This document shows positions 1 through 64,000 of a DNA stretch of 64,000 nucleotides, piece by piece. The notes beneath the pieces were generated by a model. It was not told where the DNA came from, did not search any database, and saw only the letters and a program-made list of their open reading frames with translations. The stretch spans positions 24,552,001 to 24,616,000 of the forward strand of contig NC_134470.1 of assembly GCF_964194025.1 (NCBI RefSeq), given 5' to 3'. The stretch's first letter is position 1. Every line of letters begins with the position of its first letter. The position numbers were made by a program, and so were the translations under genes. The DNA comes from Convolutriloba macropyga. Its lineage: Eukaryota.

Positions 1-2090
1 CTCAAACATGCTATCAAAAGACTTTTTCTTGACCCATGAAAAGACCATGCTGAACTCAAAGGTGTTATGAAAAGATTTTATTGGGTTCGAACGTGCTATG
101 AAAAGAGTTTTGGTTGACCCATGAAAAGACCATGCTGGACCCAAAGGTGTTATGAAAAGACTTTTATTGGACTCAAACACTCTATGAAAAGACTTTTGCT
201 TGACCATTGAAAAAGGCCATGTTGGACCCAAAGGCGTTATGAAAAGACTTTCATTGGACTCAAACGTGCTATGGAAAGAGTTTTGCTTGACCATTGAAAA
301 GGCCATGTTGGACCCAATGGCGTTATGAAAAGACTTTCATTGGACTCAAACGTGCTATGAAAAGACATTTGCTTGACCCATGAAAAAACCATGCTGGACC
401 CAAAGGTGTTATCAAAAGACTTTTGTTGGACTCAAACATGCTATGAAAAGACTTTTGCTTGACCCATGAAAAGACCATGCTGAACTCAAAGGTGTTATGA
501 AAAGATTTTATTGGGTTCAAACGTGCTATGAAAAGAGTTTTGGTTGACCCATGAAAAGACCATGCTGGACCCAAAGGTGTTATGAAAAGACTTTTATTGG
601 ACTCAAACGTGCTATGGAAAGAGTTTTGCTTGACCATTGAAAAGGCCATGTCGGACCCAAAGGCGTTATGAAAAGACTTTCATTGGACTCAAACGTGCTA
701 TGAAAAGAGTTTTGGTTGACCCATGAAAAGACCATACTTGACCCAAAGGCGTTATGAAAAGACTTTTATTGGACTCAAACATGCTATGAAAAGACTTTTG
801 CTTGACCCATGAAAAGACCATGCTGGACCCAAAGGTGTTATGAAAAGATTTTATTGGGTTCAAACGTGCTATGAAAAGAGTTTTGGTTGACCCATGAAAA
901 GACCATGCTGGACCCAAAGGTGTTATGAAAAGACTTTTATTGGACTCAAACATGCTATGAGAAGACTTTTGCTTGACCCATGAAAAGACCATGCTGGACT
1001 CAAAGGCGTTGTGAAAAGACTTCTTATTGGACTCAAACATGCTATGAAAAGACTTTTGCTTGACCCATGAAAAGACCATGCTGGACTCAAAGGTGTTATG
1101 AAAAGATTTTATTGGGTTCAAACGTGCTATGAAAAGAGTTTTAGTTGACCCATGAAAAGACCATGCTGGACTCAAAGGTGTCATGAAAAGACTTTTATTG
1201 GACTCAAACGTGCTATGTAAAGAGTTTCGCTTGACCATTGAGAAGGCCATGTTGGACCCAAAAGCGTTATGAAAAGTCTTTTATTGGACTCAAACGTGCT
1301 ATGAAAAGACTTTTGCTTGACCCATGAAAAGACCATGCTGGACTCAAAGGCGTTGTGAAAAGAATTTTTTTTGGACTCAAACATGCTATGAAAAGACTTT
1401 TGCTTGACCCATGAAAAGACCATGCTGGACTCAAAGGTGTCATGAAAAGACTTTTATTGGACTCAAACGTGCTATGGAAAGAGTTTTGCTTGACCATTGA
1501 GAAGGCCATGTTGGACCCAAAAGTGTTATCAAAAGACTTTTATTGGACTCAAACATGCTATGAAAAGACTTTTGCTTGACCCATGAAAAGACCATGCTGG
1601 ACTCAAAGGTGTTATGAAAAGAATTTATTGGGTTCAAACGTGCTATGAAAAGAGTTTTGGTTGACCCATGAAAAGACCAAGCTGGACCCAAAGGTGTTAT
1701 GAAAAGACTTTTATTGGACTCAAACATGCTATGAAAAGACTTTTGCTTGACCCATGAAAAGACCATGCTGGACTCAAAGGCGTTGTGAAAAGACTTTTTA
1801 TTGGACTCAAACATGCTATGAAAAGAATTTTGCTTGACCCAAGAAAAGACCATGCTTGACCCAAAGGCGTTATGAAAAGACTTTTATTGGACTCAAACAT
1901 GATATGAAAAGACTTTTGCTTGACCCATGAAAAGACCATGCTGGACTCAAAGGTGTTACGAAAAGATTTTATTGGGTTCAAACATGCTATGAAAAGAGTT
2001 TTGGTTGACCCATGAAAAGACCATGCTGGACCCAAAGGTGTTATGAATAGACTTTTATTGGACTAAAACGTGCTCTGAAAAGAGTTTTGC
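1..2090. repeat. Tandem satellite, ~86-bp unit built from three ATGAAAAGA-containing subunits (~32+33+21 bp)
   Basis: Recurrent GGACCCAAAGGTGTTATGAAAAGACTTTTATT / GGACTCAAACATGCTATGAAAAGACTTTTGCTT / GACCCATGAAAAGACCATGCT; runs off the window start; the overlapping minus-strand ORFs are repeat translations. Confidence 0.95.
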
Positions 2091-2291
2091 TGGATCCTAA
2101 CAACGAAGCTCGGCGGTGTAATTTTGGTCATTTTGACCCCCCTACTAGAATTTTTGGGTCTTTTTATAAGTCGAGCTCTGGACTAGGGTAATAATGCCCG
2201 GAAGTGTAAGTCACAGTGGCACTGCAAGAAACACAATAAGCTCTGACCAAAATTCATTTGGGCGAAGAAGCCTCAAGATGCTTAATTTAAG

Positions 2292-2519
2292 GTGTGTGCT
2301 ACAACCCACTTACGCAAGCAATTACTGGAGATGGTTGCCAGGTTTTGTGGAACTCAACCAAAGCAGTGCCTTTTGAAGTGAAATGGGTAGGGTTGTTGCC
2401 CTCTCACTATTATAGATTTTCTCTCAGTATCGTGGAATTGAACAACGGCACACATGACTACAACTACTCCACACCTGGGGGTTCGGGACCGTCAGCTTCA
2501 CAATTGACTTTCTGTGCAG
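2292..2519 (+). CDS. Probable exon of an extracellular fibronectin type III-like protein
   Basis: Open frame ...FEVKWVGLLPSHYYRFSLSIV...SASQLTFCA resembles the FN3 'GL.P...Y.F.V' motif; GTAAG donor at 2520 (phase 1); AG acceptor at 2290-91 is less certain. Confidence 0.55.
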
Positions 2520-3368
2520 GTAAGAATACATCTAGTGATTTTTTTAATGAAGCTTACCAAAGCGAAATGCGTATCCTTCATGAAATCCGTCGCTGCTAAA
2601 CACTGTTTTTGGATCCTTCATGCAAGTATTATTTATAGTAGCAAGGAGCATAACCGTAAAAATAGTTGCAAAAATTACTTATGAAAAAATTCTGTGCAAA
2701 TCTTAAATCAAGATTTTTCTAATAACTTTAGATTCCTATATGAAAAGTTAGCATTATGTAAAAATGTGTAAAGGAACTTTGTGCGTGTTTCAAATAAGAG
2801 TTCTCTTTCTAGAGATTTCAGATATCTTCCGAAAGATATAGGCTCACAAAATTTTGCTGAGAGTTTCAAGATTTGGTCTACAAAACTGTATAAATCGAAC
2901 TCTCCATTTTTGGACAAAATTCTCATTTAGAATTCTAATTCAAAATTAACTTCAGGTATTTTCAGAGAACTGCAATGTTTGGGTAAAGTGCATTTTCGAT
3001 AAAGTTTTGGATCCCATCCAAAGTTGCTTTATTTAATCCTGAGCTTCAGTTTGGGGTTAAAGAGCCATATATAGCAAGTTTGCTATGAAAGTACACCATT
3101 AAAAAGATTCCGAGGACTTTTTTAAACAGAATGCATCAGTTGAGTTCGTGGGACTAATGGTGTTGAAACTAACTGACTCAAACTAACTGACTGAAGAGTT
3201 ATACGGAAGCCATCGGCTAATTTTAGAACATTTAGCGTCCGTTGTCTTGTGTTATTGCCTCAATTTTGTTGCAGCAACTGCAAAAAAAGGTTCAGCCAAT
3301 TCGTTCTTCAATGCTCAGTTATTGCAACAGCAAATATGCAACAGAAAATCAGTGATAGAGTTGTTTTT

Positions 3369-3861
3369 CCCGGATCGAATTGTCAACACTCGAAAATGGT
3401 AAAAAAAAAATTGTAAGAATTGTGGTGAATTCAGTAAAGTATGTATGAGTTGCAATTTGAATGCCCAATGTCGTGAAAACTCTAAGAAATAAGAGTTTGA
3501 ACGCTTCTTTCAAAGCTTCAAAAGCGCAATACTCACAAAATAGTATTGGTAAATATTCACTGGAAATCTTCTGGCATTTAGTTTTCTTTTCACAACTCAA
3601 TGTTGCGGTGAATTTTCGTCATCGCTTAAGCTGTGAAAACAAAATTTCACCGCGAAAAACCACCAACATTGACCACTTATGTTTACCTTAGCCAATGTGG
3701 CGAATAAATAAACTTCGTGCCTAAAAGCCGCAAACCATGCCATTTTTTAGCTTTCATCGCTAAAATATGCGTACCATTTGCGGGAATTATACAAAAAATA
3801 TTTAACTTCACCTCTATCAACCGCATTTCTGGCCTATTTTCTCCGCAAAACCTCCTCCTGG
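3369..3861 (-). mobile_element. Degenerate copy of the CCCGGG-ended MITE seen at 34552-35175
   Basis: Ends CCCGGATCGAATTGTCAAC and CAAAACCTCCTCCTGG match the reverse complement of the 34552-35175 termini; internal GCGGTGAA/TTCACCGC motifs. Confidence 0.6.
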
Positions 3862-5052
3862 TTTATAGATGAGGTATGAAAAACAATTTTCAAAAATTTT
3901 TCTATAAACTGAAATTAAGAGCTGACAGAAGTACATTGGACGCGTACTGTTGTAGTTTTTATAATCGCTGGAAGAAATTGCTTTCCTTGAAAGTGCCTCT
4001 AATAATTTCTTTTACTTCATTAACAAAACCTAATTTTTTCTAAACAGTTAGTTAACACTGCTCTTGTCAAAAAAGTCTTCTTTGGTCATCTGAAAATTGT
4101 CCAAAAAATGAAAAAAAAACTCAAACACTAGTTTGTAGCTTATTTTCTCCCGACAATGTTGGAGACGAAAAATGGCTGTGATTATTATGCTCAATAGCTT
4201 TTGCATTCTAAACTACATATTTTCCTTCTTCCTGTCGCTACATTAAATATCAGCAGTGTTTACACCTTACGCAGCATGAAAACTTTGACCTAAAAGATCA
4301 TCTTCTCAGTGACTTATTATCATTATAGTTTTTACCAAGCTTAAAAAGTTTTCTACTCAATTCCACTAAAATGTAGAACATCACTTGGCTAAATTCGAAT
4401 TTTGTCGAGAAAATAGACTCTGTTGTCTAACTATTTATCACGACCTTGTTCTAAGATTAGTGTTATAATATAAGCGTTGGAAAAAATGGTTTCTGTAAGC
4501 AAATTTATCTCATAAATTATTCGAGTTTGGATATATCCGTCACACTTTTCACTATAAGAGTTTTTGGAGGGTTTTATGAGGTTATTTTGCTACTAATTTC
4601 AACGCCATTGTTAAATCAAAATCACGCTTTTCTTCCGCAGTTGCAACTATCAAATAGCTAGTGTCAATTTCACTAAATTGAGAGAAAACCTAGTTGGGGT
4701 TTAGTTTCGGATATATCACATTCGATTCTAATTGTGGATTAAGAAGACAATTAGCGGTTTTGCGTTTACGCCTATCACTCTCCACAAGAACAATCAGTAC
4801 TTTGAATTTTGTCTCCAGTGTTTACTAATAAGTTTTGATCAAAAAATGTTGGCAAATTTTATGTTCAAATTCGTGACATTGGGCAATTTTCATCCGTTAA
4901 TTAATAGTAAACTTAATTAAATGATTTTTGCGTAGCTTTCTTGCTATTATGCTCGCAATAATATATAAAAAAATACTAACCAATTTCTTTTTTTAAAAAA
5001 AATTATGTGAAGTGCCAAATGAAGCTATCAGATTTGTAATATAATTTATAAA

Positions 5053-5469
5053 AGACGAAATTGATAATTGTAGTAAAAGAATTTGAGATAGATTTCCTGA
5101 TCAGATATGTTATTCAACAGAAGCGGAAAAGAGTGACCAGAGGTCGCTTATAGTCTGCAACTGTCTGTTCCGATTTCACTTTGGTCCAGACATCAGCTTG
5201 TGTGATGACACACTGGAAATGAGTACAAGTGCTAAAATGTTTTGTTTTCCCCCTTAAACATTAACACAATAAAATCCTAAACAGTGCAGAATAAGCGGAG
5301 CCTTTTAACGTTTTGTTGTTTCTGCAGATCTTAATCTGGTATTTAACGTCCAAAATTACTGTGCTGGGCCAAATAATGGAGTAAAAAGACATCTGTTTGA
5401 CTCTAAGCGATGGATTTTTGTTTGATCAAAATTTTGTCGTGTTGGACTTTTGCTACACCTAAACTTCCA
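5053..5469 (+). repeat. ~400-bp direct repeat, copy 1 (copy 2 at 6421-6821)
   Basis: AGACGAAATTGATAATTG...CCTAAACTTCCA nearly identical in both copies; copy 1 has an extra ~15 bp (AAGACATCTGTTTGA). Confidence 0.95.
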
Positions 5470-6420
5470 GTCGAAAACAGATGGTTATCTCGCAAGATTC
5501 TGCCAGAATCTTGCAAAAACTGCCTATCTTGCAAGATCTGACAGAAAAATGGTTATCTTGCAAGGTCTGGCACAAAAATGGTTATCTTGCAAGATTCTTG
5601 CAAGTTCGTTCCGGTCGAGTTGTCCTCTTATTGGCTCTCATTCATGCAACACATTTCACTTCGACCAGAAATTTACTTAAGAATCAGTTGCGTGTTTTTT
5701 AAGAAAAAAATAAATTTTGAATAGATTTAAATCTGGAAATATTAATTATCTGAAGAAAACAAACTAAAATCTGCCTTTGAGAACTGTTAACACAAAATAA
5801 ATTACTATCAAAAATTATTTTCCTTCAACTTTATCAAGATTTACAAAACTACACGTCTATATTACCTTTTCTGATGAAAAAATTGTGTTATTATTCTTTG
5901 CATCTTAAACAGCTTTATTTCGTTTAATTTAGCTCCTTACGCTTAATTTTTCTTGCCAATGCCCAAAAAATTTGATGCTTAGATTAATACTTTTCTGATG
6001 TTTTTTTAATAATTGTCTTTCGATTTTTTGTCGATGCGCAAAATATGTGTGCATTCGAATATTGCAACCGTTTTAGCGTTTTCTTTCAAGTGTAAGGTCT
6101 TTTCAAGTGTAAGAAAGTTTTTTTTGCAAACGGCTATCTTGCAAGATTCTTGCAAAACGAACGGTTATCTTGTAAGATTCTGGCAGAACGAATGGTTATC
6201 TTGCAAGATTCTTGTAAAAAATGGTTATCTTGCAAGATCTTGCAAGATTCTGGCAGAAATTCTTGCAAGACGATGTATCGTCTTGTAAGATTCTGCCAGA
6301 TTCTGGCAAAATCTTGCAAGATAACCACTGGCAGAATCTTGCAAGACGATACATCGTCTTGCAAGATTCTGCCAGATTCTGGCAAAATCTTGCAAGATAA
6401 CCATTCAGATCCGGCTTGGG
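5467..6420. mobile_element. Non-autonomous DNA transposon (MITE) with ATCTTGCAAGAT subterminal palindrome arrays; EnSpm/CMC-like termini
   Basis: Left CCAGTCGAAAACAGATGGTTATCTCGCAAGA versus right TCTTGCAAGATAACCATTCAGATCCGGCTTGGG (imperfect TIR); many TCTTGCAAGA palindromes near both ends; AT-rich non-coding core. Confidence 0.75.
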
Positions 6421-6821
6421 AGACGAAATTGATAATTGTAGTAAAAGAATTTGAGATAGATTTCCTGATCAGATATGTTATTCAACAGAAGCGGAAAAGA
6501 CTGACCAGAGGTCGCTTGTAGTCTGCAACTGTCTGTTCCGATTTCACTTTGGTCCAGACATCAGCTTGTGTGATGACACACTGAAAATGAGTACAAGTGC
6601 AAAAAATGTTTTGTTTTCCCCCTTAAACATTAACACGATAAAATCCAAACAGTGCAGAATAAGCGGAGCCTTTTAACGTTTTGTTGTTTCTGCAGATCTT
6701 AATCTGGTATTTAACGTCCAAAATTACTGTGCTAGGCCAAATAATGGAGTAAACTCTAAGCGATGGATTTTTGTTTGATCAAAATTTTGTCGTGTTGGAC
6801 TTTTGCTACACCTAAACTTCC
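6421..6821 (+). repeat. ~400-bp direct repeat, copy 2
   Basis: Matches 5053-5469 and begins exactly at the MITE's GGG end. Confidence 0.95.
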
Positions 6822-7019
6822 ACACTCAATTTCAAATTGCCAAAAATTACTGCCTGAAGTTAGGTAGCGCTATTCTCAAACCTTGAGCCGAAGGAAATTA
6901 TTCTTTTAATTCCTTTTAGGCAAAAAAACTTTTCCAGCATTTCAGTTTTTTGGTTAATGTTTATAACGTTAAGTATAATCCTTCGATCGGAATAGACGTC
7001 CCGTTTGTGCAAATTTCAG

Positions 7020-7201
7020 TTCCTTTCCCACCGGTGAACATGAGCTTGATTGAAGAGGTCGCTGCCGACTCATTCAGCTTCGATCTCACACAAAACTTGT
7101 CAGGCTATACTCCCGGAGGATACGAAGTATACGTGCATGATCTTTCTGGAACTGAGCTAGACACGATTTATGACTTCTCAGGCGTTGAGGATGAATTTGG
7201 G
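7020..7201 (+). CDS. Probable next exon of the FN3-like gene (VPFPPVNMSLIEEVAADSFSF...YEVYVHD)
   Basis: TTTCAG acceptor (AG at 7018-19) is phase 1 and compatible with the 2519 donor (G|TT = Val); P.PP.N start typical of FN3; GTTAGT donor at 7202. Confidence 0.55.
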
Positions 7202-7263
7202 GTTAGTACTTTGCGCTGTATACAGAATAGTGTTATATTTAAGCTAGATTGTATGTGAATATG

Positions 7264-7463
7264 NNNNNNNNNNNNNNNNNNNNNNNNNNNNNNNNNNNNN
7301 NNNNNNNNNNNNNNNNNNNNNNNNNNNNNNNNNNNNNNNNNNNNNNNNNNNNNNNNNNNNNNNNNNNNNNNNNNNNNNNNNNNNNNNNNNNNNNNNNNNN
7401 NNNNNNNNNNNNNNNNNNNNNNNNNNNNNNNNNNNNNNNNNNNNNNNNNNNNNNNNNNNNNNN
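7264..7463. other. Assembly gap
   Basis: 200 N. Confidence 1.
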
Positions 7464-7579
7464 ATGAGGTCTTAAGGTTTGATGTTAGATGTCAACGAAA
7501 AGCTCTTCATTGTTGGTGTTGTGATTTCTTGAATAAACTGGTTTTATTTTTCAAAAACGCTAGAACATTTTCAGTGGCA

Positions 7580-7855
7580 ATGCATCAAAGTAAAATTTAT
7601 GTTGATGAATCTGGAGTTCAATGTAAAAGAGACAACACTTTGAGTTCTGTTCCAAGAGAGAATGTAGCTGAGGCTGATAATCGCATCCAACGAGAACTAG
7701 TTGAGCTAAGGAAAAAGGTTGAAGAGTTATCCGAGCGCGTGAGAAAACTAGAGAATGCTGCTGTCGAGTTGGTTGACTTAACGAAAGATGAGAGTTTTGA
7801 CACCACAGTTTCTGTAAATTCTGACGATATAAGTCCAGTAGAGAATGGCATATGA
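7580..7855 (+). CDS. Small coiled-coil ORF or exon of unknown function
   Basis: Heptad pattern IQRELVELRKKVEELSERVRKLE followed by VELVDLT (SUMO-interacting-motif-like) and an acidic tail. Confidence 0.45.
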   Translation: MHQSKIYVDESGVQCKRDNTLSSVPRENVAEADNRIQRELVELRKKVEELSERVRKLENAAVELVDLTKDESFDTTVSVNSDDISPVENGI

Positions 7856-8170
7856 AAACAGTTTCATAAATTCTAGTGGCTATCCTTAATAGATTACAAT
7901 TAGGTATTCTCGTCGCTAACAAAAGCAAAGTTTTGAAATGTAATTTACTATTTCGTACTGTCTCTGGAGATTTGTTTCCTTTCGAATTGTAGTTGTCTGT
8001 ATTACAAAAGTTGATTGATGCTCTTGACCAGTTACTCAATTTTATTGTCCAGTTACTCAAAATAAAATTGTTGGTTTATAATTTTTCACCCTGACACCCA
8101 ACAAGTTACTGTTATGAACTGTTTTTTGCTTTTTGAAATGCAGGATCTGCTATCTTTCAGACCACCACAA

Positions 8171-9823
8171 ATGTCTTCCAATAAATGCCATTATTCGTGG
8201 CTGATCTTGTCAGAAAGAGAAGATGACGCGCGAATAATTGACAAAGAATCCGAGTTGTGGGATAGCGAGATGAGTCTTATGGATAAATTGGCCCAGAAAT
8301 AGGGACAACATGTGAATTTCAATGTTAATGGCAAGCAGGTGCCCTATATTATAGTCCAACAAGGTATCGAAAATTTCGAAGAAGACCTTAAAACATTGAA
8401 AGAGGAAATGAAAATCTCAGATGAGATTGTTTGCGTTGAAGAAAGTAATCAGGCAGACGCAGCAATTGACTGTCCACAGTCAACTCAGAAGGCGACTAGC
8501 AATACCACAGTTGCAGTTGCGGTATTTATAGTTCTTTTCCTTACTGAATCTAAGTTCTCTCTCTAACCGCAACACAGCGCTATTATTTTTCAAAATATTT
8601 CTAGGAGTCCTTAGTCAATATTCTTTTGTGTCATTTAAAGCATATGCATTAAGATCCCCTTAATTTGTGATTGGTTATTGGAAATATTTTTGAATGTTAG
8701 TCGAATCACGATAATTCAAAGAGCAGTCAACCTTTATTTTTTAGTGTTGCTCGGAGCATGAGAATCTTACAGAAGTTCTTCTGAAGAACGAAAAACGACT
8801 CAATGACGTTGTAGACTTGATGACCTTGACGACGACTCAAGCGGCTAGCGATCTCTTGACTTTGAAAAGAAAAATAACTACCATTGTAAGCATTAGAAAC
8901 TTTTGTGATCTAGCAAATTGACTTTTGTGACTATCTAGCAAATTACAGTTCGTAATTTCTATGCTACAAGCGTCGAATCAACGTTGAGTCTGTAATGCTT
9001 CAAAATTGTGATGAGTTTTTTGGCTAAGTGCTTTCTCTAGGTGAACTACGCCTTTAATTCAGTCGACGTCAATTGTGGAATGGAGGTTGAAGAGGTTGAA
9101 TCAATAGAGGAAGTAAATGCTGACTCCGATGAAAGCAATTTGTTCCTTCTGATAGAAGAGAAACCTCCCGTACAGTTTGGGATAAACAATCAAAACTTGG
9201 ATAATGTTTATCATGGACATTTGCCGGCTTCCTTTGGTGTTGCCTTGCGCAAGTGGATATGGGGAGTGAATGGACTAGCATTCGAAATGATTTTGCCGCT
9301 GAAAAGTATCGATGGTGGTCGCACATGTGCTTCGAAGGAGTCAATGCTCAAGTTTTTCCGTAAGTTTTTTTCCCAGAATAGAATTTTTTCATCGTTTTAA
9401 TTGGGTTGTCTTGAAAGTCTAAAAACTCTCAAATAGGTAGTTGCAAATTACACATCCCATCAATCCTTAGTTTTTATGTTTTGCATTCCCTGAGTTTTAT
9501 CATATCAAGCATTTCTGCCATTAGCTTAGTCCTTGACTGGTAATTTTCGTCAAAGCTTTTCCACGTTTTCGCACAATTGATTATATCAAGACTCCAGTTC
9601 AAAGTTTAGAAAAAGTTTGAAATGATGTGTAGGCTCTGTTCAACGAAAGTTCCCTTGCAAAAAATTCCCCGATGCCAGGGCCAAGGCTAAGAATGCAGCA
9701 AACAAAGCAGGGCTAAACGCACGCCAAAGAATTCATGGAACAGGAAAATACACTACTTTTGCAAAGACAAGTAAGAAAGGAGTCCAAGAGTCAAATAGAG
9801 GAAATGAGAAAGATCAAATTTAG
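8171..9823 (+). pseudogene. Accessory gene A: 4 exons (8171-8521, 8745-8885, 9041-9359, 9633-9823), ~333 aa, C-terminal BEN-like domain; one in-frame TAG at 8300-8302
   Basis: All three introns are GT-AG and frame-compatible; C-terminus SFGVALRKWIWG...KFF|RSVQRKFP...AKAKNAANKAGLNAR fits the BEN helical pattern. Confidence 0.7.
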
Positions 9824-10193
9824 AAGTGCGGCAAGAATGAGAAAGATTCTTCTTGCTCCTCAATCTTTTGATTGATTTTTTTAGTTATGTTAGATGACTT
9901 TGGTGATTCGTACTATTTTATCGATGCAATTGATAGCTGTTTTGAGCTGATAGATGGTAGTTGATTTATTTCGATAGTTGATTTATCAGCTAGTGTTATT
10001 TCGTTTGCTATCTGAGTGAATAACTAACAGCGTTTTGGCTTTTGTGTTAAAAGGTTTTATCTCAATGCTTTTCAGTTTACGTTCCTAGATATTGAGGCAA
10101 TAGTAGGAAGAACTATCAAGGTAAACCAATAAATTCGATAGTTTGTTATCTGAGTTTTTGAAAACATTTTTTGTCCCGACTTCAGAGCTAAAA

Positions 10194-11658
10194 ATGTCTC
10201 AAAAACATTTGACTCTGTCATCTGGACGAGTTGTTAGAGAGCCTGGGTTTGAAACTGAGCCTGAAGTAGCTGTTGAACGAAGTCTTCAACGAGAACACAG
10301 AGATACCAAGTTTCTGTTCAACTATTCTGATACATTGTTTTCATGCTCTTTAAATTGTGATAGCTGGCCAATTAATACGTCAACGGACTCGAAGCTGTCA
10401 TTAAAACCCGGAGAGAGGTGCGACATGTTCCACAGAGACAAAAAGAACCCAAAGAACTGTCTGTTTCTGGGGAGGGGTTCCTCCAAATCTGTTGCGCATC
10501 ATCAGAAAGTCACGTTGGCCAGGTTAAAGAAAGGACTTCCAGCGCAGTATGTACCGCAACCCTCTTTTTACCAACAGTCTAGTCAAATCAGTCACGTCTC
10601 AAATTCAAAAACTGTTTTGTCAGCATCTAGTGGCTCAGTTGCTGTAAAAATTTCTAAAGATGCCAGCAAGGCCCAAAGTGAGGCGAGCAAAACGCTACTG
10701 TTCCAAGACCCTGCTGTTTTAAAAACGAGCGAGCAAAGTATCACATCGGTACCACCGGCTAACAAATCTAGTGCTGCAGATTGCAAAAGTTTCCAAGAGT
10801 TTATGAAAAGTCACGAGCAACGAATGAAGCATGCCAGAGATATTGCGATAGAAATTAAGAGAAAAGGAGATAAGAGAAGACGATATCAACACAGAGAAGC
10901 AGAAGACATGGTTAGTTTTTGTCAGAAATTTTTTTGTTTGGAATAATCGTGAAACTACTGATCAGCTTTTTGTTTGTTTATATTGCCGAAAACTGCTCCT
11001 TGATGCTCTGTTAAACGTTGTAGGCAATAATATAGATACGCCAGAGTTTGTTTAGCTCGTTGACTTGAAGGAAGCATTCAGTCTCCAACAAAAAGGCTTT
11101 CAAAGCGTTGATGAGGACCCCTCGTTAATGGAAGCCTACCCATGCAAACAAGTTGAATTCAATGGGGAAGATCTCTGCAAAACTCTTCGAGCCGGGCCAC
11201 ATCCGTCAACTCTTGGAAGATGTTTGAGAAAGTCTTTGTTTGGTGAGGATGGCCTGACAAAGGACATGATTGAAAGCGACAACTCGCCATGTCGGGGAGA
11301 AGCGGAAGCTGGGCTAGCCAAACTTTTCGAGGGTTACAAAGATTTTTCCTCCTGATAGCTTTTAAGTCGAAGGCCGCAAATCTTTCATTCTGATCTGTTA
11401 AAATATAATTTCTCATTAAATATAAATCAAAGTGGTTATATCTAGGTTTTTTGTAGTGAAAAAATTCCTTTCAAAAATGAATCGAGTTTGTTTACAGAAG
11501 TGGTCAAACAGAAGTATCCCTGTACTCCTCGACTTGCCTACAAAAAGGCCAGGATGGCAGCCAATCAGGCAGGCTTAGAAAGACGGGCTTTTCTCAACCG
11601 GAGTGACGATCCAAGCAAACCAAATTTGGAAGCTGGTATTCGAAGCCCTGAGCTTTAA
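10194..11658 (+). pseudogene. Accessory gene B: exons ~10194-10910, ~11024-11332, 11498-11658, C-terminal BEN-like domain; lesion near the first junction
   Basis: STLGRCLRKSLFGEDGL...KLFE|EVVKQKYP...AYKKARMAANQAGLERR; phase-1 intron 11333-11497; phase mismatch and a TAG (11053) at the exon 1/2 junction. Confidence 0.65.
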
Positions 11659-12276
11659 AGAGACTCTTTTCGTAGACAGAAATGTTTAGCGTGTTCAAAG
11701 ACATAGTAAAACATATTTAGCGGCGGTAGTTTTATAGTTGTATTTTGACTTTGCGCAGCTTTGGCCGAAAACACTTATTTTTCAATTGCTTGAATGTGCC
11801 TTCGTTCTGCCTCTTCTTTGGCTTGAAGTGTTTATCTTGATCTCGTTTTTATCAAATCTTTGGCAGTTTTCATATTTTAGGAGTGCGTAGATTTTTAATG
11901 CAGTGCTATTTAAAATCAGTTTATCAGGTGTTTTGTATACGTTTAGTTTCTTTGTACTCAAGGATGTATAATGGTTTTTTCATTAAACCAAGCTTTTGCC
12001 GCAAAACTAGCCCTGAAAAAACTTGTAGTAACATGATAGTTGTACCTTTAAAATTTTTAATTCTTAAGGTAGTCTTAATTAGTTGTACTGTTGTTCTCCG
12101 GTCGTCTTTATCAAGTTAAATGCTGTATTGTTTTGTAACAAATGATAAATTTTTTGTTTTCCGTTGAATTCAAAAGTTAATCTGGTCTGAAACTTTTATC
12201 AGTCTACTGCTTTTTTCCTTTTTGATAGACAAAACGTGCGACCTACAGCCACACCAGCAGTTTTTCGTTTTTAGAT

Positions 12277-12957
12277 ATGAATATCTGTCAAATTTTGTGC
12301 CAAGTTGAAGACAGTGTTTCTAAGCGTTACATTCATGATACCAGTGTTGTTCCACATGCTCTAACCTCCTTGCTTTCGGACGAAGAATTAATACAGCACC
12401 AAAATAGTATTCGTGAATTTGGCAAGTTATACAACGATGTCGTTAAAATTTATACTGCATCTTTTGAAAGTGGTTTACGGACCGAGCCAGATAGCTTCGG
12501 TGGGTTTTGCCTTTTTAATCGTACTGGCCACACTATCAAATTGGGAGTTATTGAAAATACGGTTGGTCTGCTGGCAAAAGTGCCGAAGAACATTGAAATT
12601 GACGACTGGTCTATGATGGAAGGGGAGAAGCTAATGGTTGGCATTGCTAGGTGGGCTAATCACTCCTGCCGCCCGAACTGCGAATATTACATGAGTAGCG
12701 GGTACAATGGTCGGCCTTGTGTCAGGCTTCGTGCTCTGAAAGAAATTTTGAACGGCGATCAACTTCTCACTTTCTACGGTCCGGATTTTTTCGGCGATAG
12801 TAATGCTGACTGCCTCTGTGGGCACAATGATTTGCACGGAAAAATTGAGAGCACTCAAGAAACGTCATCAACAGACTTGACTCATAGTTCAGCAAAAAAA
12901 GCGAAGAAACGTAAAGCCTCGAATAAAAATTCAGAAAAACGTAAGTGTTTTGGATAG
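12277..12957 (+). CDS. SET-domain lysine methyltransferase, Suv4-20/KMT5B-C/Set9-like; probably the N-terminal part of the transposase ORF
   Basis: GIARWANHSCRPNC (NHSC at 12658-69), RALKEILNGDQLLTFYGPDFFGDSNADCLC, DWSMM and LCQVED resemble Suv4-20 [50 protein letters not shown] and LCENDD. Confidence 0.9.
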   Translation: MNICQILCQVEDSVSKRYIHDTSVVPHALTSLLSDEELIQHQNSIREFGKLYNDVVKIYTASFESGLRTEPDSFGGFCLFNRTGHTIKLGVIENTVGLLAKVPKNIEIDDWSMMEGEKLMVGIARWANHSCRPNCEYYMSSGYNGRPCVRLRALKEILNGDQLLTFYGPDFFGDSNADCLCGHNDLHGKIESTQETSSTDLTHSSAKKAKKRKASNKNSEKRKCFG

Positions 12958-15230
12958 TTTAATGAAATTTTATGACGAGTGCTCCAACACTAGTGTTTGC
13001 TCAGAAAGTTCAGAGTCAGCTGTTCTACAGAGTTTTGAGCCGCAATCATCTGATATTGAAGTCACTCATTTGCAAAATTTTGAAGATTCTTTCGAGATTT
13101 CTGATGAAAATACTGATGAAGACATTTTTGAAAGCAGTTTTGTTGAGAACCCTGTGTTCTTAAGCCACAGTAGCTCCTCTGGTTCACATCAAGAGACAGG
13201 TGATTTGGATTTTAGTAAAGAATATAGTGCCCAGCGTTTAAACCATGTGTCTGATGTTTCACCAGCTAATTTAGCGGCGTCGTTGATTGCTTTGATCACT
13301 AAATATAACGCTCCCGATTCTCTTCTGAAAGATTTGCTGAAAGGTGATCAAGCGCTATTTGGCGAAAGTGCGATATCTCCTTGGGCAGTACAAACGCAAT
13401 TGCAAAACTTTTCTAGCAATTATGTTTCACGTAAGCTAATTGTGCGTGAAGGCGAGATAATTCTCATAAAGTTTCGTTCTTTGTTGATGGAAATTGTTGT
13501 TAAATCAATTAACGAAATGTTATCTTACTCAAGAAGCAGAAGCAACACTGAGGATATTTTTATGCCTGAGCTAAAAGTAGTTGATGGAAAGGTGTCAATA
13601 CGGCTCATTTTAAATACCGACGGAGCGCTTGTTGCCAAGTCGCCTATATCTACTGCTTGGCCCCTGTTCATAGCTGTAGCTGATCTTCCTCCAAGAAAAA
13701 GACAGGCTTTCCAAAAATTAGTTCTGGGTTGTCTGTTTGTTGGTTCTGGCTATCCTGACTTCGATATCTTTTTTACCCACATTGAAGAAGAATTGTCAGT
13801 CCCGGAGTATTTTAATTTCGAAGGACAAAAGATATGTGTGATGTTCAAACCCATACTATTTATTGCCGACTTGATAGGAAAATCAAAAGTGCTCAAAATG
13901 AAAAGATGTAACGGCTTCTATGGGTGTACACAGAGAGGTGTTCACTATGCTGGTGTCCATAGATACTCACATAACAAAAAATTTGTCATGAGATCGTTTG
14001 AGTCGCATATGATTAACGTCCAGGAGTTGGAGAAGGGCGCCGATGACAAAATAAGATCCAAATTTGGGCGAAAAGCTGAGTGCGAAATTAGAACGCAAGT
14101 TCTAGAAAAAGCAAGAGTTCTAGGAAAAAGCAAAATTTTAGCCGTTATCCCAAATCAGCCTCTTTCTTCACCTATGGACCCAATGCATCAATTGTTTCTT
14201 GGGGTCGCAAAAGACTTATTTGGACATTTCTACGACAAAATGCCTTCCGTTCAGAAACGTGATTTGAATCACTTCTTGTCATCTATCAAGCTTCCCAGAG
14301 AACTGAAGAACTCTGTTAGATCCTTGGATTCGCTTAATACTTTCAAAGCCAAGGAGCTCAAGGTGTTTCTCTTTTACCTTTCACCAGTAATTTTTCCTCC
14401 ATTCTTGTTTGGCGAGGATAGAGGTAGTGACGAAAATGACCTCAAGAAGATAGTTTTTGCCACACGATTGTTGTTTGACACTTCGGAGCACGCAGACTTT
14501 TGTGACACTCTTTTGAACGATTTCTGCCGGAGCATGGCGGATAAAACGGAAAAAATGGACACAATCAATTTTCATATGCTGAGACACTTGAGTTGGCAAG
14601 TGAAAAATATCCGACCACTTTTCACTACTTCGGCAGCAATGTTCGAATCAACCAACAAATTATTGATTGCACCACTGACAGGAACAGTGAACCAATGCGA
14701 ATTGATGGTGTTGCGTTTCATACGAGCCAAATACGTAACAAAGATGAACGTTCAAGATGATTGCTTAACATCGACGATAAAAGATTTGGTCGAATTGACA
14801 AAGATTAATGAAGATTTATCATTTACTGAAAGCCAAGAAACTCGAGATTTTAGAGACCATCATCCTGAAGCTCAGCTCTTCTGTCGTTTTTTTTCAAAAT
14901 CATTACCTGACTTCCGTTGCCTACGGGCGCGGTTCAGACGCTGACAATTTTGTTGCTGCTGTTCTACATGATCAACTCTTCGTTGGAGAAATCCTCTTTT
15001 TTTTCAGAAATCCATCCACTGGATGTGTTCTACGGAAAATCGAAATATTGAAAAAACTAAAGCTAATGAAAACCGATTTCGCGGTAGAGGTCCCGTACGG
15101 ATTTATTGTTGGTGATGTGATCGAGACTATTGAAATTCCTGTGAGTGCTATTAAAACCAAACTTTTTAAATTTTTGTTTCAAGAAACTGTCTACTTGATT
15201 TCTTTGCTCAAGCATTATGAGCACAACTGA
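12950..15230 (+). CDS. EnSpm/CACTA-family DDE transposase, frameshifted at the T8 run 14887-14894 (ORFs 12950-14944 and 14808-15230)
   Basis: LNTDG (D 13619), WP...LPP..R, IADL (D 13868), NGFYGC, DPMHQLFLG, FKAKELK, NFHMLRHL, FES (E 14645), and C-terminal YLTSVAYGR...DNFV...VGEILFF. Confidence 0.9.
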
Positions 15231-15490
15231 GGTAGTTACTCTGCCGTTACCACCTTGAGTACTGATCAGATTTTTAGTTCATACGTTCTCTTATTGTTAA
15301 GTTCATAATGTTAAATCAAAAGCAGTTATGATCTTAGTTAGATTTGGAAAGATATTGTTAGATTTGATAAACAAATTTCAGGTCGTTTGCTTCATTATTA
15401 ATCTGTTTGTATTTTTCAACTAATTTTAAAAAGACTGTTCTAATCGTTTTCTATTGTTCAGTCAACCGTGACGTAAGATTTCATATTGCG

Positions 15491-15760
15491 NNNNNNNNNN
15501 NNNNNNNNNNNNNNNNNNNNNNNNNNNNNNNNNNNNNNNNNNNNNNNNNNNNNNNNNNNNNNNNNNNNNNNNNNNNNNNNNNNNNNNNNNNNNNNNNNNN
15601 NNNNNNNNNNNNNNNNNNNNNNNNNNNNNNNNNNNNNNNNNNNNNNNNNNNNNNNNNNNNNNNNNNNNNNNNNNNNNNNNNNNNNNNNNNNNNNNNNNNN
15701 NNNNNNNNNNNNNNNNNNNNNNNNNNNNNNNNNNNNNNNNNNNNNNNNNNNNNNNNNNNN
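15491..15760. other. Assembly gap
   Basis: 270 N. Confidence 1.
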
Positions 15761-16190
15761 TTCGGCTGAAAACAATTTTGCGTCTTTCTAGCAGGTGCTT
15801 TACTTGCTTCGGCTAAAATTCAATTTGCGTGTTCCTAGCAGGTGCTTTACCTGCTTCGGCGAGAAATAAGTTTGCGTGTTTTTTAGCAGGTGCTTTACCT
15901 GCTTCGGCGCAAAATAGTTCTCGGTGTATCTAGCAGGAGTTTTATCTGCTTCGACTAAAAATAATATTGCATGTTTATAGCAGGTGCTTTATCTGCTTCG
16001 GCTAAAAATAAGCTGGCGTGTTTTTTAGCAGGTGCTTCATCTGCTTCGTCAAAATATTTCGCGTGTTTTTAGCAGGTGCGTTAACTGCTTGGAGTTAAAA
16101 AATAAGTTTGCGTGTTTTTAGCGGGTGCTTTACCCGCTTCGGCTAAAATTTTTGCGTATTTCTAGCAGCTGCTTTAACTGCTTCGGCCAG
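15761..16190. repeat. Tandem array, ~45-bp unit containing the hairpin AGCAGGT-GCTTT-ACCTGCT
   Basis: About 9 copies of TAGCAGGTGCTTTACCTGCTTCGGC plus an AAAATAAGTTTGCGTGTTT-like linker. Confidence 0.9.
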
Positions 16191-17029
16191 AATTAAAATT
16201 AAATGTTCCAAATATAAAATTGCGTGTTTCTATTTATAGATCAATTGTCGATTTTTGAATTTGACTTGAGATTTTTCAGACACTACAGTTATTTTATCAC
16301 AATTTGCGCTCCTGTTTGTGTCTGTTGTGTGTTGCGTTTGGGTTGATCTTTGTGTCTTGTGGGTGTGTGTGTGCGTTTGTGTGTGTTTTGTTGCTAAGAT
16401 TTTTTTGGAGGTAGAGTTTGGGCCTTGTTTCTGTTGCTTTTTCTCTGTTCATTTCTCCTATAGTTGTTTGTTTGTTTGTTTGTCTAATTTTTGCTGTTTT
16501 TGTTGTTTAGATTTGTTTGGTGATTGAGTTTGAGCCTAGTATTTTTGCTCGTGCTCTGCTCATTTCTCCTATAGTTGTTCGTTTGTAACTCCGCCATAGC
16601 CGGTCCCCAGCCCGGATGAGAAAAGGAGGAGGGAAACACACTCATAATATACTGGAAAGATCTCAAATTTTGGTGTTTTGAAATCGACTTGAGATTATTC
16701 CGACAGTACATTGGCTCTTTTATGACTACTTCTCACAAAATGCCCTTTTTTCTGCGCTTGCTCGTTTTTCGTTCGTTCGCTTTCATGCTCGTTCGTTTTC
16801 GTTTTGCTCTCGCTCGCTTTTCGTTCGTTCGCTTTCACGCTTGTTCGGTTTGGTTACGCTCATTTTGCGGTCGCTCGCTTTTCGCTCGTTCGTTTTCACG
16901 CTCCTTCGCTCGTTTTGCGCTCGCTCATTTTTCGTCGTGGCGCTCGCCTTTTGTGCGAACCCCCACCTTATTTCTGTGCCCCCATTCTTGTGCTTTTAGA
17001 TGTACATTTATTTGTTTGCCTGTTTGTTT

Positions 17030-17240
17030 CTTCAGCGCAATAACCCCCCGCCCTTGTTTGTGACCCCTTCGCGCAGCACAATTACCCCCTGCCCTCTCTG
17101 TGCCCCCTTTGTTGTGCATTTAGATGTTCATTTATATGTTTGTCTGTTTCTTTCTTCAGCGCGATAACCCCCCGCCCTTGTTTGTGACCCCTTCGCTCAG
17201 CGCGATAACCCCCCGCCCTTGTTTGTGACCCCTTCGCGCA
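17030..17240. repeat. 40-bp minisatellite (CAGCGCGATAACCCCCCGCCCTTGTTTGTGACCCCTTCGC)
   Basis: Three clear copies plus one degenerate copy. Confidence 0.85.
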
Positions 17241-17404
17241 TTAGTCTTAGCTATTTAGGGTCTTTGTTTTTTCTTTGGCGGCTATAAAGTCAGGTGCGCT
17301 CCCTATGGAGCCGAGTAATGCACCGGCTCTAGTCTTCAAAGAAGCAAAAAGGCCCATGCAAAAGCTAAGACATGTTTACTGCTGCAAAAATCTGAACAGT
17401 TTCT

Positions 17405-18600
17405 TTGATCAGACTCAAGTGCGCTCGAAACGGCCTCTGATCAGACTCAAATGCGCTCGAAACGTCCTCTGATCAGACTCAAGTGCGCTCGAAACGGCCT
17501 CCGTTCTGCGCTCGCTCGCTTTTCGTTCGTTCGTTTTCACGCTCGTTCGTTTTCGTTTTGCTCTCGCTCGCTTTTCGTTCGTTCGCTTTCACGCTCGTCC
17601 GGTTTGGTTACGCTCATTTTGCGGTCGCTCGCTTTTCGCTCGTTCGTTTTCACGCTCATTTGTTTTTTTTCGCTCGTTTTGCGCTCGCTCGTTGATCAAA
17701 ATCAAGTGCTCTCGAATCGTCCTCTGATCAGACTCAAGTGCGCTCGAAAGGGCCTCTGATCAGACTCAAGTGCGCTCGAAACGGCCTCTGATCAGTCTCA
17801 TATGCGCTCGAAACGTCCTCTGATCAGACTCAAGTGCGCTCGAAACGGCCTCCGTTCTGCGCTCGCTCGCTTTTCGTTCGTTCGTTTTCACGCTCGTTCG
17901 TTTTCGTTTTGCTCTCGCTCGCTTTTCGCTCGTTCGTTTTCACGCTCATTTGTTTTTTTTCGCTCGTTTTGCGCTCGCTCGTTGATCAAAATCAAGTGCT
18001 CTCGAATCGTCCTCTGATCAGACTCAAGTGCGCTCGAAACGGCCTCTGATCAGACTCAAATGCGCTCGAAACGTCCTCTGATCAGACTCAAGTGCGCTCG
18101 AAACGGCCTCCGTTCTGCGCTCGCTCGCTTTTCGTTCGTTCGTTTTCACGCTCGTTCGTTTTCGTTTTGCTCTCGCTCGCTTTTCGCTCGTTCGTTTTCA
18201 CGCTCATTTGTTTTTTTTCGCTCGTTTTGCGCTCGCTCGTTGATCAAAATCAAGTGCTCTCGAATCGTCCTCTGATCAGACTCAAGTGCGCTCGAAAGGG
18301 CCTCTGATCAGACTCAAGTGCGCTCGAAACGGCCTCTGATCAGTCTCATATGCGCTCGAAACGTCCTCTGATCAGACTCAAGTGCGCTCGAAACGACCTC
18401 TGATCAGACTCAAGTGCGCTCGAAACGCCCCCTGATCAGACTCAAGTGCGCTCGAAATGGCCTCTGATCAGACTCAAGTGCGCTCGAAACGCCCCCTGAT
18501 CAGACTCAAGTGCGCTCGAAACGGCCTCTGATCAGACTCAAGTGCGCTCGAAACGACCTCTGATCAGACTCAAGTGCGCTCGAAACGTCCTCTGATCAGA
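17405..18600. repeat. 32-bp tandem repeat (TCTGATCAGACTCAAGTGCGCTCGAAACGGCC) interleaved with TTCG/CTCG-rich blocks in a 258-bp higher-order unit
   Basis: Identical ORF translations at 17802/18060 and near-identical ones at 17834/18092 (period 258); a related TTCG block lies at ~16755-16945. Confidence 0.95.
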
Positions 18601-19029
18601 CCGAACCCAGACCATGGTCCAGACTAAAGAGACTATAATCAGACCTTCCAGACCGAATTGACCCCTGATCAGACCGAACCCAGACCATGGTCCAGACTAA
18701 AGAGACTATGATCAGACCTTCCAGACCGAATTGACTTCTGATCAGACCGAACCCAGACCATGGTCCAGACTAAAGAGACTATGATCAGACCTTCCAGACC
18801 AAATTGACCTCTGATCAGACCGAACCCAGACCATGGTCCAGACTAAAGAGACTATGATCAGACCGTCCAGACCGAATTGACCTCTGATCAGACCGAAATC
18901 AGACCATGGTCCAGACTATTGTGCGCTCGAACCGCTTTCCAGACCCTGTAATTTCGGTCTGGGAACACAGGGGTGTGCGCTCGATTGGGTCTGATCATAG
19001 CTCAATTTGGGTCTGGACCAAAACCTGGG
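18590..19029. repeat. 73-bp tandem repeat sharing the TCTGATCAGA palindrome, ending in a candidate transposon terminus CCTGGG
   Basis: Period 73 (18601 versus 18674), about 4.5 copies; inverted copies of the motif near 18955-19020; abrupt end at GGG 19029. Confidence 0.85.
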
Positions 19030-19389
19030 TTGTAATCATCATCAAATTTTTATTTACTTTCGGCGTTGACTTTTGATAGAAAGTTTAGTGGTATTGGGCT
19101 GTTTTGTATGTGTTTCTGCATCAGTCATAGGACTTTTAGATCTAAAAACTTTTTTTTTACTTAACAGTGGGGACAAAAGCCCGATAAAGGTTCTCCTGTG
19201 TGCACGTTTTTAATGATCAATGCGAGTCAAGATCTCAAAATGTATTACTTGTTGATTGTTGAATGGAAAAAACGAGGTGCTTGATTACTTCTCTGCAAAG
19301 AAGAGATTATGGCAATACATAACGACAATATTATCAACTGGGTTTGCTGATTTTTCCTTGCTCATAACAATTTTTGTATTTTCCCCATC

Positions 19390-19880
19390 TTTTGTATAGT
19401 GTTGTTGGAGAACGTCATTGACTCTGTTGGTTTGGCGTCTCGAGTCTACATAGACAATTCATTGCTGTCAAGCACTATTTTCTCTGCTCCGGTCTTTTTG
19501 GTGCACACGTTTCCCGAAGCCACCATCACATACATTTCCTCATTTCCTATTGTAAATTTCTGATTCGTCTCTACTATCAATTGTGTCTTATTGAAAAATT
19601 TAGCAAAAAAGTTATCCTCATTGTACTAAAAGTTTTAGACGAATTGGCGGACGTATTTTGAAGATTCAAGGGTGGTTGGTTATGTCTCGCTTTGAGCAAC
19701 TTGATTTTAATTATTCATAACTTTTTGGGGCTAGCATTTTCTGAATTATGATGCACCTTCTCAAAAAGATAACTAAGGTTGTAAATGAGACAATTCATTG
19801 TTAAGGCTTGGCTGGACTTTTTGTGATCAATATTCCGTGGCTGCCCAAAATTTGCGAATAACGATATTCATCACAGAAAA
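19390..19880. repeat. Diverged ~500-bp direct duplication, copy 1 (copy 2 at ~20405-20900)
   Basis: Shared blocks TGGTTTGGCGTCT, TACATTTCCTCATTTCCTATTGTAAA and GGTTGGTTATGTCTC. Confidence 0.8.
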
Positions 19881-19922
19881 GTACGTGTATTTGCAATTCC
19901 AGCACGGTGAGGTCTTAACAAA

Positions 19923-20322
19923 TAGACGTACTAAAATGTAGAAATTTCAACGAATGTGATTGGTTGAGAAATTTAAAACACTGTACTGTTAAGTGTTCAA
20001 TTAGCCTAAATTGGACATAGTCTAATGCTAGATTATAATTTTTACCCCATCTGGCCATGCCTCGCGGGCCATGGCTATGCCTCAGCAGCCCGTGGGACTT
20101 GATATGAATCTATCACAACCGAACGTGAGACCAGTTTTCCCCAAAAAAAGTATAATTTTGCTTTTTCGGCTTATCGCAATTTCTGAGCAATTTTACGTTA
20201 ACGCGCATATCCTATTTTAAAACATGGAGAATTTGTTGAGCAATCAGCCAATCAGAAAACAATATTCCCATTTTCTCGATTGTGATTGGCCAGCAATAAA
20301 ATTTCTATTTTTTGGTACGTCT
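19923..20322. mobile_element. MITE with ~23-bp TIRs
   Basis: AGACGTACTAAAATGTAGAAATTT ... AAATTTCTATTTTTTGGTACGTCT; internal GATTGG/CCAATC motifs. Confidence 0.65.
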
Positions 20323-21907
20323 GCCATTTTCACTAGCGCCTTGATGAATCTTCCGCTCGGCTGTTCTGTATTGTGTGACAGTTCATGATTTCTGTTTTTC
20401 TTAATCTTGTGAATCGTGTTGTTTGACAATGTCTTTGATTCCTTTGGTTTGGCGTCTGGAGTTGACAAAAAAAATATTATTGTCATGCAGATTTTGATCT
20501 GCTCTTGTTCTCTTTCGGTGCACACGCTTCTCAAATTCATCATTATATACATTTCCTCATTTCCTATTGTAAACGTCTGATCCGTCAGTCCTATCAGTTG
20601 TGTCCAATATATTGAGATTTGTAACAACAGTTAACGTCATAGGACGATTTAATTTGGAGTTTAATTTAGTATAGCGATCGTGTTTACAATAGTTTTCAAG
20701 TTTCAGGTGGGGTTGGTTATGTCTCACTTTTATCTACAACTGTGATCTAAAATATGGTTAAAACTGTTTTGAACCTTCAATTTTATTTTAGGTTTACGAC
20801 GCACTTTCCTAGAGTGATTTTATGGCTACAATCGAGACAAAAATTTCTTAAGGCTGGCCTTCAATTTTTGTGGTCAATATTTATTGGTTGTCAATACTTG
20901 CAATATTGATTTATTCGTTTGCGTATATTCACCGCAGTAAAATATCGTTTCCTTGCGGAGCGAGTACGGGCAATTTAATTGATGAAACTTCCACTCGGCG
21001 CTGGGGTATTCTGTACAGGTTGTGAAAATGACAAACGAACTCGATGCTGATTACCATTTCATAGGAAGCTTTGTAGGATCCAACTATTCTCCTAACAACT
21101 CTCGTTGTATATCCCCGTCGTTCACTAATGCTATACAAACGTGTTTTACCTTACAGTATTCAGCCAGTTTTTTTAAGCTTCCAAAAAAAATTGCACCACA
21201 GAACTGAGGAGTTATAATGATACAGCTCTTTGATCATCCAATTTCTCTGCCTTATCTTGAAAAAGTATACCTTGCGCTTCATTTTTAAGACATTTTTTTA
21301 GGCATGCGTTGTTCAATTGATTATTGCGTGGCTTACCTTCACATTCTGCTTGTGCAGTAGAGTTAAAAAGTTGCTCTTATATTGGTTCGGCGAGTACTAC
21401 CATTGAGAAGTGTAGTGATAGAAATTCCCTCTATTGCAAAATATTCAACTACACTCGCTGAGCGAAATTTGTCTTTGAATGGGAATTAAGAAATGCTATT
21501 TCAACTTTAAAATCCACGTCTTGACCTAAAAACTAGGAGAATGAATACTCAGGGATTGCGATCGCTGAACAAATGAACAAATTATGCTATACCTGAAATA
21601 ATGCTAAACAACAGAAGTTTTATTGATAATCAATCAATTTTGAACTAAATATAACTCAAAAACGCGGGGTGAATGTGCTTCCACAGTAGAAGGAGATAGC
21701 AATTTCGTAGGGGCGTTTGTTTAATTTAACAGAAGGGAAGTGATCAGAGTGAGACCAACATTAAACATGTGCGTGTATGTTTTCGCGTATACCATATGCA
21801 AGAGCATGCCACAAAACCAAATGCTATACAAAATTGTTTTGCTTTATGCTTCGTAATGTCCTAAACATTACTTCTGAGGAAAACTTTGTCATTATTTGTT
21901 GCTCCAG

Positions 21908-24900
21908 ATAAGCATATCAAGCAGTACCACATCGTCATCTGAGCAGGGTTCCACTCCTGCAGAGCTTGATCTGAACTCACATTCGGATAACTTGACTGAC
22001 GCCACTTCCTACTACTTCACTCAACCCTTCATAGAGACAGCAGATGTTAGTTCCAAACATCTAGAGGTCAAGCTGAGTGAGGAGGAGTTACTGGGCTACA
22101 GTGGGAGAGAGTACACCATCAAAGAGTTGCTCATGAATGTGTCTTTCTGGGTCTCCCTTCTTGTGCTCTGCTGTCATGAATACGTTCTGATTATCATCAG
22201 TAATTATTACAAGGTAAGAAAGCGAATGATCTGGTATAACTGGAATATATCAAACTTGAACCAAATCCAGTATTAAAAATATTTTGTGTTAAAGGCTGTT
22301 TTCAATTTAAACGAATCCGGTTACAAACTGTTACAAAGGGTAACAAGGCTGTTGAAATTAAGAAGCATAGGTTAAATACTTACAAGAATACAATGGGGGT
22401 GTCCAATATATTATAATTAGTTCATTAATAGTATTTTTGTCGTTGCAGCGTATTCTACCCTTGAAAAGCCATTGCGCTCTTGGTAACATCACGGGGCATG
22501 AAAAATAGAGGCACCTATTTTCATTGGTTAGAGGCCTTCCCTTGCAGAGCAATGCACTCTAGGAAGATCTCTACTGTCTTTAACCCATCCAGTTCATTTC
22601 AAATATTACATGTTAACAAAAATCAAATAGCAAAACATCAATACTTAATTCCGCTTAATCATAAGAGAACAACATGGAACTTGTTAATCTGTAAGGAGTT
22701 TAACGAGTTCTTTTAAGGAGTTTTTCAAAGGTTCTGGACAATATTTTTTACTGAATTTTTACAGCTTCTATCCCAGGCCTCCTTTAGTCGACATATTATT
22801 TTCAAATGAGAGTTTGGACGTATCATATAATAGAATCTGAATTCACTAAACTCTTTGCAAGTCATTATTGTGTTATGTTCAGACATATGGTCAAACGTTC
22901 ATCAGTGATGATTCGTTTCTGTCTCTTGTTGGGTCTATATGCAGTGTGGCCAATGCACTCGGCAGATTATCATGGGGACTAGTCATGGACTTCTCCAGTT
23001 TCAAGGTTACCAATATACAGACATATTTTGGTAATGAATTGCTCATAACGCCACAGATATACAAGACGAGAATTGACTGATGATTATTATGCCTTGCAAT
23101 ATTTCGGTTACCTTGAGCATGACAAAATAGGCTTCATCATTTGTATGTAGTTTCCATATAGTTGTTCCGACCCCCACTTTAATGGGAAGGAAGGACCTAT
23201 ATACTCAAATGGGTTTTTTTGTTCAGCCATTTTTGGCCGATTGATATATTCATCGCGGAGCTTTATGAGTGATATCATTAAAAAGCACGTATATCCTAGA
23301 CTATGGAATTAAATTTTTTTTCGAATTTCGTTTTTTACAGGGAATAATAGGGGATTAAAATTTTGTGAATATTCGACAGTTTTTGTTCACATCTTCGGTA
23401 ACCTTTGCTAAAGTTCGGTTCAATTTAAAATAAGTTAAAAAGTTTTAAGTTTGAATTTTATTGTTGCCGTTAGACATAGAAGAGCGTTGCAGAATTGTTT
23501 GATTCAATATTTTCCTGGGTAAAAATTTTGAAAGCATTTTTAAAATTCAGACAATTTACATAGAAAAATTGCACGAAATGTGACTTTTTGGTCAACTTTG
23601 TTTATTTTTGCGGCAATAGGAGACGTAGAAACCACTGAAAAATCTTCGTAAACTCCAAAAGAAAGCTAGTTGAAATCTCGCGCTCTATAAAATCTTCTGG
23701 CTTTAAAGTTTTACCGTTTTTTGCAAATTTAAATCGATAATTATACAAAATGCACGATCCTTTTTTCATTTTTGAAATAATTCACTTAACATTTGTTCTG
23801 GTTGGCAAACATTTGAAACACTTAGGTGGTTAGGTGGTTTGTAGAACGCGCAAAAATCAGCCATAAATTCGATATCATCATGGATTCTTACAATAATAAA
23901 ATTTTAATTTTTTTGGTGCAGCTTTCTTCTCCAAAATAGTTCGCATTTATTATGTTTTCAATGTTAATTACTGTCAAAAAGTTTATTTCACGCCTCCATT
24001 TAAGACAACTCCCATGTACTTAGTAATGAGGTCAAACGTAAAAATGGTATGATTTCAGAGAACCTAATGGTTTTTATGGTTTTGAAGAAGAGTTAGTAAT
24101 CTTCAACTGAATTGTTGTGTTTTGCCTTCACTTGTTAATCCTTTTGCAGTCTTATTACTAATTCGAACCAATCAAAGATTCAAATGGCTTCTTCAGGAGG
24201 TGTAGACTAACCATTACAATTCATTTGGGTGTTATTCAATGTCTTTTATGGCATCGAATATTTTTTTAAAAGAAAACTTCATTGATTTTTTGAACTTGTC
24301 ATTTTTTATAATATTTCTGCCAACTTTTAGTTCATTCTGAGTAAAAGCAGGTCACATTTTTTTAAATGAGATAAATATTTTTGTTTGTGATGATTTTATT
24401 TTAAAAGTCGGCTTCTCGGTAAAAGAACTGTGAGTTTTCTTTCAAGAGTTTGTTATTTTTGTGCACAATTGCCCCTTTTGCTGTTCTTTTTCCTTCTTTG
24501 TTAATTGTTGCATCACTTAACAATCCGACTGAAAAATTTGCTGCAGAATTTGCACTCTAATATATTTACTGTTTTTTAGCTTTGGTTTTTAAGGGCTGCA
24601 ACACCGTTCTCTTGCAGAAATTGTAGTAGATTTTTTTCCTGTATTTGTTGCTTGTTTTTGTTTTCGTACACCCAAAATTGGGTAAAAAAATCTCAATAGC
24701 AACTATAGATATTAAAATGATTTTTATAACTGATATCGGTAAATAACTAATGGCTTTATTGACTTTCAAAACATTTTTTTTTTTTTCAAAAATTAAAGGT
24801 ATTCTTCAATTTAGCTCTTTTTGTTCTGATTTTCGTCTTCTGTCATGCTTTATGTTGGCCATGAGTTTTGAAAGTATTTACTTTCAATAAAGACAAGGAA

Positions 24901-27900
24901 TTTTTGAGCTTGGCCAATCTTATATTTACTAACTTGTAGCTTAGTATTGCTACAGACAAGTCACATACCATATATATAAAACTAAAGTTTGCTCTCCATA
25001 ACGGTTTTCTTTCGTAAAGGGCCTTTATGTGCCTAATTCTTGTCGACTTGTTACCAATTTGCATTGAAGAGAAGTCCTTTATTTTTTGCTACTGAAATAA
25101 ATGTTAATGTTCTTTAGCATAAGTTTTATCTCATGCCATTTTGATTTGGTTATTATTGAATTTTTAGAAAGTCGCCAACGAGTTTTGTTCGTAATTAATA
25201 TTTGTAATTATTTGATTTTATCGCCGTCTTTTCTGGTAGTCATATTATTGACAGGTCTCCACGGCCCATTAAGGTCGTTTATTATATTCATTTAGTAGTT
25301 TGTTGAACGATATTAACAATATTAACTTTTTTCAATCTCTTCCTCATTTGGTAGACAATTAATTGAAAACTGTAGATGAGCAGGGTCGGAACTTTAAACG
25401 CGAACACACATTACCGAGCCTCATTGTTATTTATGTCTTCCCATGTAAAAAATTTGAAGTGGCCCGTGTATCAAGATTGGAAAGTATATCTTTGTGGAAA
25501 ATAGTTAAATTCCCCTCCAAAATAGCCCAATTCACGAGGTTAACTCTGTTCTCCAAATTAGTTATAAATTCTGCGTATTGGGCCCTGAAGATTTAGGCAT
25601 ACCTCTGCAGTGAATTGCCTAAGAATTGGTTGAGGAGGAAGAACATAATGTCATTTCATTCCTGCGATATATTCGCTTCCAACCAACTACATTAACTAGT
25701 TTTGGGATCAATTTCATTTTCCTTGAATTAATTTTTTTTTCAAAATTATTCAAAGAAAAGACCTAAACAGTTCAACATAAAATGCCTCAAAGTCTATTTT
25801 TAAAGAGACTAATAAAGATGTCTCTTGGTTTTAACGTATAGCAAGCTAATTCTATCGACGTATTACAGAAGAATACACGCATTATCATTAATAGAGAGAG
25901 CATTTTCATCGACAGGGAAATGTCTGGGAGGCAGTTTTGTAATTTCCAGAGGAATTTTTGCTACAGACTTCGATGCTACTGCTCTCAGCATCCCAGGGTC
26001 TGCTCGCAATCACAATGCCAGTTAGCCAGATCATCTCCAATGTGGCCCTTACAAAGACATACTATCTGCTGTGGATGTGCATGATGACCGCAAACTCAGG
26101 AGGGACTTATGTCCTCACTCCCAGTGCTGTTGGGAAGGCATTTGGACTGTCAAACTTCGGAGTCAATTATGGATTTGTTTTCTGTGTCAGTGTAAGTACA
26201 ACTTTTTCCTAATAATTTGTCAAGTCAAATAATGATCAACTGCATTTTGTTTTTTGAAAAAAAGTTTTTGAAAAAAATCAGATGTTCTGAAATTCAGTAA
26301 AAATAAAACTAAAAAACAACAAGAAAATTAAAAATTGCAAAAATAAAATAAAAACTGTTTGGACAAAACTGGATTTTGTGGTCACTCATTGGTCAAAATT
26401 TGCACCAAAATCCACTCATTTCTATAATACTTTTTTTGCTGAAAGTCCGTTGATTCCACTCTTTATCATCATATTATGCGACTCTTCAGCGGATGAATCA
26501 TACAAAAATTGTCTAAAAATACATTTATTAATTGACGTACAATCCAATGGTTTGATAGTATGAAAACTAAGTTTTATTTGTTATCTATTGCCCTCATGCA
26601 AAAAAAAATAAAGTGCCGCAGATATATTTTGTACCATCAGAAGTGTGTCATCATCTGAAAGAGGCGCATTTCAGATGAAGATTTCAATAAGACCATTTCG
26701 TGGGGTAATAACTGTCTTGTGCAAAAAAAAATTGATATACTATTAGCAAAACTTATCTGTTCATATTTATTGGAGAAAATTTTGTGAAACTTTTGATGTA
26801 TTTTAAACTAGACTGATAAAACAATAGTGTCGTACGCAACTCCTTGCTACGGTCTTATTTTTGATTCGCGGTGAGTTTAGACCGAATTATTTTAAAATGC
26901 TCATTTGCGGGGCGAATCAGGCTTATTAAATTATTATACTGTTTGAGTGATTTGCGAGGCGATTCGGCCCATAAGAATTACTGATCAGATTCGCGGGGCA
27001 ATTAGGCCCATTAAAACTATTGGAAAGATTAGCTTGGCGAATAGAAAGATTTTATTGCAGTTTAATTCAGTGGTTGATTAGGACAAGACAAATTGAAGAA
27101 TGAAAGTAACTTAGGCAATGCATGGCTGGCTGCTTGGCAAAGGTATATAAATGCACAAGTTAGAAATGTTTACAGCAACGAAATGAACAGCTTTGGCAGC
27201 AGTTGCAAATGATAAAAAAAATTAATTTAGAATGAAAGCTACAACGTGAAGTCGTTTAGAGTTTAAAATCAGACATTATTAAATCAAAAATGGAAAGAAA
27301 CCCATTAAGGAAATGGGAGAATAGATGATGGAATAAACGAGTACACTTTGTGATACCTGTGTACCACAAACTGAAATGAAATTTTACCTGACGCAATATT
27401 TGTGTGGAATTTTAAGGAAAAAAACCAAAGAGAAAAAAAATTTCAAAAAAGTTTAGCAGTTCAATGTTTTCTTTTTCCCGTATCAGTGATAACCGTGTTG
27501 CAAATCACTTCCTAATTATTTTTCTCAGCTTTTAGACACGGATTCAAAACATCTAAGAGGGAATCTACTAAAGAATTTTCTCTTTTTCTCCGCATTTATT
27601 CGATTGTTCGAGTGAATCTTAAACTTTCGAGGCACCCGTTAGTTATCAACAGCCATACTGTGATTTTTAATGTTTCATTGTGAGTCCTTTGTCATTATCA
27701 TTTGTTCCATAAATTTATTTTAAAGGTAAATATCATTTCAAAACGAACGAGTTTAGTATCGCTTAAGCTGGATTTCCTAACAATTGCCAAAAACAGAACA
27801 ATTTAATTTGTTGTTAAAAACTACCTCAGTAAAGCAAATTGAAAAAAAACTTATTTAGATAAACAAACACTTTTTGAAGAAATTGTTTTTGAAATTTGAG

Positions 27901-30900
27901 TATTGTTTTTAGTAAAATTTATAAAATTGTAAAGGAAAATCACTTTTTTTAAAAAATTTGTTGAATAGATACCGTATAGTTGCTTCAAATTTTTTTCCGT
28001 TGAACTCAAAGATTTTTTTAACAGGAATCGACCTTCAATGCAAAACCATGCGAAAAAACCATTTGAAAAAACCATTCATGCGAAATATTAATTCGTTTTT
28101 TCTGACCTTCTATTATACGGATGGTATGAAAATCAATTCAAAATTAATATTTTTTAAACTAAAGCAATCGGAAGAGCATGATTCAATAATGCTAAAGAAC
28201 CCTGCAGGAGACTTGTCTTATTGTCAGAAGTTATAAAAAGTAAGAATCTTTTTCCTGTTTGCCTGAAGCGCAGAAAAAAAAACAATTTATTTAAATCAAC
28301 AAAAAAAGTTCGGGTAAAACAAAGATCTTGTTAGAGATGTAAATAAATCCCCCAACTACCGGGATGTGTTGAATGATTTGCCTCAAGGTAGGCATCTTTG
28401 ATCGATTGAGTAATGGCGATGAAATAATCAACGCAGACTCTGTCCGACTTCACGTGTAGGTCCCGTCAGAAACTGTGTGTGCGTGTGTAGCGACTGAGTT
28501 GTTTGCAGCCCTCTTCGTTCCGGCCAACACAAAGTCGCGGACTTTTTTTAGGATTGCACTCAAAAGTTAGCAAGTTTTTAGTGAATATTTTGATCAAGAC
28601 AAAATTATAGGCGTTCCCATAGATGTCCGATGGTGTAGCCGGGTTACTTGATTCCGGCGTGCTGGTGCCATTGCCCGTTGGGGTCTCTGCTTTTTGCGAT
28701 TGGGACGTTGTCTATTGGGATTTGTCATCGGAACGAACTCTTGATGATGTGCTGGCTTTTGGTTTTTTGCCATGTCGACAAGATTAACAAATTGCTGTGC
28801 AATTCTCTCATAGTTAGATTGAGGGCTTTTTGACTGAATTTTTGCTATCAAATTGCTGGAATGATTTGTTTCAGTGTTGTCAATCAATTTGTTCATTCCT
28901 TTGAGGAGTAAAATTTGGCGCCAAATTGCGAATCAATGTGAAAAATTGTCATGCCTTCTGTTCATCCCGCGCAATCAGCATTTACGCTTGGCGACTTGTC
29001 ATTTGTGCTTTTGCTGGTAATTCGCCTCAAATCGCGGAGCGATTGACTCGTATTTAGATTTACTTACAAGAAAACGATTTGCGCTGCGTTTCATTAAATA
29101 TATTTTTGCTCCCACGGATTGATCATCGTAATGAGTTATAATGGATTTGGCTGGCGGCGAAAGTAATCAACTAGTCCCATTTTCGTGCCCAGCAAGTGTT
29201 CTATTTCAAAATTAAATGGTAAAATTCGGTACACCAAGCGCGGTAAGCTGCTGTTACAAGATTAATTAGATTGATGTTTTTTCAAGATAGGGAGTAGTGC
29301 CCAATGATATGTAATGAGTGTAAATTTTTGTCCAAATAGGTAGTATTTGAACTAATCGATAGCATATACCACTCCCCAAAATTCGAGCTTCTTGATACTA
29401 TATCTGGATTCGACCAGATGTAAAAATTTCGAAGAGAGTGCCATTGTTTCCCGGCCTTTGTGTCTAATTGTTCGAGTGCTGCTTCGAAACCTTCTCTGGA
29501 TGCGTCGCATTTGACTCTTATTTCCAATCTCGGGTTGTGGTGTTTATTTTTAGTTGCTTGTGCTATTTGGTTTTTTACTTTTTCAAAAAGTATGTTCTGA
29601 TCGTTGGTCCATGTATATTTTTCAGTTATTATTTCCAATAACGGTCTTAATGGGCGGCATAATTTTGCTAGGTTTGGTATGAATCGAATGAAATGGTGTA
29701 CAGATCTGAGAAACGACCTTACTTTTTTCAGTGTATTTGGTGGTTTTAAATTAATGAAAGCGCTCATTTTTGTTTCTAGTGGTTTTAAACCATGTTTTGT
29801 AAAGTTTTAGATGAGCCATTTGATTTGATTATTTAGCAGAGTGGAATTTTGGAATTTTGATAGACTTATTCTCAGGTTCTCATCCTTTATTTTTTAAAAT
29901 CTTTTTATTACTAAAACTAAATCTTCATCCATTGTGTAGCTATTAACGTTCAAACTATCGTCTATAAAGCATTATGTATTCGTTGCAACAAATAATTTTG
30001 TATCCATGGCTTTTTGAAATTCAGCAGGCTTATTTGTCAGAGCATAAAAACCTGTTTTAAAATGATATGTGCCTGTTAGGTTGCCATTAAGTATTTTGAA
30101 GTTGAAATGGCGCGCGTTTTGGGGGTTACAAATTAAGCAGGCTATTGCAAATCGATTTTTGTGGAATACGAATCACTTCGCTCCGCGTTTGAGCTTATAT
30201 TTTGTGAAATCAGTTGTTTTAATCTGTCTATATTATCTGGTAATTATATTTGTGAATTAATTTATTCAATAATTTTGAAACTATTGTTAACTTTATTGAT
30301 CCAATTGACTAGAGTGTTTTTACTATAGCTGACATGAAATTTCTGCCCAAGCACTAGTCAAATTTTTTATCTGACTTGTTTTAGAAGTTTTTCAAATTCA
30401 GTTCTGATTCCTGCCTTCTTGGTGAAGTACTAAGTAGTTTCTTGTTTGTTTGATTTGACTGTCCGTTTTTTTACTTAGATTTCGCTTTATGATGCAGTGA
30501 ATACTTTTAGCGATTGAATCCTTGATTTGTTTCGGCTCGTTTATGCAGGTTACTATTTTGTTGATCGTCTATCGTTGTTTGATGCAAATTCCAAGCGTCT
30601 CGAACAAGTCTGTCCCAATGAGTAGTCGTATTCCGTTTTCGGCGATACAAAATTGGGTTTTTTTAGCTGACCACTTGTTGCATTCTCTTGGAGCCAGTAT
30701 GGTGCCTAGTGTCGTCACTGGTTTGAGAAGTGCTTGATATTTCTCTTCTTCTCTTTCAATCACTTTGCTTTCTCGGAGTTGTCTATGATAAGTTTTGTTA
30801 TATCCTTTGTTACGATGGAACACATAGCTCCGGGGTCTATTAGAAATGAAATTCAACTTTTTTTCTGACATTTGATCTCCCAAATCAAATTTATATGGGC

Positions 30901-33216
30901 ATTTCGTGCTTGACTTTCTCGTTCAGTGGCCTCAGCTGGATTATCAATGGGTTTTTCGTACCTCGGTTCAGCGGTAAGAGATACAACTGCAAGTTTTGTA
31001 CGATTTAGGGCGTAAAGGTTATTCCGTCATTAGCAGGAATAGCTTGCTTAACTTGTTGCGCCACCCCTCCCAATGATGTGACTGTTCCATCGAGGGTCGT
31101 TCCTTAAACGGGCGGCGACTAAGGATGTGTGGATGGATCCTGCTGTCTGCGCCTTGTCGTACGCAATTCTTTGCTACGGTATTACTTTTTGATTTGCGAT
31201 GCGTTCAGACTGAATACGTTTATAATGCTGCTTTGCGAGGCGATTCAGGCTTATCAAATTGTTATACTGTAGGTGATTCGGCCCATCTGAATTACTGATT
31301 GGATTCGCGAGGCAATTCAGTCCATTAAAACTACTGTCTAGATTAGCATAGAAGGATTTCATTGCAGTTTTATTCAGTGGTTGGGTAATTAATTTAGACA
31401 ATCCATGAATGGTTGCTTGGCAAAAGTATATTAATGAAGAAACCAGAAATGTTTACAGCAACGGATTGAATAGCTTTAGCAGCGAGTTGCAAAAAGTATG
31501 AACGTTAAGTTAGAAGAAAAACTACAACGTGAAACCATTTAGCATCTCAGAGACATAAAATTTAAATATGGCATTGAGCTGAATAAGCAAAAGCGAGATT
31601 AGACGATTGAACAAATAAGTACACGTGTGATAGCTGTGTTTTAAATTATAAAATAAGTAGTTCTTGCGTGGAATTTGTAGAAATAAAACGAAACTGAAGG
31701 AAACCTTTTCCAGTAAATTTGTCGCAATTCAATGCTTTCTCTTTCCCGTATCAATGGTCACTTGGTTCCAATTCACTTGTTGATTGTTTCTCGCAATTTT
31801 CGGGAAACACGGATTCAAAACATTTATACACGGATTCAAAACATTTAAGATGGAATATTACCAAGAGTTTTCTCTTTCCCTCTGCATTTATTCGTTTATT
31901 CGGGTGATTTTAAAACCCTCAAGTCATAAGGTAATTATCAACTGTCACACCGTCATTTTTAACTTTTCAATGTGTGTCCTTCGTTTTCAATATTTGTTCC
32001 AATAAATTTTCTTGTAATAGGAATTTTCATTGGCTCAGAGTTTCTTAACGCTCAAGTTTGAATGTTTAGCAATAGTCAAAACCTGAACAAACAATTTTTT
32101 TGACAAAATACTTGCTCAGTGAAGCAATTTGAAAAGAAAACAATTTAGAAAAACCAACACAATTATTTAAAAAAACGTTTCTTCAGAAAAGTTAGTATCT
32201 TTTTCAGTAAATAAAAAAAATGAAAATAGCAATGATTTCTTTAAAATTTGTTGGCTCTTTAGATATTTTTAGTTGCTTCGAATATTTGTCTGCTTACTTC
32301 AGAAACTAGTCACGAACAAAAAAACAACACTCAATGCAAAATCAAGCAAGAAATCTGTTGAAATACCTACCCGTTTTGTCTGACCTACTACTAACCTGAT
32401 GGTATGAGAAATGAGTTCTTTATTATTATTCTTTTTGCTAATGCAATCGCAAGCGCAGGATTCAATAACGTAAACACCCTGCAGGAGACTTGTCTCATCG
32501 ACCGAAGTTATGAAAATTATCAATGATTTTTTCTACGTGCATGAATCTAAGAAAAACAATTTTTTAAACCAACCGAAAAGTCCAGGTAAAACAAAGATCT
32601 TGCTAGAGATGTAACTGAAAGACAAAATTATTTTCGACTCGTTGACCTTTTTTGATAAAAAAACACCATTTCTTGTGCCGAATGATTAAAAAAAAAGTTA
32701 GCTCTCCAAACACAGTTTAGTCTCTATCAAAGACTCTAGAAACTGTTTTGATTTGAACTTTACGATAATAAAATAATTAGAATAATGTTTTCAAACTTTC
32801 TGTTATGTAGATGAATACGATAAAATATGTTAGAAACGGTTTTCTGGGTAAAATTGCTACTAAAATTAAAAACAAATTTATTAGGTAATGATGCCGACAA
32901 CTGGAAATGAGTATATCTTGCTTAACTCCGTGGCATCTATAAAATCTCCGCTTTGCAAGACCTCGCAAAATCCGCAATGACCACATATATGCACAGTTTT
33001 TAAGTTTTTCAATCTGTTTATAGTGATCGGATTTTTCTTCCTGCGTTTTTTATTTTCAGTGATTTGAAAAATGTTCAATAAATTGGAAGTAGCATTGGTT
33101 TTTTAAATGACAGGGCTTCACTAGTTTCGGACTGACAGAAGTGGTGTCTCTTGTGCTTGATAACACTTCAGGATGGACATATGTGTTGCTAGTGGGAGGA
33201 GTCACTTCCTATTTAT
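21908..33216 (+). CDS. MFS transporter, oxalate:formate antiporter (OFA)-like; exons 21908-22213, 22883-23005, 25967-26191, 33114-33216 (C-terminal half only)
   Basis: Phase-0 GT-AG joins give NYYK|TYGQTFISDDSFLSLVGSICSVANALGRLSWGLVMDFSSFK|TSMLL...GGTYVLTPSAVGKAFGLSNFGVNYGFVF, with a motif-A-like GR..WG...D and hydrophobic helices. Confidence 0.85.
23162..25428 (+). mobile_element. Helentron-associated (HINE/DINE-1-like) non-autonomous element, copy 1 (in an MFS intron)
   Basis: 5' TTGTTCCGACCC; subterminal inverted GGGTCGGAAC ending at 25392, then a degenerate hairpin and ...ATTGTT end. Confidence 0.7.
26828..32615 (-). mobile_element. Old, internally deleted Gypsy LTR retrotransposon with ~1.5-kb LTRs (26828-~28342, 31155-~32615) in an MFS intron
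   Basis: Long diverged direct repeats both starting TGTCGTACGCAA; PPT complement at ~28343-28358; decayed PBS at ~31143-31154; RT/RNase H remnants (LKKVRSFL..VHHF, VKCDAS) at 29282-29767; no integrase seen. Confidence 0.8.
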
Positions 33217-33661
33217 GTAAGTCTTCAAAAATTTGTCTCTTGATTATTTTGGCGTACAATCCGCTTTGGCCATATATGTCCAGTGCCATTTTTGATCCCC
33301 CTTTTTTAAACGGCAAGAACACTAAAAAAGTACGAGCGCTTGGTGTAGAAGCATATATATATGCCCACTAAACTTGGGGGTGGCGATGATTATCTTGCCA
33401 AATAGATTTTCATTTAATCATTCTATATGAATGAATACTGTATAATTAATCGGAAGGGAGTCAAGTTTTTTTTAGAGCTCTGGATATTTTTTACGAAAAA
33501 GAATCACTTTGTTTTTATTTGACTTCGGATATGGGGGGGGGGACTTAAGATAAAGTGTCATGAAAAAATCTTTTCATGTTTTGACTGGTTCTGTTATTAA
33601 TTAAATAAGACCTTATTTAGATGACATTTTTCTTAGAGCTATGGTAGACGTAAATACTAAT

Positions 33662-33930
33662 TTGCATCTTGCCCAATTCCATTTCACCCAATGCCATTTT
33701 ACCCATAATACCAACTTACCCAATTTACCCTATTGCTAAATTTACCAGAATTACTATTTAGCCGGCTATAAATTAAATGGCCCGGGGCACTTGATATGAA
33801 ATATAAATATTTTAAATCATCTTTGAAATAGCCACTGATAATTTGTAATCGGATAATTGAACGAGAAGATCAAAGAGCATTGGGTTAATGGCATTGGGTA
33901 AAATGGCATTGGGTAAAATGTCATGTAACC
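33662..33930. mobile_element. Small MITE with 15-bp subterminal repeats (TTTTACCCAATGCCA)
   Basis: Direct copies on the left and inverted copies (TGGCATTGGGTAAAA) on the right. Confidence 0.65.
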
Positions 33931-34551
33931 GTCTTTTTAATTCACAATTATTAAGCGAAGTGACCTTTTCGCAATTAGTTGCAAATTAGGTTTTCATTAA
34001 TTTCGGTCAATTTGGCACCTTGTTAAGATGCATGGCGGATAAATATGACAAGTGCGGGTATGTACACTCGGCAGAAGGAGCTATTAACCACGTAGCGATA
34101 TAATATTTTAATTCATCCATTAGAATTCTTGGAAACAGTGTTTCAAATGCTTCAGGTGAGGTGATGACATTGTTTTGGAGTATGAAGAACAAACGAAACC
34201 AAATTATTTAAAACTCTCTCTTTCGCCAACATATCATGTGACGTCACCATGGGGCTAAATGTGCTTTTTGAGTAAATTATTTGATTCAGTTAGTTGATTC
34301 AGTTTTATTTATGCAATCTATTTTTAGTTCAACATTCGAACATTTCTTTAGAGTTTCAATAATTTGATAAGAACATATGAAATACCCTCCCTACCAGAAT
34401 TTAGAGCGAGTAAGGTGTTTTTGAAATGGCATGCAGCCTACTTATATCAAAAGTAGCATTTTTACGAAACTCAGCTGTGAATCTTGATATTCTATGCCTG
34501 TAAGTTTAATTACGCAGAATTATCTTACTATGTCATTGTGTAATACTGATA

Positions 34552-35175
34552 CCCGGGTCGAGGTTTGGTCAAAAAATAATGTAAGATTAGCGGTGAATAG
34601 CGGTGAAAAAAAACTATTTTCACCGCAAAGCGCCCGCATCTTTTAGTGTTGAATGCGCTGAAAGCGGTGAATTTTTGTAAGAATTGCGTTGAATTTTGCG
34701 GTGAAAAATTTTTTTTCACCGCATTCAACGGAATTCTTACAAAAAAGAAACTGTCGTAGAAGGGTTCGAACCTCTTCCTCATGCGTGTCACCAACTTCGT
34801 AATCCACTGCGCCATCTGTCACTTAATGCAAAGATATTTCCTGTGAATATAAGATAAGCGTTGAAATTAGCGCAAATGTAAGATTTGCGATTTTAGCGGT
34901 GAAAAATTTTTTTTCACCGCATTCTGCTGGTAGCGGTGAAAATTTTTTTTCACCGCAATCTGCTGGTAGTGGTGAAAAAATTTTTTTTACCGCATCCTCC
35001 TTGTACCGGTGAAAAATTTTCTTTCACCGCTTAAGCGCTGAAAAAAAAATTCACCGCTTAAAAGTTTTTTTTTCACCGCATTCATCGCATTGAACGCAAA
35101 TCTTACACTTTTACTCAAATTCACCGCAAATCTTACATCTTTTAGCGATTTTTAGCGGTGACACCTCGGCCCGGG
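34552..35175 (+). mobile_element. Non-autonomous DNA transposon, CCC...GGG ends, TA flanks (EnSpm/CMC-like MITE)
   Basis: TIR CCCGGGTCGAGGT / ACCTCGGCCCGGG (12 of 13 match); TA at 34550-51 and 35176-77; many GCGGTGAAAAA-TTTTTCACCGC palindromes. Confidence 0.9.
34753..34820 (-). promoter_or_regulatory. tRNA-derived RNA polymerase III promoter-like segment (A and B box) inside the MITE
   Basis: Minus strand TGGCGCAGTGG (A box), GGTTCGAACC (B box, with a short T-arm stem), followed by TTTTTT (34741-34746). Confidence 0.6.
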
Positions 35176-35922
35176 TACAAAATAGCCATAAATAGGTGAG
35201 CATTTTTTGAAAGACCAACCCACTCGTATTCTGCTGTAGCACAGTACTGCATCTTGAACGTGCTGAAATTATGAACTATGAGATCAAGGCACAAACTGAC
35301 GATGCAAAGCAGAGCGCATATGTGCAAATAATAGTGAAAAACTGCACGAAATTCCGGCTTAAGTAAATAATTAACACATCACTCAATTCCAAAAGGTTCC
35401 AGCAAAATTTGACACGCCGGACAATACAACATTTTGCAACTACAAGTCTACCAGCCAGAAAGAAGATGTAACGGCTGCTCTCTTATCAAAGAGCAGGAAA
35501 ACTTTACACCGCACAGTTCGTTTCAGCGGTTTCAAATCTGTCCGGTTATTGTGTTTTTGCTCTTAACTTCTGCTAACTGTTTTATCCGCTACGCTGCAAA
35601 ATACCGTTGCATTACTTGATACTCAATAATTTCAAATAACTATTCGATCAGCTTTGCTGAATAACAAATTGCTTCGCTTCAATTAAGCCAAAATCAAAAA
35701 ATTTCAAATAACCAATTAGACTCAAATTAGAGGTTTTTATGATGATATCTCCTTTACCATAAACGCTAGAGAGATAAAACTTCAAATGGTTTTGAACGTG
35801 AGGTAGGTCTACTGTCTGATGTAAAAGTAAACAACGATTGGTAATCTGCGTTGTTGGGGCTACCTTTTAAATTTTTTACCCAATCTTAATACTTGGGCAA
35901 AAAAATCAATGTTGACTACCTC

Positions 35923-38900
35923 TGTCAGTAGAGATTCAATTTTCAGCAATCTTGGCAGTGCACAACACTGTCATAGAAGCAATCAAGCTGAAAAGAAGTG
36001 ATTTATATTGGTTAAATGATCTTCGAGAAAAAACAACATTTATTTCGATTCGAATACTCTGAGTTAAATTATGGAACAACTTTGTTTCTCTATTGGGTTC
36101 ATTAACCAACAATATCAAAACTATGCTAGACTTCGTTAAAACCAGTTAGAGCAAATGATTATTTGCGTTGCTCAAAGCTTCTCCTACTTGGGAATTTTTT
36201 TCCTCAGAAGGAATGTTTTGAAAATATCAAAGTTATATCTCTTATCAACAAGACAAAGTTAATTTAAACTGGGCAATCACTAAGATCTACAGAAACAAGA
36301 TACGTTGACAAGCCGTTTATTGCTCAAGACACGTGCTTCACTATGCACTGTTTGTCAGTTTAATAAGACAATTTTAGCGAGTTTCAACTGATTTTTGTTA
36401 TTTTTCAAGCTCCTTTTATGCTGATAGTCACGTGGTTTTACATGTCAAAATTTCATCTCTGATTTGCTGTGGATAAAGATGTCGATCGAATGTAAACAAT
36501 TTTCAATTACCTCACTTTTTGGTGTAAATTTGATGTCATGGGAAGTTTGTTAACCATGTAGAAGTTTTGTCGAATGTCTGTATCAAAAACAGGTTGATTC
36601 AAAAACCAATCGCAAAGAATCTGATGCAATATTGTGAGGTCGTAGTATTGTTTCGCTGGGTGTTGAGTGCTGGGTGTTGATGTAGTTCCAATTTGAGTGC
36701 AACTTCATGTATTGTGATTGCACACTAAAAATAGCTACTGAATAGAAAAGTTGACGGACATGAACAAATCAATATTCAGTGCCTGATTCCTCCTTGAAGC
36801 GCTAATCAACTCGGTTGTTGATTCAGTAAGCTCAGCCACCACATCGCCGACCCTGTTTTCTATCGCAAAAACATCTCTACTTGCTAATATAGAGGTGAGT
36901 TTCACTAGTGGTCTCTTGTAAACTCTGTCGTTCGGTGGAACTATCGCCGATCGAAGCACACCGTCAGATCTATCGATGGTCTCAATAATTGGACCCACAT
37001 TTTATTATCCTTGATTATAGCTGTCTTCGGTCAACCAAACAAGACCGCCTTCGTTAAGGGTTTTGTTAGCCGTAGATCGCCATTTTTCCGGTAATTCCAC
37101 GTTGGCAGACACTCCTGACAAAATCTGTCCCAAATGAGATTTGCATAGGCTTGAGTTTGTTGAAAGAGTTTTCGATAATCAACAAATTTTTCTGCGCATG
37201 GTAGAAAAGGTAAGCAAACATTCTTATTGCCAAACAAAAACTGATTGGGGGTCAATGCCTCTAAATCATTAAAGTCTGAGCTGACTGGAGTCAACGATTT
37301 TGCGTTCCTTGTCTGTTCTACTATACACATCGTCGTTGAAAGAAAGTCGTTTTTAATTGATCTCTTCCCCAACATACATTGTTTTCTTGCAGCTTTGACC
37401 ATTCGTTCCCAAACTCCTCCAATGTGAGGTGCTGCTTTTGCTTTTTCTCTTTCTTCAACGCTGACTGCAAGTGTTGCTGGTTTGTATTTGGTCAATGCTC
37501 TCTGTAAGAATGCCACCGCATTCTTTAGTCTGTTAAGTTTACTGAATTTTTCCCCGCTGAATAACAGTTTTCTTTTCGTCAGCCTGTATAATGAAGGCTG
37601 ACAAGGGTATTTTCTCTTCATCTGATGCAAAGAGTAATTTCATTGGCTCTGGCCACTTGTTTTCTGGACGCTTCAACAAGACCGGACCAGTGAGCCACTC
37701 ACTTCTCTTGAGTTCGTCAATATTAATTAGTGTGGTGCCAATATCTGCTGGGTTACTGATACCTCTCACATGTTCCCACTGTGAAACATCAGTTGTGTCC
37801 AAAATTTCAGGTACTCGATTGGTCACAAACAATTGTTGTTTACTAAGGGAGCTCTGTATCCACTCCAAAACTGTCGTTCAGTCTGACTAGAGACTGCAAC
37901 TAGTTATCTTCATTCCATGGTCCTTGACTACCTTTTCTTTCAACCTCACTGCCATGACTGCCATCTGTAATTCCAGTCGTGGTATTGAAAGATGTCTCGT
38001 TGGGATCACTCTGCATTTTCCAATGACAATAGCTAAGTCAGCTGAGTATCCTTTTGGTTGTGAATTTAGATAGGCCGCTGCACACATGGTGTCTTCAGAT
38101 GCATCAGCAAACACTTGAAGTTCGGTTTTAACCCTCACTTTACTGAAGTAAATTTTTGCGATGCTTGTTTCAGCTACAATTGGAAGTTGTTTCTTCCACA
38201 GCTGTAATTCACCAGGCTCCACTTCATTGTCCCAATGTTGTTCACTCAACGTACAAACGCATTTCGGAAGTCGTCTCATGTGAACTCTGAAAAGACAGAA
38301 CAATCCGTTCGGCTCGAATACTGAGTGAGAGCAGTAGAGTGAGAGCAAAAGAGATTACTAGAAAATGAAGAACGAAAGCGTGAAAAGGTCACTCGAGAAT
38401 TCAAAATTTGTTCTAGAAAAAAACAAAAAATGGTCCAGCAAAAAATTTTCATAAAAGACCAACACTTACACTCAGTGCTACGAACTTCCTCGAGAGCAAT
38501 TAAAAACAGTAGGTCGTGTCCAAAATTACAATTCGAAGAATTATCAGACACTGAACGAAAGCCAGACCTCACTCAAATTGAGGAATGGGATACCATTGAC
38601 AGAATATTCCTCTGAGTTATATTTGCTTAGACCTCCTTGTTTGTACCTCTGCACACTTGAAGACTATCATCTGTTACAGTCCATTGTAGTCCAAGCACTT
38701 GAGGATCCCCCGTTATTAAGTTCCACTACGACAAGCTTCGTGTTGCTGATTGACTTCAGGCCTTCTCGAATTGTTTCGAATACTGCTTCGTTGTTGCTTA
38801 ATCATTTGTTCGATTCAAATTCAAGAAGAGAAGAGGTTCATGGACGCCATAGAAACCTCAAGCACTTCTCTGTTTGAGATTTTGCACATGTAGAAACATC

Positions 38901-41900
38901 GATTTGATGCCCGCTGTCAGGGCTAATGGTCTTTCGCAAAATTTGAATATCGTTCCAATCAAACCGTGTAGCAGATCAGTTCTTTCTAGTAGCTTGTCAT
39001 TTAGGCATGCCTCTGTGAACTTTGATACACAATTTCAAACACGTCTTACCTTGCCAGCTTTGTTCGGGTTTTGTACTGAATTATGTGGCAAATATCATTT
39101 TTTTCCGCAGGTGGCTTTCACTGCAGACCCGAACAATACCTTTATGGATCCCTTTTGTACATATGTATATATTGACTGTTGATGCAAGCTTTTTGGGATT
39201 GGATCCGTTTGGAATCTTGGCTCTATCTTGGTTTCTATGGCCTTCCAGGTTTGTATGTTCTCAGCCACTCTTGCGTCTTCCAACGTTTTGTCTCTTTTTA
39301 TCCGTCATTGGTCAACTGACTACCCATGCTAGTTCTGTTGGAATGGCGAAAGTTTCGCTTTGTGCTCCTAAATTGTGGTCCAATGGGCGTTATAGCTTGA
39401 AAGTTTTTTGACTAAGGATGATACCAACTTCCATCAAGTTGAAGCTTTTGTTGGGCAGAACACTCAAACGAGTGAAGCTTTACTTCAGCTTGTTGTAGTC
39501 TTAGTTTTTGTATCCCAGTCATACTGACGGGTGTTCAAATGAATGGTTTGAATGCACCATTGAATGTAGTCTCTTTATTTTGAGTGTAAAGCTTTTTGTC
39601 TTCAGATCCTTTGTTTCTTGTATGTCAGCTATGTTGAGTGTAACATCAATACCTTGAGCTCGTAAATTCTTGTGCACCCTTTGATTGATGATTGAAACAT
39701 TTGCTTCAATATCGAGGAAAGCATTTGTGTTCAGCATATTGCCACCGCTTTTTATTGAAACCAGAATTCTCTGAAGAAAACTCGTATCTTCGTTAGTTTG
39801 GTTGATTGTTGTTGCCCTTTCTTAACTGCGGGGTTGCCCTCTTCCATTTGGTTTTCTGAGTGTAGCAATTTGTTGTGCTTCTTGATGCATCCATTGACAC
39901 CGCACGCATTGGCTCTACAATCCTTGATTGCATGTCCTTTGCCTAGACATCAGTAACAAATCTGTTGCTTCCTCACTGCTGCGTACCGATCATTCACACT
40001 CATGTTCCTGAATAACGGACAGTTCCAAAATTTATGATCAGCCAGCGGCCATCAGCCAGCGTACAGTTATCACTTTGCATTTGCTTCGCTTATTTCAAGT
40101 TCGAATTAGCACTGAAGTTCGATGTTTTGAAGAACTGTATTTGTGCTTCTTCGGTCTTCTTCTCTTCGCTCTCCCTTGAAAGCTGAAAACCCTTCATACA
40201 TGAATATCATCGTAGATAGCCATTCATCAAATATATTCAGATCAGGCCATTCCTCACATTCCTCATCTTCTTCATCAACATAAAACCACCACTTCTCATT
40301 GAGAACTTGAGGTAGTTTGTCTACAGCAATATACATTCTCGAGCTTGATTACAGATCATCAATCTGCTTGTACTCTTTGAGCATATTCACATAGTTTGAA
40401 ACAACAACAAGGAAATTGATCAGACCTGCTGAGTCTTGAGGTTTCACATGACTAGCCTGGAGACGACTCTCCAGCTGCGCATCGATGATCACATGAAATC
40501 CTCCAATTTTCTTCTCCAGAATGCTCCATTCAGCACCATCGAATTGTCCAGAATAGTCCACTCCAGATATTGCTGAATTGGCTTTGCCTGTCATCACAGT
40601 CTTTTGATAGCTCATCTTCTCTGAGTCTGGTAATAGGAGTAGATCTACAGTAGCAATGAACAAACTAGACCACTCCGGACCCTCGAGAGGATTTCCACCG
40701 AAATTGTTCAACTTCAGCTTTGGTAGGTTACTGCTACCTGAATAACCACTTTTGCATCGTAGGCCAGATCTGAGGGAAACCCCTTGGTTGTCGACACTTG
40801 CTGAACGGTCTGGTGAACTGAGATACCGTGAGAAGTGACTATGACTGTTTATTTCAGGGGTTCTTCGGAGTGAGCTGTTGATCGATCTGGTGTTAGAAGG
40901 TTGTCGATTCTACTGGCCCAGTCAGAGACACCTCTCTTTTTTGAGGACTAGTTGAAAAGTGGTTTGTCTCGAGGGCAAGTTGATGGGGAACGAATCTCAT
41001 CTCTCTCTATGGCAATTCTCTTCACTTTGCGCTGCAGCTCACGCTCTACCTTTAGTAGATGAAGCTTGGTTTCATTTCAGCAGAGATTCATTTTTCAGCA
41101 AACTTGGCAGTGCACAACACTGTTGTACAAGTATTCAAACGAAAAAAGTGATCTATATTGTTCAAATGATCTTCGAGAAATAACACAACACAAATTTTGT
41201 TTCCCTATTGGCTTCAATAACCACCAATATCCAAAATATGCTAGGCTTCGTTAAAACCACTAAGAGCAACTGACTATGTGTTTTGCACAAAGTTTCTCCT
41301 ACTTGGGAATTTTCTTTCTTAGAAGGAAAATTTTTAGAATGTCAAACTTAATTCCCTTCTCAGCAATTCAAAGTTAATTTAAACTTTACAGTCACTAAGA
41401 TCTACAGGAAAAAGACACGTTAACAAATAGTTTGCCGCTCCAAAAATGTGCTTCACTATGCACTGTATGTCAGTTTAACAAGACAAGTTTTGCAAATATT
41501 ACGACTGATTTTTGGTAGTTTTTCAAGCTCCTTTTATGCTGTTAGTCACGTGGTTTTGCATGTCATCTCTGATTTGTAGTCGATAAAGTTGTCGATAGAA
41601 TGTGAACAGTTTTCAGTTACCTCACTTTTTGGTGTAATTTTGATGTCTTCAGAAGTTTTTTAACATATAGAGGTTTTGTCGAATAATCTGTATCGATAAC
41701 AGGTTGATTCGCAAATCAATTGCAAGAATCTGCTGCAAAATTGTGAGGTCGTAGTGTTGTTTTGCTGAGTGTTGAGTGCTGGATGTTCCAGATTGAGTTC
41801 CACTTCATATATGACGATTCCGTACTAATGATAGCTACTAAATATAAAAGTTGATGAAGGTGAATATATCAATATGCCTTTAATAAAATATAGCATTAAT

Positions 41901-41994
41901 TTTCGCTTGTCATGCTATTCGAAATTCACTGCTTTGATTTTAACTTGAAGCGGTATTCAACTTGGTTGTTGGATTAGTAAGCTCGGCCACCACA
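35923..41994 (-). mobile_element. BEL/Pao LTR retrotransposon, decayed; LTRs ~920 bp (35923-36843, 41075-41994)
   Basis: Direct repeats ending CCACCACA; Pao RNase H motifs ELQVFADAS, IPRLEL, FVTNRV..I, NPADIGT; integrase C-terminus APHIGGVWERMV and LTPNQFL; gag-like F.GNPLE..EW (40349-40711); protease-like NAFLD (39519-39737); many stops and frameshifts. Confidence 0.92.
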
Positions 41995-43669
41995 GCAGAA
42001 ATATGCGACTGTCATGCGGCAAACCAGAACGCAAAAATGTTCGCCTATTATTTGAAAGGCTAGTGCATGATTAAACCGAACTGGCTCCGATAATACATAC
42101 AGCACCTGAAGAGCGTTTGAAAACTTACTACAAGAATAAAATTAGTGTTTTGTTGCATGTGTTCTGTAAAAAAAAAATTGAAAATAAATAAAAACTGTAG
42201 TAGGTTCGATTGCAAAACTAGGAAGGATAGGACTCATTTTCGGCATAAGGAAGTATTGTCAGATAACGTTTAGTTTTCCTGTCTCATACAGCTGACATTT
42301 GGCAATATTGCTTGGGATGACTTGCTTACATCTTCTGTTTGCCAAACCTGTCTGTTATTTACTACTCCTGTTTAATACTTCAGATGACATGTTTGATATA
42401 GATATATTCGAGGCAGGCAACTACCAAAGCTTAAATTCTTCTTCAAAATGCTTTTGGTTTTAGCTGAACAGATTACTCCTGTTTTCTGGAGAGACAGCTC
42501 GAAAACTTTATCTAATCGACAAAATAAATGAACAGAATACTTGAGATGTGCTTGTTTGTCTCAAAAAGTTATAACCGTATGACTGGCATTGAGGTGTCCA
42601 TGAGGCACTTGAGTCGCATTAGAAACTCTGAGCAGAGCAGTGAATTGAGCAGCCTCGGAGACTTAAAATTTTCCCAGACATGCTTCCAAGAGTTTTTAAG
42701 GAAAATTTGCTTTTCAAGGAAAAAGCAAAGAAAAGATTCATTTTAGTGCGAGCTAGCCCATGATTTCTTGGGTAGGATTTCTGTTTGCCCAAGTATTTCG
42801 AAAACAGTTAGATTTTGAGGTGGCGTAGAACTTCCCAGCAAGAGACGTATCAAACAAAATTTTTGGTTTAGTTTTGTTTTTTACTGATTGCTGCTAGAGC
42901 TTGTCTTTTTCTAATTTGTTTTTATCCCATAGTGTTTAAAAACAAGATATCAAGCAGAAAATTTAAATTTGCTTTCTGTCTGAAATTGGGTCTTAGCACG
43001 GTAATGATCTTTGCCATTTTCAACAAATTTGCCTTGGATGTGTGTTTTTGTTTTTATAGGAACAGATCTATGACTAGATTTTCTTTCCAATAAAGGTTAA
43101 TTTGTTACCAACAAATATTTTTGGTGTCCTAGCATGTTGTTGCATTACGCGAGACAATTGATTTAATGACTACATAATGACATTTATTGGTCTTCATCAG
43201 ATGTTTAAACAAATTCCATCATTTTGGTTTACATTAGTGATTTTTTCCTGATCAAATAGTTTGCCAAAACCAAGATGAGATTTTTACTTTTTGGTTGACC
43301 CTTTGATTAATTGGGACCACAAAAGATTTTTTTAAGGCACGACTATATATTTTTGCTCAAGTAACTAACTTCAGATTAAACATATTCAAAAAAAATGTTC
43401 CCTCCAGTTGGATACTTAGTGACAACTTTCACGACATAAAAACGAAAATTCATTCGAGGTTTTAGTGCTGGCTTTAAATGATTGATGGAATAGCACCCAC
43501 AAAATTTAATTTCCGGTTTTCACTCACAGCGGCATCTACCTGGCTTGCAAAAGGGGCCAAAATGTTGGTGTTAATTTTTTTGGGTTAATCTTTTGTTTTA
43601 AAAATTCGAAAGCTGCTCTGTTTTTTTTGTTTCCCTGAGATTGTTGTCTACTGTATTGAATTATCTTTT

Positions 43670-45940
43670 TTGTTCCGACCCATTTTAGTGGGGGGAGGAA
43701 CTATATACTCAAATGTAGTTTTTAAAATTCAGACTTTTTTCGTCAAAAATGGGACCAAATTCGCGTTTTTAGCCCACTTGCTTTAAATTTCCTGGAAGCA
43801 GACACCATAAAACTGCGGCCATATTCCTCTTAAGCTCAAAAAAGAGCTAGTTGTGCTCCCGCTGACTTTAAGAGTCTTCCTGATTTATAATTTTGCCAGT
43901 TTTTTGCAAACTTAAAATCGATAATTGTACAAAATGCATTAATTATTTCTGACAAAAAGAAAAATTTTGTTGAAAAATTGATCTATTTCGACAATATTTG
44001 AACAATTGAGTGTTTTATAGACACGCAGCACAATTTGAGCTGATCTTGATCTCACAATGGATCCTTACGAAAAAAAAATTACTAGATTTTAATAGTATTT
44101 TTTTCTAGAATTTTTTTTACAAAAAATTTCCGCTATGTAAATATTTTTTTACGTAAAATATTTACAATAATTTGAAATAAGTGCTCAAATAATGACAGAT
44201 AGATTATACAAAAAACCAAACGAGGTTTTTCACGGTTCCCGAGTTAAGCTCATGGCTTTTATGACTCTGACCAATTGATTTTGTGAAAGTTTTTTGGACT
44301 TCTTGAGTTTTGCTTTCAATTGTTATACTTGTAGCCCAATGACTTAGTGTCACCATTCAACAAACCTGTTAACTTTTAGGAGGTACAAAAGAACCTAGAC
44401 AATTTTTTCTTTTGTTATCTAAAGTCTGTTATGATTTTGGATATTTTTGTTTTAAGAAAGGATTGACGAATTTTTGAACTTTGCCAAAATTTTATCTCAT
44501 TTTTCTCAATTTTGGGCAAAATCTCATTAAGAACAGGCAACAACCAATTTCCTGTAAGTTACAAACTAATATCGGCAAAATTTTTATGTTCAACTAATGC
44601 TTTCTTTGTTTTCATACTACGCATTTTGTTTGCCTGTCGAATTATCACATTATTAAGAAAAAAAATTGAAGGATTGGATAGTAGGGAAACACACTATGTT
44701 GGAACAAAGCGTATCTGTATATGTTAAATTTTGTTGTTGAAGAGTTTATGCTTTTTGGGCGGAGACACAGTTATCTCTGAAAAATTTGTGGATTTTTTGT
44801 TTTTGCCTATGTTTGTCTGTTTTGCGTTCTTGTTGTACGCCATTTACCTGATAACGATAGGTCTCATTTGCTTCTCCAGGACGTATAACTCAAACTAGTT
44901 AAGATTTCAGTTTATAGTTGTTTGTTTTAATGAATAAAACTAATTTAAAAAAATTCAACTGTCTCTTCTTGCTAATTTTTGGCTTCTGCTTGTATTTATT
45001 GTTAATTTTTAGTTTGATGATTTACTCTAATTGTTAACAGTCCCAATTGGTTGTCGGAAGTGCTGCAACATAAATCCGTCGCTTTTTCTTGAAATCCTAC
45101 GTCTGTTTTGATTTTTATTAATTTGTTTTCAAAAACATATTTGGGTTTTTAAGCTTCGTCATTTTTAAAAAAGTTGTTCGACCAATTTGTAGCTCAATCT
45201 TTGTAAACACAGGTCATAAACTGTTTCCATTTAGCTATACTTTAATCTGTTTGACGGTTTTAGCTTCAATCATTTTTTTCTCGGCTTTGTTCCTACTGTT
45301 ACTACGAGATTTTATAAAATGTTTGAGGTTTTATATCTTTGTACAATTTAAAGGGTTGTTTTATTCCGTTTACTTTTTAATACTAATTGTAGATACAACT
45401 GGCTTTGAATTTCTGCGCAATTGAACATTGGATGATGACATGTCTCAGTTGCTTCCTATGGAGATATTATTGAACATTTTAACGATATCAGTTGATATGT
45501 GATAAAATTAATAACTGAAATTAATTGTTGTCAATTTTTTTAATGTATTTTTGAGCTTCGCACCTCTTTGCTCTTTTTTTCAAACTGTTAACTGGTCGCA
45601 TATCTTTTCTAATGAAGCATAGGTTAAATTGTTTTGTTTAGGTTTTATCTGATGCGAGTTTGATTTTGTTATGACTTTTTCATTATAGACATCGAGTTTT
45701 GGTCAAAAATAATGTTTGTTGTTTGATTTTCATTATTTTCCTTTCTAGCAGTCCTTTTATCAACAACTTTCATAGGTCCTCTAACGTGGCATTATTGTAT
45801 TCCATTGATTGTTTATTGAACGATATGTATGTTTTTGAAAGTTTTCTATCTCTTCATCATTTGGTAGCCAATTAAGTCAAGAATGTGGATGAGCGGGTCG
45901 GAACCTTATGTGCGTACGCACATAACCGAGCCTCCTTGTT
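43670..45940 (+). mobile_element. HINE-like element, copy 2
   Basis: TTGTTCCGACCC ... GGGTCGGAAC (45904), perfect 20-bp palindrome TTATGTGCGTACGCACATAA (45906-45925), CCTTGTT end. Confidence 0.75.
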
Positions 45941-46451
45941 GCTAGTATAACCTGTAAACCCAAGACTTGGAAACCTGAAACTCTTGAAACCCAAAAAATG
46001 AACGGTCTTGATACACATGGTCGAGAGAAAGTTGGTCAGAAACGCAAGGGCTAGAAAGAGCTGGTAAAACACTTTTAAAGTTTAGTTTCCAATTTCGGCA
46101 GATAAAAAAATGCGTCATGCCGAACAGAATAATTTAGGTGGCAGAGTTTCCAATCATTTATAAACAAAGTGTTAGATCGTTGGAGATGTTCTAAATTGGT
46201 ACAGTTAGCCTAAATTGATTCAGAAAGGAAACAATGTAGTTGCTGAAACTTGTTATGCATTGCTGCGCTAAAATAAATCTCTCAGGATTCAGAAGTAAAA
46301 TAAAACGTTCACTCGTAGTTTAAAAATATACAAATACAATTTGCTTAATCTGCTATTATATCATGGAGCAATGAGAAAATGATATGTGTATTTAAAATAC
46401 CGATATAGTTTTGCGATGTAAAATTTAACCAATAACCCCACTGAAACATAA

Positions 46452-46550
46452 AAGTTATTTGAACGTTTCCTATTTTGGTTAAATTGAAGGCTATTTTGGT
46501 TAAATTGAATTCCTAAGTTATTTGAACGTTTCCTATTTTGGTTAAATTGA
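46452..46550. repeat. Short local tandem duplication
   Basis: AAGTTATTTGAACGTTTCCTATTTTGGTTAAATTGAA twice plus a partial third copy. Confidence 0.85.
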
Positions 46551-47897
46551 ACCAGTGTCTTGAAGCATTTCGCGCATACTTCTATTGAAGTATATACTTA
46601 TGGTAAATGGTGACCTTATTATCTGTTTCAAACAGGCAGATGACATAATACCTGCACAGATTACTAGGACAAGAGAGATGATTTTGAGTGATTAGCAAAG
46701 CAACGAAGCCATTTTCAATCTTTTGTTCATCAGCTTCTTTCACATGGGCCGAGAGCCCTCAGTCAAAATCAACAAAGTTGAGATTCACTGGCAATATTGT
46801 GGAATAATGAACAAGAAATATCCCAGATGAAAGCATAACCCACGTTCTCAAAGTAATCAGCGGCATTAGACATGAAAAACATACATATTCAGAATTGCAA
46901 TTTAAGTTTGATCATCAATGTTCGAGATTCTTTGAAAATTATGTCTTTTTAGATATTTCTCTAATTGCAGTCAGCGACAGACGATTACAAGTTGGAAAAT
47001 TATAAATGTTGTAATTTTTAATAGCGTGCTCAGCTTCTCAGCCGGTAATTATAGAGATCCTATTTTTTATTACAATTGAAAGAATTTGAACTGTATTAGG
47101 GCGCTGTCTTTCTACAATTCAAAGAATTTGTTCAGTAAAGCCCAGTAAAGCCCAGCAAGCATTTAGTTTCTATTGAGGCCGAAAGTGGGCTTTAGTAGAC
47201 CTTGAAGTGCTTAGAGTCGTGTAGCTGCTGGGATGGCCCTAATTTAAGGTTAAAATATTAGTTTTAAGAGTTTTCGGGCTCAAAATAGAGCAATTTTCCA
47301 TTCTTTGTAATTTTCCGAGTTTTTTTGTTTGATTACTTGTAGGTTGAAAGTTTCTCAAGTTGATGAAGGTTTTTTGCGAGACAAAATTACAGGTTATGGC
47401 TATTTCATGGGCTATAAATTTTGGTACTACAAACACAAACATGCAAAATGACACTAATTTTTGCATTTTTTTTCCAGAATTCTGAAAATTTTTGTCAATT
47501 TTTGACTTTTTTCCAGCCTCAATTGATTTGTTTGAACAATTTAGTAGAACGAATTTCTACTTTCTGAAACTTGATATTTTGTCTAAAAATTATTGTCTAT
47601 CGATATATAATTGAGCACATTAGTTTTTTAGGGATTAGAACTGGTTTACTGGATAGCCTGTAGAGACGCAGTACTGGTTCCGAAGATAATAATCGACAAT
47701 TTTTTGTCGTTTTCTGAGATAAGCAATCTTCAACGGCCAATGAATATTTTCAGGTCTTGCAGATATAATATTGGACCAATTATATAGACAAAAATTGGTT
47801 TTATATCATATTTTTGAAATAGGTATAATTGAAGGGATCAAATTTTGCCTTCGGTTTAGAAACAATGAGTATAGTTTATTTAGTTTGTTTGACGGTT

Positions 47898-50800
47898 TGT
47901 TATAGCTGAGAGTAGCTAATTGAATTGTATTAGTATCGCAAATGCACTGTCTTAAATCTACCGTGGAATCGCGATGCGAATCCGTAATTATGTGCGTTTT
48001 ACTGAATTTACTATATGGAATCTCAAGGCGAATCCAGAGTAGTTTTATCTTGTGTAATTGAAGAGCGATTGCAGAGACAACTTGAATTCAGACGATTAAT
48101 CGAGTTTATGATTACTATCATAAAATAGTGTGAACAAAATATGAAATAATTTGTAGACTAGCGGGAATATAATTATATGTGAACAATAAAAGTCATCATA
48201 ACCTTAGTTATAAAATGCATGCTATAAATATTAAAATAGAGGGTAATTTTATAACTTAGTTCACGTAAGAGTTTCGATATATTTATGTATCCATAGGTAT
48301 CACATTTCTCCCATGACAGGAAAAATTATTGAAAGGTATTTACAGTTTTCTAGAAAAGACAACACAAATAAATTAAACGTATGCAAGAGAATAAACATTA
48401 CTAGTGGCATAAACATTACGTGGAAAAGCACCACGAATGTTAAGTTAAAGTAAACGAAAAAGCATAATTTTATGAATTTGTAGAGCAAAATCAAATTAAG
48501 AATTTTAAATGCACAAACATCGGATATGCTATTGAATACTGTATTATTGAGATTGAGAGGCAAATGCAACAATTTAAATTTGAAAACACAACTAAAACGG
48601 GAATCGCAGAGCGAATACATTAAAGAATTATGAATATGGAAATGAAGAAGAAATGTAACGAATAAATTTAAACACACACACACACACACACAATAAATTG
48701 GATTCGCAGAGCAAATTTATTACCTAAATTAAATGAAGTAATTCTTGACAGTTTGGGAGTTTTAACAGTTTTCATTAAATTTCATTCTCGGCATCCCATT
48801 CTGACATTTCTCTTTCTTGCTCATATTCATAACATCGGATTCGAGAATCGGGTGGTGATACTTGTCCAATCTGTATATCAGGCCTTTTTGGAGATGGAAT
48901 TCGGGATTGTTCTGCATTCTGAATTAATGCCACTACCGATTCTTCGGTTGCTTAACTTGTCTTACCTTGTTTTTTAGTTATTCGTTTCTTTTTCTTTGAA
49001 GAGCTAGATGAAGCCAAAGAGCTGGTTGGTGAAATATCTGCCTCCGAAAAGCCAAAAAATTGAAGTCGTTTACGCTTTGGTCCTTCATTCTTCGTTTGAG
49101 AGTCGGATACCAGTGACGATCCAGGTTGTTCATGATGTTTTGGTACTGGCGGAGCGGGTACTGATGAGGTTCCGGGTTGATCATGGGATATACTTTCACT
49201 GGGTTCTTTCAGGGAGGCTTTAGTTTGGCGACTTTTAGGTTGAGGCTTGGAAAGTTTACGAACTGTTAACGCACCGGTTACATTTGAATTGACGGACGAA
49301 ACTACTGATGTGATGTCTCGCTGACGATTACGGAGTTTAATTTCTCCCCTTTTTTGTTTTTTTTTCAAGTCATAGTTGTGTTTAGCTATCTTCGTTTCTG
49401 TGGTTTGTTCATATGGTGCAGGTCGAAGTTGCTCATATGTCCACAGATTAGTTGCTCGCTTAGCTTTAGTGCCAATTTTCGCAGGGTCACTGTCCCTAAA
49501 TTTTGGGTGCTCGTCCCGGCTCGTTACTGATAGTTGTTGTTTGGGAGGAGTTGGTGACGTAAGATCCGGTTTTAAGAACTTCATACAGATCAGCGAGTTG
49601 TCTTTTCGCTCTCTTCTTGTTCGGCAGTCTTCGGGCAAGTTTAACGTTCAACGATGCCTCAGTCCTGGGAATTGGATTGGAACACTTCAGGGTGAATTAT
49701 GAATCGCAATTCCTTGTTACTAGAGTCACGATAGCGGCGACCGGCGTCATGTTGTGCCCGACACATAGTTTTCTCAATTTCCAGGTCACTTCTATCGGGA
49801 TTGATCCATCCAGCCTCGTCAAGGAAATCTTCTGCGGGGACCGTATCAGCATCTAAATAGTGGTTAATAAATTTTTCATGAGTTAGATTTAAACTTGATG
49901 GAACAGTACTAATATTCCTTAAAGGAGTACTTGCAGGACAACCAAAATGAGCTTCAAACAGTGTTATCTTTGTAGTTTTCTGTTTTGTTAAACGGAGGTC
50001 TGAAAGAATCTGCCTAATTGCAATGGAAGTAGAAAAAGTTTCTTTATTTTCAGCTTTCATACAGTAGAGACGCCGTTTTATTTTTTGGATCATTTGCTCC
50101 ACTAATCCAATAGACCTATTATCGCCTACAGGAGCGTCGAGAATGTTAATATTATTCTTGCTGCAGAAATTTGTAACTTGTTTACCTACTATGCAGGTTG
50201 CTTGGTCTAAACGTAATGTTCGTCGAATTTCAAGATCATATGCATATTCACGCAGAAATTTAACTACATTTGCCCATTAGCCTTTTCGAAAATTTCAACT
50301 GTAGGATATTTTGAATAACGATTGATACATGTGAGAAAGTAGATTTGTTTATCTATTTCATTCAATATCGGACCCCCAAAATGAATTTGAATTCCTCATT
50401 AGGTTCTTGACATAGTTTATGCGGATGCCATTTAGATTTAGGAATAATAGATTTGAGATTCTTACCAATATCTGTACATGGGACACAATCAGAAGTTTTA
50501 GCGAGGATTTCACTGTGCATATCCGGCCACCATGCATATTGGGATATGGAGGTCATTCCCCAGCTACCGGGGTGGGTCAAATGAATCGACTCGATTACGG
50601 CATCTTTAATCGAGTTTGGGATCGCGACGCGTTCGTCGACGCAAAAACAACCAGATTTCATGTGGAGGTCCTTCCAGAAAGAGTGAATATATGCGTTGAC
50701 CTCTTTACATCTAGCATCGTCATCTTGCATCACACAATCCCGAATATTCTTTAAGATAGCATCCTTACTGGTTTGGACTGCGAGGAAGGACTTTGTGAAG

Positions 50801-53800
50801 AGCAGATTCAAATTGTTTTCTAAGATCTCTTCCCAGGAAAGTTCAATGTCTCGGTTATCTGGTGATGATTAGGTCTGGGTATTGTTGATGCTCGTACTTG
50901 TGTTCGTATTCGGCGTTGATTGAGTTCTGAATGTTACTTGGGGAGTTTGCGGGGAGGCTGAGGGGTTGATTTGAGAGGACTCATTAGCAGACATTGTGAT
51001 ATGATTTACTTTGTTATCAAGATTAGCGGCTGAATTGAACTTTGAATTGTTTGACTGGATTTGCGAAGCAAGGGCAGTATTAATTTTGAGTAAGTGATTT
51101 GACATTTAAAGCTTGAAATGATTTTTGGATTGTAATTATTTACTTTTGCTGTGATTTTGAGTGAGTTATTTGAGGCATTTGGAGTATGTGCGATGCTTTT
51201 AGCAACATTGCAAGAGTGGACGCGCGTCTTGTTTACTTGTAATTGACATTTGCTGTTATTGTGCTGCTTTTGGAATGGAATTGTATTTGAGGGACTAAAT
51301 AAAGTTAAAATTGAGTCGCGAATGTGGGAAATTGTAGCTACCATAAATTCCTCGTCATATTGAGTGATGCTTTTTGCTTTCTGATTTGGTTGGCGCGAAA
51401 GATAATCAACTAATCCCATTCTAGTGCCAGGAATATGTTCTATATTAAAGTCAAAGGGTATCATACGATCAATCTACCGTGTTAATCGACTATTATAGGA
51501 TTTGTTTGAACGATGAGATTTTAAAACTGAAAGGAGTGCTCTATGATCTGTCAAGACTGTAAAAATTTTTCCAAAAAGATAATATTTAAAATATTCGATG
51601 GCCCAAACCACACGAAGCAATTCTTGTTCATTAATATCTAACGTTCTTCATTGCTATTAAGAAAACGAGATGCAAAAGCCACCGTTTTCCACCCCTCACA
51701 ATTCAATTGCTCAAGTGCGGCGCCTAGACCTTGACGAGATGCATCGCATTTGACTCGCGTTTCCAATGTCCGATTGAAATGAGTGTTTTTCGTAGCGTTT
51801 GCAATTGTAGTTTTAATATGTTCAAAATGAGTTTGGTAATTTTCAGTCCAAAATATTATTCATTTTTCTTTAAAAAATGCCGAAGGGTGTGACAAATTTG
51901 TGTCAGATTGGGTATAAATTTGCTTAAATGATGAACACTACCTAAGAATGACCGTAGTTGTTTCAAAATTTTTGGAGCCTTGATTTCTGCTATTGCTGCT
52001 GTTTTCGATTCTATAGGTTTAACACCATTTTTGGAGAATGTGAAACCAAGCCAGTTTATCTGGTGTTTTGCAAAATGACATTTGCTTAAGTTTATTCGGA
52101 GATTAAGGGCGTCAAGTTTTTGTAAACATTTGTAGACGTATTTGATATGCGATTCCTCACTACCTTTGCTAACTACAATTATGTCGTCAAGGTAACAATA
52201 TGTATTAGTCAAACCAACAATGTGTAATCCATGGCCTTTTGATGCTCTGCCGGCATATCCGTCAGACGGTAAAACCCCGTTTTAAAACGATACGTATCAG
52301 TCGAGTCACCACAAATAATATTGAAATTACAATGGCGAGAGGTATCCGGATGTAATTTTAGTTGGCTATACGCATATTTTAAATCAATTGTTGAAAAATA
52401 AACATTATCACCTTGATTGGAATCGTTGATGTGTTGTGAAATGGAATCGATAAGACTATCTATGTTCGGCATTTGATACTTATTTTTATGAATTGCTTTA
52501 TTCAAAACTTTTGAATCAAGAGCTAATTTAGGCGATTTGTCCTTCTTAACCGTGATTACGATTGGGGAAATAAAGTTTTTATCGGAGATTTCCTGTATCT
52601 TTTCGATATGTCCTTGGTCCGAGAGTTTCTTCAATTCATCGGATACTTTGTGTAAAAATTTTATAGGAACACGACGACCTTTTTGGCGTGATGGGGTATA
52701 ATTTTTATGAAATTTTGAGCGAACTGTATGTAATTCTGACTTACCAATTCTGGAGATTAAATCAGGAAAATCAGTGTCAATTTGTTTTTCGATTGCACAG
52801 TGGTCTTGTTCTACCTGATTAACTGTCTTCGGGCTATTATATTGCTGAATTGAAAGTCCGAGGGCAGGGAACAAATCTCTACCCAATAGCGAACGATGAC
52901 CATCTGTCACAACTTGAATTTCAATTGGATTCGCGTCACAATTGTTACTTTGAATGGCGTTTGTAGAATACCTAGCGTTTGAATGAGTGTGTTAGAGAAA
53001 ACTTTCAATTGTTTGGGAGCTGCCTCACGTATCCATTCTGAATTTGAGTCTTGGGAGAAGATAGAATATGCCAGCGTTTCATTTATTATCGTGCAAACAC
53101 TACCGGAATCAACCAAAATACTTATTGCTGTATTTCCGAGTACCACAGGGAGGTTGATTGCTTCTATAGGAGTTTTAGGATCTGCTGAAGATACTGATGC
53201 AACACAATTATTGTCCTCCGATTCCAAATCAGGATCAAAATCAGCCGAAATTTGATTGACATCATCAGCCTGATCATCCTTTTCGACAATTTTGACCCGT
53301 GGTTTGGGTTTTGGATGTGAACCTGGATCCTTGGGTTTTTGGCAGACCTTTGCGAAGTGATTTTCAATGCACAGTTATTGCATTTCTTACCACGTGCAGG
53401 ACATTTATTACGATGTTCCGAAGTCCAATTCATTCCACAAAAATGGCAAGTTGTAGGCTTTTTCCGGGCAGTGGTGTTCATATTTGATAAGGGGGTAGCA
53501 TTTGCAATGCCCATCCGTTGTACATGATTGACTGTGGAATTGCGTTCGGATTTAATTGCATTCATTTTAAGTTGATTGAGGGTGCCCATTTCGATGTTCA
53601 TTGCGATTGCCAAAGCTTTATCGGGTTCCACCATTTCTTTTAGAAGCTCTTTTTGAATATCTTTTTTTTGCATGTTTGCAATGAAAACGTCTCTGATAAT
53701 GGTATCTCCTCTTTCTCCCAGGTCACAGTTTTCAGAAAGTTCTTTGTGTTGACCGTAGAATTTTTCAATCGGTTCCCCCTTTTGTTGTTTTCGCGTAAGA

Positions 53801-54732
53801 AAGAGATATCGATCAAAAGTTATATTCGAACTCGAATGAAAGTTTTGTTTAAGATATCCCAGATATTCCATGTTGAAATTTCGTCTAAATTAACAGTCGA
53901 ATTTTTTCAATTGAAAACTCGTCGTCCTTTTTTTCCGAGACTCAAGTACATCAATGAGGATGCTTTCCGATCGCAAGTTTTCCAAGAACTGTCTCCGCAT
54001 AGTACGCTCATAGCTTCAATGCGTAGGCAGTGTTTTTTCCACGCCGTCTTTGCTTGTTCGTTAGCTGTAAGTCGATCTCGTTCCGATTGTGCTGTAGGAT
54101 TTTCAACCGCGCATCTTCGTAAGCTGGTTCAGGAGGTAGAACAACATGCTCTGGAGGGTCGGCGAAGAGAAGGTCCACTACATTCCCTTCAAGCAAGATT
54201 CGCAAGTTTGAGTTGTGTTCTCCAATACTCCCAACGAAGAGGGGGCTCTAGAGTTGCTTTGTCCCAAAAGGGTTGAATTCCGAGTGGAGATTTGCCACTG
54301 TCCTTCATTGCTGACTGCGCCATGTTATAGCTGAGAGTAGCTAATTGAATTGTATTAATATCGCAAATACACTGTCTTAAATCTACCATGGAATCGCGAG
54401 GCGAATCCGCAATTATGTGCGTTTCACTGAATTTACTAAATTGGATCGCTAGGCGAATCCAGACTAGTTTTATCTTGTGTAAATGAAGAGCGATTGCAGA
54501 GACAACTTGAATTCAGAAGATTAATCGAGATTATGATTACTAACATAAAATAGTGTGAACAAACTTTGAAATAGTTTAGTAGATTAGTGGGAATATAATT
54601 ATATGTGAACAATAAAAGTCATCATAACCTTAGTTATAAAATGCACGATATAAATATTAAAATAGATGGTAATTTAAAAATTTAGTACACGTAAGAGTTT
54701 CGATATATGTTTATGTATCCGTAGGTATCACA
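47898..54732 (-). mobile_element. Full-length but frameshifted Gypsy/Ty3 LTR retrotransposon; LTRs 47898-48304 and 54323-54732
   Basis: TG...CA LTRs of ~410 bp; 5-bp TSD CGGTT/CTGTT (1 mismatch); PBS TGGCGCAGTC next to the 5' LTR; PPT next to the 3' LTR; domain order gag(CCHC)-PR(LVDSGS)-RT(YLDD)-RH-INT. Confidence 0.97.
48952..54324 (-). pseudogene. Disrupted gag-pol polyprotein
   Basis: ORF fragments 53164-53871 (gag), 52907-53227 (protease), 52209-52910 and 51856-52212 (RT), 50362-50811 (integrase H-H-C-C zinc finger), 49659-50102 (integrase core end). Confidence 0.92.
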
Positions 54733-56784
54733 CTGTTTTAGTTTCTCAACTTTTTGAGATGATTTGGTTTGTGTTTTGGCTGGAATTGTTCCATTGTTAA
54801 GCTTGTAAAGTACAGTGCTTGTAAGTTTTCATTCATTTCTCTGGATTGTAATTCAGGTCCTGTCCTGCTATGTTTTCTTTTAAGATCTGTTCATAGACGT
54901 CCAATTAGAATAGCGATTTTTATCACGCCAAAACGGGAAGTGGAGCAAAAAAGCAAGCAGTTTTGTGGAATGAAATTTTTCACTCTATTTTTAAAGTAGA
55001 GTTGAAAGCGGTGTTTGAACAAGAATTCGCTTTCTCACTAGCGGTATTTTGTTCACACGCGGCAATTTCACTTGGGTTGTTACTGAGTTTTTAATTTTGT
55101 TTAGATCGGAATTCTTCTAAATGGTTTTCTTAATTCATTTATAGGTCATTCTGGTCCTAGTTTTTTGTTTAAACCATTTTTTTCCCGTTAAAGGAATTTT
55201 GATTTAAAAATTCAGCTTCTTTAAAAAACTTTTTGACCTGATTTTTTTGGAATTTTATTTCTCAACTGAATCATAGTCCATTCTAGGTCTAAATTTTGTT
55301 TAATCAATGGCAATTCTATAAATTGTACGTCAGGATTAGTCCTGCTATGTTTTTTTTTTACTTCACCGTACTATAATTTTTTTTCGCTTGTCCTAAGTTC
55401 AAAGCTTGTTAAACATTTTGCGTGAAATCTTTTTGAATTCTCTAGGCTAGTTTTACTCATGTCGCATATTGTTGAAAGTAATTTTATACAGCAGATGCTC
55501 AGCAAAGCAATTAAATATTAACAGAGTCAGTATCAAAAAACCAATTTAGATATAGAAAAGCGATAATGCCGTAAAGACAAACTTTAGATGCCCGTTACTA
55601 GAACTTTGTTCTTATTTACCATCTCTAACGCTTATTGGTATTGAACTAGCCCCTGTGTTATATTGAGAGATTGGATTATAAGCTGTTGACATCAAGTATT
55701 TTTTATGAACTAAAAATAAATTGCTCAGATTTGTTTTCATTTATTTTTGTTTGTTTTTCTGTATACATTGTGTTCTCCATTAAAGTTTTTAAAGATGAGA
55801 TTTGTTTTCAACAATAGTTGTTGAAAAATTTATAAATTAGACCAGATTTAATCTTTTTAAAATTTTTTGTGACTTTGAGCCTTTAATAAACAAACAAAAT
55901 TTGTTTCAAAAATCAGCAGACTGATAAGTGTTGTGAAGTTTGCTTAATTTCATAACATTTTTTAAAATCTGGAAGTTAATATAAACCACCAGCACCAGGT
56001 CAGCCATTGGCTTAAATACAGCTGTGATTTCGTTAAAAAGCACTTCTTAATTTTAGTTTCCTCAACCCCAAGTAGTTTGTTTAAGAGGTGTGCTTTGTTT
56101 AGCGCGTTTGCCATGCCTTGCGGCCACGGCCATGTCTTAGCGGCCTGTGGAATTTGATTTGAAACAACCCCACATATTATCGCAACCACAAAATGACTTT
56201 AGAATGTGTGTTTATTTCCCTCTGGGTTCAATTCCGCGTGGTTTTACTTCCTTGGGCTTTTATTTCCTATATAAAAATAGGTGGCGTTTTTCTTCGGCAG
56301 TTTAATTATTTGACCATTCAGCTGAGAGTAGTCAATCGCTGATGTAGAAAATATTCTTAAACTGTTAGCAAGGGTTGACTTCTTGGAGTCCAAATTTCAG
56401 CTGAGCAGACAAATTTGACAAAAGCTTTTTTCGAGAACTAATATCTGGGTTTTACTGTAAGAAAAATTTGGCTCAATTTAGAGTCAATTTAAACGTAACA
56501 AAGCTTCGTGCTCGGTTTGAACGAAAGAAGGTTTCAGTGAGTTTGCTTGTTTTTGTACGGTCATTTTTAAAAATAGAACCTTTTGGGTGTGTTTACTTTG
56601 AAAATTTTGCTATGTTTGCTTTGAGAACTTAAGCAAGTGCAAATATGCTCAAATTGAAAATTACAAAAAAAACTGCGATACACAGTGCCAGCATACACAA
56701 AATTTGATTTGAGATAGCATTCAGGTAATTTCTGGTAAAATTTTATAGTAAGATTACGATCTGCACTTGAAAAAATTTAGCTCG

Positions 56785-56855
56785 GCCCATGAAAAGATCC
56801 TACTCGACACTAATTTGCTATGAAAAGACCTTAGATGGACCCATGAAAAGACTTT
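56785..56855 (+). repeat. Relic of the 1-2090 satellite motif
   Basis: CCCATGAAAAGA, GCTATGAAAAGACC and GACCCATGAAAAGACTTT. Confidence 0.6.
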
Positions 56856-56895
56856 ACCTCAACTTCAACTCAATACTGGACCATTTGTTATAGTC

Positions 56896-59800
56896 AACAA
56901 GGAGGCTCGGTAATGTGCGTTCGCACATTAAGTTCCGACCCCGCTCATCTACATTTTTCGCTTAACTGTCTACCAAATGAGGAAGAGATAAAAAAAATTA
57001 AAATATCAATATATCGTTCAGCAAACTACTAAAAAATAAAACAATCTACTCGAGAGAGCCTATGAGACCTGTGGCTACCATAATATGACTACCGAAAAAG
57101 ACGGCAATAAAAATCAAATAGTTACAAATATTAATTACGACCAAAACTCCTTGTCCATTTTCTGAAAACCACTAATAACCAAATCAAAACGGCATCAGTT
57201 AAAATTTATACTTAAAAGATCAACCGGTACTTTCGGTAACAAGTTAAGCGACTTTTCCACGATGTGACTTGGCAACAAGTCGACTAGAAATGAGCAAAAG
57301 CGGTAAAAGTTTGTTAAAACTTTGCTTTTTTTAAAAAAAGAATTAAAATCGAACGAAATTTTAGAAACATTACGCATCAAATGAAATCCTTGAGAGAGTC
57401 TTTGTACCTCAATAGAGAGCGACTGAGCCTTTTCATTATCCAAGGCATGTGATACGACTACAAAAAGAACGAAAAATACAGGCAAAAGGGAAAAGTTGGC
57501 ATGAAAAATTATGCACGATGTCCCCCCAATCAATTAAATATTAAGCTGATCACTAAAAACAAAAAATCTTCGTTTGCATTTCCGCAGTTGGCAACATTTG
57601 TAACTGACAACAAATGACGCCCATTATTGTGATACTGTGAAAAGAAAACAAAAACCTACAAAAAGGGACAAATTTGCAAAAATCACGAAAAATGTTTTTA
57701 TGAAAATTGGTTGTTGCAAGAAGAAAGACATTTGAGAAAGAAAACGTTATGAAGAGCAAATTGTTTTTGAAAAGATAAATGATGTGAATTGTATATATAC
57801 ATGCTTAGCTGCAATTTAAAAGAAATAAAAATGGCAGATCTCAAAAATCTATCTCTTTTTTTATTAAAAACATATATTTTCAAAACTCATAGCCGTCAAA
57901 AGCTTTCCTCTAAAAGAGTGGATAGTTTGTCTTGCAACTACTCAGAAAACTATTTGCGACTGTTTTAAATGAGACTAAATCATAAGACTTTTAAATAACA
58001 TTAAATACAAGCTGAACAAATAAGTTGCACAAACAACTTTACGAAATCACAGTTTTGAAGCCATTAAATTCATAAGCTATTGACCGTGAGAATATAACAT
58101 CATGAATTGGGTCTCCACTGATCATCATAACATCTTTCTGTAAAACGACTATCACAAAATGACAACAAAAAGAACCACAAACACTGAAAAGTATCTAAAC
58201 TTCACAAAATTCTTTTGAAACAAATTGTCTGAGCCCTGAAGACATCATTAAAAAAGTTTAAACAAAAGAAAAACTATTGTTTGATTCAAGAAAACATTAA
58301 AAAAACGCTAAATAATGAAGTTTTTTTACGAAAATGATACATCATTGTAATATATGAAAAAAAAACGCAAACCAGAACAAAAAGGGATAAATTGAAAAAA
58401 ACTATTACTCTTTTTGATAGAAAATTAAATCGAAAGTCAAAACAGCCATTAGTTATTTACCGATATCAGTTATTTAAGTTCACTTGTTCATCTATAGTTG
58501 GCCAATGAGACCTCTAATTACACAATATTTGGTATATGACAACAAAAATTAACAAATAAAGGGCAAAAAAAAACTTTGCCAATTTCTACAAGAGAACGGT
58601 GTCGCAGCCCTTCAAACCATATGTTATGAAAGCAAAAAATTATGTTCAGCTTCAAATGTTTTAAAATTTTCTCAGTTAGATTGTTAAAAAATGTGACAAT
58701 TTACAAAAGAAACAAAAACAACAGCAAAAAGTGGCAATTATGCACAAAAATCAGAAAATATATGAAAACTCGTAGTACCAAACGCAAGAAAACCGTCTGT
58801 TAAAACAATCGGCCAAAAAATTAGTTTTCTTTTCTTTAAGGAGGAAAGGTTGACCTGTACTTACTGAGAATAAGCAAAATGTTGATTAAAATAATATGAA
58901 AAATTGACAAGTTAAAAAAATCACAGAAATTTCCTTAAAACAAATACATTCAATAACATAAGAAACATTAGGTAACAAACGAATTGATAGAAAAGTTTCA
59001 CTTGCACTTCTCGAGGAAGACAAGTAGATCTTTGAGTGGTTAAACTTAAACATCATACTGCCAAAGAATAACAACGGAAGGCAAAAGACCATAATTCAGT
59101 TAAATTTTTATTAAAACTCTTCCTCAAAGCCATAAAAACCCTTTGATTCTCTGAAAACAAACTGTATCTACATTCGGCCTCAAATTTACGTATATTGGAG
59201 TTGTCATTAACAGAGCCGCGAATAAAAAATATTGTTAGTAATTAACAATAAAAAACAAAAGCAAAATATTTTGAAAAAAGGCAGCATAAAATTGAAAATA
59301 AAAAAGTCTCTGATTCTAAGAGTCCATGACATTATCAAACCTCTCCCTAATTTTGTCGCTCGCCCAGAAAACCAACCAAGCGTTCCAAGTGTTTGCGAAT
59401 TAGACCAATTGTTTAGTTGAATTCTTCAAATATTGAAATAAAAATGCATTTTGTATAATTAACGAGTTAAATCTGCACAAAACGGCAAAGTTTTAATTCC
59501 AGAAGACTTTCATACGACGCATTATTGCAAATAGTGCTCTTTTTGAGATTACGGAATCTGTGTTAAGGTTTCTAGGTCACTAAGTCTGGCAAATTTTAAC
59601 AAACTGAACCAAAAAAGCATATTTTGTGCCATTTTTGATGAAAAAAGTTTGAATTTTGAAAATTTTATCAAAAATTTTAGACAAAAAAACCTCATTCAAA
59701 CAATTCAGCAACGCACTTCTATCTCTAACGGTAACAACAACACTCTGTCGTTAAAAATTTTAACTCATTTTGAATTATATTAGCGAAATTGTACCCAATT

Positions 59801-60055
59801 TTAGCAAAAATTACTGAAAATGTGAACAAAAACAGTCGAATGTTCACAAATTTTTAAACCTCGATAACTCCCTGCAAAACACGAAAATCGAAAAAATCTT
59901 TTCTTAATTCCTTTTTCTACGCTGGACGGGCTTTTTAATGATTCCACTCACAATTCTTTACGATGAATATATCGTCGGCCAAAATTGACTGAACAAAAAA
60001 AACCCCAGTTGAGTATATAGTTCCTCCCTCCCCACTAAAGTGGGGGTCGGATCAA
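56896..60055 (-). mobile_element. HINE-like element, copy 3 (inverted, ~3.2 kb)
   Basis: AACAAGG end, hairpin TAATGTGCG-TT-CGCACATTA (56911-56930), GTTCCGACCC at 56932, GGGTCGGATC ending at 60053; internal similarity to copies 1 and 2. Confidence 0.75.
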
Positions 60056-60911
60056 TAAATCAACCCGCATCCCCCATTGAATTATAGACTTTTCAAGGGT
60101 TGGGGTCTGAACCTCGATGATGATTGCATTTCCACAGACGAAAACTCCTGTCGGCTAAAACTCCTTATTGATGTTTAATTTTGATGTTTTACAGCAAATT
60201 TTGCAATATTGCAAAGCTTTCAAAATTTTGTGGTTGTTTGATAACGAAAACCCTTGGATATGCACGTATATATTTATGACGTTATGTATAGCATGTTTAT
60301 GTTGCGTTTTGCCTAATTATGGCGGCGGGTATTTAACGCTGGTATTTTGATAGTCTAATTCCGATTGATTGCATCCTAAGCTATGTTTATTGTCTCTGTG
60401 TAGTCTGTTCTAAACTGATCAGAAAAACAGCTTTTGACTACAGTTCAATGTTGACAACAGGTCTATTTGGTTATAATACGTCTACAATTGTGTCTTCAAA
60501 AGTGAATCCAGTTGCAAATATTCATTCGATAAAACTTGTCTAATTATAGGACGACTATGATAAAACTGAATGATTTGATATCTAACTGTAATTGGGAGTA
60601 TTTTGATTTGAATTTAAACTTTAAATAAGTTTGGCTACAGTGTGCGTGAAATCTTTAGTTTGTTTGTTCTCTTGCTGAACTCAAAGAGCCAATGACGACG
60701 CTGGCAAACACACACAAATTTGTCGTTTCTTTGACACCATTTTCAGTCGATTGAGTGCTGGATGAGGATTCAAATCTTAATACATTTTTAACTTTGTATT
60801 TGACAACATTTTCGTTGCTTCTATTTGACTAAGGAATATGAAATCAGAATGAACTGCGAATGAGCGCTTATAGTAAAATTCAATAATCTAGATTCAATTC
60901 GGTGGGGAAAA

Positions 60912-61023
60912 ATGAGGCAACTTGGGACATTTGGGTCCAAAATGTGGAAGAACAAGCAAGGAATTCTGGCCATGTTTGGAGTTACACTTCTGTTGGCTGT
61001 CTTTGGCACATGCTACTCATCAG
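60912..61023 (+). CDS. Probable first coding exon of a second OFA-like MFS transporter
   Basis: KQGILAMFGVTLLLAVFGTCYSSG resembles TM1 of animal OFA-like transporters (G.LA..G.......G..Y..G); possible donor GTATCA at 61024. Confidence 0.45.
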
Positions 61024-64000
61024 GTATCAACTACATCAAGTATTTTCGTCAGACCTACGATGAAAATTTTTTGGTTTTAAACTTCAGAACATTCTACCAT
61101 GGACTGTATCGTCCATGTTAAATAAATCAAATTGAAGTAGTTAAATTGTTTCCTCTGTTATGGACCTATATTTATGGCTGGGACCCAAACAATTGAAATT
61201 ATCTTTTTTTAGGTTTCAAATACAAAATTTTTCCTTGGTGTTTTTCATCGCATCGCATTTTTTCATCACATTTTTTCATTGCATCGCATTTTTAACTTTT
61301 TCATTCTCAATTTCTAAGATCGCAGCCAGTTATTTAAAGTTTTCTCAATCAGTATTATTTTATATTCTTCACTCTTGTCCGCATCTATAGTCAATTTTTG
61401 AGATTCCGAGAATTTTCGGAGTCTTCATAAACTTCTCAAATTGTTTTTGAAAAGTAAAAAAAACGGCCTTTTGCTTACATAATATGCATCTCAATCCTGA
61501 AATCCTTAGTATGAAAGCGTAAACTACTCAAAACTAAATTGACTGACACCAATTATTAAAGAAGTGTAAATGTGTTCACTATGCTATATTTCCCGTCTGT
61601 ATTCTTCGTTTTCTCCCATTTGATTACTTTTACAGCACAAAACTTAGGTACATCATTTTGCAAAGACTGATTTTATAAGGTATCGAAATCTTACTTTTTA
61701 AACATACTCTTTTGCTACCAAGAAACTTTTATTTTATGAACAAAATGACAGTTTTGGTATTTTTGAATAAAACACTGATTGAAGCTATGAAAACACCAAT
61801 TCCCATCAGTTATATTATTTCGAATCAAAAATAACATAACTCTCATTATATTCTTACAGTAAAAGTTTATTGGAATCAAAATAGTATAACATCGATGACA
61901 GTAAACCTACAAATTTTACGGAGCTACAGAAGAATTTTATTTTTTTTCTTCTCTTGTTGCGACTTTAATCTCTGGAAAAAATATGAAATTTCCGATGAAT
62001 TAATGTTGCGCTATTAATCCTTTAAAAAGCAAAAACAGATTGTGATTTATTTTATTCATTTTTATATGAGAATTTCATTTTTTTTCTATTTAGTTGGAAA
62101 AGTTTTATTAGAAAAATGTGAGTACAGCAAAAAACACCTCAGAAGACTGATCTTCTGGACATAAAGTTGGAAGGTTGGCTATTAGATATTGTTTCAACCT
62201 TCATAGTAAAAAAAGTTTAATGCAATATTGTTTTTGTTTTATAATCATACAGCTTCTTTTGGCAAGTTCAACACCCTTCAGCTTTCGTGCTGTATTCCTA
62301 TGAAACGTGACATGATCATGCTGTTTGTCTATTCTTGCTTAATCAAGCTAGCTTATCAAAAATCCCACTTTTAGTTTCTTTAATTTGGCACGGATTAACC
62401 GAATAACTAACAGAAATTATAAGTTATTGCTCCCAAAACATACCTAGGAAAAATTGCCAATTGCTAATGTATGTTCCTTTAACTAATTGTATATATCGAA
62501 ACACAAAGTTTTCGAGATGATTTCATCTAAGTTTTCTGAGATATCAAGAAAAGTTGCTAACTTACTTATTGTTCTTTGAGTTCTGGCAAACTTAAGTGAT
62601 CCAAGAAGAGCGAAAACGCTATATGAACCACGAAAAGCATAGAAAAACCTCCTTTTTATGTCTGATTGAAAAAATGAAATTGAAAGCCCCAGTTTTTCAA
62701 ACGCTTAGCTCGAACCCTTAACGCATTCAACAATCTTTCCTATAAAATGGCACTAAAAATTTTTTCGACCTTCATTGCACTAATTTTTTTGGCCATTAGT
62801 GAGATTTCATTCACGTTTAAAAAAATGAGTAAATTAGATGTCATATGCGCTGGAGCAATTTAAAAGAAGTTAGATTCAGAAATTAATTGCACCTAAAGTG
62901 CCAAAAATAGCCTTAATATATAGGAACTGAGCAAAAGACGCACAGAAAAAAAACGAAAAAATGTCACAAAGTTAGTTTGTTTTCCATTTGAAAAATTATA
63001 AATTTCTGAACATTAAAACGTTTGTGCTCAATTGCAGTCGAGCAGCGTTAGGGTTTTCGTCTTCATTGCTTAAACAGTATCAGTTTTTAACTATCCGTTT
63101 CCATTATTCCCCATATACTAGACTAAATTGGTAAGCAAACATTCTCTTTCTGGTGAAGACGACAATTTTTCGTCTGAAACAATAACGTGGTTAGATGTTT
63201 GCAGCCGCGATTAGTCAGGAACTACTTAACGTGGAGCAATGCCTAAGAGAGAGTTCATCTCCACTAATGAGAGTTCGTTTGAAGGCATAGATTTTTTAAA
63301 AGAACTTAAACTTGCTGTTTAACGCGAACTCGGGCTAGAAAATATGACCCTAGTTTAACAGCATAGTTCGTACTGCTTGCACTATCGATGTGTGAAGTTT
63401 GCATCTATTACCTTATGAACCAGCAATTTTTGCCAAAGATTTTGGCGTTATTTTTCTTTTTTTAGGTTTTTTAAGGAGCGCTAAGATTTGTTCAGATAGC
63501 GAGCTTCTGTATGGTGGCATACCGCCTCTAAAAACGCATTTACTACGTTGCTCTCCGTATTTACGGAGCGTTAAAACATGCGGAGATTAGATGCCTAAAA
63601 CATGGCGACACAGGAATTGAAATAGAATTAATAGGTAGGTAGATAGATAGTAAGAAAAAATTACTATAACAAAGAAAAATAAAAAAGAAAAAAATAGAAA
63701 GAATCACAACCAGACAAGTATCGCTAAAAAACAACACTTACGCATTTAACAGGCCAAAAAAGGTGCCATTTTTGGCTCAAATCTTCGCGCACACCTGTTT
63801 CCCGCACGAAACAACCATATGTCTTATCCGTTACGCTACCCATGCGCATTGATCTCGTCTATTGCCCTTTCTATATCCTCATTTTTTCGGTCAATAGATT
63901 GTTTGACTCTCTGGTGTTGGCTCTGCGACGGCTTAATGAGTGCTAAACATTTGCAGATTAGGAGCTTAAACATGGCGGTTTAGGACGTCACATAACGCTT

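Follow-up and report, generated by a model that had tools for sequence, protein, structure and literature searches.

Within the window (the whole stretch of DNA analysed, 64,000 nucleotides), a small gene, ORF0, is followed by two intron-containing genes, A and B, and by a gene encoding a transposase with a SET domain, hereafter the SET-transposase; tandem arrays lie further downstream (Table 1). On balance, the 7.5-15.2 kb part of the window probably represents one damaged copy of a cut-and-paste transposon with several genes, belonging to the CACTA-Mirage-Chapaev group and residing in an animal genome. To note, the window also contains BEL/Pao elements, and it is from these that the host is taken to be an animal.

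Table 1. Features at the locus, in window positions.
Feature	Position	Strand	Evidence or remark
ORF0, third small conserved gene, upstream of A	7580..7855	+	tblastn
Gene A exon 1, encoding the conserved N-terminal region	8171..8521	+	preserved in 8 further copies
In-frame TAG in gene A exon 1, window copy	8300..8302	+	ORFs 8114-8302 and 8312-8566 in the same frame
Gene A exon 2, encoding a helical or coiled-coil linker	8745..8885	+	phase 0 at both ends; tblastn
Gene A exon 3, acidic linker and first half of BEN-like domain	9041..9359	+	domain from about 9155
Gene A exon 4, encoding the second half of BEN-like domain, basic tail, stop codon	9633..9823	+	basic helix
Gene B exon 1, donor GTTAGT	10194..10910	+	donor compared across copies
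Gene B exon 2, linker and first half of BEN-like domain	11056..11332	+	domain from about 11125
Gene B exon 3, second half of BEN-like domain, stop codon	11498..11658	+	sequence, copy comparison
SET domain of SET-transposase	12277..12957	+	Pfam SET, E 4.4e-10
Transposase, Mirage/CACTA-type (by profile matches)	12950..15230	+	ORFs 12950-14944 and 14808-15230
Tandem arrays, 32-bp and 73-bp units, downstream of transposase	17406..18918	.	candidate subterminal repeats

Once spliced, gene A (four exons) encodes a product of about 333 amino acids and gene B (three exons) one of 384. Both proteins display the same layout: a conserved N-terminal region, a helical, acidic linker and a basic C-terminal domain of ~100 residues. 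In each gene this domain is split by a phase-1 GT..AG intron, the preceding exon terminating with one nucleotide of the split codon. In gene A, GTAAGT comes after a lone C at 9359 and TAG before the GC at 9633, yielding ..KFF/R/SVQRKFP; in gene B, GTTACA comes after a lone G at 11332 and CAG before the AA at 11498, yielding ..LFE/E/VVKQKYP. Both junctions are read from the sequence just as an earlier note on this DNA had placed them. The splice sites of the remaining introns are likewise preserved across copies, including the GTATTT donor of gene A exon 1 at 8522 and the TTTTAG acceptor and GTAAGC donor of its exon 2. The first exon of gene B encodes a conserved N-terminal segment of ~115 amino acids, then a middle part that varies and a helical end that is basic. 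The in-frame TAG that interrupts gene A exon 1 in the window is replaced by AAG in L002, a 98% copy in which the corresponding ORF is uninterrupted, as well as in the four public runs X1-X4. These runs retain the introns and display no joints across the region, and thus behave as genomic DNA.

The spliced C-termini of A and B are 34% identical over 113 residues (BLASTP E 1e-9), and their Smith-Waterman score of 98 is approached by none of 2000 shuffles (28.5 ± 4.6, maximum 50). The earlier note had described C-termini that align and N-termini that are dissimilar. The former part stands; as to the latter, hhalign gives a weak match over 40 columns (P 0.007), so that the N-termini may not be wholly unrelated. 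The phase-1 intron occupies the identical aligned position in both genes, as that note had also stated, and does so in 11 copies (the window and ten others, L001-L010), the only splice-site exception being the mutated acceptor of gene B in L005. Its length spans 59 to 348 nt, with values of 273, 131-135, 181, 101, 123 and 61 nt in A and of 165, 344-348, 198, 123, 141 and 59 nt in B. In the tree, both paralogues of the distant copy L010 fall within the A and B clades (support 94/93), which places the duplication before the spread of the family and bears out the ancient duplication proposed initially.

The family is dispersed and multi-copy, the ten further copies fetched representing several diverged lineages. 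A and B adjoin the SET-transposase in all ten, so that the linkage holds elsewhere, with a different gene order in L010: in this contig of another assembly, whose transposase is 36% identical, the A/B pair lies downstream and not upstream of the transposase. We regard it as practically certain that A and B are ancient paralogues encoded by the element; they arose by tandem duplication before the family diversified. Clusters of the transposase have up to 107 member sequences. A profile of the first half of the BEN-like domain matches 42 clusters (50% identity) of both A and B types, most of those reaching the profile end stopping right after the exon boundary. Among 1.84 billion representatives, no full-length-looking family protein was found, the matches being ORF fragments of 57-211 amino acids apart from two bacterial repeat proteins. 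The introns split the genes and the host genomes appear to be without gene models, which accounts both for the family missing from protein databases and for the occurrence of mere ORF fragments among these representatives. All eight contigs looked up for family proteins carry the genes of the element.

Between lineages, dN/dS amounts to 0.035-0.04 for the A domain and 0.21-0.29 for the B domain, dS being saturated or high in these comparisons, and both domains are kept under purifying selection in each lineage sampled. Among young copies the ratio is 0.4-0.74, which fits decaying insertions. Copies with transposases about 65% identical share 82-87% identity in the domain half encoded by exon 3 of gene A.

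The designation of the C-terminal domain as BEN-like, also made in the earlier note, draws support from the fold ranking of AlphaFold models and none from sequence searches. With hmmscan at E up to 10, neither the two spliced domains nor single exons match Pfam BEN; phmmer and hmmsearch against all PDB sequences, again at E up to 10, return no match with a single domain, a first-half profile (45 sequences) or a second-half profile. The models of A (pLDDT 66) and B (pLDDT 78.5) both exhibit two short strands and five helices, the last of which is long. Among 48,161 PDB chains, BEN domains rank 1, 2, 5, 6 and 9 for model A, at low Z, and the BEN domains of BEND6 and NACC1 rank 5 and 22 for model B. 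In the AlphaFold DB clusters, the top four matches of model B reach probabilities of 0.85-1.0 and TM of 0.52-0.53, two of them being named BEN domain-containing protein (probability 0.85-0.98); the other 26 rows have a probability of 0.38 or less, with one exception. The structural scores are low throughout, with Z 3.2-4.3, TM at most 0.53 and Foldseek PDB E above 1, Z values under 8 being common for unrelated helical proteins according to the scanning tool's own note. Foldseek searches of PDB, Swiss-Prot models and viral models gave nothing significant, and an ESM Atlas feature search with the first half of the domain and with exon 1 of gene B was uninformative. Both models were built on a common alignment of the first half and none of the second, since the joint exon-piece alignment misplaced the last-exon pieces; they are therefore not fully independent, and the packing of their last helix is uncertain.

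A strongly basic character (pI 10.1-10.7; exon 4 of gene A, 10.7) marks the second half of the domain, which harbors an invariant A..N..G core with conserved K/R around it. Type I BEN domains read DNA through a long basic last helix, while "type 0" BEN domains do not bind DNA (PMC8887127); the modelled topology and the charge of the A/B domain match the type I description. BEN folds are mainly helical, with two short strands, five (or six) helices and a long DNA-reading helix at the C-terminal end. Known BEN proteins (Insensitive, Elba/Bsg25A, BEND3/5/6, BANP, NACC1; PF10523) have a domain of the same size, about 100 residues, and of the arrangement of strands and helices predicted for A and B (PMC8887127); in Insv and BEND5/6 it follows a coiled-coil or linker at the C-terminal end of the protein, the position that it also has in A and B. 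Unlike these, the A/B domain belongs to a conserved, transposon-encoded pair of paralogues, lacks detectable similarity in sequence to Pfam BEN and the solved BEN chains, and has a DNA-binding activity that is only predicted. Judging from the models, a divergent BEN-type fold is its likely identity.

The SET domain retains the NHSCxPN and ..LxTFY motifs. In the window, a frameshift near 12890 affects the SET-transposase and a second one, near 14890, separates the two ORFs of the transposase; SET and transposase are fused in a single ORF in L002, L004 and L006. Transposase_21 is matched by 15 of 16 family members (best 3e-4) and DUF1258, which corresponds to the Mirage group (PMC3985635), by 11 of 16 (best 2.2e-15), the window's own transposase ORF remaining below threshold (E 0.051). 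By these profile matches, the transposase is of the Mirage/CACTA type, in the predicted Transposase_21/DUF1258 DDE class. ORF0 is 91 amino acids long from its first ATG and terminates at a conserved ..NGI stop; it is present upstream of gene A in L002, L006, L007, L008 and L009 (tblastn, 43-99% identity) and has only weak coiled-coil matches in Pfam. Its coiled-coil stretch is followed by a VDLT-plus-acidic/serine motif, which we take to resemble a SUMO-interaction motif and treat as a candidate.

The lack of any Pfam or PDB sequence signal, together with a structural Z of at most 4.3 and a Foldseek PDB E above 1, would also suit a new small helical domain whose likeness to BEN is convergent and which serves protein contacts (with the transposase, SET, ORF0 or host chromatin factors) and not DNA reading, all the more as certain BEN domains, those of "type 0", are themselves without DNA binding (PMC8887127). 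We consider this unlikely: BEN, the family proposed beforehand, tops a prior-free scan with A and comes out on top again in AlphaFold DB with the other paralogue, and the basic second half (pI 10-11), with its invariant core and conserved K/R, argues for DNA reading. A and B might otherwise be host BEN-type genes captured as passengers, with no part in the life cycle of the element. DNA transposons of the CACTA-Mirage-Chapaev group do take up host genes, and accessory SET or other chromatin genes are documented in Plavaka, Harbinger and Helitron elements. However, the presence of both paralogues in each lineage sampled, including one from another assembly in which transposase identity falls to 36%, the strong purifying selection between lineages, and the database results (no full-length-looking match among the 1.84 billion representatives, element genes on 8/8 contigs) make such a capture very improbable.

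In En/Spm, a single long primary transcript gives rise to TnpA and TnpD as alternative products. The same might apply to A, B and the SET-transposase (and ORF0), all of whose frames lie on one strand in a tight head-to-tail row. This is quite improbable, as each unit possesses its own conserved ATG and stop codon and the position of the L010 pair is easier to explain by independent units; it is a matter of expression only, and compatible with the main reading.

Accessory DNA-binding proteins determine where and when multi-gene transposons move and, to our knowledge, are hardly known beyond plants (TnpA) and PIF/Harbinger. If A and B are element-encoded paralogues of the BEN type, as we favor, they would be its sequence-specific DNA-binding factors, possibly forming a heterodimer, given that copies always retain the two. 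Their targets would be repeated sites close to the element ends or its promoter, and they would recruit or regulate the SET-transposase, as functional analogues of En/Spm TnpA or of the Myb-like second protein of PIF/Harbinger. Such a TnpA-like role is suggested by analogy, tentatively and with some doubt. Like TnpA in the CACTA element En/Spm, A and B are accessory, non-catalytic proteins accompanying a transposase of the same superfamily (Transposase_21/DUF1258), and the long repeat arrays beside the genes are reminiscent of that system. The likeness is one of function, with no claim to kinship in sequence or fold. Whereas En/Spm relies on alternative splicing of one transcript, the A/B element comprises two (or three) separate genes; it also differs by its animal host and in that no CACTA termini or binding motifs were found.

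Other elements also carry accessory genes. HarbingerS is a cut-and-paste element with an accessory chromatin-type gene (SET), as here, and comparable cases are the extra conserved genes PAG1-3 (methylase+SET) of red-algal Plavaka/EnSpm, the TET/JBP of fungal KDZ/Plavaka and the Myb-like ORF2 of PIF/Harbinger. In contrast with all of these, the SET domain of the A/B element is fused to the transposase itself and the accessory proteins are a BEN-like pair; the literature searched revealed no link of BEN domains with EnSpm, CACTA, Mirage or Harbinger elements. That this conserved pair accompanies a fused SET-transposase in lineages that diverged deeply offers a concrete, testable animal example, and the A/B family is a possible source of lineage-specific BEN-domain factors in animal genomes.

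A more far-reaching and speculative reading, which we hold to be rather unlikely, is that these animal Mirage/CACTA-type transposons form an undescribed clade that has a chromatin toolkit of its own, made up of the SET-transposase, the BEN-type pair and ORF0. The SET lysine methyltransferase fused to the transposase would probably be active, two BEN-type DNA readers would pair as a heterodimer and target the repeats of the element itself, and a small coiled-coil protein would contribute its SUMO-interaction-like motif. Together, these parts would mark or protect the chromatin of the element, or direct its integration. Were this true, it would hint that some animal BEN-domain transcription factors stem from such transposon genes.

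An N run (7264-7463) cuts the window copy on its left side, and most related contigs stop just upstream of A. No convincing pair of terminal inverted repeats surrounds the genes in the window, L007, L008 or L009, and target-site duplications, which measure 2-3 bp in CACTA-Mirage-Chapaev elements, were not found at the loci inspected for element ends. A palindromic TCTTGCAAGA cluster at 5480-6405 was not counted as part of the element, since it is absent from all related loci fetched, the majority of them truncated directly upstream of gene A. An "829-aa ORF" past the transposase in L001 and L003 is not a gene, but a 12-bp microsatellite. The arrays downstream of the transposase in the window (17406-18918) are candidate subterminal repeats and putative members of the element; arrays also occupy 15761-16187. 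Between lineages, the flanking arrays have no confirmed core motif in common. Comparable arrays follow the transposase at a distance of 4-5 kb in L001 and L003, and in L002 they precede gene A.

The exons predicted for genes A and B, the two intron-containing genes upstream of the SET-transposase, are listed in the table below, together with the other features discussed; every donor and acceptor in the two models is GT..AG. In gene A, a lone C at 9359 is followed by GTAAGT, a TAG precedes the next exon start at 9633, and the joined frame reads ..KFF-R-SVQRKFP.. before its stop codon at 9821-9823. The equivalent junction of gene B has a lone G at 11332 followed by GTTACA, a CAG before the exon starting at 11498, a joined frame ..LFE-E-VVKQKYP.. 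and a stop codon at 11656-11658. Both introns are in phase 1. The spliced reading frames that the earlier note had derived are therefore reproduced from the window sequence (8171-11658), as is its shared phase-1 intron at one aligned position.

Coordinates of the features in the window and in related copies of the element
Feature	Locus	Coordinates	Strand	Remarks
Gene A	window	8171-8521, 8745-8885, 9041-9359, 9633-9823	+	predicted exons; 334 codons including stop
Gene B	window	10194-10910, 11056-11332, 11498-11658	+	predicted exons; 385 codons including stop
ORF0	window	7580-7855	+	~250-400 nt upstream of gene A
ORF0	other copies	L002 7335-7658, L007 8583-8864, L008 7038-7367, L009 8958-9131, L006 19-174
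12-bp microsatellite "ORFs"	other copies	L001 9732-12221, L003 10176-12296, L004 and L005 about 9.6-13.5 kb
Long tandem arrays	window	1-2091, 15761-16187, 17406-18918		86/32-bp, 47-bp, 32-bp and 73-bp units
LTR retrotransposon remains	window	29282-29767, 37887-38348, 50362-52910		RNase H, Pao/BEL peptidase A17, integrase zinc domain, reverse transcriptase

The spliced C-termini of A and B share 34% identity across 113 residues (BLASTP, E 1e-9). With Smith-Waterman they reach 98, where 2000 shuffles give 28.5 +/- 4.6 (maximum 50), and chance is thus excluded as the source of the similarity. The N-termini, described at the outset as dissimilar, may not be entirely so: a weak profile-profile similarity (P 0.007, 40 columns) is found between the A and B N-terminal regions, each of which is conserved within its own family.

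Relatives were collected by a word-indexed search with gene B exon 1, which returned six at the ORF level, and by a profile covering the shared domain's first half, which gave 44 matches among 1.84 billion representatives. Two of the latter, bacterial repeat proteins, were discarded as spurious, which leaves 42 short ORF fragments, some of A type and some of B type; most of those spanning to the profile end stop just past the exon boundary. DNA was fetched around nine of these matches, which a single ENA assembly supplied (L001-L009), and around one transposase relative from NCBI (L010, GCA_013332895.1), the only related locus from elsewhere. The linkage to the transposase, which the earlier note proposed to check in other copies, is present in all ten. 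The gene order is uniform in L001-L009 (A exons, B exons, SET, transposase), where the transposase is 46-67% identical to that of the window, or 98% in L002. In L010 (4549-10940), whose transposase has 36% identity, an A-like and then a B-like gene lie downstream of the SET-transposase, with introns of only 59-61 nt. The phase-1 GT..AG intron occupies the same aligned position in both genes of every copy, the sole exception being gene B of L005, whose acceptor is mutated. Its length varies from 59 to 348 nt at this fixed position, which marks it as an old intron and shows that conservation lies in the exons. In a maximum-likelihood tree the two L010 paralogues fall one in the A clade and one in the B clade (support 94/93); the two genes were therefore already separate before these lineages diverged, and the proposed ancient origin of the duplication holds.

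The nature of the C-terminal domain is less straightforward. Neither domain matches the Pfam BEN profile: Pfam was empty for the exons taken singly and for both spliced domains, as were the PDB sequences when searched with a single sequence and two half-domain profiles. Structures were predicted from one spliced sequence as first row plus 44 first-half pieces, an alignment common to both models that has no depth in the second half of the domain, because mixed pieces misaligned. The model of B (pLDDT 78.5) comprises two short strands and a set of five helices that ends in a long one (residues 80-104). Among AlphaFold DB clusters, its best four matches reach probabilities of 0.85-1.0 (TM 0.52-0.53), two being named BEN domain-containing protein, while all but one of the remaining 26 stay at or below 0.38. 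Foldseek against the PDB returned no significant match for model B, the top TM and probability in its list going to BEND3 BEN4 and NAC1 BEN, and none for model A (pLDDT 66). In a Foldseek-independent scan of 48,161 PDB representatives, model B places the BEN domains of BEND6 and NACC1 at ranks 5 and 22. With model A, BEND6 ranks first (Z 4.3) and NACC1 second (Z 4.0), followed by BEND3 BD1 (5), BANP (6) and Bsg25A (9); the absolute scores of both models are low, and such Z values are, by the tool's own caution, frequent among unrelated helical proteins. The BEN fold, proposed beforehand, tops an unbiased scan for A and again a different library for its paralogue B. "Type I" BEN domains contact DNA via helix 5, and the predicted A/B domain resembles them in topology (two short strands and five helices, of which the last is long) and in the basic charge of its second half (pI 10.1-10.7) (PMC8887127). 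The BEN-like label of the earlier note is favored by fold ranking, despite the weak scores and empty sequence searches, and a BEN-type fold is the probable identity of the modeled domain. A new helical domain working via protein contacts, to which the same empty searches would also conform, is unlikely.

Between the lineages of the window and of L001/L003/L006, dN/dS is 0.035-0.04 for the A domain, with synonymous sites saturated, and 0.21-0.29 for the B domain; among the young copies L001, L003, L005 and L006 it rises to 0.4-0.74 (dS 0.06-0.11). This contrast is the usual pattern of genes important to transposon spread that decay once inserted. Copies with ~65% transposase identity share 82-87% of residues over the first half of the A domain. 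Against this constraint and the linkage in all ten copies, it is highly improbable that A and B are captured passenger genes. That they are alternative products of one transcript, a reading that bears on expression only, is likewise unlikely. A and B are two old paralogous accessory genes, linked to the element, under selection and sharing a basic helical C-terminal domain. Their proteins, perhaps paired, would bind specific element DNA and recruit or regulate the SET-transposase, a role that would resemble that of TnpA of En/Spm or of the Myb-like protein of PIF/Harbinger. CACTA and PIF/Harbinger elements have a known second DNA-binding protein, and SET-type accessory genes have been described in HarbingerS, Helitrons and red-algal Plavaka/EnSpm elements. 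No paper tying BEN domains to the CACTA, PIF/Harbinger, Mirage or EnSpm groups was found in the literature searched. The element described here is a Mirage/CACTA-type animal transposon that combines a SET-transposase fusion with a conserved BEN-like gene pair.

Its SET part has a Pfam SET hit (E 4.4e-10) and, at 12277-12957, retains the NHSCxPN and ..LxTFY hallmark motifs; it may be an active methyltransferase. Transposase_21 is matched by 15 of 16 family members and DUF1258 by 11 (best 2.2e-15), the latter representing the Mirage group, near the CACTA transposases (PMC3985635). L002, L004 and L006 have SET and transposase joined in one reading frame: a single ORF covers 868 aa in L004 and at least 970 aa in L006, where it runs off the contig, and in L002 the frame is open across the junction up to the contig limit. 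In the window, frameshifts near 12890 and 14890 break the SET-transposase, and an in-frame TAG (8300-8302) interrupts gene A exon 1, which is open in L002; four public runs carry A for T at 8300, giving AAG. The window copy is thus damaged or contains assembly errors, its close relatives being open. To note, L009 holds a transposase segment (residues ~141-555) in three tandem copies at 14098-17902.

A further small gene upstream of gene A, ORF0, has conserved counterparts in L002 and L006-L009, all with the same ..NGI stop; it was not detected on the L010 contig. It harbors a coiled-coil stretch followed by a conserved ..VDLT.D.S.D.TVSV.. motif, whose VDLT and acidic residues we take to resemble a SUMO-interaction motif.

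The search for the element ends was negative: in the window, L007, L008 and L009, no pair of inverted repeats was found on either side of the genes. The left side of the window is cut by an N run (7264-7463), exactly where the match with L002 ends, and five related contigs terminate ~250-600 nt upstream of gene A, which suggests an assembly-breaking repeat. Downstream of the transposase, L001, L003, L004 and L005 carry a long 12-bp microsatellite; the long "ORFs" there (translation ..CMYVCMYV..) are this repeat and were rejected as genes. Past it lie 32-bp and 73-bp arrays common to the window, L001 and L003; in L002 they are found upstream of gene A, and the orientation is the same throughout. 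These arrays are candidates for the element's subterminal repeats. A palindromic motif, TCTTGCAAGA, clusters densely at 5480-6405 of the window (11 copies spread over both strands, with units of 29-76 bp) and was seen in none of the related loci fetched, most of which break off a little upstream of gene A. The rest of the window contains BEL/Pao and Gypsy-type retrotransposon remains, which indicate an animal host and point to a repeat-rich region of its genome.

What the first reader, a model, noticed from the sequence alone, without database searches (positions are those of the whole stretch)
12277..15230. Suv4-20-like H4K20 methyltransferase fused to a CACTA/EnSpm transposase
Seen: the SET ORF overlaps the transposase ORF. 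The transposase frame is open from 12881, and deleting one A from the A7 run (12894-12900) reads ...SAKKRRNVKPRIKIQKNVSVLDSLMKFY... (NLS-like) into it. Deleting one T from T8 (14887-14894) adds the typical C-terminus, giving one 983-aa SET-acidic linker-DDE protein with no introns required. Established: the SET motifs are those of the Suv4-20/KMT5B-C/Set9 family (H4K20me2/3). The known SET-transposase fusion SETMAR is a domesticated mariner gene with a different SET class. H4K20me2 recruits 53BP1/Crb2, and H4K20me3 marks heterochromatin. Inference: a mobile element carrying its own histone writer on the transposase, which could mark its ends or target sites, bias repair of excision breaks toward end joining, or regulate its own silencing. 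I do not know of a described CMC element with this fusion but cannot exclude one.
Basis: partly seen in the sequence, partly recalled or inferred. Interest (0 to 1): 0.95.

Follow-up and report, generated by a model that had tools for sequence, protein, structure and literature searches.

The report
Jumping gene with built-in histone methyltransferase
This is a broken copy of a DNA transposon whose cutting enzyme naturally begins with a Suv4-20-like histone-methyltransferase domain; the same fusion is intact in many diverged copies, so mobile elements have kept a chromatin-writing part on their transposase for a long time.

Summary
Observation confirmed. The window holds three consecutive ORFs: SET 12277-12957, transposase 12950-14944 and a C-terminal part 14808-15230. 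They are separated only by +1 slips in an A7 run (12894) and a T8 run (14887).

A 98%-identical copy (L001) and contigs of independent sequencing runs carry A6 and T7. Diverged copies encode uninterrupted 982-1108-aa SET-linker-transposase proteins.

The SET part matches KMT5/Suv4-20/Set9 best by sequence profile and by predicted fold. Its catalytic motifs are invariant among copies only 37-69% identical.

The transposase part belongs to the CMC/"CMCT" group. Its relatives pass the Pfam thresholds for DUF1258 and Transposase_21. It has an invariant D-D-C(2)C-H(3)H-E signature, and among solved structures its predicted fold is closest to the RAG1 core.

On a transposase tree, all 16 SET-bearing sequences fall in one supported clade, which fits a single old fusion.

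The window copy is dead. It has two frameshifts, a 9-nt deletion that removes an invariant Cys, and a 15-nt insertion.

The element is larger than the finding, at least about 7.5-19.0 kb. It includes a co-conserved upstream gene, tandem arrays and a 3' end shared by five copies. I did not find the 5' end, TIRs or TSD.

The biochemical role of the SET part is inferred, not shown. The scan had already noted this fusion on other DNA of this genome. Transposon-borne SET genes are known as separate accessory genes. I found no paper describing this in-frame fusion.

The parts
12277..12957 (+). N-terminal Suv4-20/KMT5-like SET domain ORF: helical N-domain, SET core and a CxCxH post-SET motif, followed by a basic KKRR/KPRIK NLS-like motif in the ancestral frame
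   Evidence: Pfam SET 4e-10. PDB phmmer best hits are SUV420H2/H1. Family profile versus KMT5B 6e-16. Fold matches. Invariant NHxC, YY, FY..FFG and CxC among copies 37-69% identical.
12894..12900 (+). A7 homopolymer with one extra A relative to related copies (frameshift 1, which separates the SET frame from the transposase frame)
   Evidence: One A is left out in L001 and in contigs of runs X1, X2 and X4. P0001 reads through.
12896..14944 (+). Acidic/Ser-rich linker plus CMC-type DDE transposase core (NTDG, ADL, CxxC remnant, D-P-M-H, H(3)H, FES)
   Evidence: 22 homologues. (11,859 representative proteins at E<=1e-3). Relatives pass DUF1258/Transposase_21 cut-offs. Invariant residues. Fold closest to RAG1 core.
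13919..13930 (+). Site of a 9-nt deletion (after 13924) that removes one Cys of the invariant C(2)C motif, so this copy's transposase would be defective even with the frames restored
   Evidence: 9 nt present in L001 and the run contigs. (C553 and C556 are present in 77/77 sequences). (the window reads ..GFYGCTQRG..).
14100..14114 (+). 15-nt in-frame insertion (LEKAR) specific to the window copy
14887..14894 (+). T8 homopolymer with one extra T (frameshift 2)
   Evidence: One T is left out in L001 and in contigs of X2 and X5. tblastn changes frame here.
14904..15230 (+). C-terminal beta-rich domain of the transposase, ending ..HYEHN as in the intact relatives
   Evidence: Aligns to P0003 877-984 and P0002 729-837. 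Beta domain in the model.
7574..11658 (+). Co-conserved upstream multi-exon gene(s) with two paralogous domains (motif LRK..WG.DGL..EM); function unknown
   Evidence: Collinear tblastx with L002 5662-9305 and L003 8487-10874. Alignment A3. No Pfam, PDB or Atlas match.
15761..18918 (+). Internal and subterminal tandem arrays (47/95-bp, 32-bp TGATCAGAC-type, 73-bp). 32-bp arrays occupy the same position in diverged copies.
   Evidence: Homologous arrays in L001, L005 and L002.
19015..19030 (+). 3' end of the element (...AACCTGGGT). Similarity to other copies stops here and the flanks differ.
   Evidence: window, L001, L005, L002. L006.

Best explanation
Window 12277-15230 is the inactivated transposase gene of a large autonomous DNA transposon of the CMC/CMCT group (DUF1258/Transposase_21 branch).

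Shown: in this lineage the native transposase is one polypeptide of about 985 aa. It consists of an N-terminal Suv4-20/KMT5-like SET domain, a basic NLS-like motif, a fast-evolving acidic linker, a DDE core with C(2)C and H(3)H motifs (RAG1-like fold), and a C-terminal beta domain. The fusion arose once and has been kept under purifying selection through deep divergence. The window copy is a pseudogene.

Inferred: the transposase carries the SET domain to the nucleosomes at the transposon ends or the target and methylates a histone tail there, most probably H4K20. My preferred reading (about 0.3) is that this biases repair of the RAG/hAT-like breaks toward 53BP1-dependent end joining, or helps hold the complex on chromatin. 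That would favour survival of the donor and target chromosomes, and so of the element.
For: Intact fused ORFs occur in diverged copies: P0003 (984 aa), P0018 (995 aa), P0023, P0025, P0028, P0029, P0035, P0039, P0044 and P0060, each with Pfam SET plus DUF1258/Transposase_21. P0035 occurs as four full-length 1035-aa members on different contigs.

A near-identical copy and independent runs carry A6 and T7.

SET catalytic motifs are invariant. Between P0003 and P0006, dN is 0.20 for SET, 0.17 for the transposase and 0.58 for the linker, with dS saturated.

KMT5 is the best match by profile and by fold.

D451, D534, C553/C556, H767/H771 and E791 are invariant in 77 sequences. This matches the CMCT signature described in PMC12730594. 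The fold is closest to the RAG1 core, BbRAGL and Transib.

On the transposase tree, all 16 SET-bearing rows lie in one clade (SH-aLRT 95), with 43 SET-less rows outside. One apparently SET-less row inside the clade, P0033, has a frameshifted SET upstream.

Evidence for mobility: clusters of 50-107 near-identical member sequences; five copies share a 3' end with unrelated flanks; and the scan noted other copies in this genome.
Against: I found no 5' end, TIR or TSD, so the element's limits and mobility are not fully shown. The 3' end ...CCTGGG(T) is not the usual CA..TG/CACTA terminus.

No RNA evidence was obtained: the runs were of unknown kind and showed no joints.

The window ORF itself is below the Pfam Transposase_21 cut-off.

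The SET model has only moderate confidence (pLDDT 68). The post-SET motif is CxCxH rather than the CxCxxC of KMT5. No phylogeny was made against host KMT5 or other SET classes.

Substrate, product and biological role are entirely inferred.
Confidence: 0.8

Rival explanations
1. The SET ORF and the transposase ORF are two separate genes: an accessory SET gene with its own stop, or one joined elsewhere by splicing at the GTAAGT at 12941. On this reading the apparent fusion is an accident of two homopolymers.
For: In the window as assembled, the SET ORF ends at 12957 and overlaps the next ORF. Transposon-borne SET genes elsewhere are separate accessory genes (PMC12730594; 10.1101/2025.02.11.637652).
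Against: More than ten diverged lineages have one uninterrupted ORF across the junction. The basic junction motif KRKR..KPRIK is conserved in frame. A6 is found in L001 and in three runs. GTAAGT is not conserved in P0003.
Confidence: 0.03
2. The fusion is a domesticated host gene family, analogous to SETMAR, and no longer part of a mobile element.
For: No TIR or TSD was found. There is strong purifying selection on both domains.
Against: There are many copies per assembly, in all states of decay: frameshifts, stops, deletions and truncated ORFs. Several deeply diverged lineages coexist in one assembly (L001-L006, L008). Five copies share a 3' end with unrelated flanks. The catalytic DDE, C(2)C and H(3)H residues are all retained.
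Confidence: 0.07
3. The SET domain works mainly as a chromatin anchor that binds the H4 tail and nucleosome, tethering or targeting the transposase. Alternatively it methylates a non-histone substrate such as the transposase itself or a repair factor, rather than writing H4K20me2/3.
For: SETMAR automethylates and has disputed histone activity (papers listed). The post-SET Zn motif differs from KMT5. Identity to KMT5 is only 20-25%.
Against: The NHxC and Tyr catalytic motifs are invariant across the clade. A pure binding module would not need them.
Confidence: 0.25
4. The window copy is really intact, and the A7 and T8 runs are homopolymer errors of the assembly.
For: Both breaks lie in homopolymers. 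Every other source examined has A6 and T7.
Against: The same copy also differs by a 9-nt deletion that removes an invariant Cys, a 15-nt insertion and 45 substitutions. It is therefore a distinct and already damaged copy whatever the homopolymer lengths are. No run holding the window's exact sequence was available: the share of words was 0.72.
Confidence: 0.15

Closest known systems
SETMAR (Metnase), primate SET-mariner fusion
   Same: One polypeptide with an N-terminal SET lysine-methyltransferase domain and a C-terminal DDE/DDD transposase domain.
   Different: SETMAR is a single-copy host gene, made when an Hsmar1 copy was captured downstream of an existing SET gene and joined to it by splicing. 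Its SET is of a different class and its transposase is Tc1/mariner and partly inactive. Here the fusion is intronless, sits inside multi-copy elements, has a KMT5-like SET and a CMC-type transposase with all catalytic residues kept, and defines an old clade.
Transposons with SET accessory genes (HarbingerS and MuDR of Phytophthora; Helitrons; Plavaka PAG2 of the red alga Bostrychia)
   Same: Mobile elements that carry a SET-domain protein, presumably to act on chromatin (PMC12730594; 10.1101/2025.02.11.637652).
   Different: In those elements the SET protein is a separate accessory gene, as those papers describe it. Here it is the N-terminus of the transposase itself and is of the Suv4-20/KMT5 type.
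CMC / CMCT DNA transposons (EnSpm/CACTA, Mirage, Chapaev, Transib, Plavaka)
   Same: [quoted passage not shown]
   Different: An N-terminal SET domain is present. The 3' end is ...CCTGGG(T) rather than CA..TG/CACTA. TIRs and TSD were not found. Internal satellite arrays of several kb are present.
KMT5B/KMT5C (SUV420H1/2), Set9, Suv4-20
   Same: Best sequence and fold match, including the helical N-domain; NHxC..PNC and FY(G/N)..FFG..N..C.C motifs.
   Different: About 20-25% identity. Post-SET motif is CxCxH, not CxCxxC. No long C-terminal tail. Fused to a transposase. Activity untested.
RAG1 / Transib / ProtoRAG transposases
   Same: Closest solved folds to the transposase part (E about 1e-10, TM about 0.5 over roughly 600 columns). 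Same D-D-C(2)C-H(3-4)H-E layout.
   Different: No detectable sequence similarity by profile against PDB. No RAG2-like partner was seen.

Membership tests
KMT5 / Suv4-20 / Set9 histone H4K20 methyltransferases | SET fold with NHxC SAM-pocket motif and catalytic Tyr (ELxxFY) | tested here: met
   Pfam SET 4e-10. N128, H129, C131 and Y167 are invariant in 10 diverged copies including the window.
KMT5 / Suv4-20 / Set9 histone H4K20 methyltransferases | Closer to KMT5 than to any other SET class, by sequence and by structure | tested here: met
   Profile: KMT5B 6e-16 (61.7 bits, positions 24-188) against NSD2 2e-9. Foldseek PDB top 15 are all SUV420H1/2 (TM 0.5-0.6), then MLL at TM 0.35. Swiss-Prot top 24 are all KMT5B/C, Set9 or Suv4-20.
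KMT5 / Suv4-20 / Set9 histone H4K20 methyltransferases | Helical N-domain directly preceding the SET core | tested here: met
   The model has helices 3-18, 35-44 and 46-64 before the beta core. Foldseek alignments cover query residues 1-215. Model confidence is only moderate (pLDDT 68).
KMT5 / Suv4-20 / Set9 histone H4K20 methyltransferases | Post-SET zinc motif CxCxxC after FYG..FFG..N | tested here: inconclusive
   FY(G/N)..FFG..N and CxC are conserved, but the next ligand position is His (CxCxH...H) instead of CxCxxC.
KMT5 / Suv4-20 / Set9 histone H4K20 methyltransferases | Placement inside the KMT5 clade in a phylogeny of SET domains that includes the host's own KMT5 | not tested
KMT5 / Suv4-20 / Set9 histone H4K20 methyltransferases | H4K20me1 to me2/me3 activity on nucleosomes | not testable with these tools
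   Needs biochemistry.
CMC / CMCT DNA transposases (EnSpm/CACTA-Mirage-Chapaev-Transib group) | DDE catalytic triad | tested here: met
   D451 (74/74 non-gap), D534 (77/77) and E791 (77/77) in P0003 numbering. All three motifs are present in the window ORF.
CMC / CMCT DNA transposases (EnSpm/CACTA-Mirage-Chapaev-Transib group) | [quoted passage not shown] | tested here: met
   C553-x2-C556 and H767-x3-H771 are invariant in 77 sequences. Definition read. The window copy has lost one Cys through its 9-nt deletion.
CMC / CMCT DNA transposases (EnSpm/CACTA-Mirage-Chapaev-Transib group) | Match to Pfam Transposase_21 / DUF1258 above the curated threshold | tested here: inconclusive
   The window ORF scores 13.2 bits against a cut-off of 28.6. 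SET-bearing relative P0028 scores 42 bits on Transposase_21, and P0035 and P0029 score 51 and 45 bits on DUF1258. SET-less relatives also pass. These relatives match the family profile at E<1e-50.
CMC / CMCT DNA transposases (EnSpm/CACTA-Mirage-Chapaev-Transib group) | Termini 5'-CA..TG-3' (CACTA in EnSpm) with terminal inverted repeats | tested here: not met
   The 3' end shared by five copies is ...AACCTGGG(T). No inverted partner was found within 10 kb upstream in any locus. The 5' end may lie beyond the fetched DNA or in the N gap.
CMC / CMCT DNA transposases (EnSpm/CACTA-Mirage-Chapaev-Transib group) | Target-site duplication of 2-5 bp | tested here: inconclusive
   It cannot be read without the 5' end. 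The 3' flanks differ among copies.
SETMAR-type domesticated fusion | Single-copy host gene; mariner transposase; SET joined by splicing | tested here: not met
   The family is multi-copy and decaying, the transposase is CMC-type, and the ORF is intronless.
Transposons with a separate SET accessory gene (HarbingerS, MuDR, Plavaka PAG2) | SET protein encoded by its own gene beside the transposase gene | tested here: not met
   Here the SET is the N-terminus of the transposase ORF.

The most novel reading that the evidence does not exclude
A clade of active, RAG1-like (CMC-type) transposases carries its own H4K20 writer. On this reading the transpososome deposits H4K20 methylation on the nucleosomes beside the breaks it makes and so recruits 53BP1-type end joining. 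The element would be programming the repair-pathway choice of its own excision and integration. This would be a natural, transposon-encoded counterpart of what SETMAR is proposed to do, and of the 53BP1 dependence of V(D)J joining.
Probability: 0.25. Interest if true: 0.85.

Novelty: new variant of a known kind. Interest (0 to 1): 0.68.

Why it matters
Transposons that carry chromatin or DNA modifiers (VANDAL anti-silencers, TET/JBP, SET accessory genes) are an emerging theme. SETMAR is the textbook SET-transposase fusion, but it is a domesticated, largely transposition-dead host gene.

Here the same architecture exists inside elements that look autonomous. It uses a different SET class (KMT5-like) and a different transposase group (CMC, with a RAG1-like fold). 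It has been kept under selection through deep divergence.

That gives a natural system, with intact copies available, for asking what a histone writer physically coupled to a transposase does to targeting, break repair or silencing. It may also be useful as a fused cut-and-mark tool.

For genome annotation, these ORFs risk being labelled as host 'SET domain-containing' or KMT5-like genes. At least one UniProt entry with this fold is so named.

Tried and rejected
(1) Search for TIR, TSD and the 5' end. I tried a pattern search with the reverse complement of the 3' end, CACTA-anchored and seed-based inverted-repeat scans in the window and eight loci, and a comparison of two copies of one subfamily, L002 and L006. 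Only the 3' end could be fixed. Upstream, the copies run into kb-long 174-bp satellite arrays or contig ends. The window has an N gap at 7264-7463, which I left unfilled.

(2) A CACTA terminus. L001 reads ..GGGTAGTG, but the window, L005 and L002 do not, so I rejected it as chance.

Pfam found no BEN at E<=10, PDB profile search found nothing at E<=10, and the Atlas search found nothing. The exons were tested only as separate pieces, so this is neither supported nor excluded.

(4) RNA evidence. The second run search returned the same four runs of unknown kind. Laying them showed no joints.

(5) dN/dS. dS is saturated between subfamilies, so only dN contrasts are usable.

(6) Whether the nearest SET-less outgroup truly lacks SET upstream. 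L011 has only 526 bp upstream and P0077 returned no DNA, so this is unresolved.

(7) A profile of the transposase against PDB sequences found nothing. Only the fold search linked it to RAG1/Transib.

(8) One look-up (P0005) failed for lack of a free slot.
Full report
**What is in the window**

One search lists three consecutive + strand ORFs: 12277-12957 (226 aa), 12950-14944 (664 aa) and 14808-15230 (140 aa). In the sequence, the second frame is open from 12881, right after a TGA. An A7 run lies at 12894-12900 and a T8 run at 14887-14894.

tblastn with intact relatives changes frame exactly at these two runs. P0003 residues 1-196 align to 12277-12864, residues 204-871 to 12896-14887, and residues 877-984 to 14904-15227.

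**The fusion is real**

A protein search with the 664-aa ORF found 22 relatives.

P0003 (984 aa, 54% identical) and P0018 (995 aa, 36% identical, from an NCBI assembly) are uninterrupted from the SET domain to a C-terminus ending ..HYEHN / ..HFEHD. The window's third ORF ends the same way.

A global alignment of the window with the locus of P0001 (L001) shows 45 substitutions and four indels:
- one A fewer at 12894;
- 9 nt more after 13924;
- 15 nt fewer at 14100-14114;
- one T fewer at 14887.

Contigs of independent public runs of the same organism show the same four states at depths of about 100-170. A related organism's run also shows the T7 state.

So the ancestral state is one continuous frame, and the window carries a damaged copy. 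The 9-nt deletion removes one Cys of a CxxC pair that is invariant in 77 family members. The copy would therefore be defective even if the two homopolymer slips were assembly errors. L001 is itself broken by a TAA at the position matching window ~14524.

The GTAAGT at 12941 codes for N-V-S-V in the transposase frame and is not conserved in P0003. No joints were seen in the laid contigs.

**The SET part**

- Pfam SET scores E 4e-10.
- A profile of ten copies (A2) scores KMT5B/SUV420H1 at 6e-16 over profile positions 24-188. That stretch includes the region before the SET core. The next family, NSD2, reaches 2e-9 over the C-terminal half only.
- An AlphaFold model (pLDDT 68) has three N-terminal helices followed by the SET beta core.
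- The 15 best PDB matches of that model are all SUV420H1/H2 (E 4e-8 to 4e-6, TM 0.5-0.6). The next group, MLL, has TM 0.35.
- Its 24 best Swiss-Prot matches are all KMT5B, KMT5C, Set9 or Suv4-20.
- Among copies only 37-69% identical, the NHxC..PNC, YY, FY..FFG and CxC positions are invariant.
- Between P0003 and P0006, dN is 0.20 in SET, 0.17 in the transposase core and 0.58 in the linker, with dS saturated.

The SET domain is therefore as constrained as the transposase. One departure from KMT5 is the post-SET motif, CxCxH...H instead of CxCxxC.

A conserved basic motif (KRKR..KPRIK) follows the SET domain. After it comes an acidic, Ser-rich linker that evolves fast.

**The transposase part**

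The window ORF gives only a sub-threshold Transposase_21 hit (E 0.05). A profile of the family (A1) finds 11,859 representative proteins at E<=1e-3 and 938 at E<=1e-30 in 1.84 billion.

SET-less relatives of 700-950 aa pass the curated Pfam cut-offs for DUF1258 and Transposase_21, with weaker DUF4218 and Plavaka hits. SET-bearing relatives pass them too: P0028 scores 42 bits on Transposase_21, and P0035 scores 51 bits on DUF1258. The ESM Atlas neighbours carry Transposase_21, DUF1258 and Plavaka.

In an alignment of 77 sequences, these residues are invariant (P0003 numbering):
- D451 (NTDG)
- D534 (ADL)
- C553-x2-C556
- D635-x-M-H638
- H767-x3-H771
- E791 (FES)

This is the D-D-C(2)C-H(3-4)H-E layout that Kojima (PMC12730594, read) gives as the shared signature of EnSpm, Mirage, Chapaev, Transib, Plavaka and RAG1.

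Consistent with that, the AlphaFold model (pLDDT 77) is closest among solved structures to the RAG1 core (E about 1e-10, TM about 0.5 over roughly 600 columns), then to amphioxus RAG-like and Transib transposases. In AlphaFold DB clusters it matches uncharacterised 'DUF4218' and 'Transposase' proteins at TM 0.6-0.78, plus one entry auto-named 'SET domain-containing protein'.

'CMC-type' is supported. 'CACTA/EnSpm' in the narrow sense is not shown.

**One origin of the fusion**

A family-specific SET HMM finds an N-terminal SET in 18 of the 150 best representative clusters. Nine of these were confirmed with Pfam.

On a maximum-likelihood tree of the transposase domain (64 rows), all 16 SET-bearing rows lie in one clade of 21 rows (SH-aLRT 95). 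The other 43 rows lie outside it. Of the five 'SET-less' rows inside the clade, P0033 has a frameshifted SET just upstream of its called ORF, and P0022 abuts a contig end. So at least some of these rows are artefacts of decay or truncation.

The clade occurs in at least three ENA assemblies, one NCBI assembly and several Logan runs. Deeply diverged lineages coexist in one assembly.

Caveat: I could not check the upstream DNA of the nearest outgroup rows.

**The element around it**

Translated comparison shows collinear similarity between window ~7574-15242 and L002 5662-12967. This includes an upstream multi-exon gene with two paralogous domains (A3). In L003 the same gene lies downstream of the SET-transposase gene.

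Downstream come tandem arrays. Among them are 32-bp arrays with a TGATCAGAC core, which recur at the same position in L001, L005 and, with a different unit, L002.

Similarity among the window, L001, L005, L002 and L006 ends at ...AACCTGGG(T), which is window 19030. Beyond that point the flanks are unrelated. This marks a 3' end and separate insertions.

In L002, L004, L005 and L006 the genes are flanked by 174-bp satellite arrays several kb long. In L002 the downstream array lies inside the element, before the 3' end.

I could not find the 5' end, a terminal inverted repeat or a target-site duplication. The window has an N gap at 7264-7463 just upstream of the conserved part, and I did not fill it.

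The upstream gene has no Pfam, PDB or Atlas match when tested exon by exon.

**How it probably works**

Shown: the architecture, the conservation of both catalytic centres, the multi-copy and decaying nature of the family, and the shared end.

Inferred: the transposase brings a KMT5-like writer to the nucleosomes at its ends or target. From established knowledge, KMT5B/C make H4K20me2/3, H4K20me2 is bound by 53BP1/Crb2, and RAG/hAT/Transib-type enzymes leave breaks that need end joining.

My preferred reading (about 0.3) is local H4K20 methylation that favours end-joining repair and/or retention on chromatin. Alternatives are a non-catalytic nucleosome anchor, a non-histone substrate, or control of the element's own chromatin state. 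None of these is tested.

**Comparison with what is known, and novelty**

SETMAR shares the SET-transposase layout. It differs in being a single-copy domesticated gene with a different SET class and a mariner transposase.

SET genes carried by transposons are known in HarbingerS and MuDR of Phytophthora (PMC12730594), in Helitrons, and in Plavaka elements of a red alga (10.1101/2025.02.11.637652). In those cases they are separate accessory genes.

Six full-text searches found no description of a KMT5-like SET fused in frame to a CMC-type transposase. Repbase Reports are not in the library, so prior description there cannot be excluded.

The scan itself had already noted the same fusion on other DNA of this genome: s1-198632 (followed up), s1-208210, s1-234587 and s1-240937. 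It had also noted the larger element on this stretch, as s1-237295 and s1-237283.

I rate it a new variant of a known kind, with interest 0.68.

Noticed in passing
L002:1947-5508 and 13238-17507; L004:1-5903 and 13205-22700; L005:580-8644; L006:1-5104 and 12626-17915: Arrays of a 174-bp (348/358-bp higher-order) satellite, several kb long, flank the gene pair in several copies. In L002 the downstream array lies inside the element, before the shared 3' end. These transposons may seed or spread satellite DNA.
   Followed up: partly
window 17406-18601 (32-bp units) and 18589-18918 (73-bp units); L005:14965-15529; L002:18175-18448: Subterminal 32-bp tandem arrays sit at the same position near the 3' end in diverged subfamilies, but with diverged unit sequences. 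They are candidate binding sites for the element's own DNA-binding protein.
   Followed up: partly
window 7574-11658; L002:5662-9362; L003:8073-10943: A second, intron-containing gene is co-conserved with the SET-transposase gene. It has two paralogous domains (LRK..WG.DGL..EM, followed in the next exon by VV.QKYP.TP..A...A..AANQAGRE). It lies upstream in the window and L002 but downstream in L003. It matches no known family when tested exon by exon.
   Followed up: partly
transposase model of P0003:320-984 (equivalent to window 13240-15230): Among solved structures, the predicted fold is closest to the RAG1 core (TM about 0.5, E about 1e-10). It has the same C(2)C and H(3)H zinc-motif positions, although a sequence profile finds nothing in PDB.
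   Followed up: yes
window 1-2091: An 86-bp tandem repeat with about 24 copies at 88% identity lies at the window's start. It is unrelated to the arrays of the element.
   Followed up: no
window 5481-6406: A dense cluster of short palindromic and inverted repeats built on TCTTGCAAGA / TTCTGCCAGAATC motifs lies upstream of the N gap. Whether it belongs to the element is unknown.
   Followed up: no
window 52209-52910 (- strand): An ORF with a sub-threshold reverse-transcriptase (RVT_1) match, probably a decayed retroelement fragment.
   Followed up: no
L006:19019 and 20681: Two places in L006 align to the 3' terminal region of L002. This suggests a duplicated or nested 3' end in that copy.
   Followed up: no
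window 11002: Run contigs that match the window at about 99% from 11002 onward diverge completely upstream of it (a loose end in X1, X2 and X4). The near-identical copy in those individuals therefore differs structurally inside the upstream gene.
   Followed up: no
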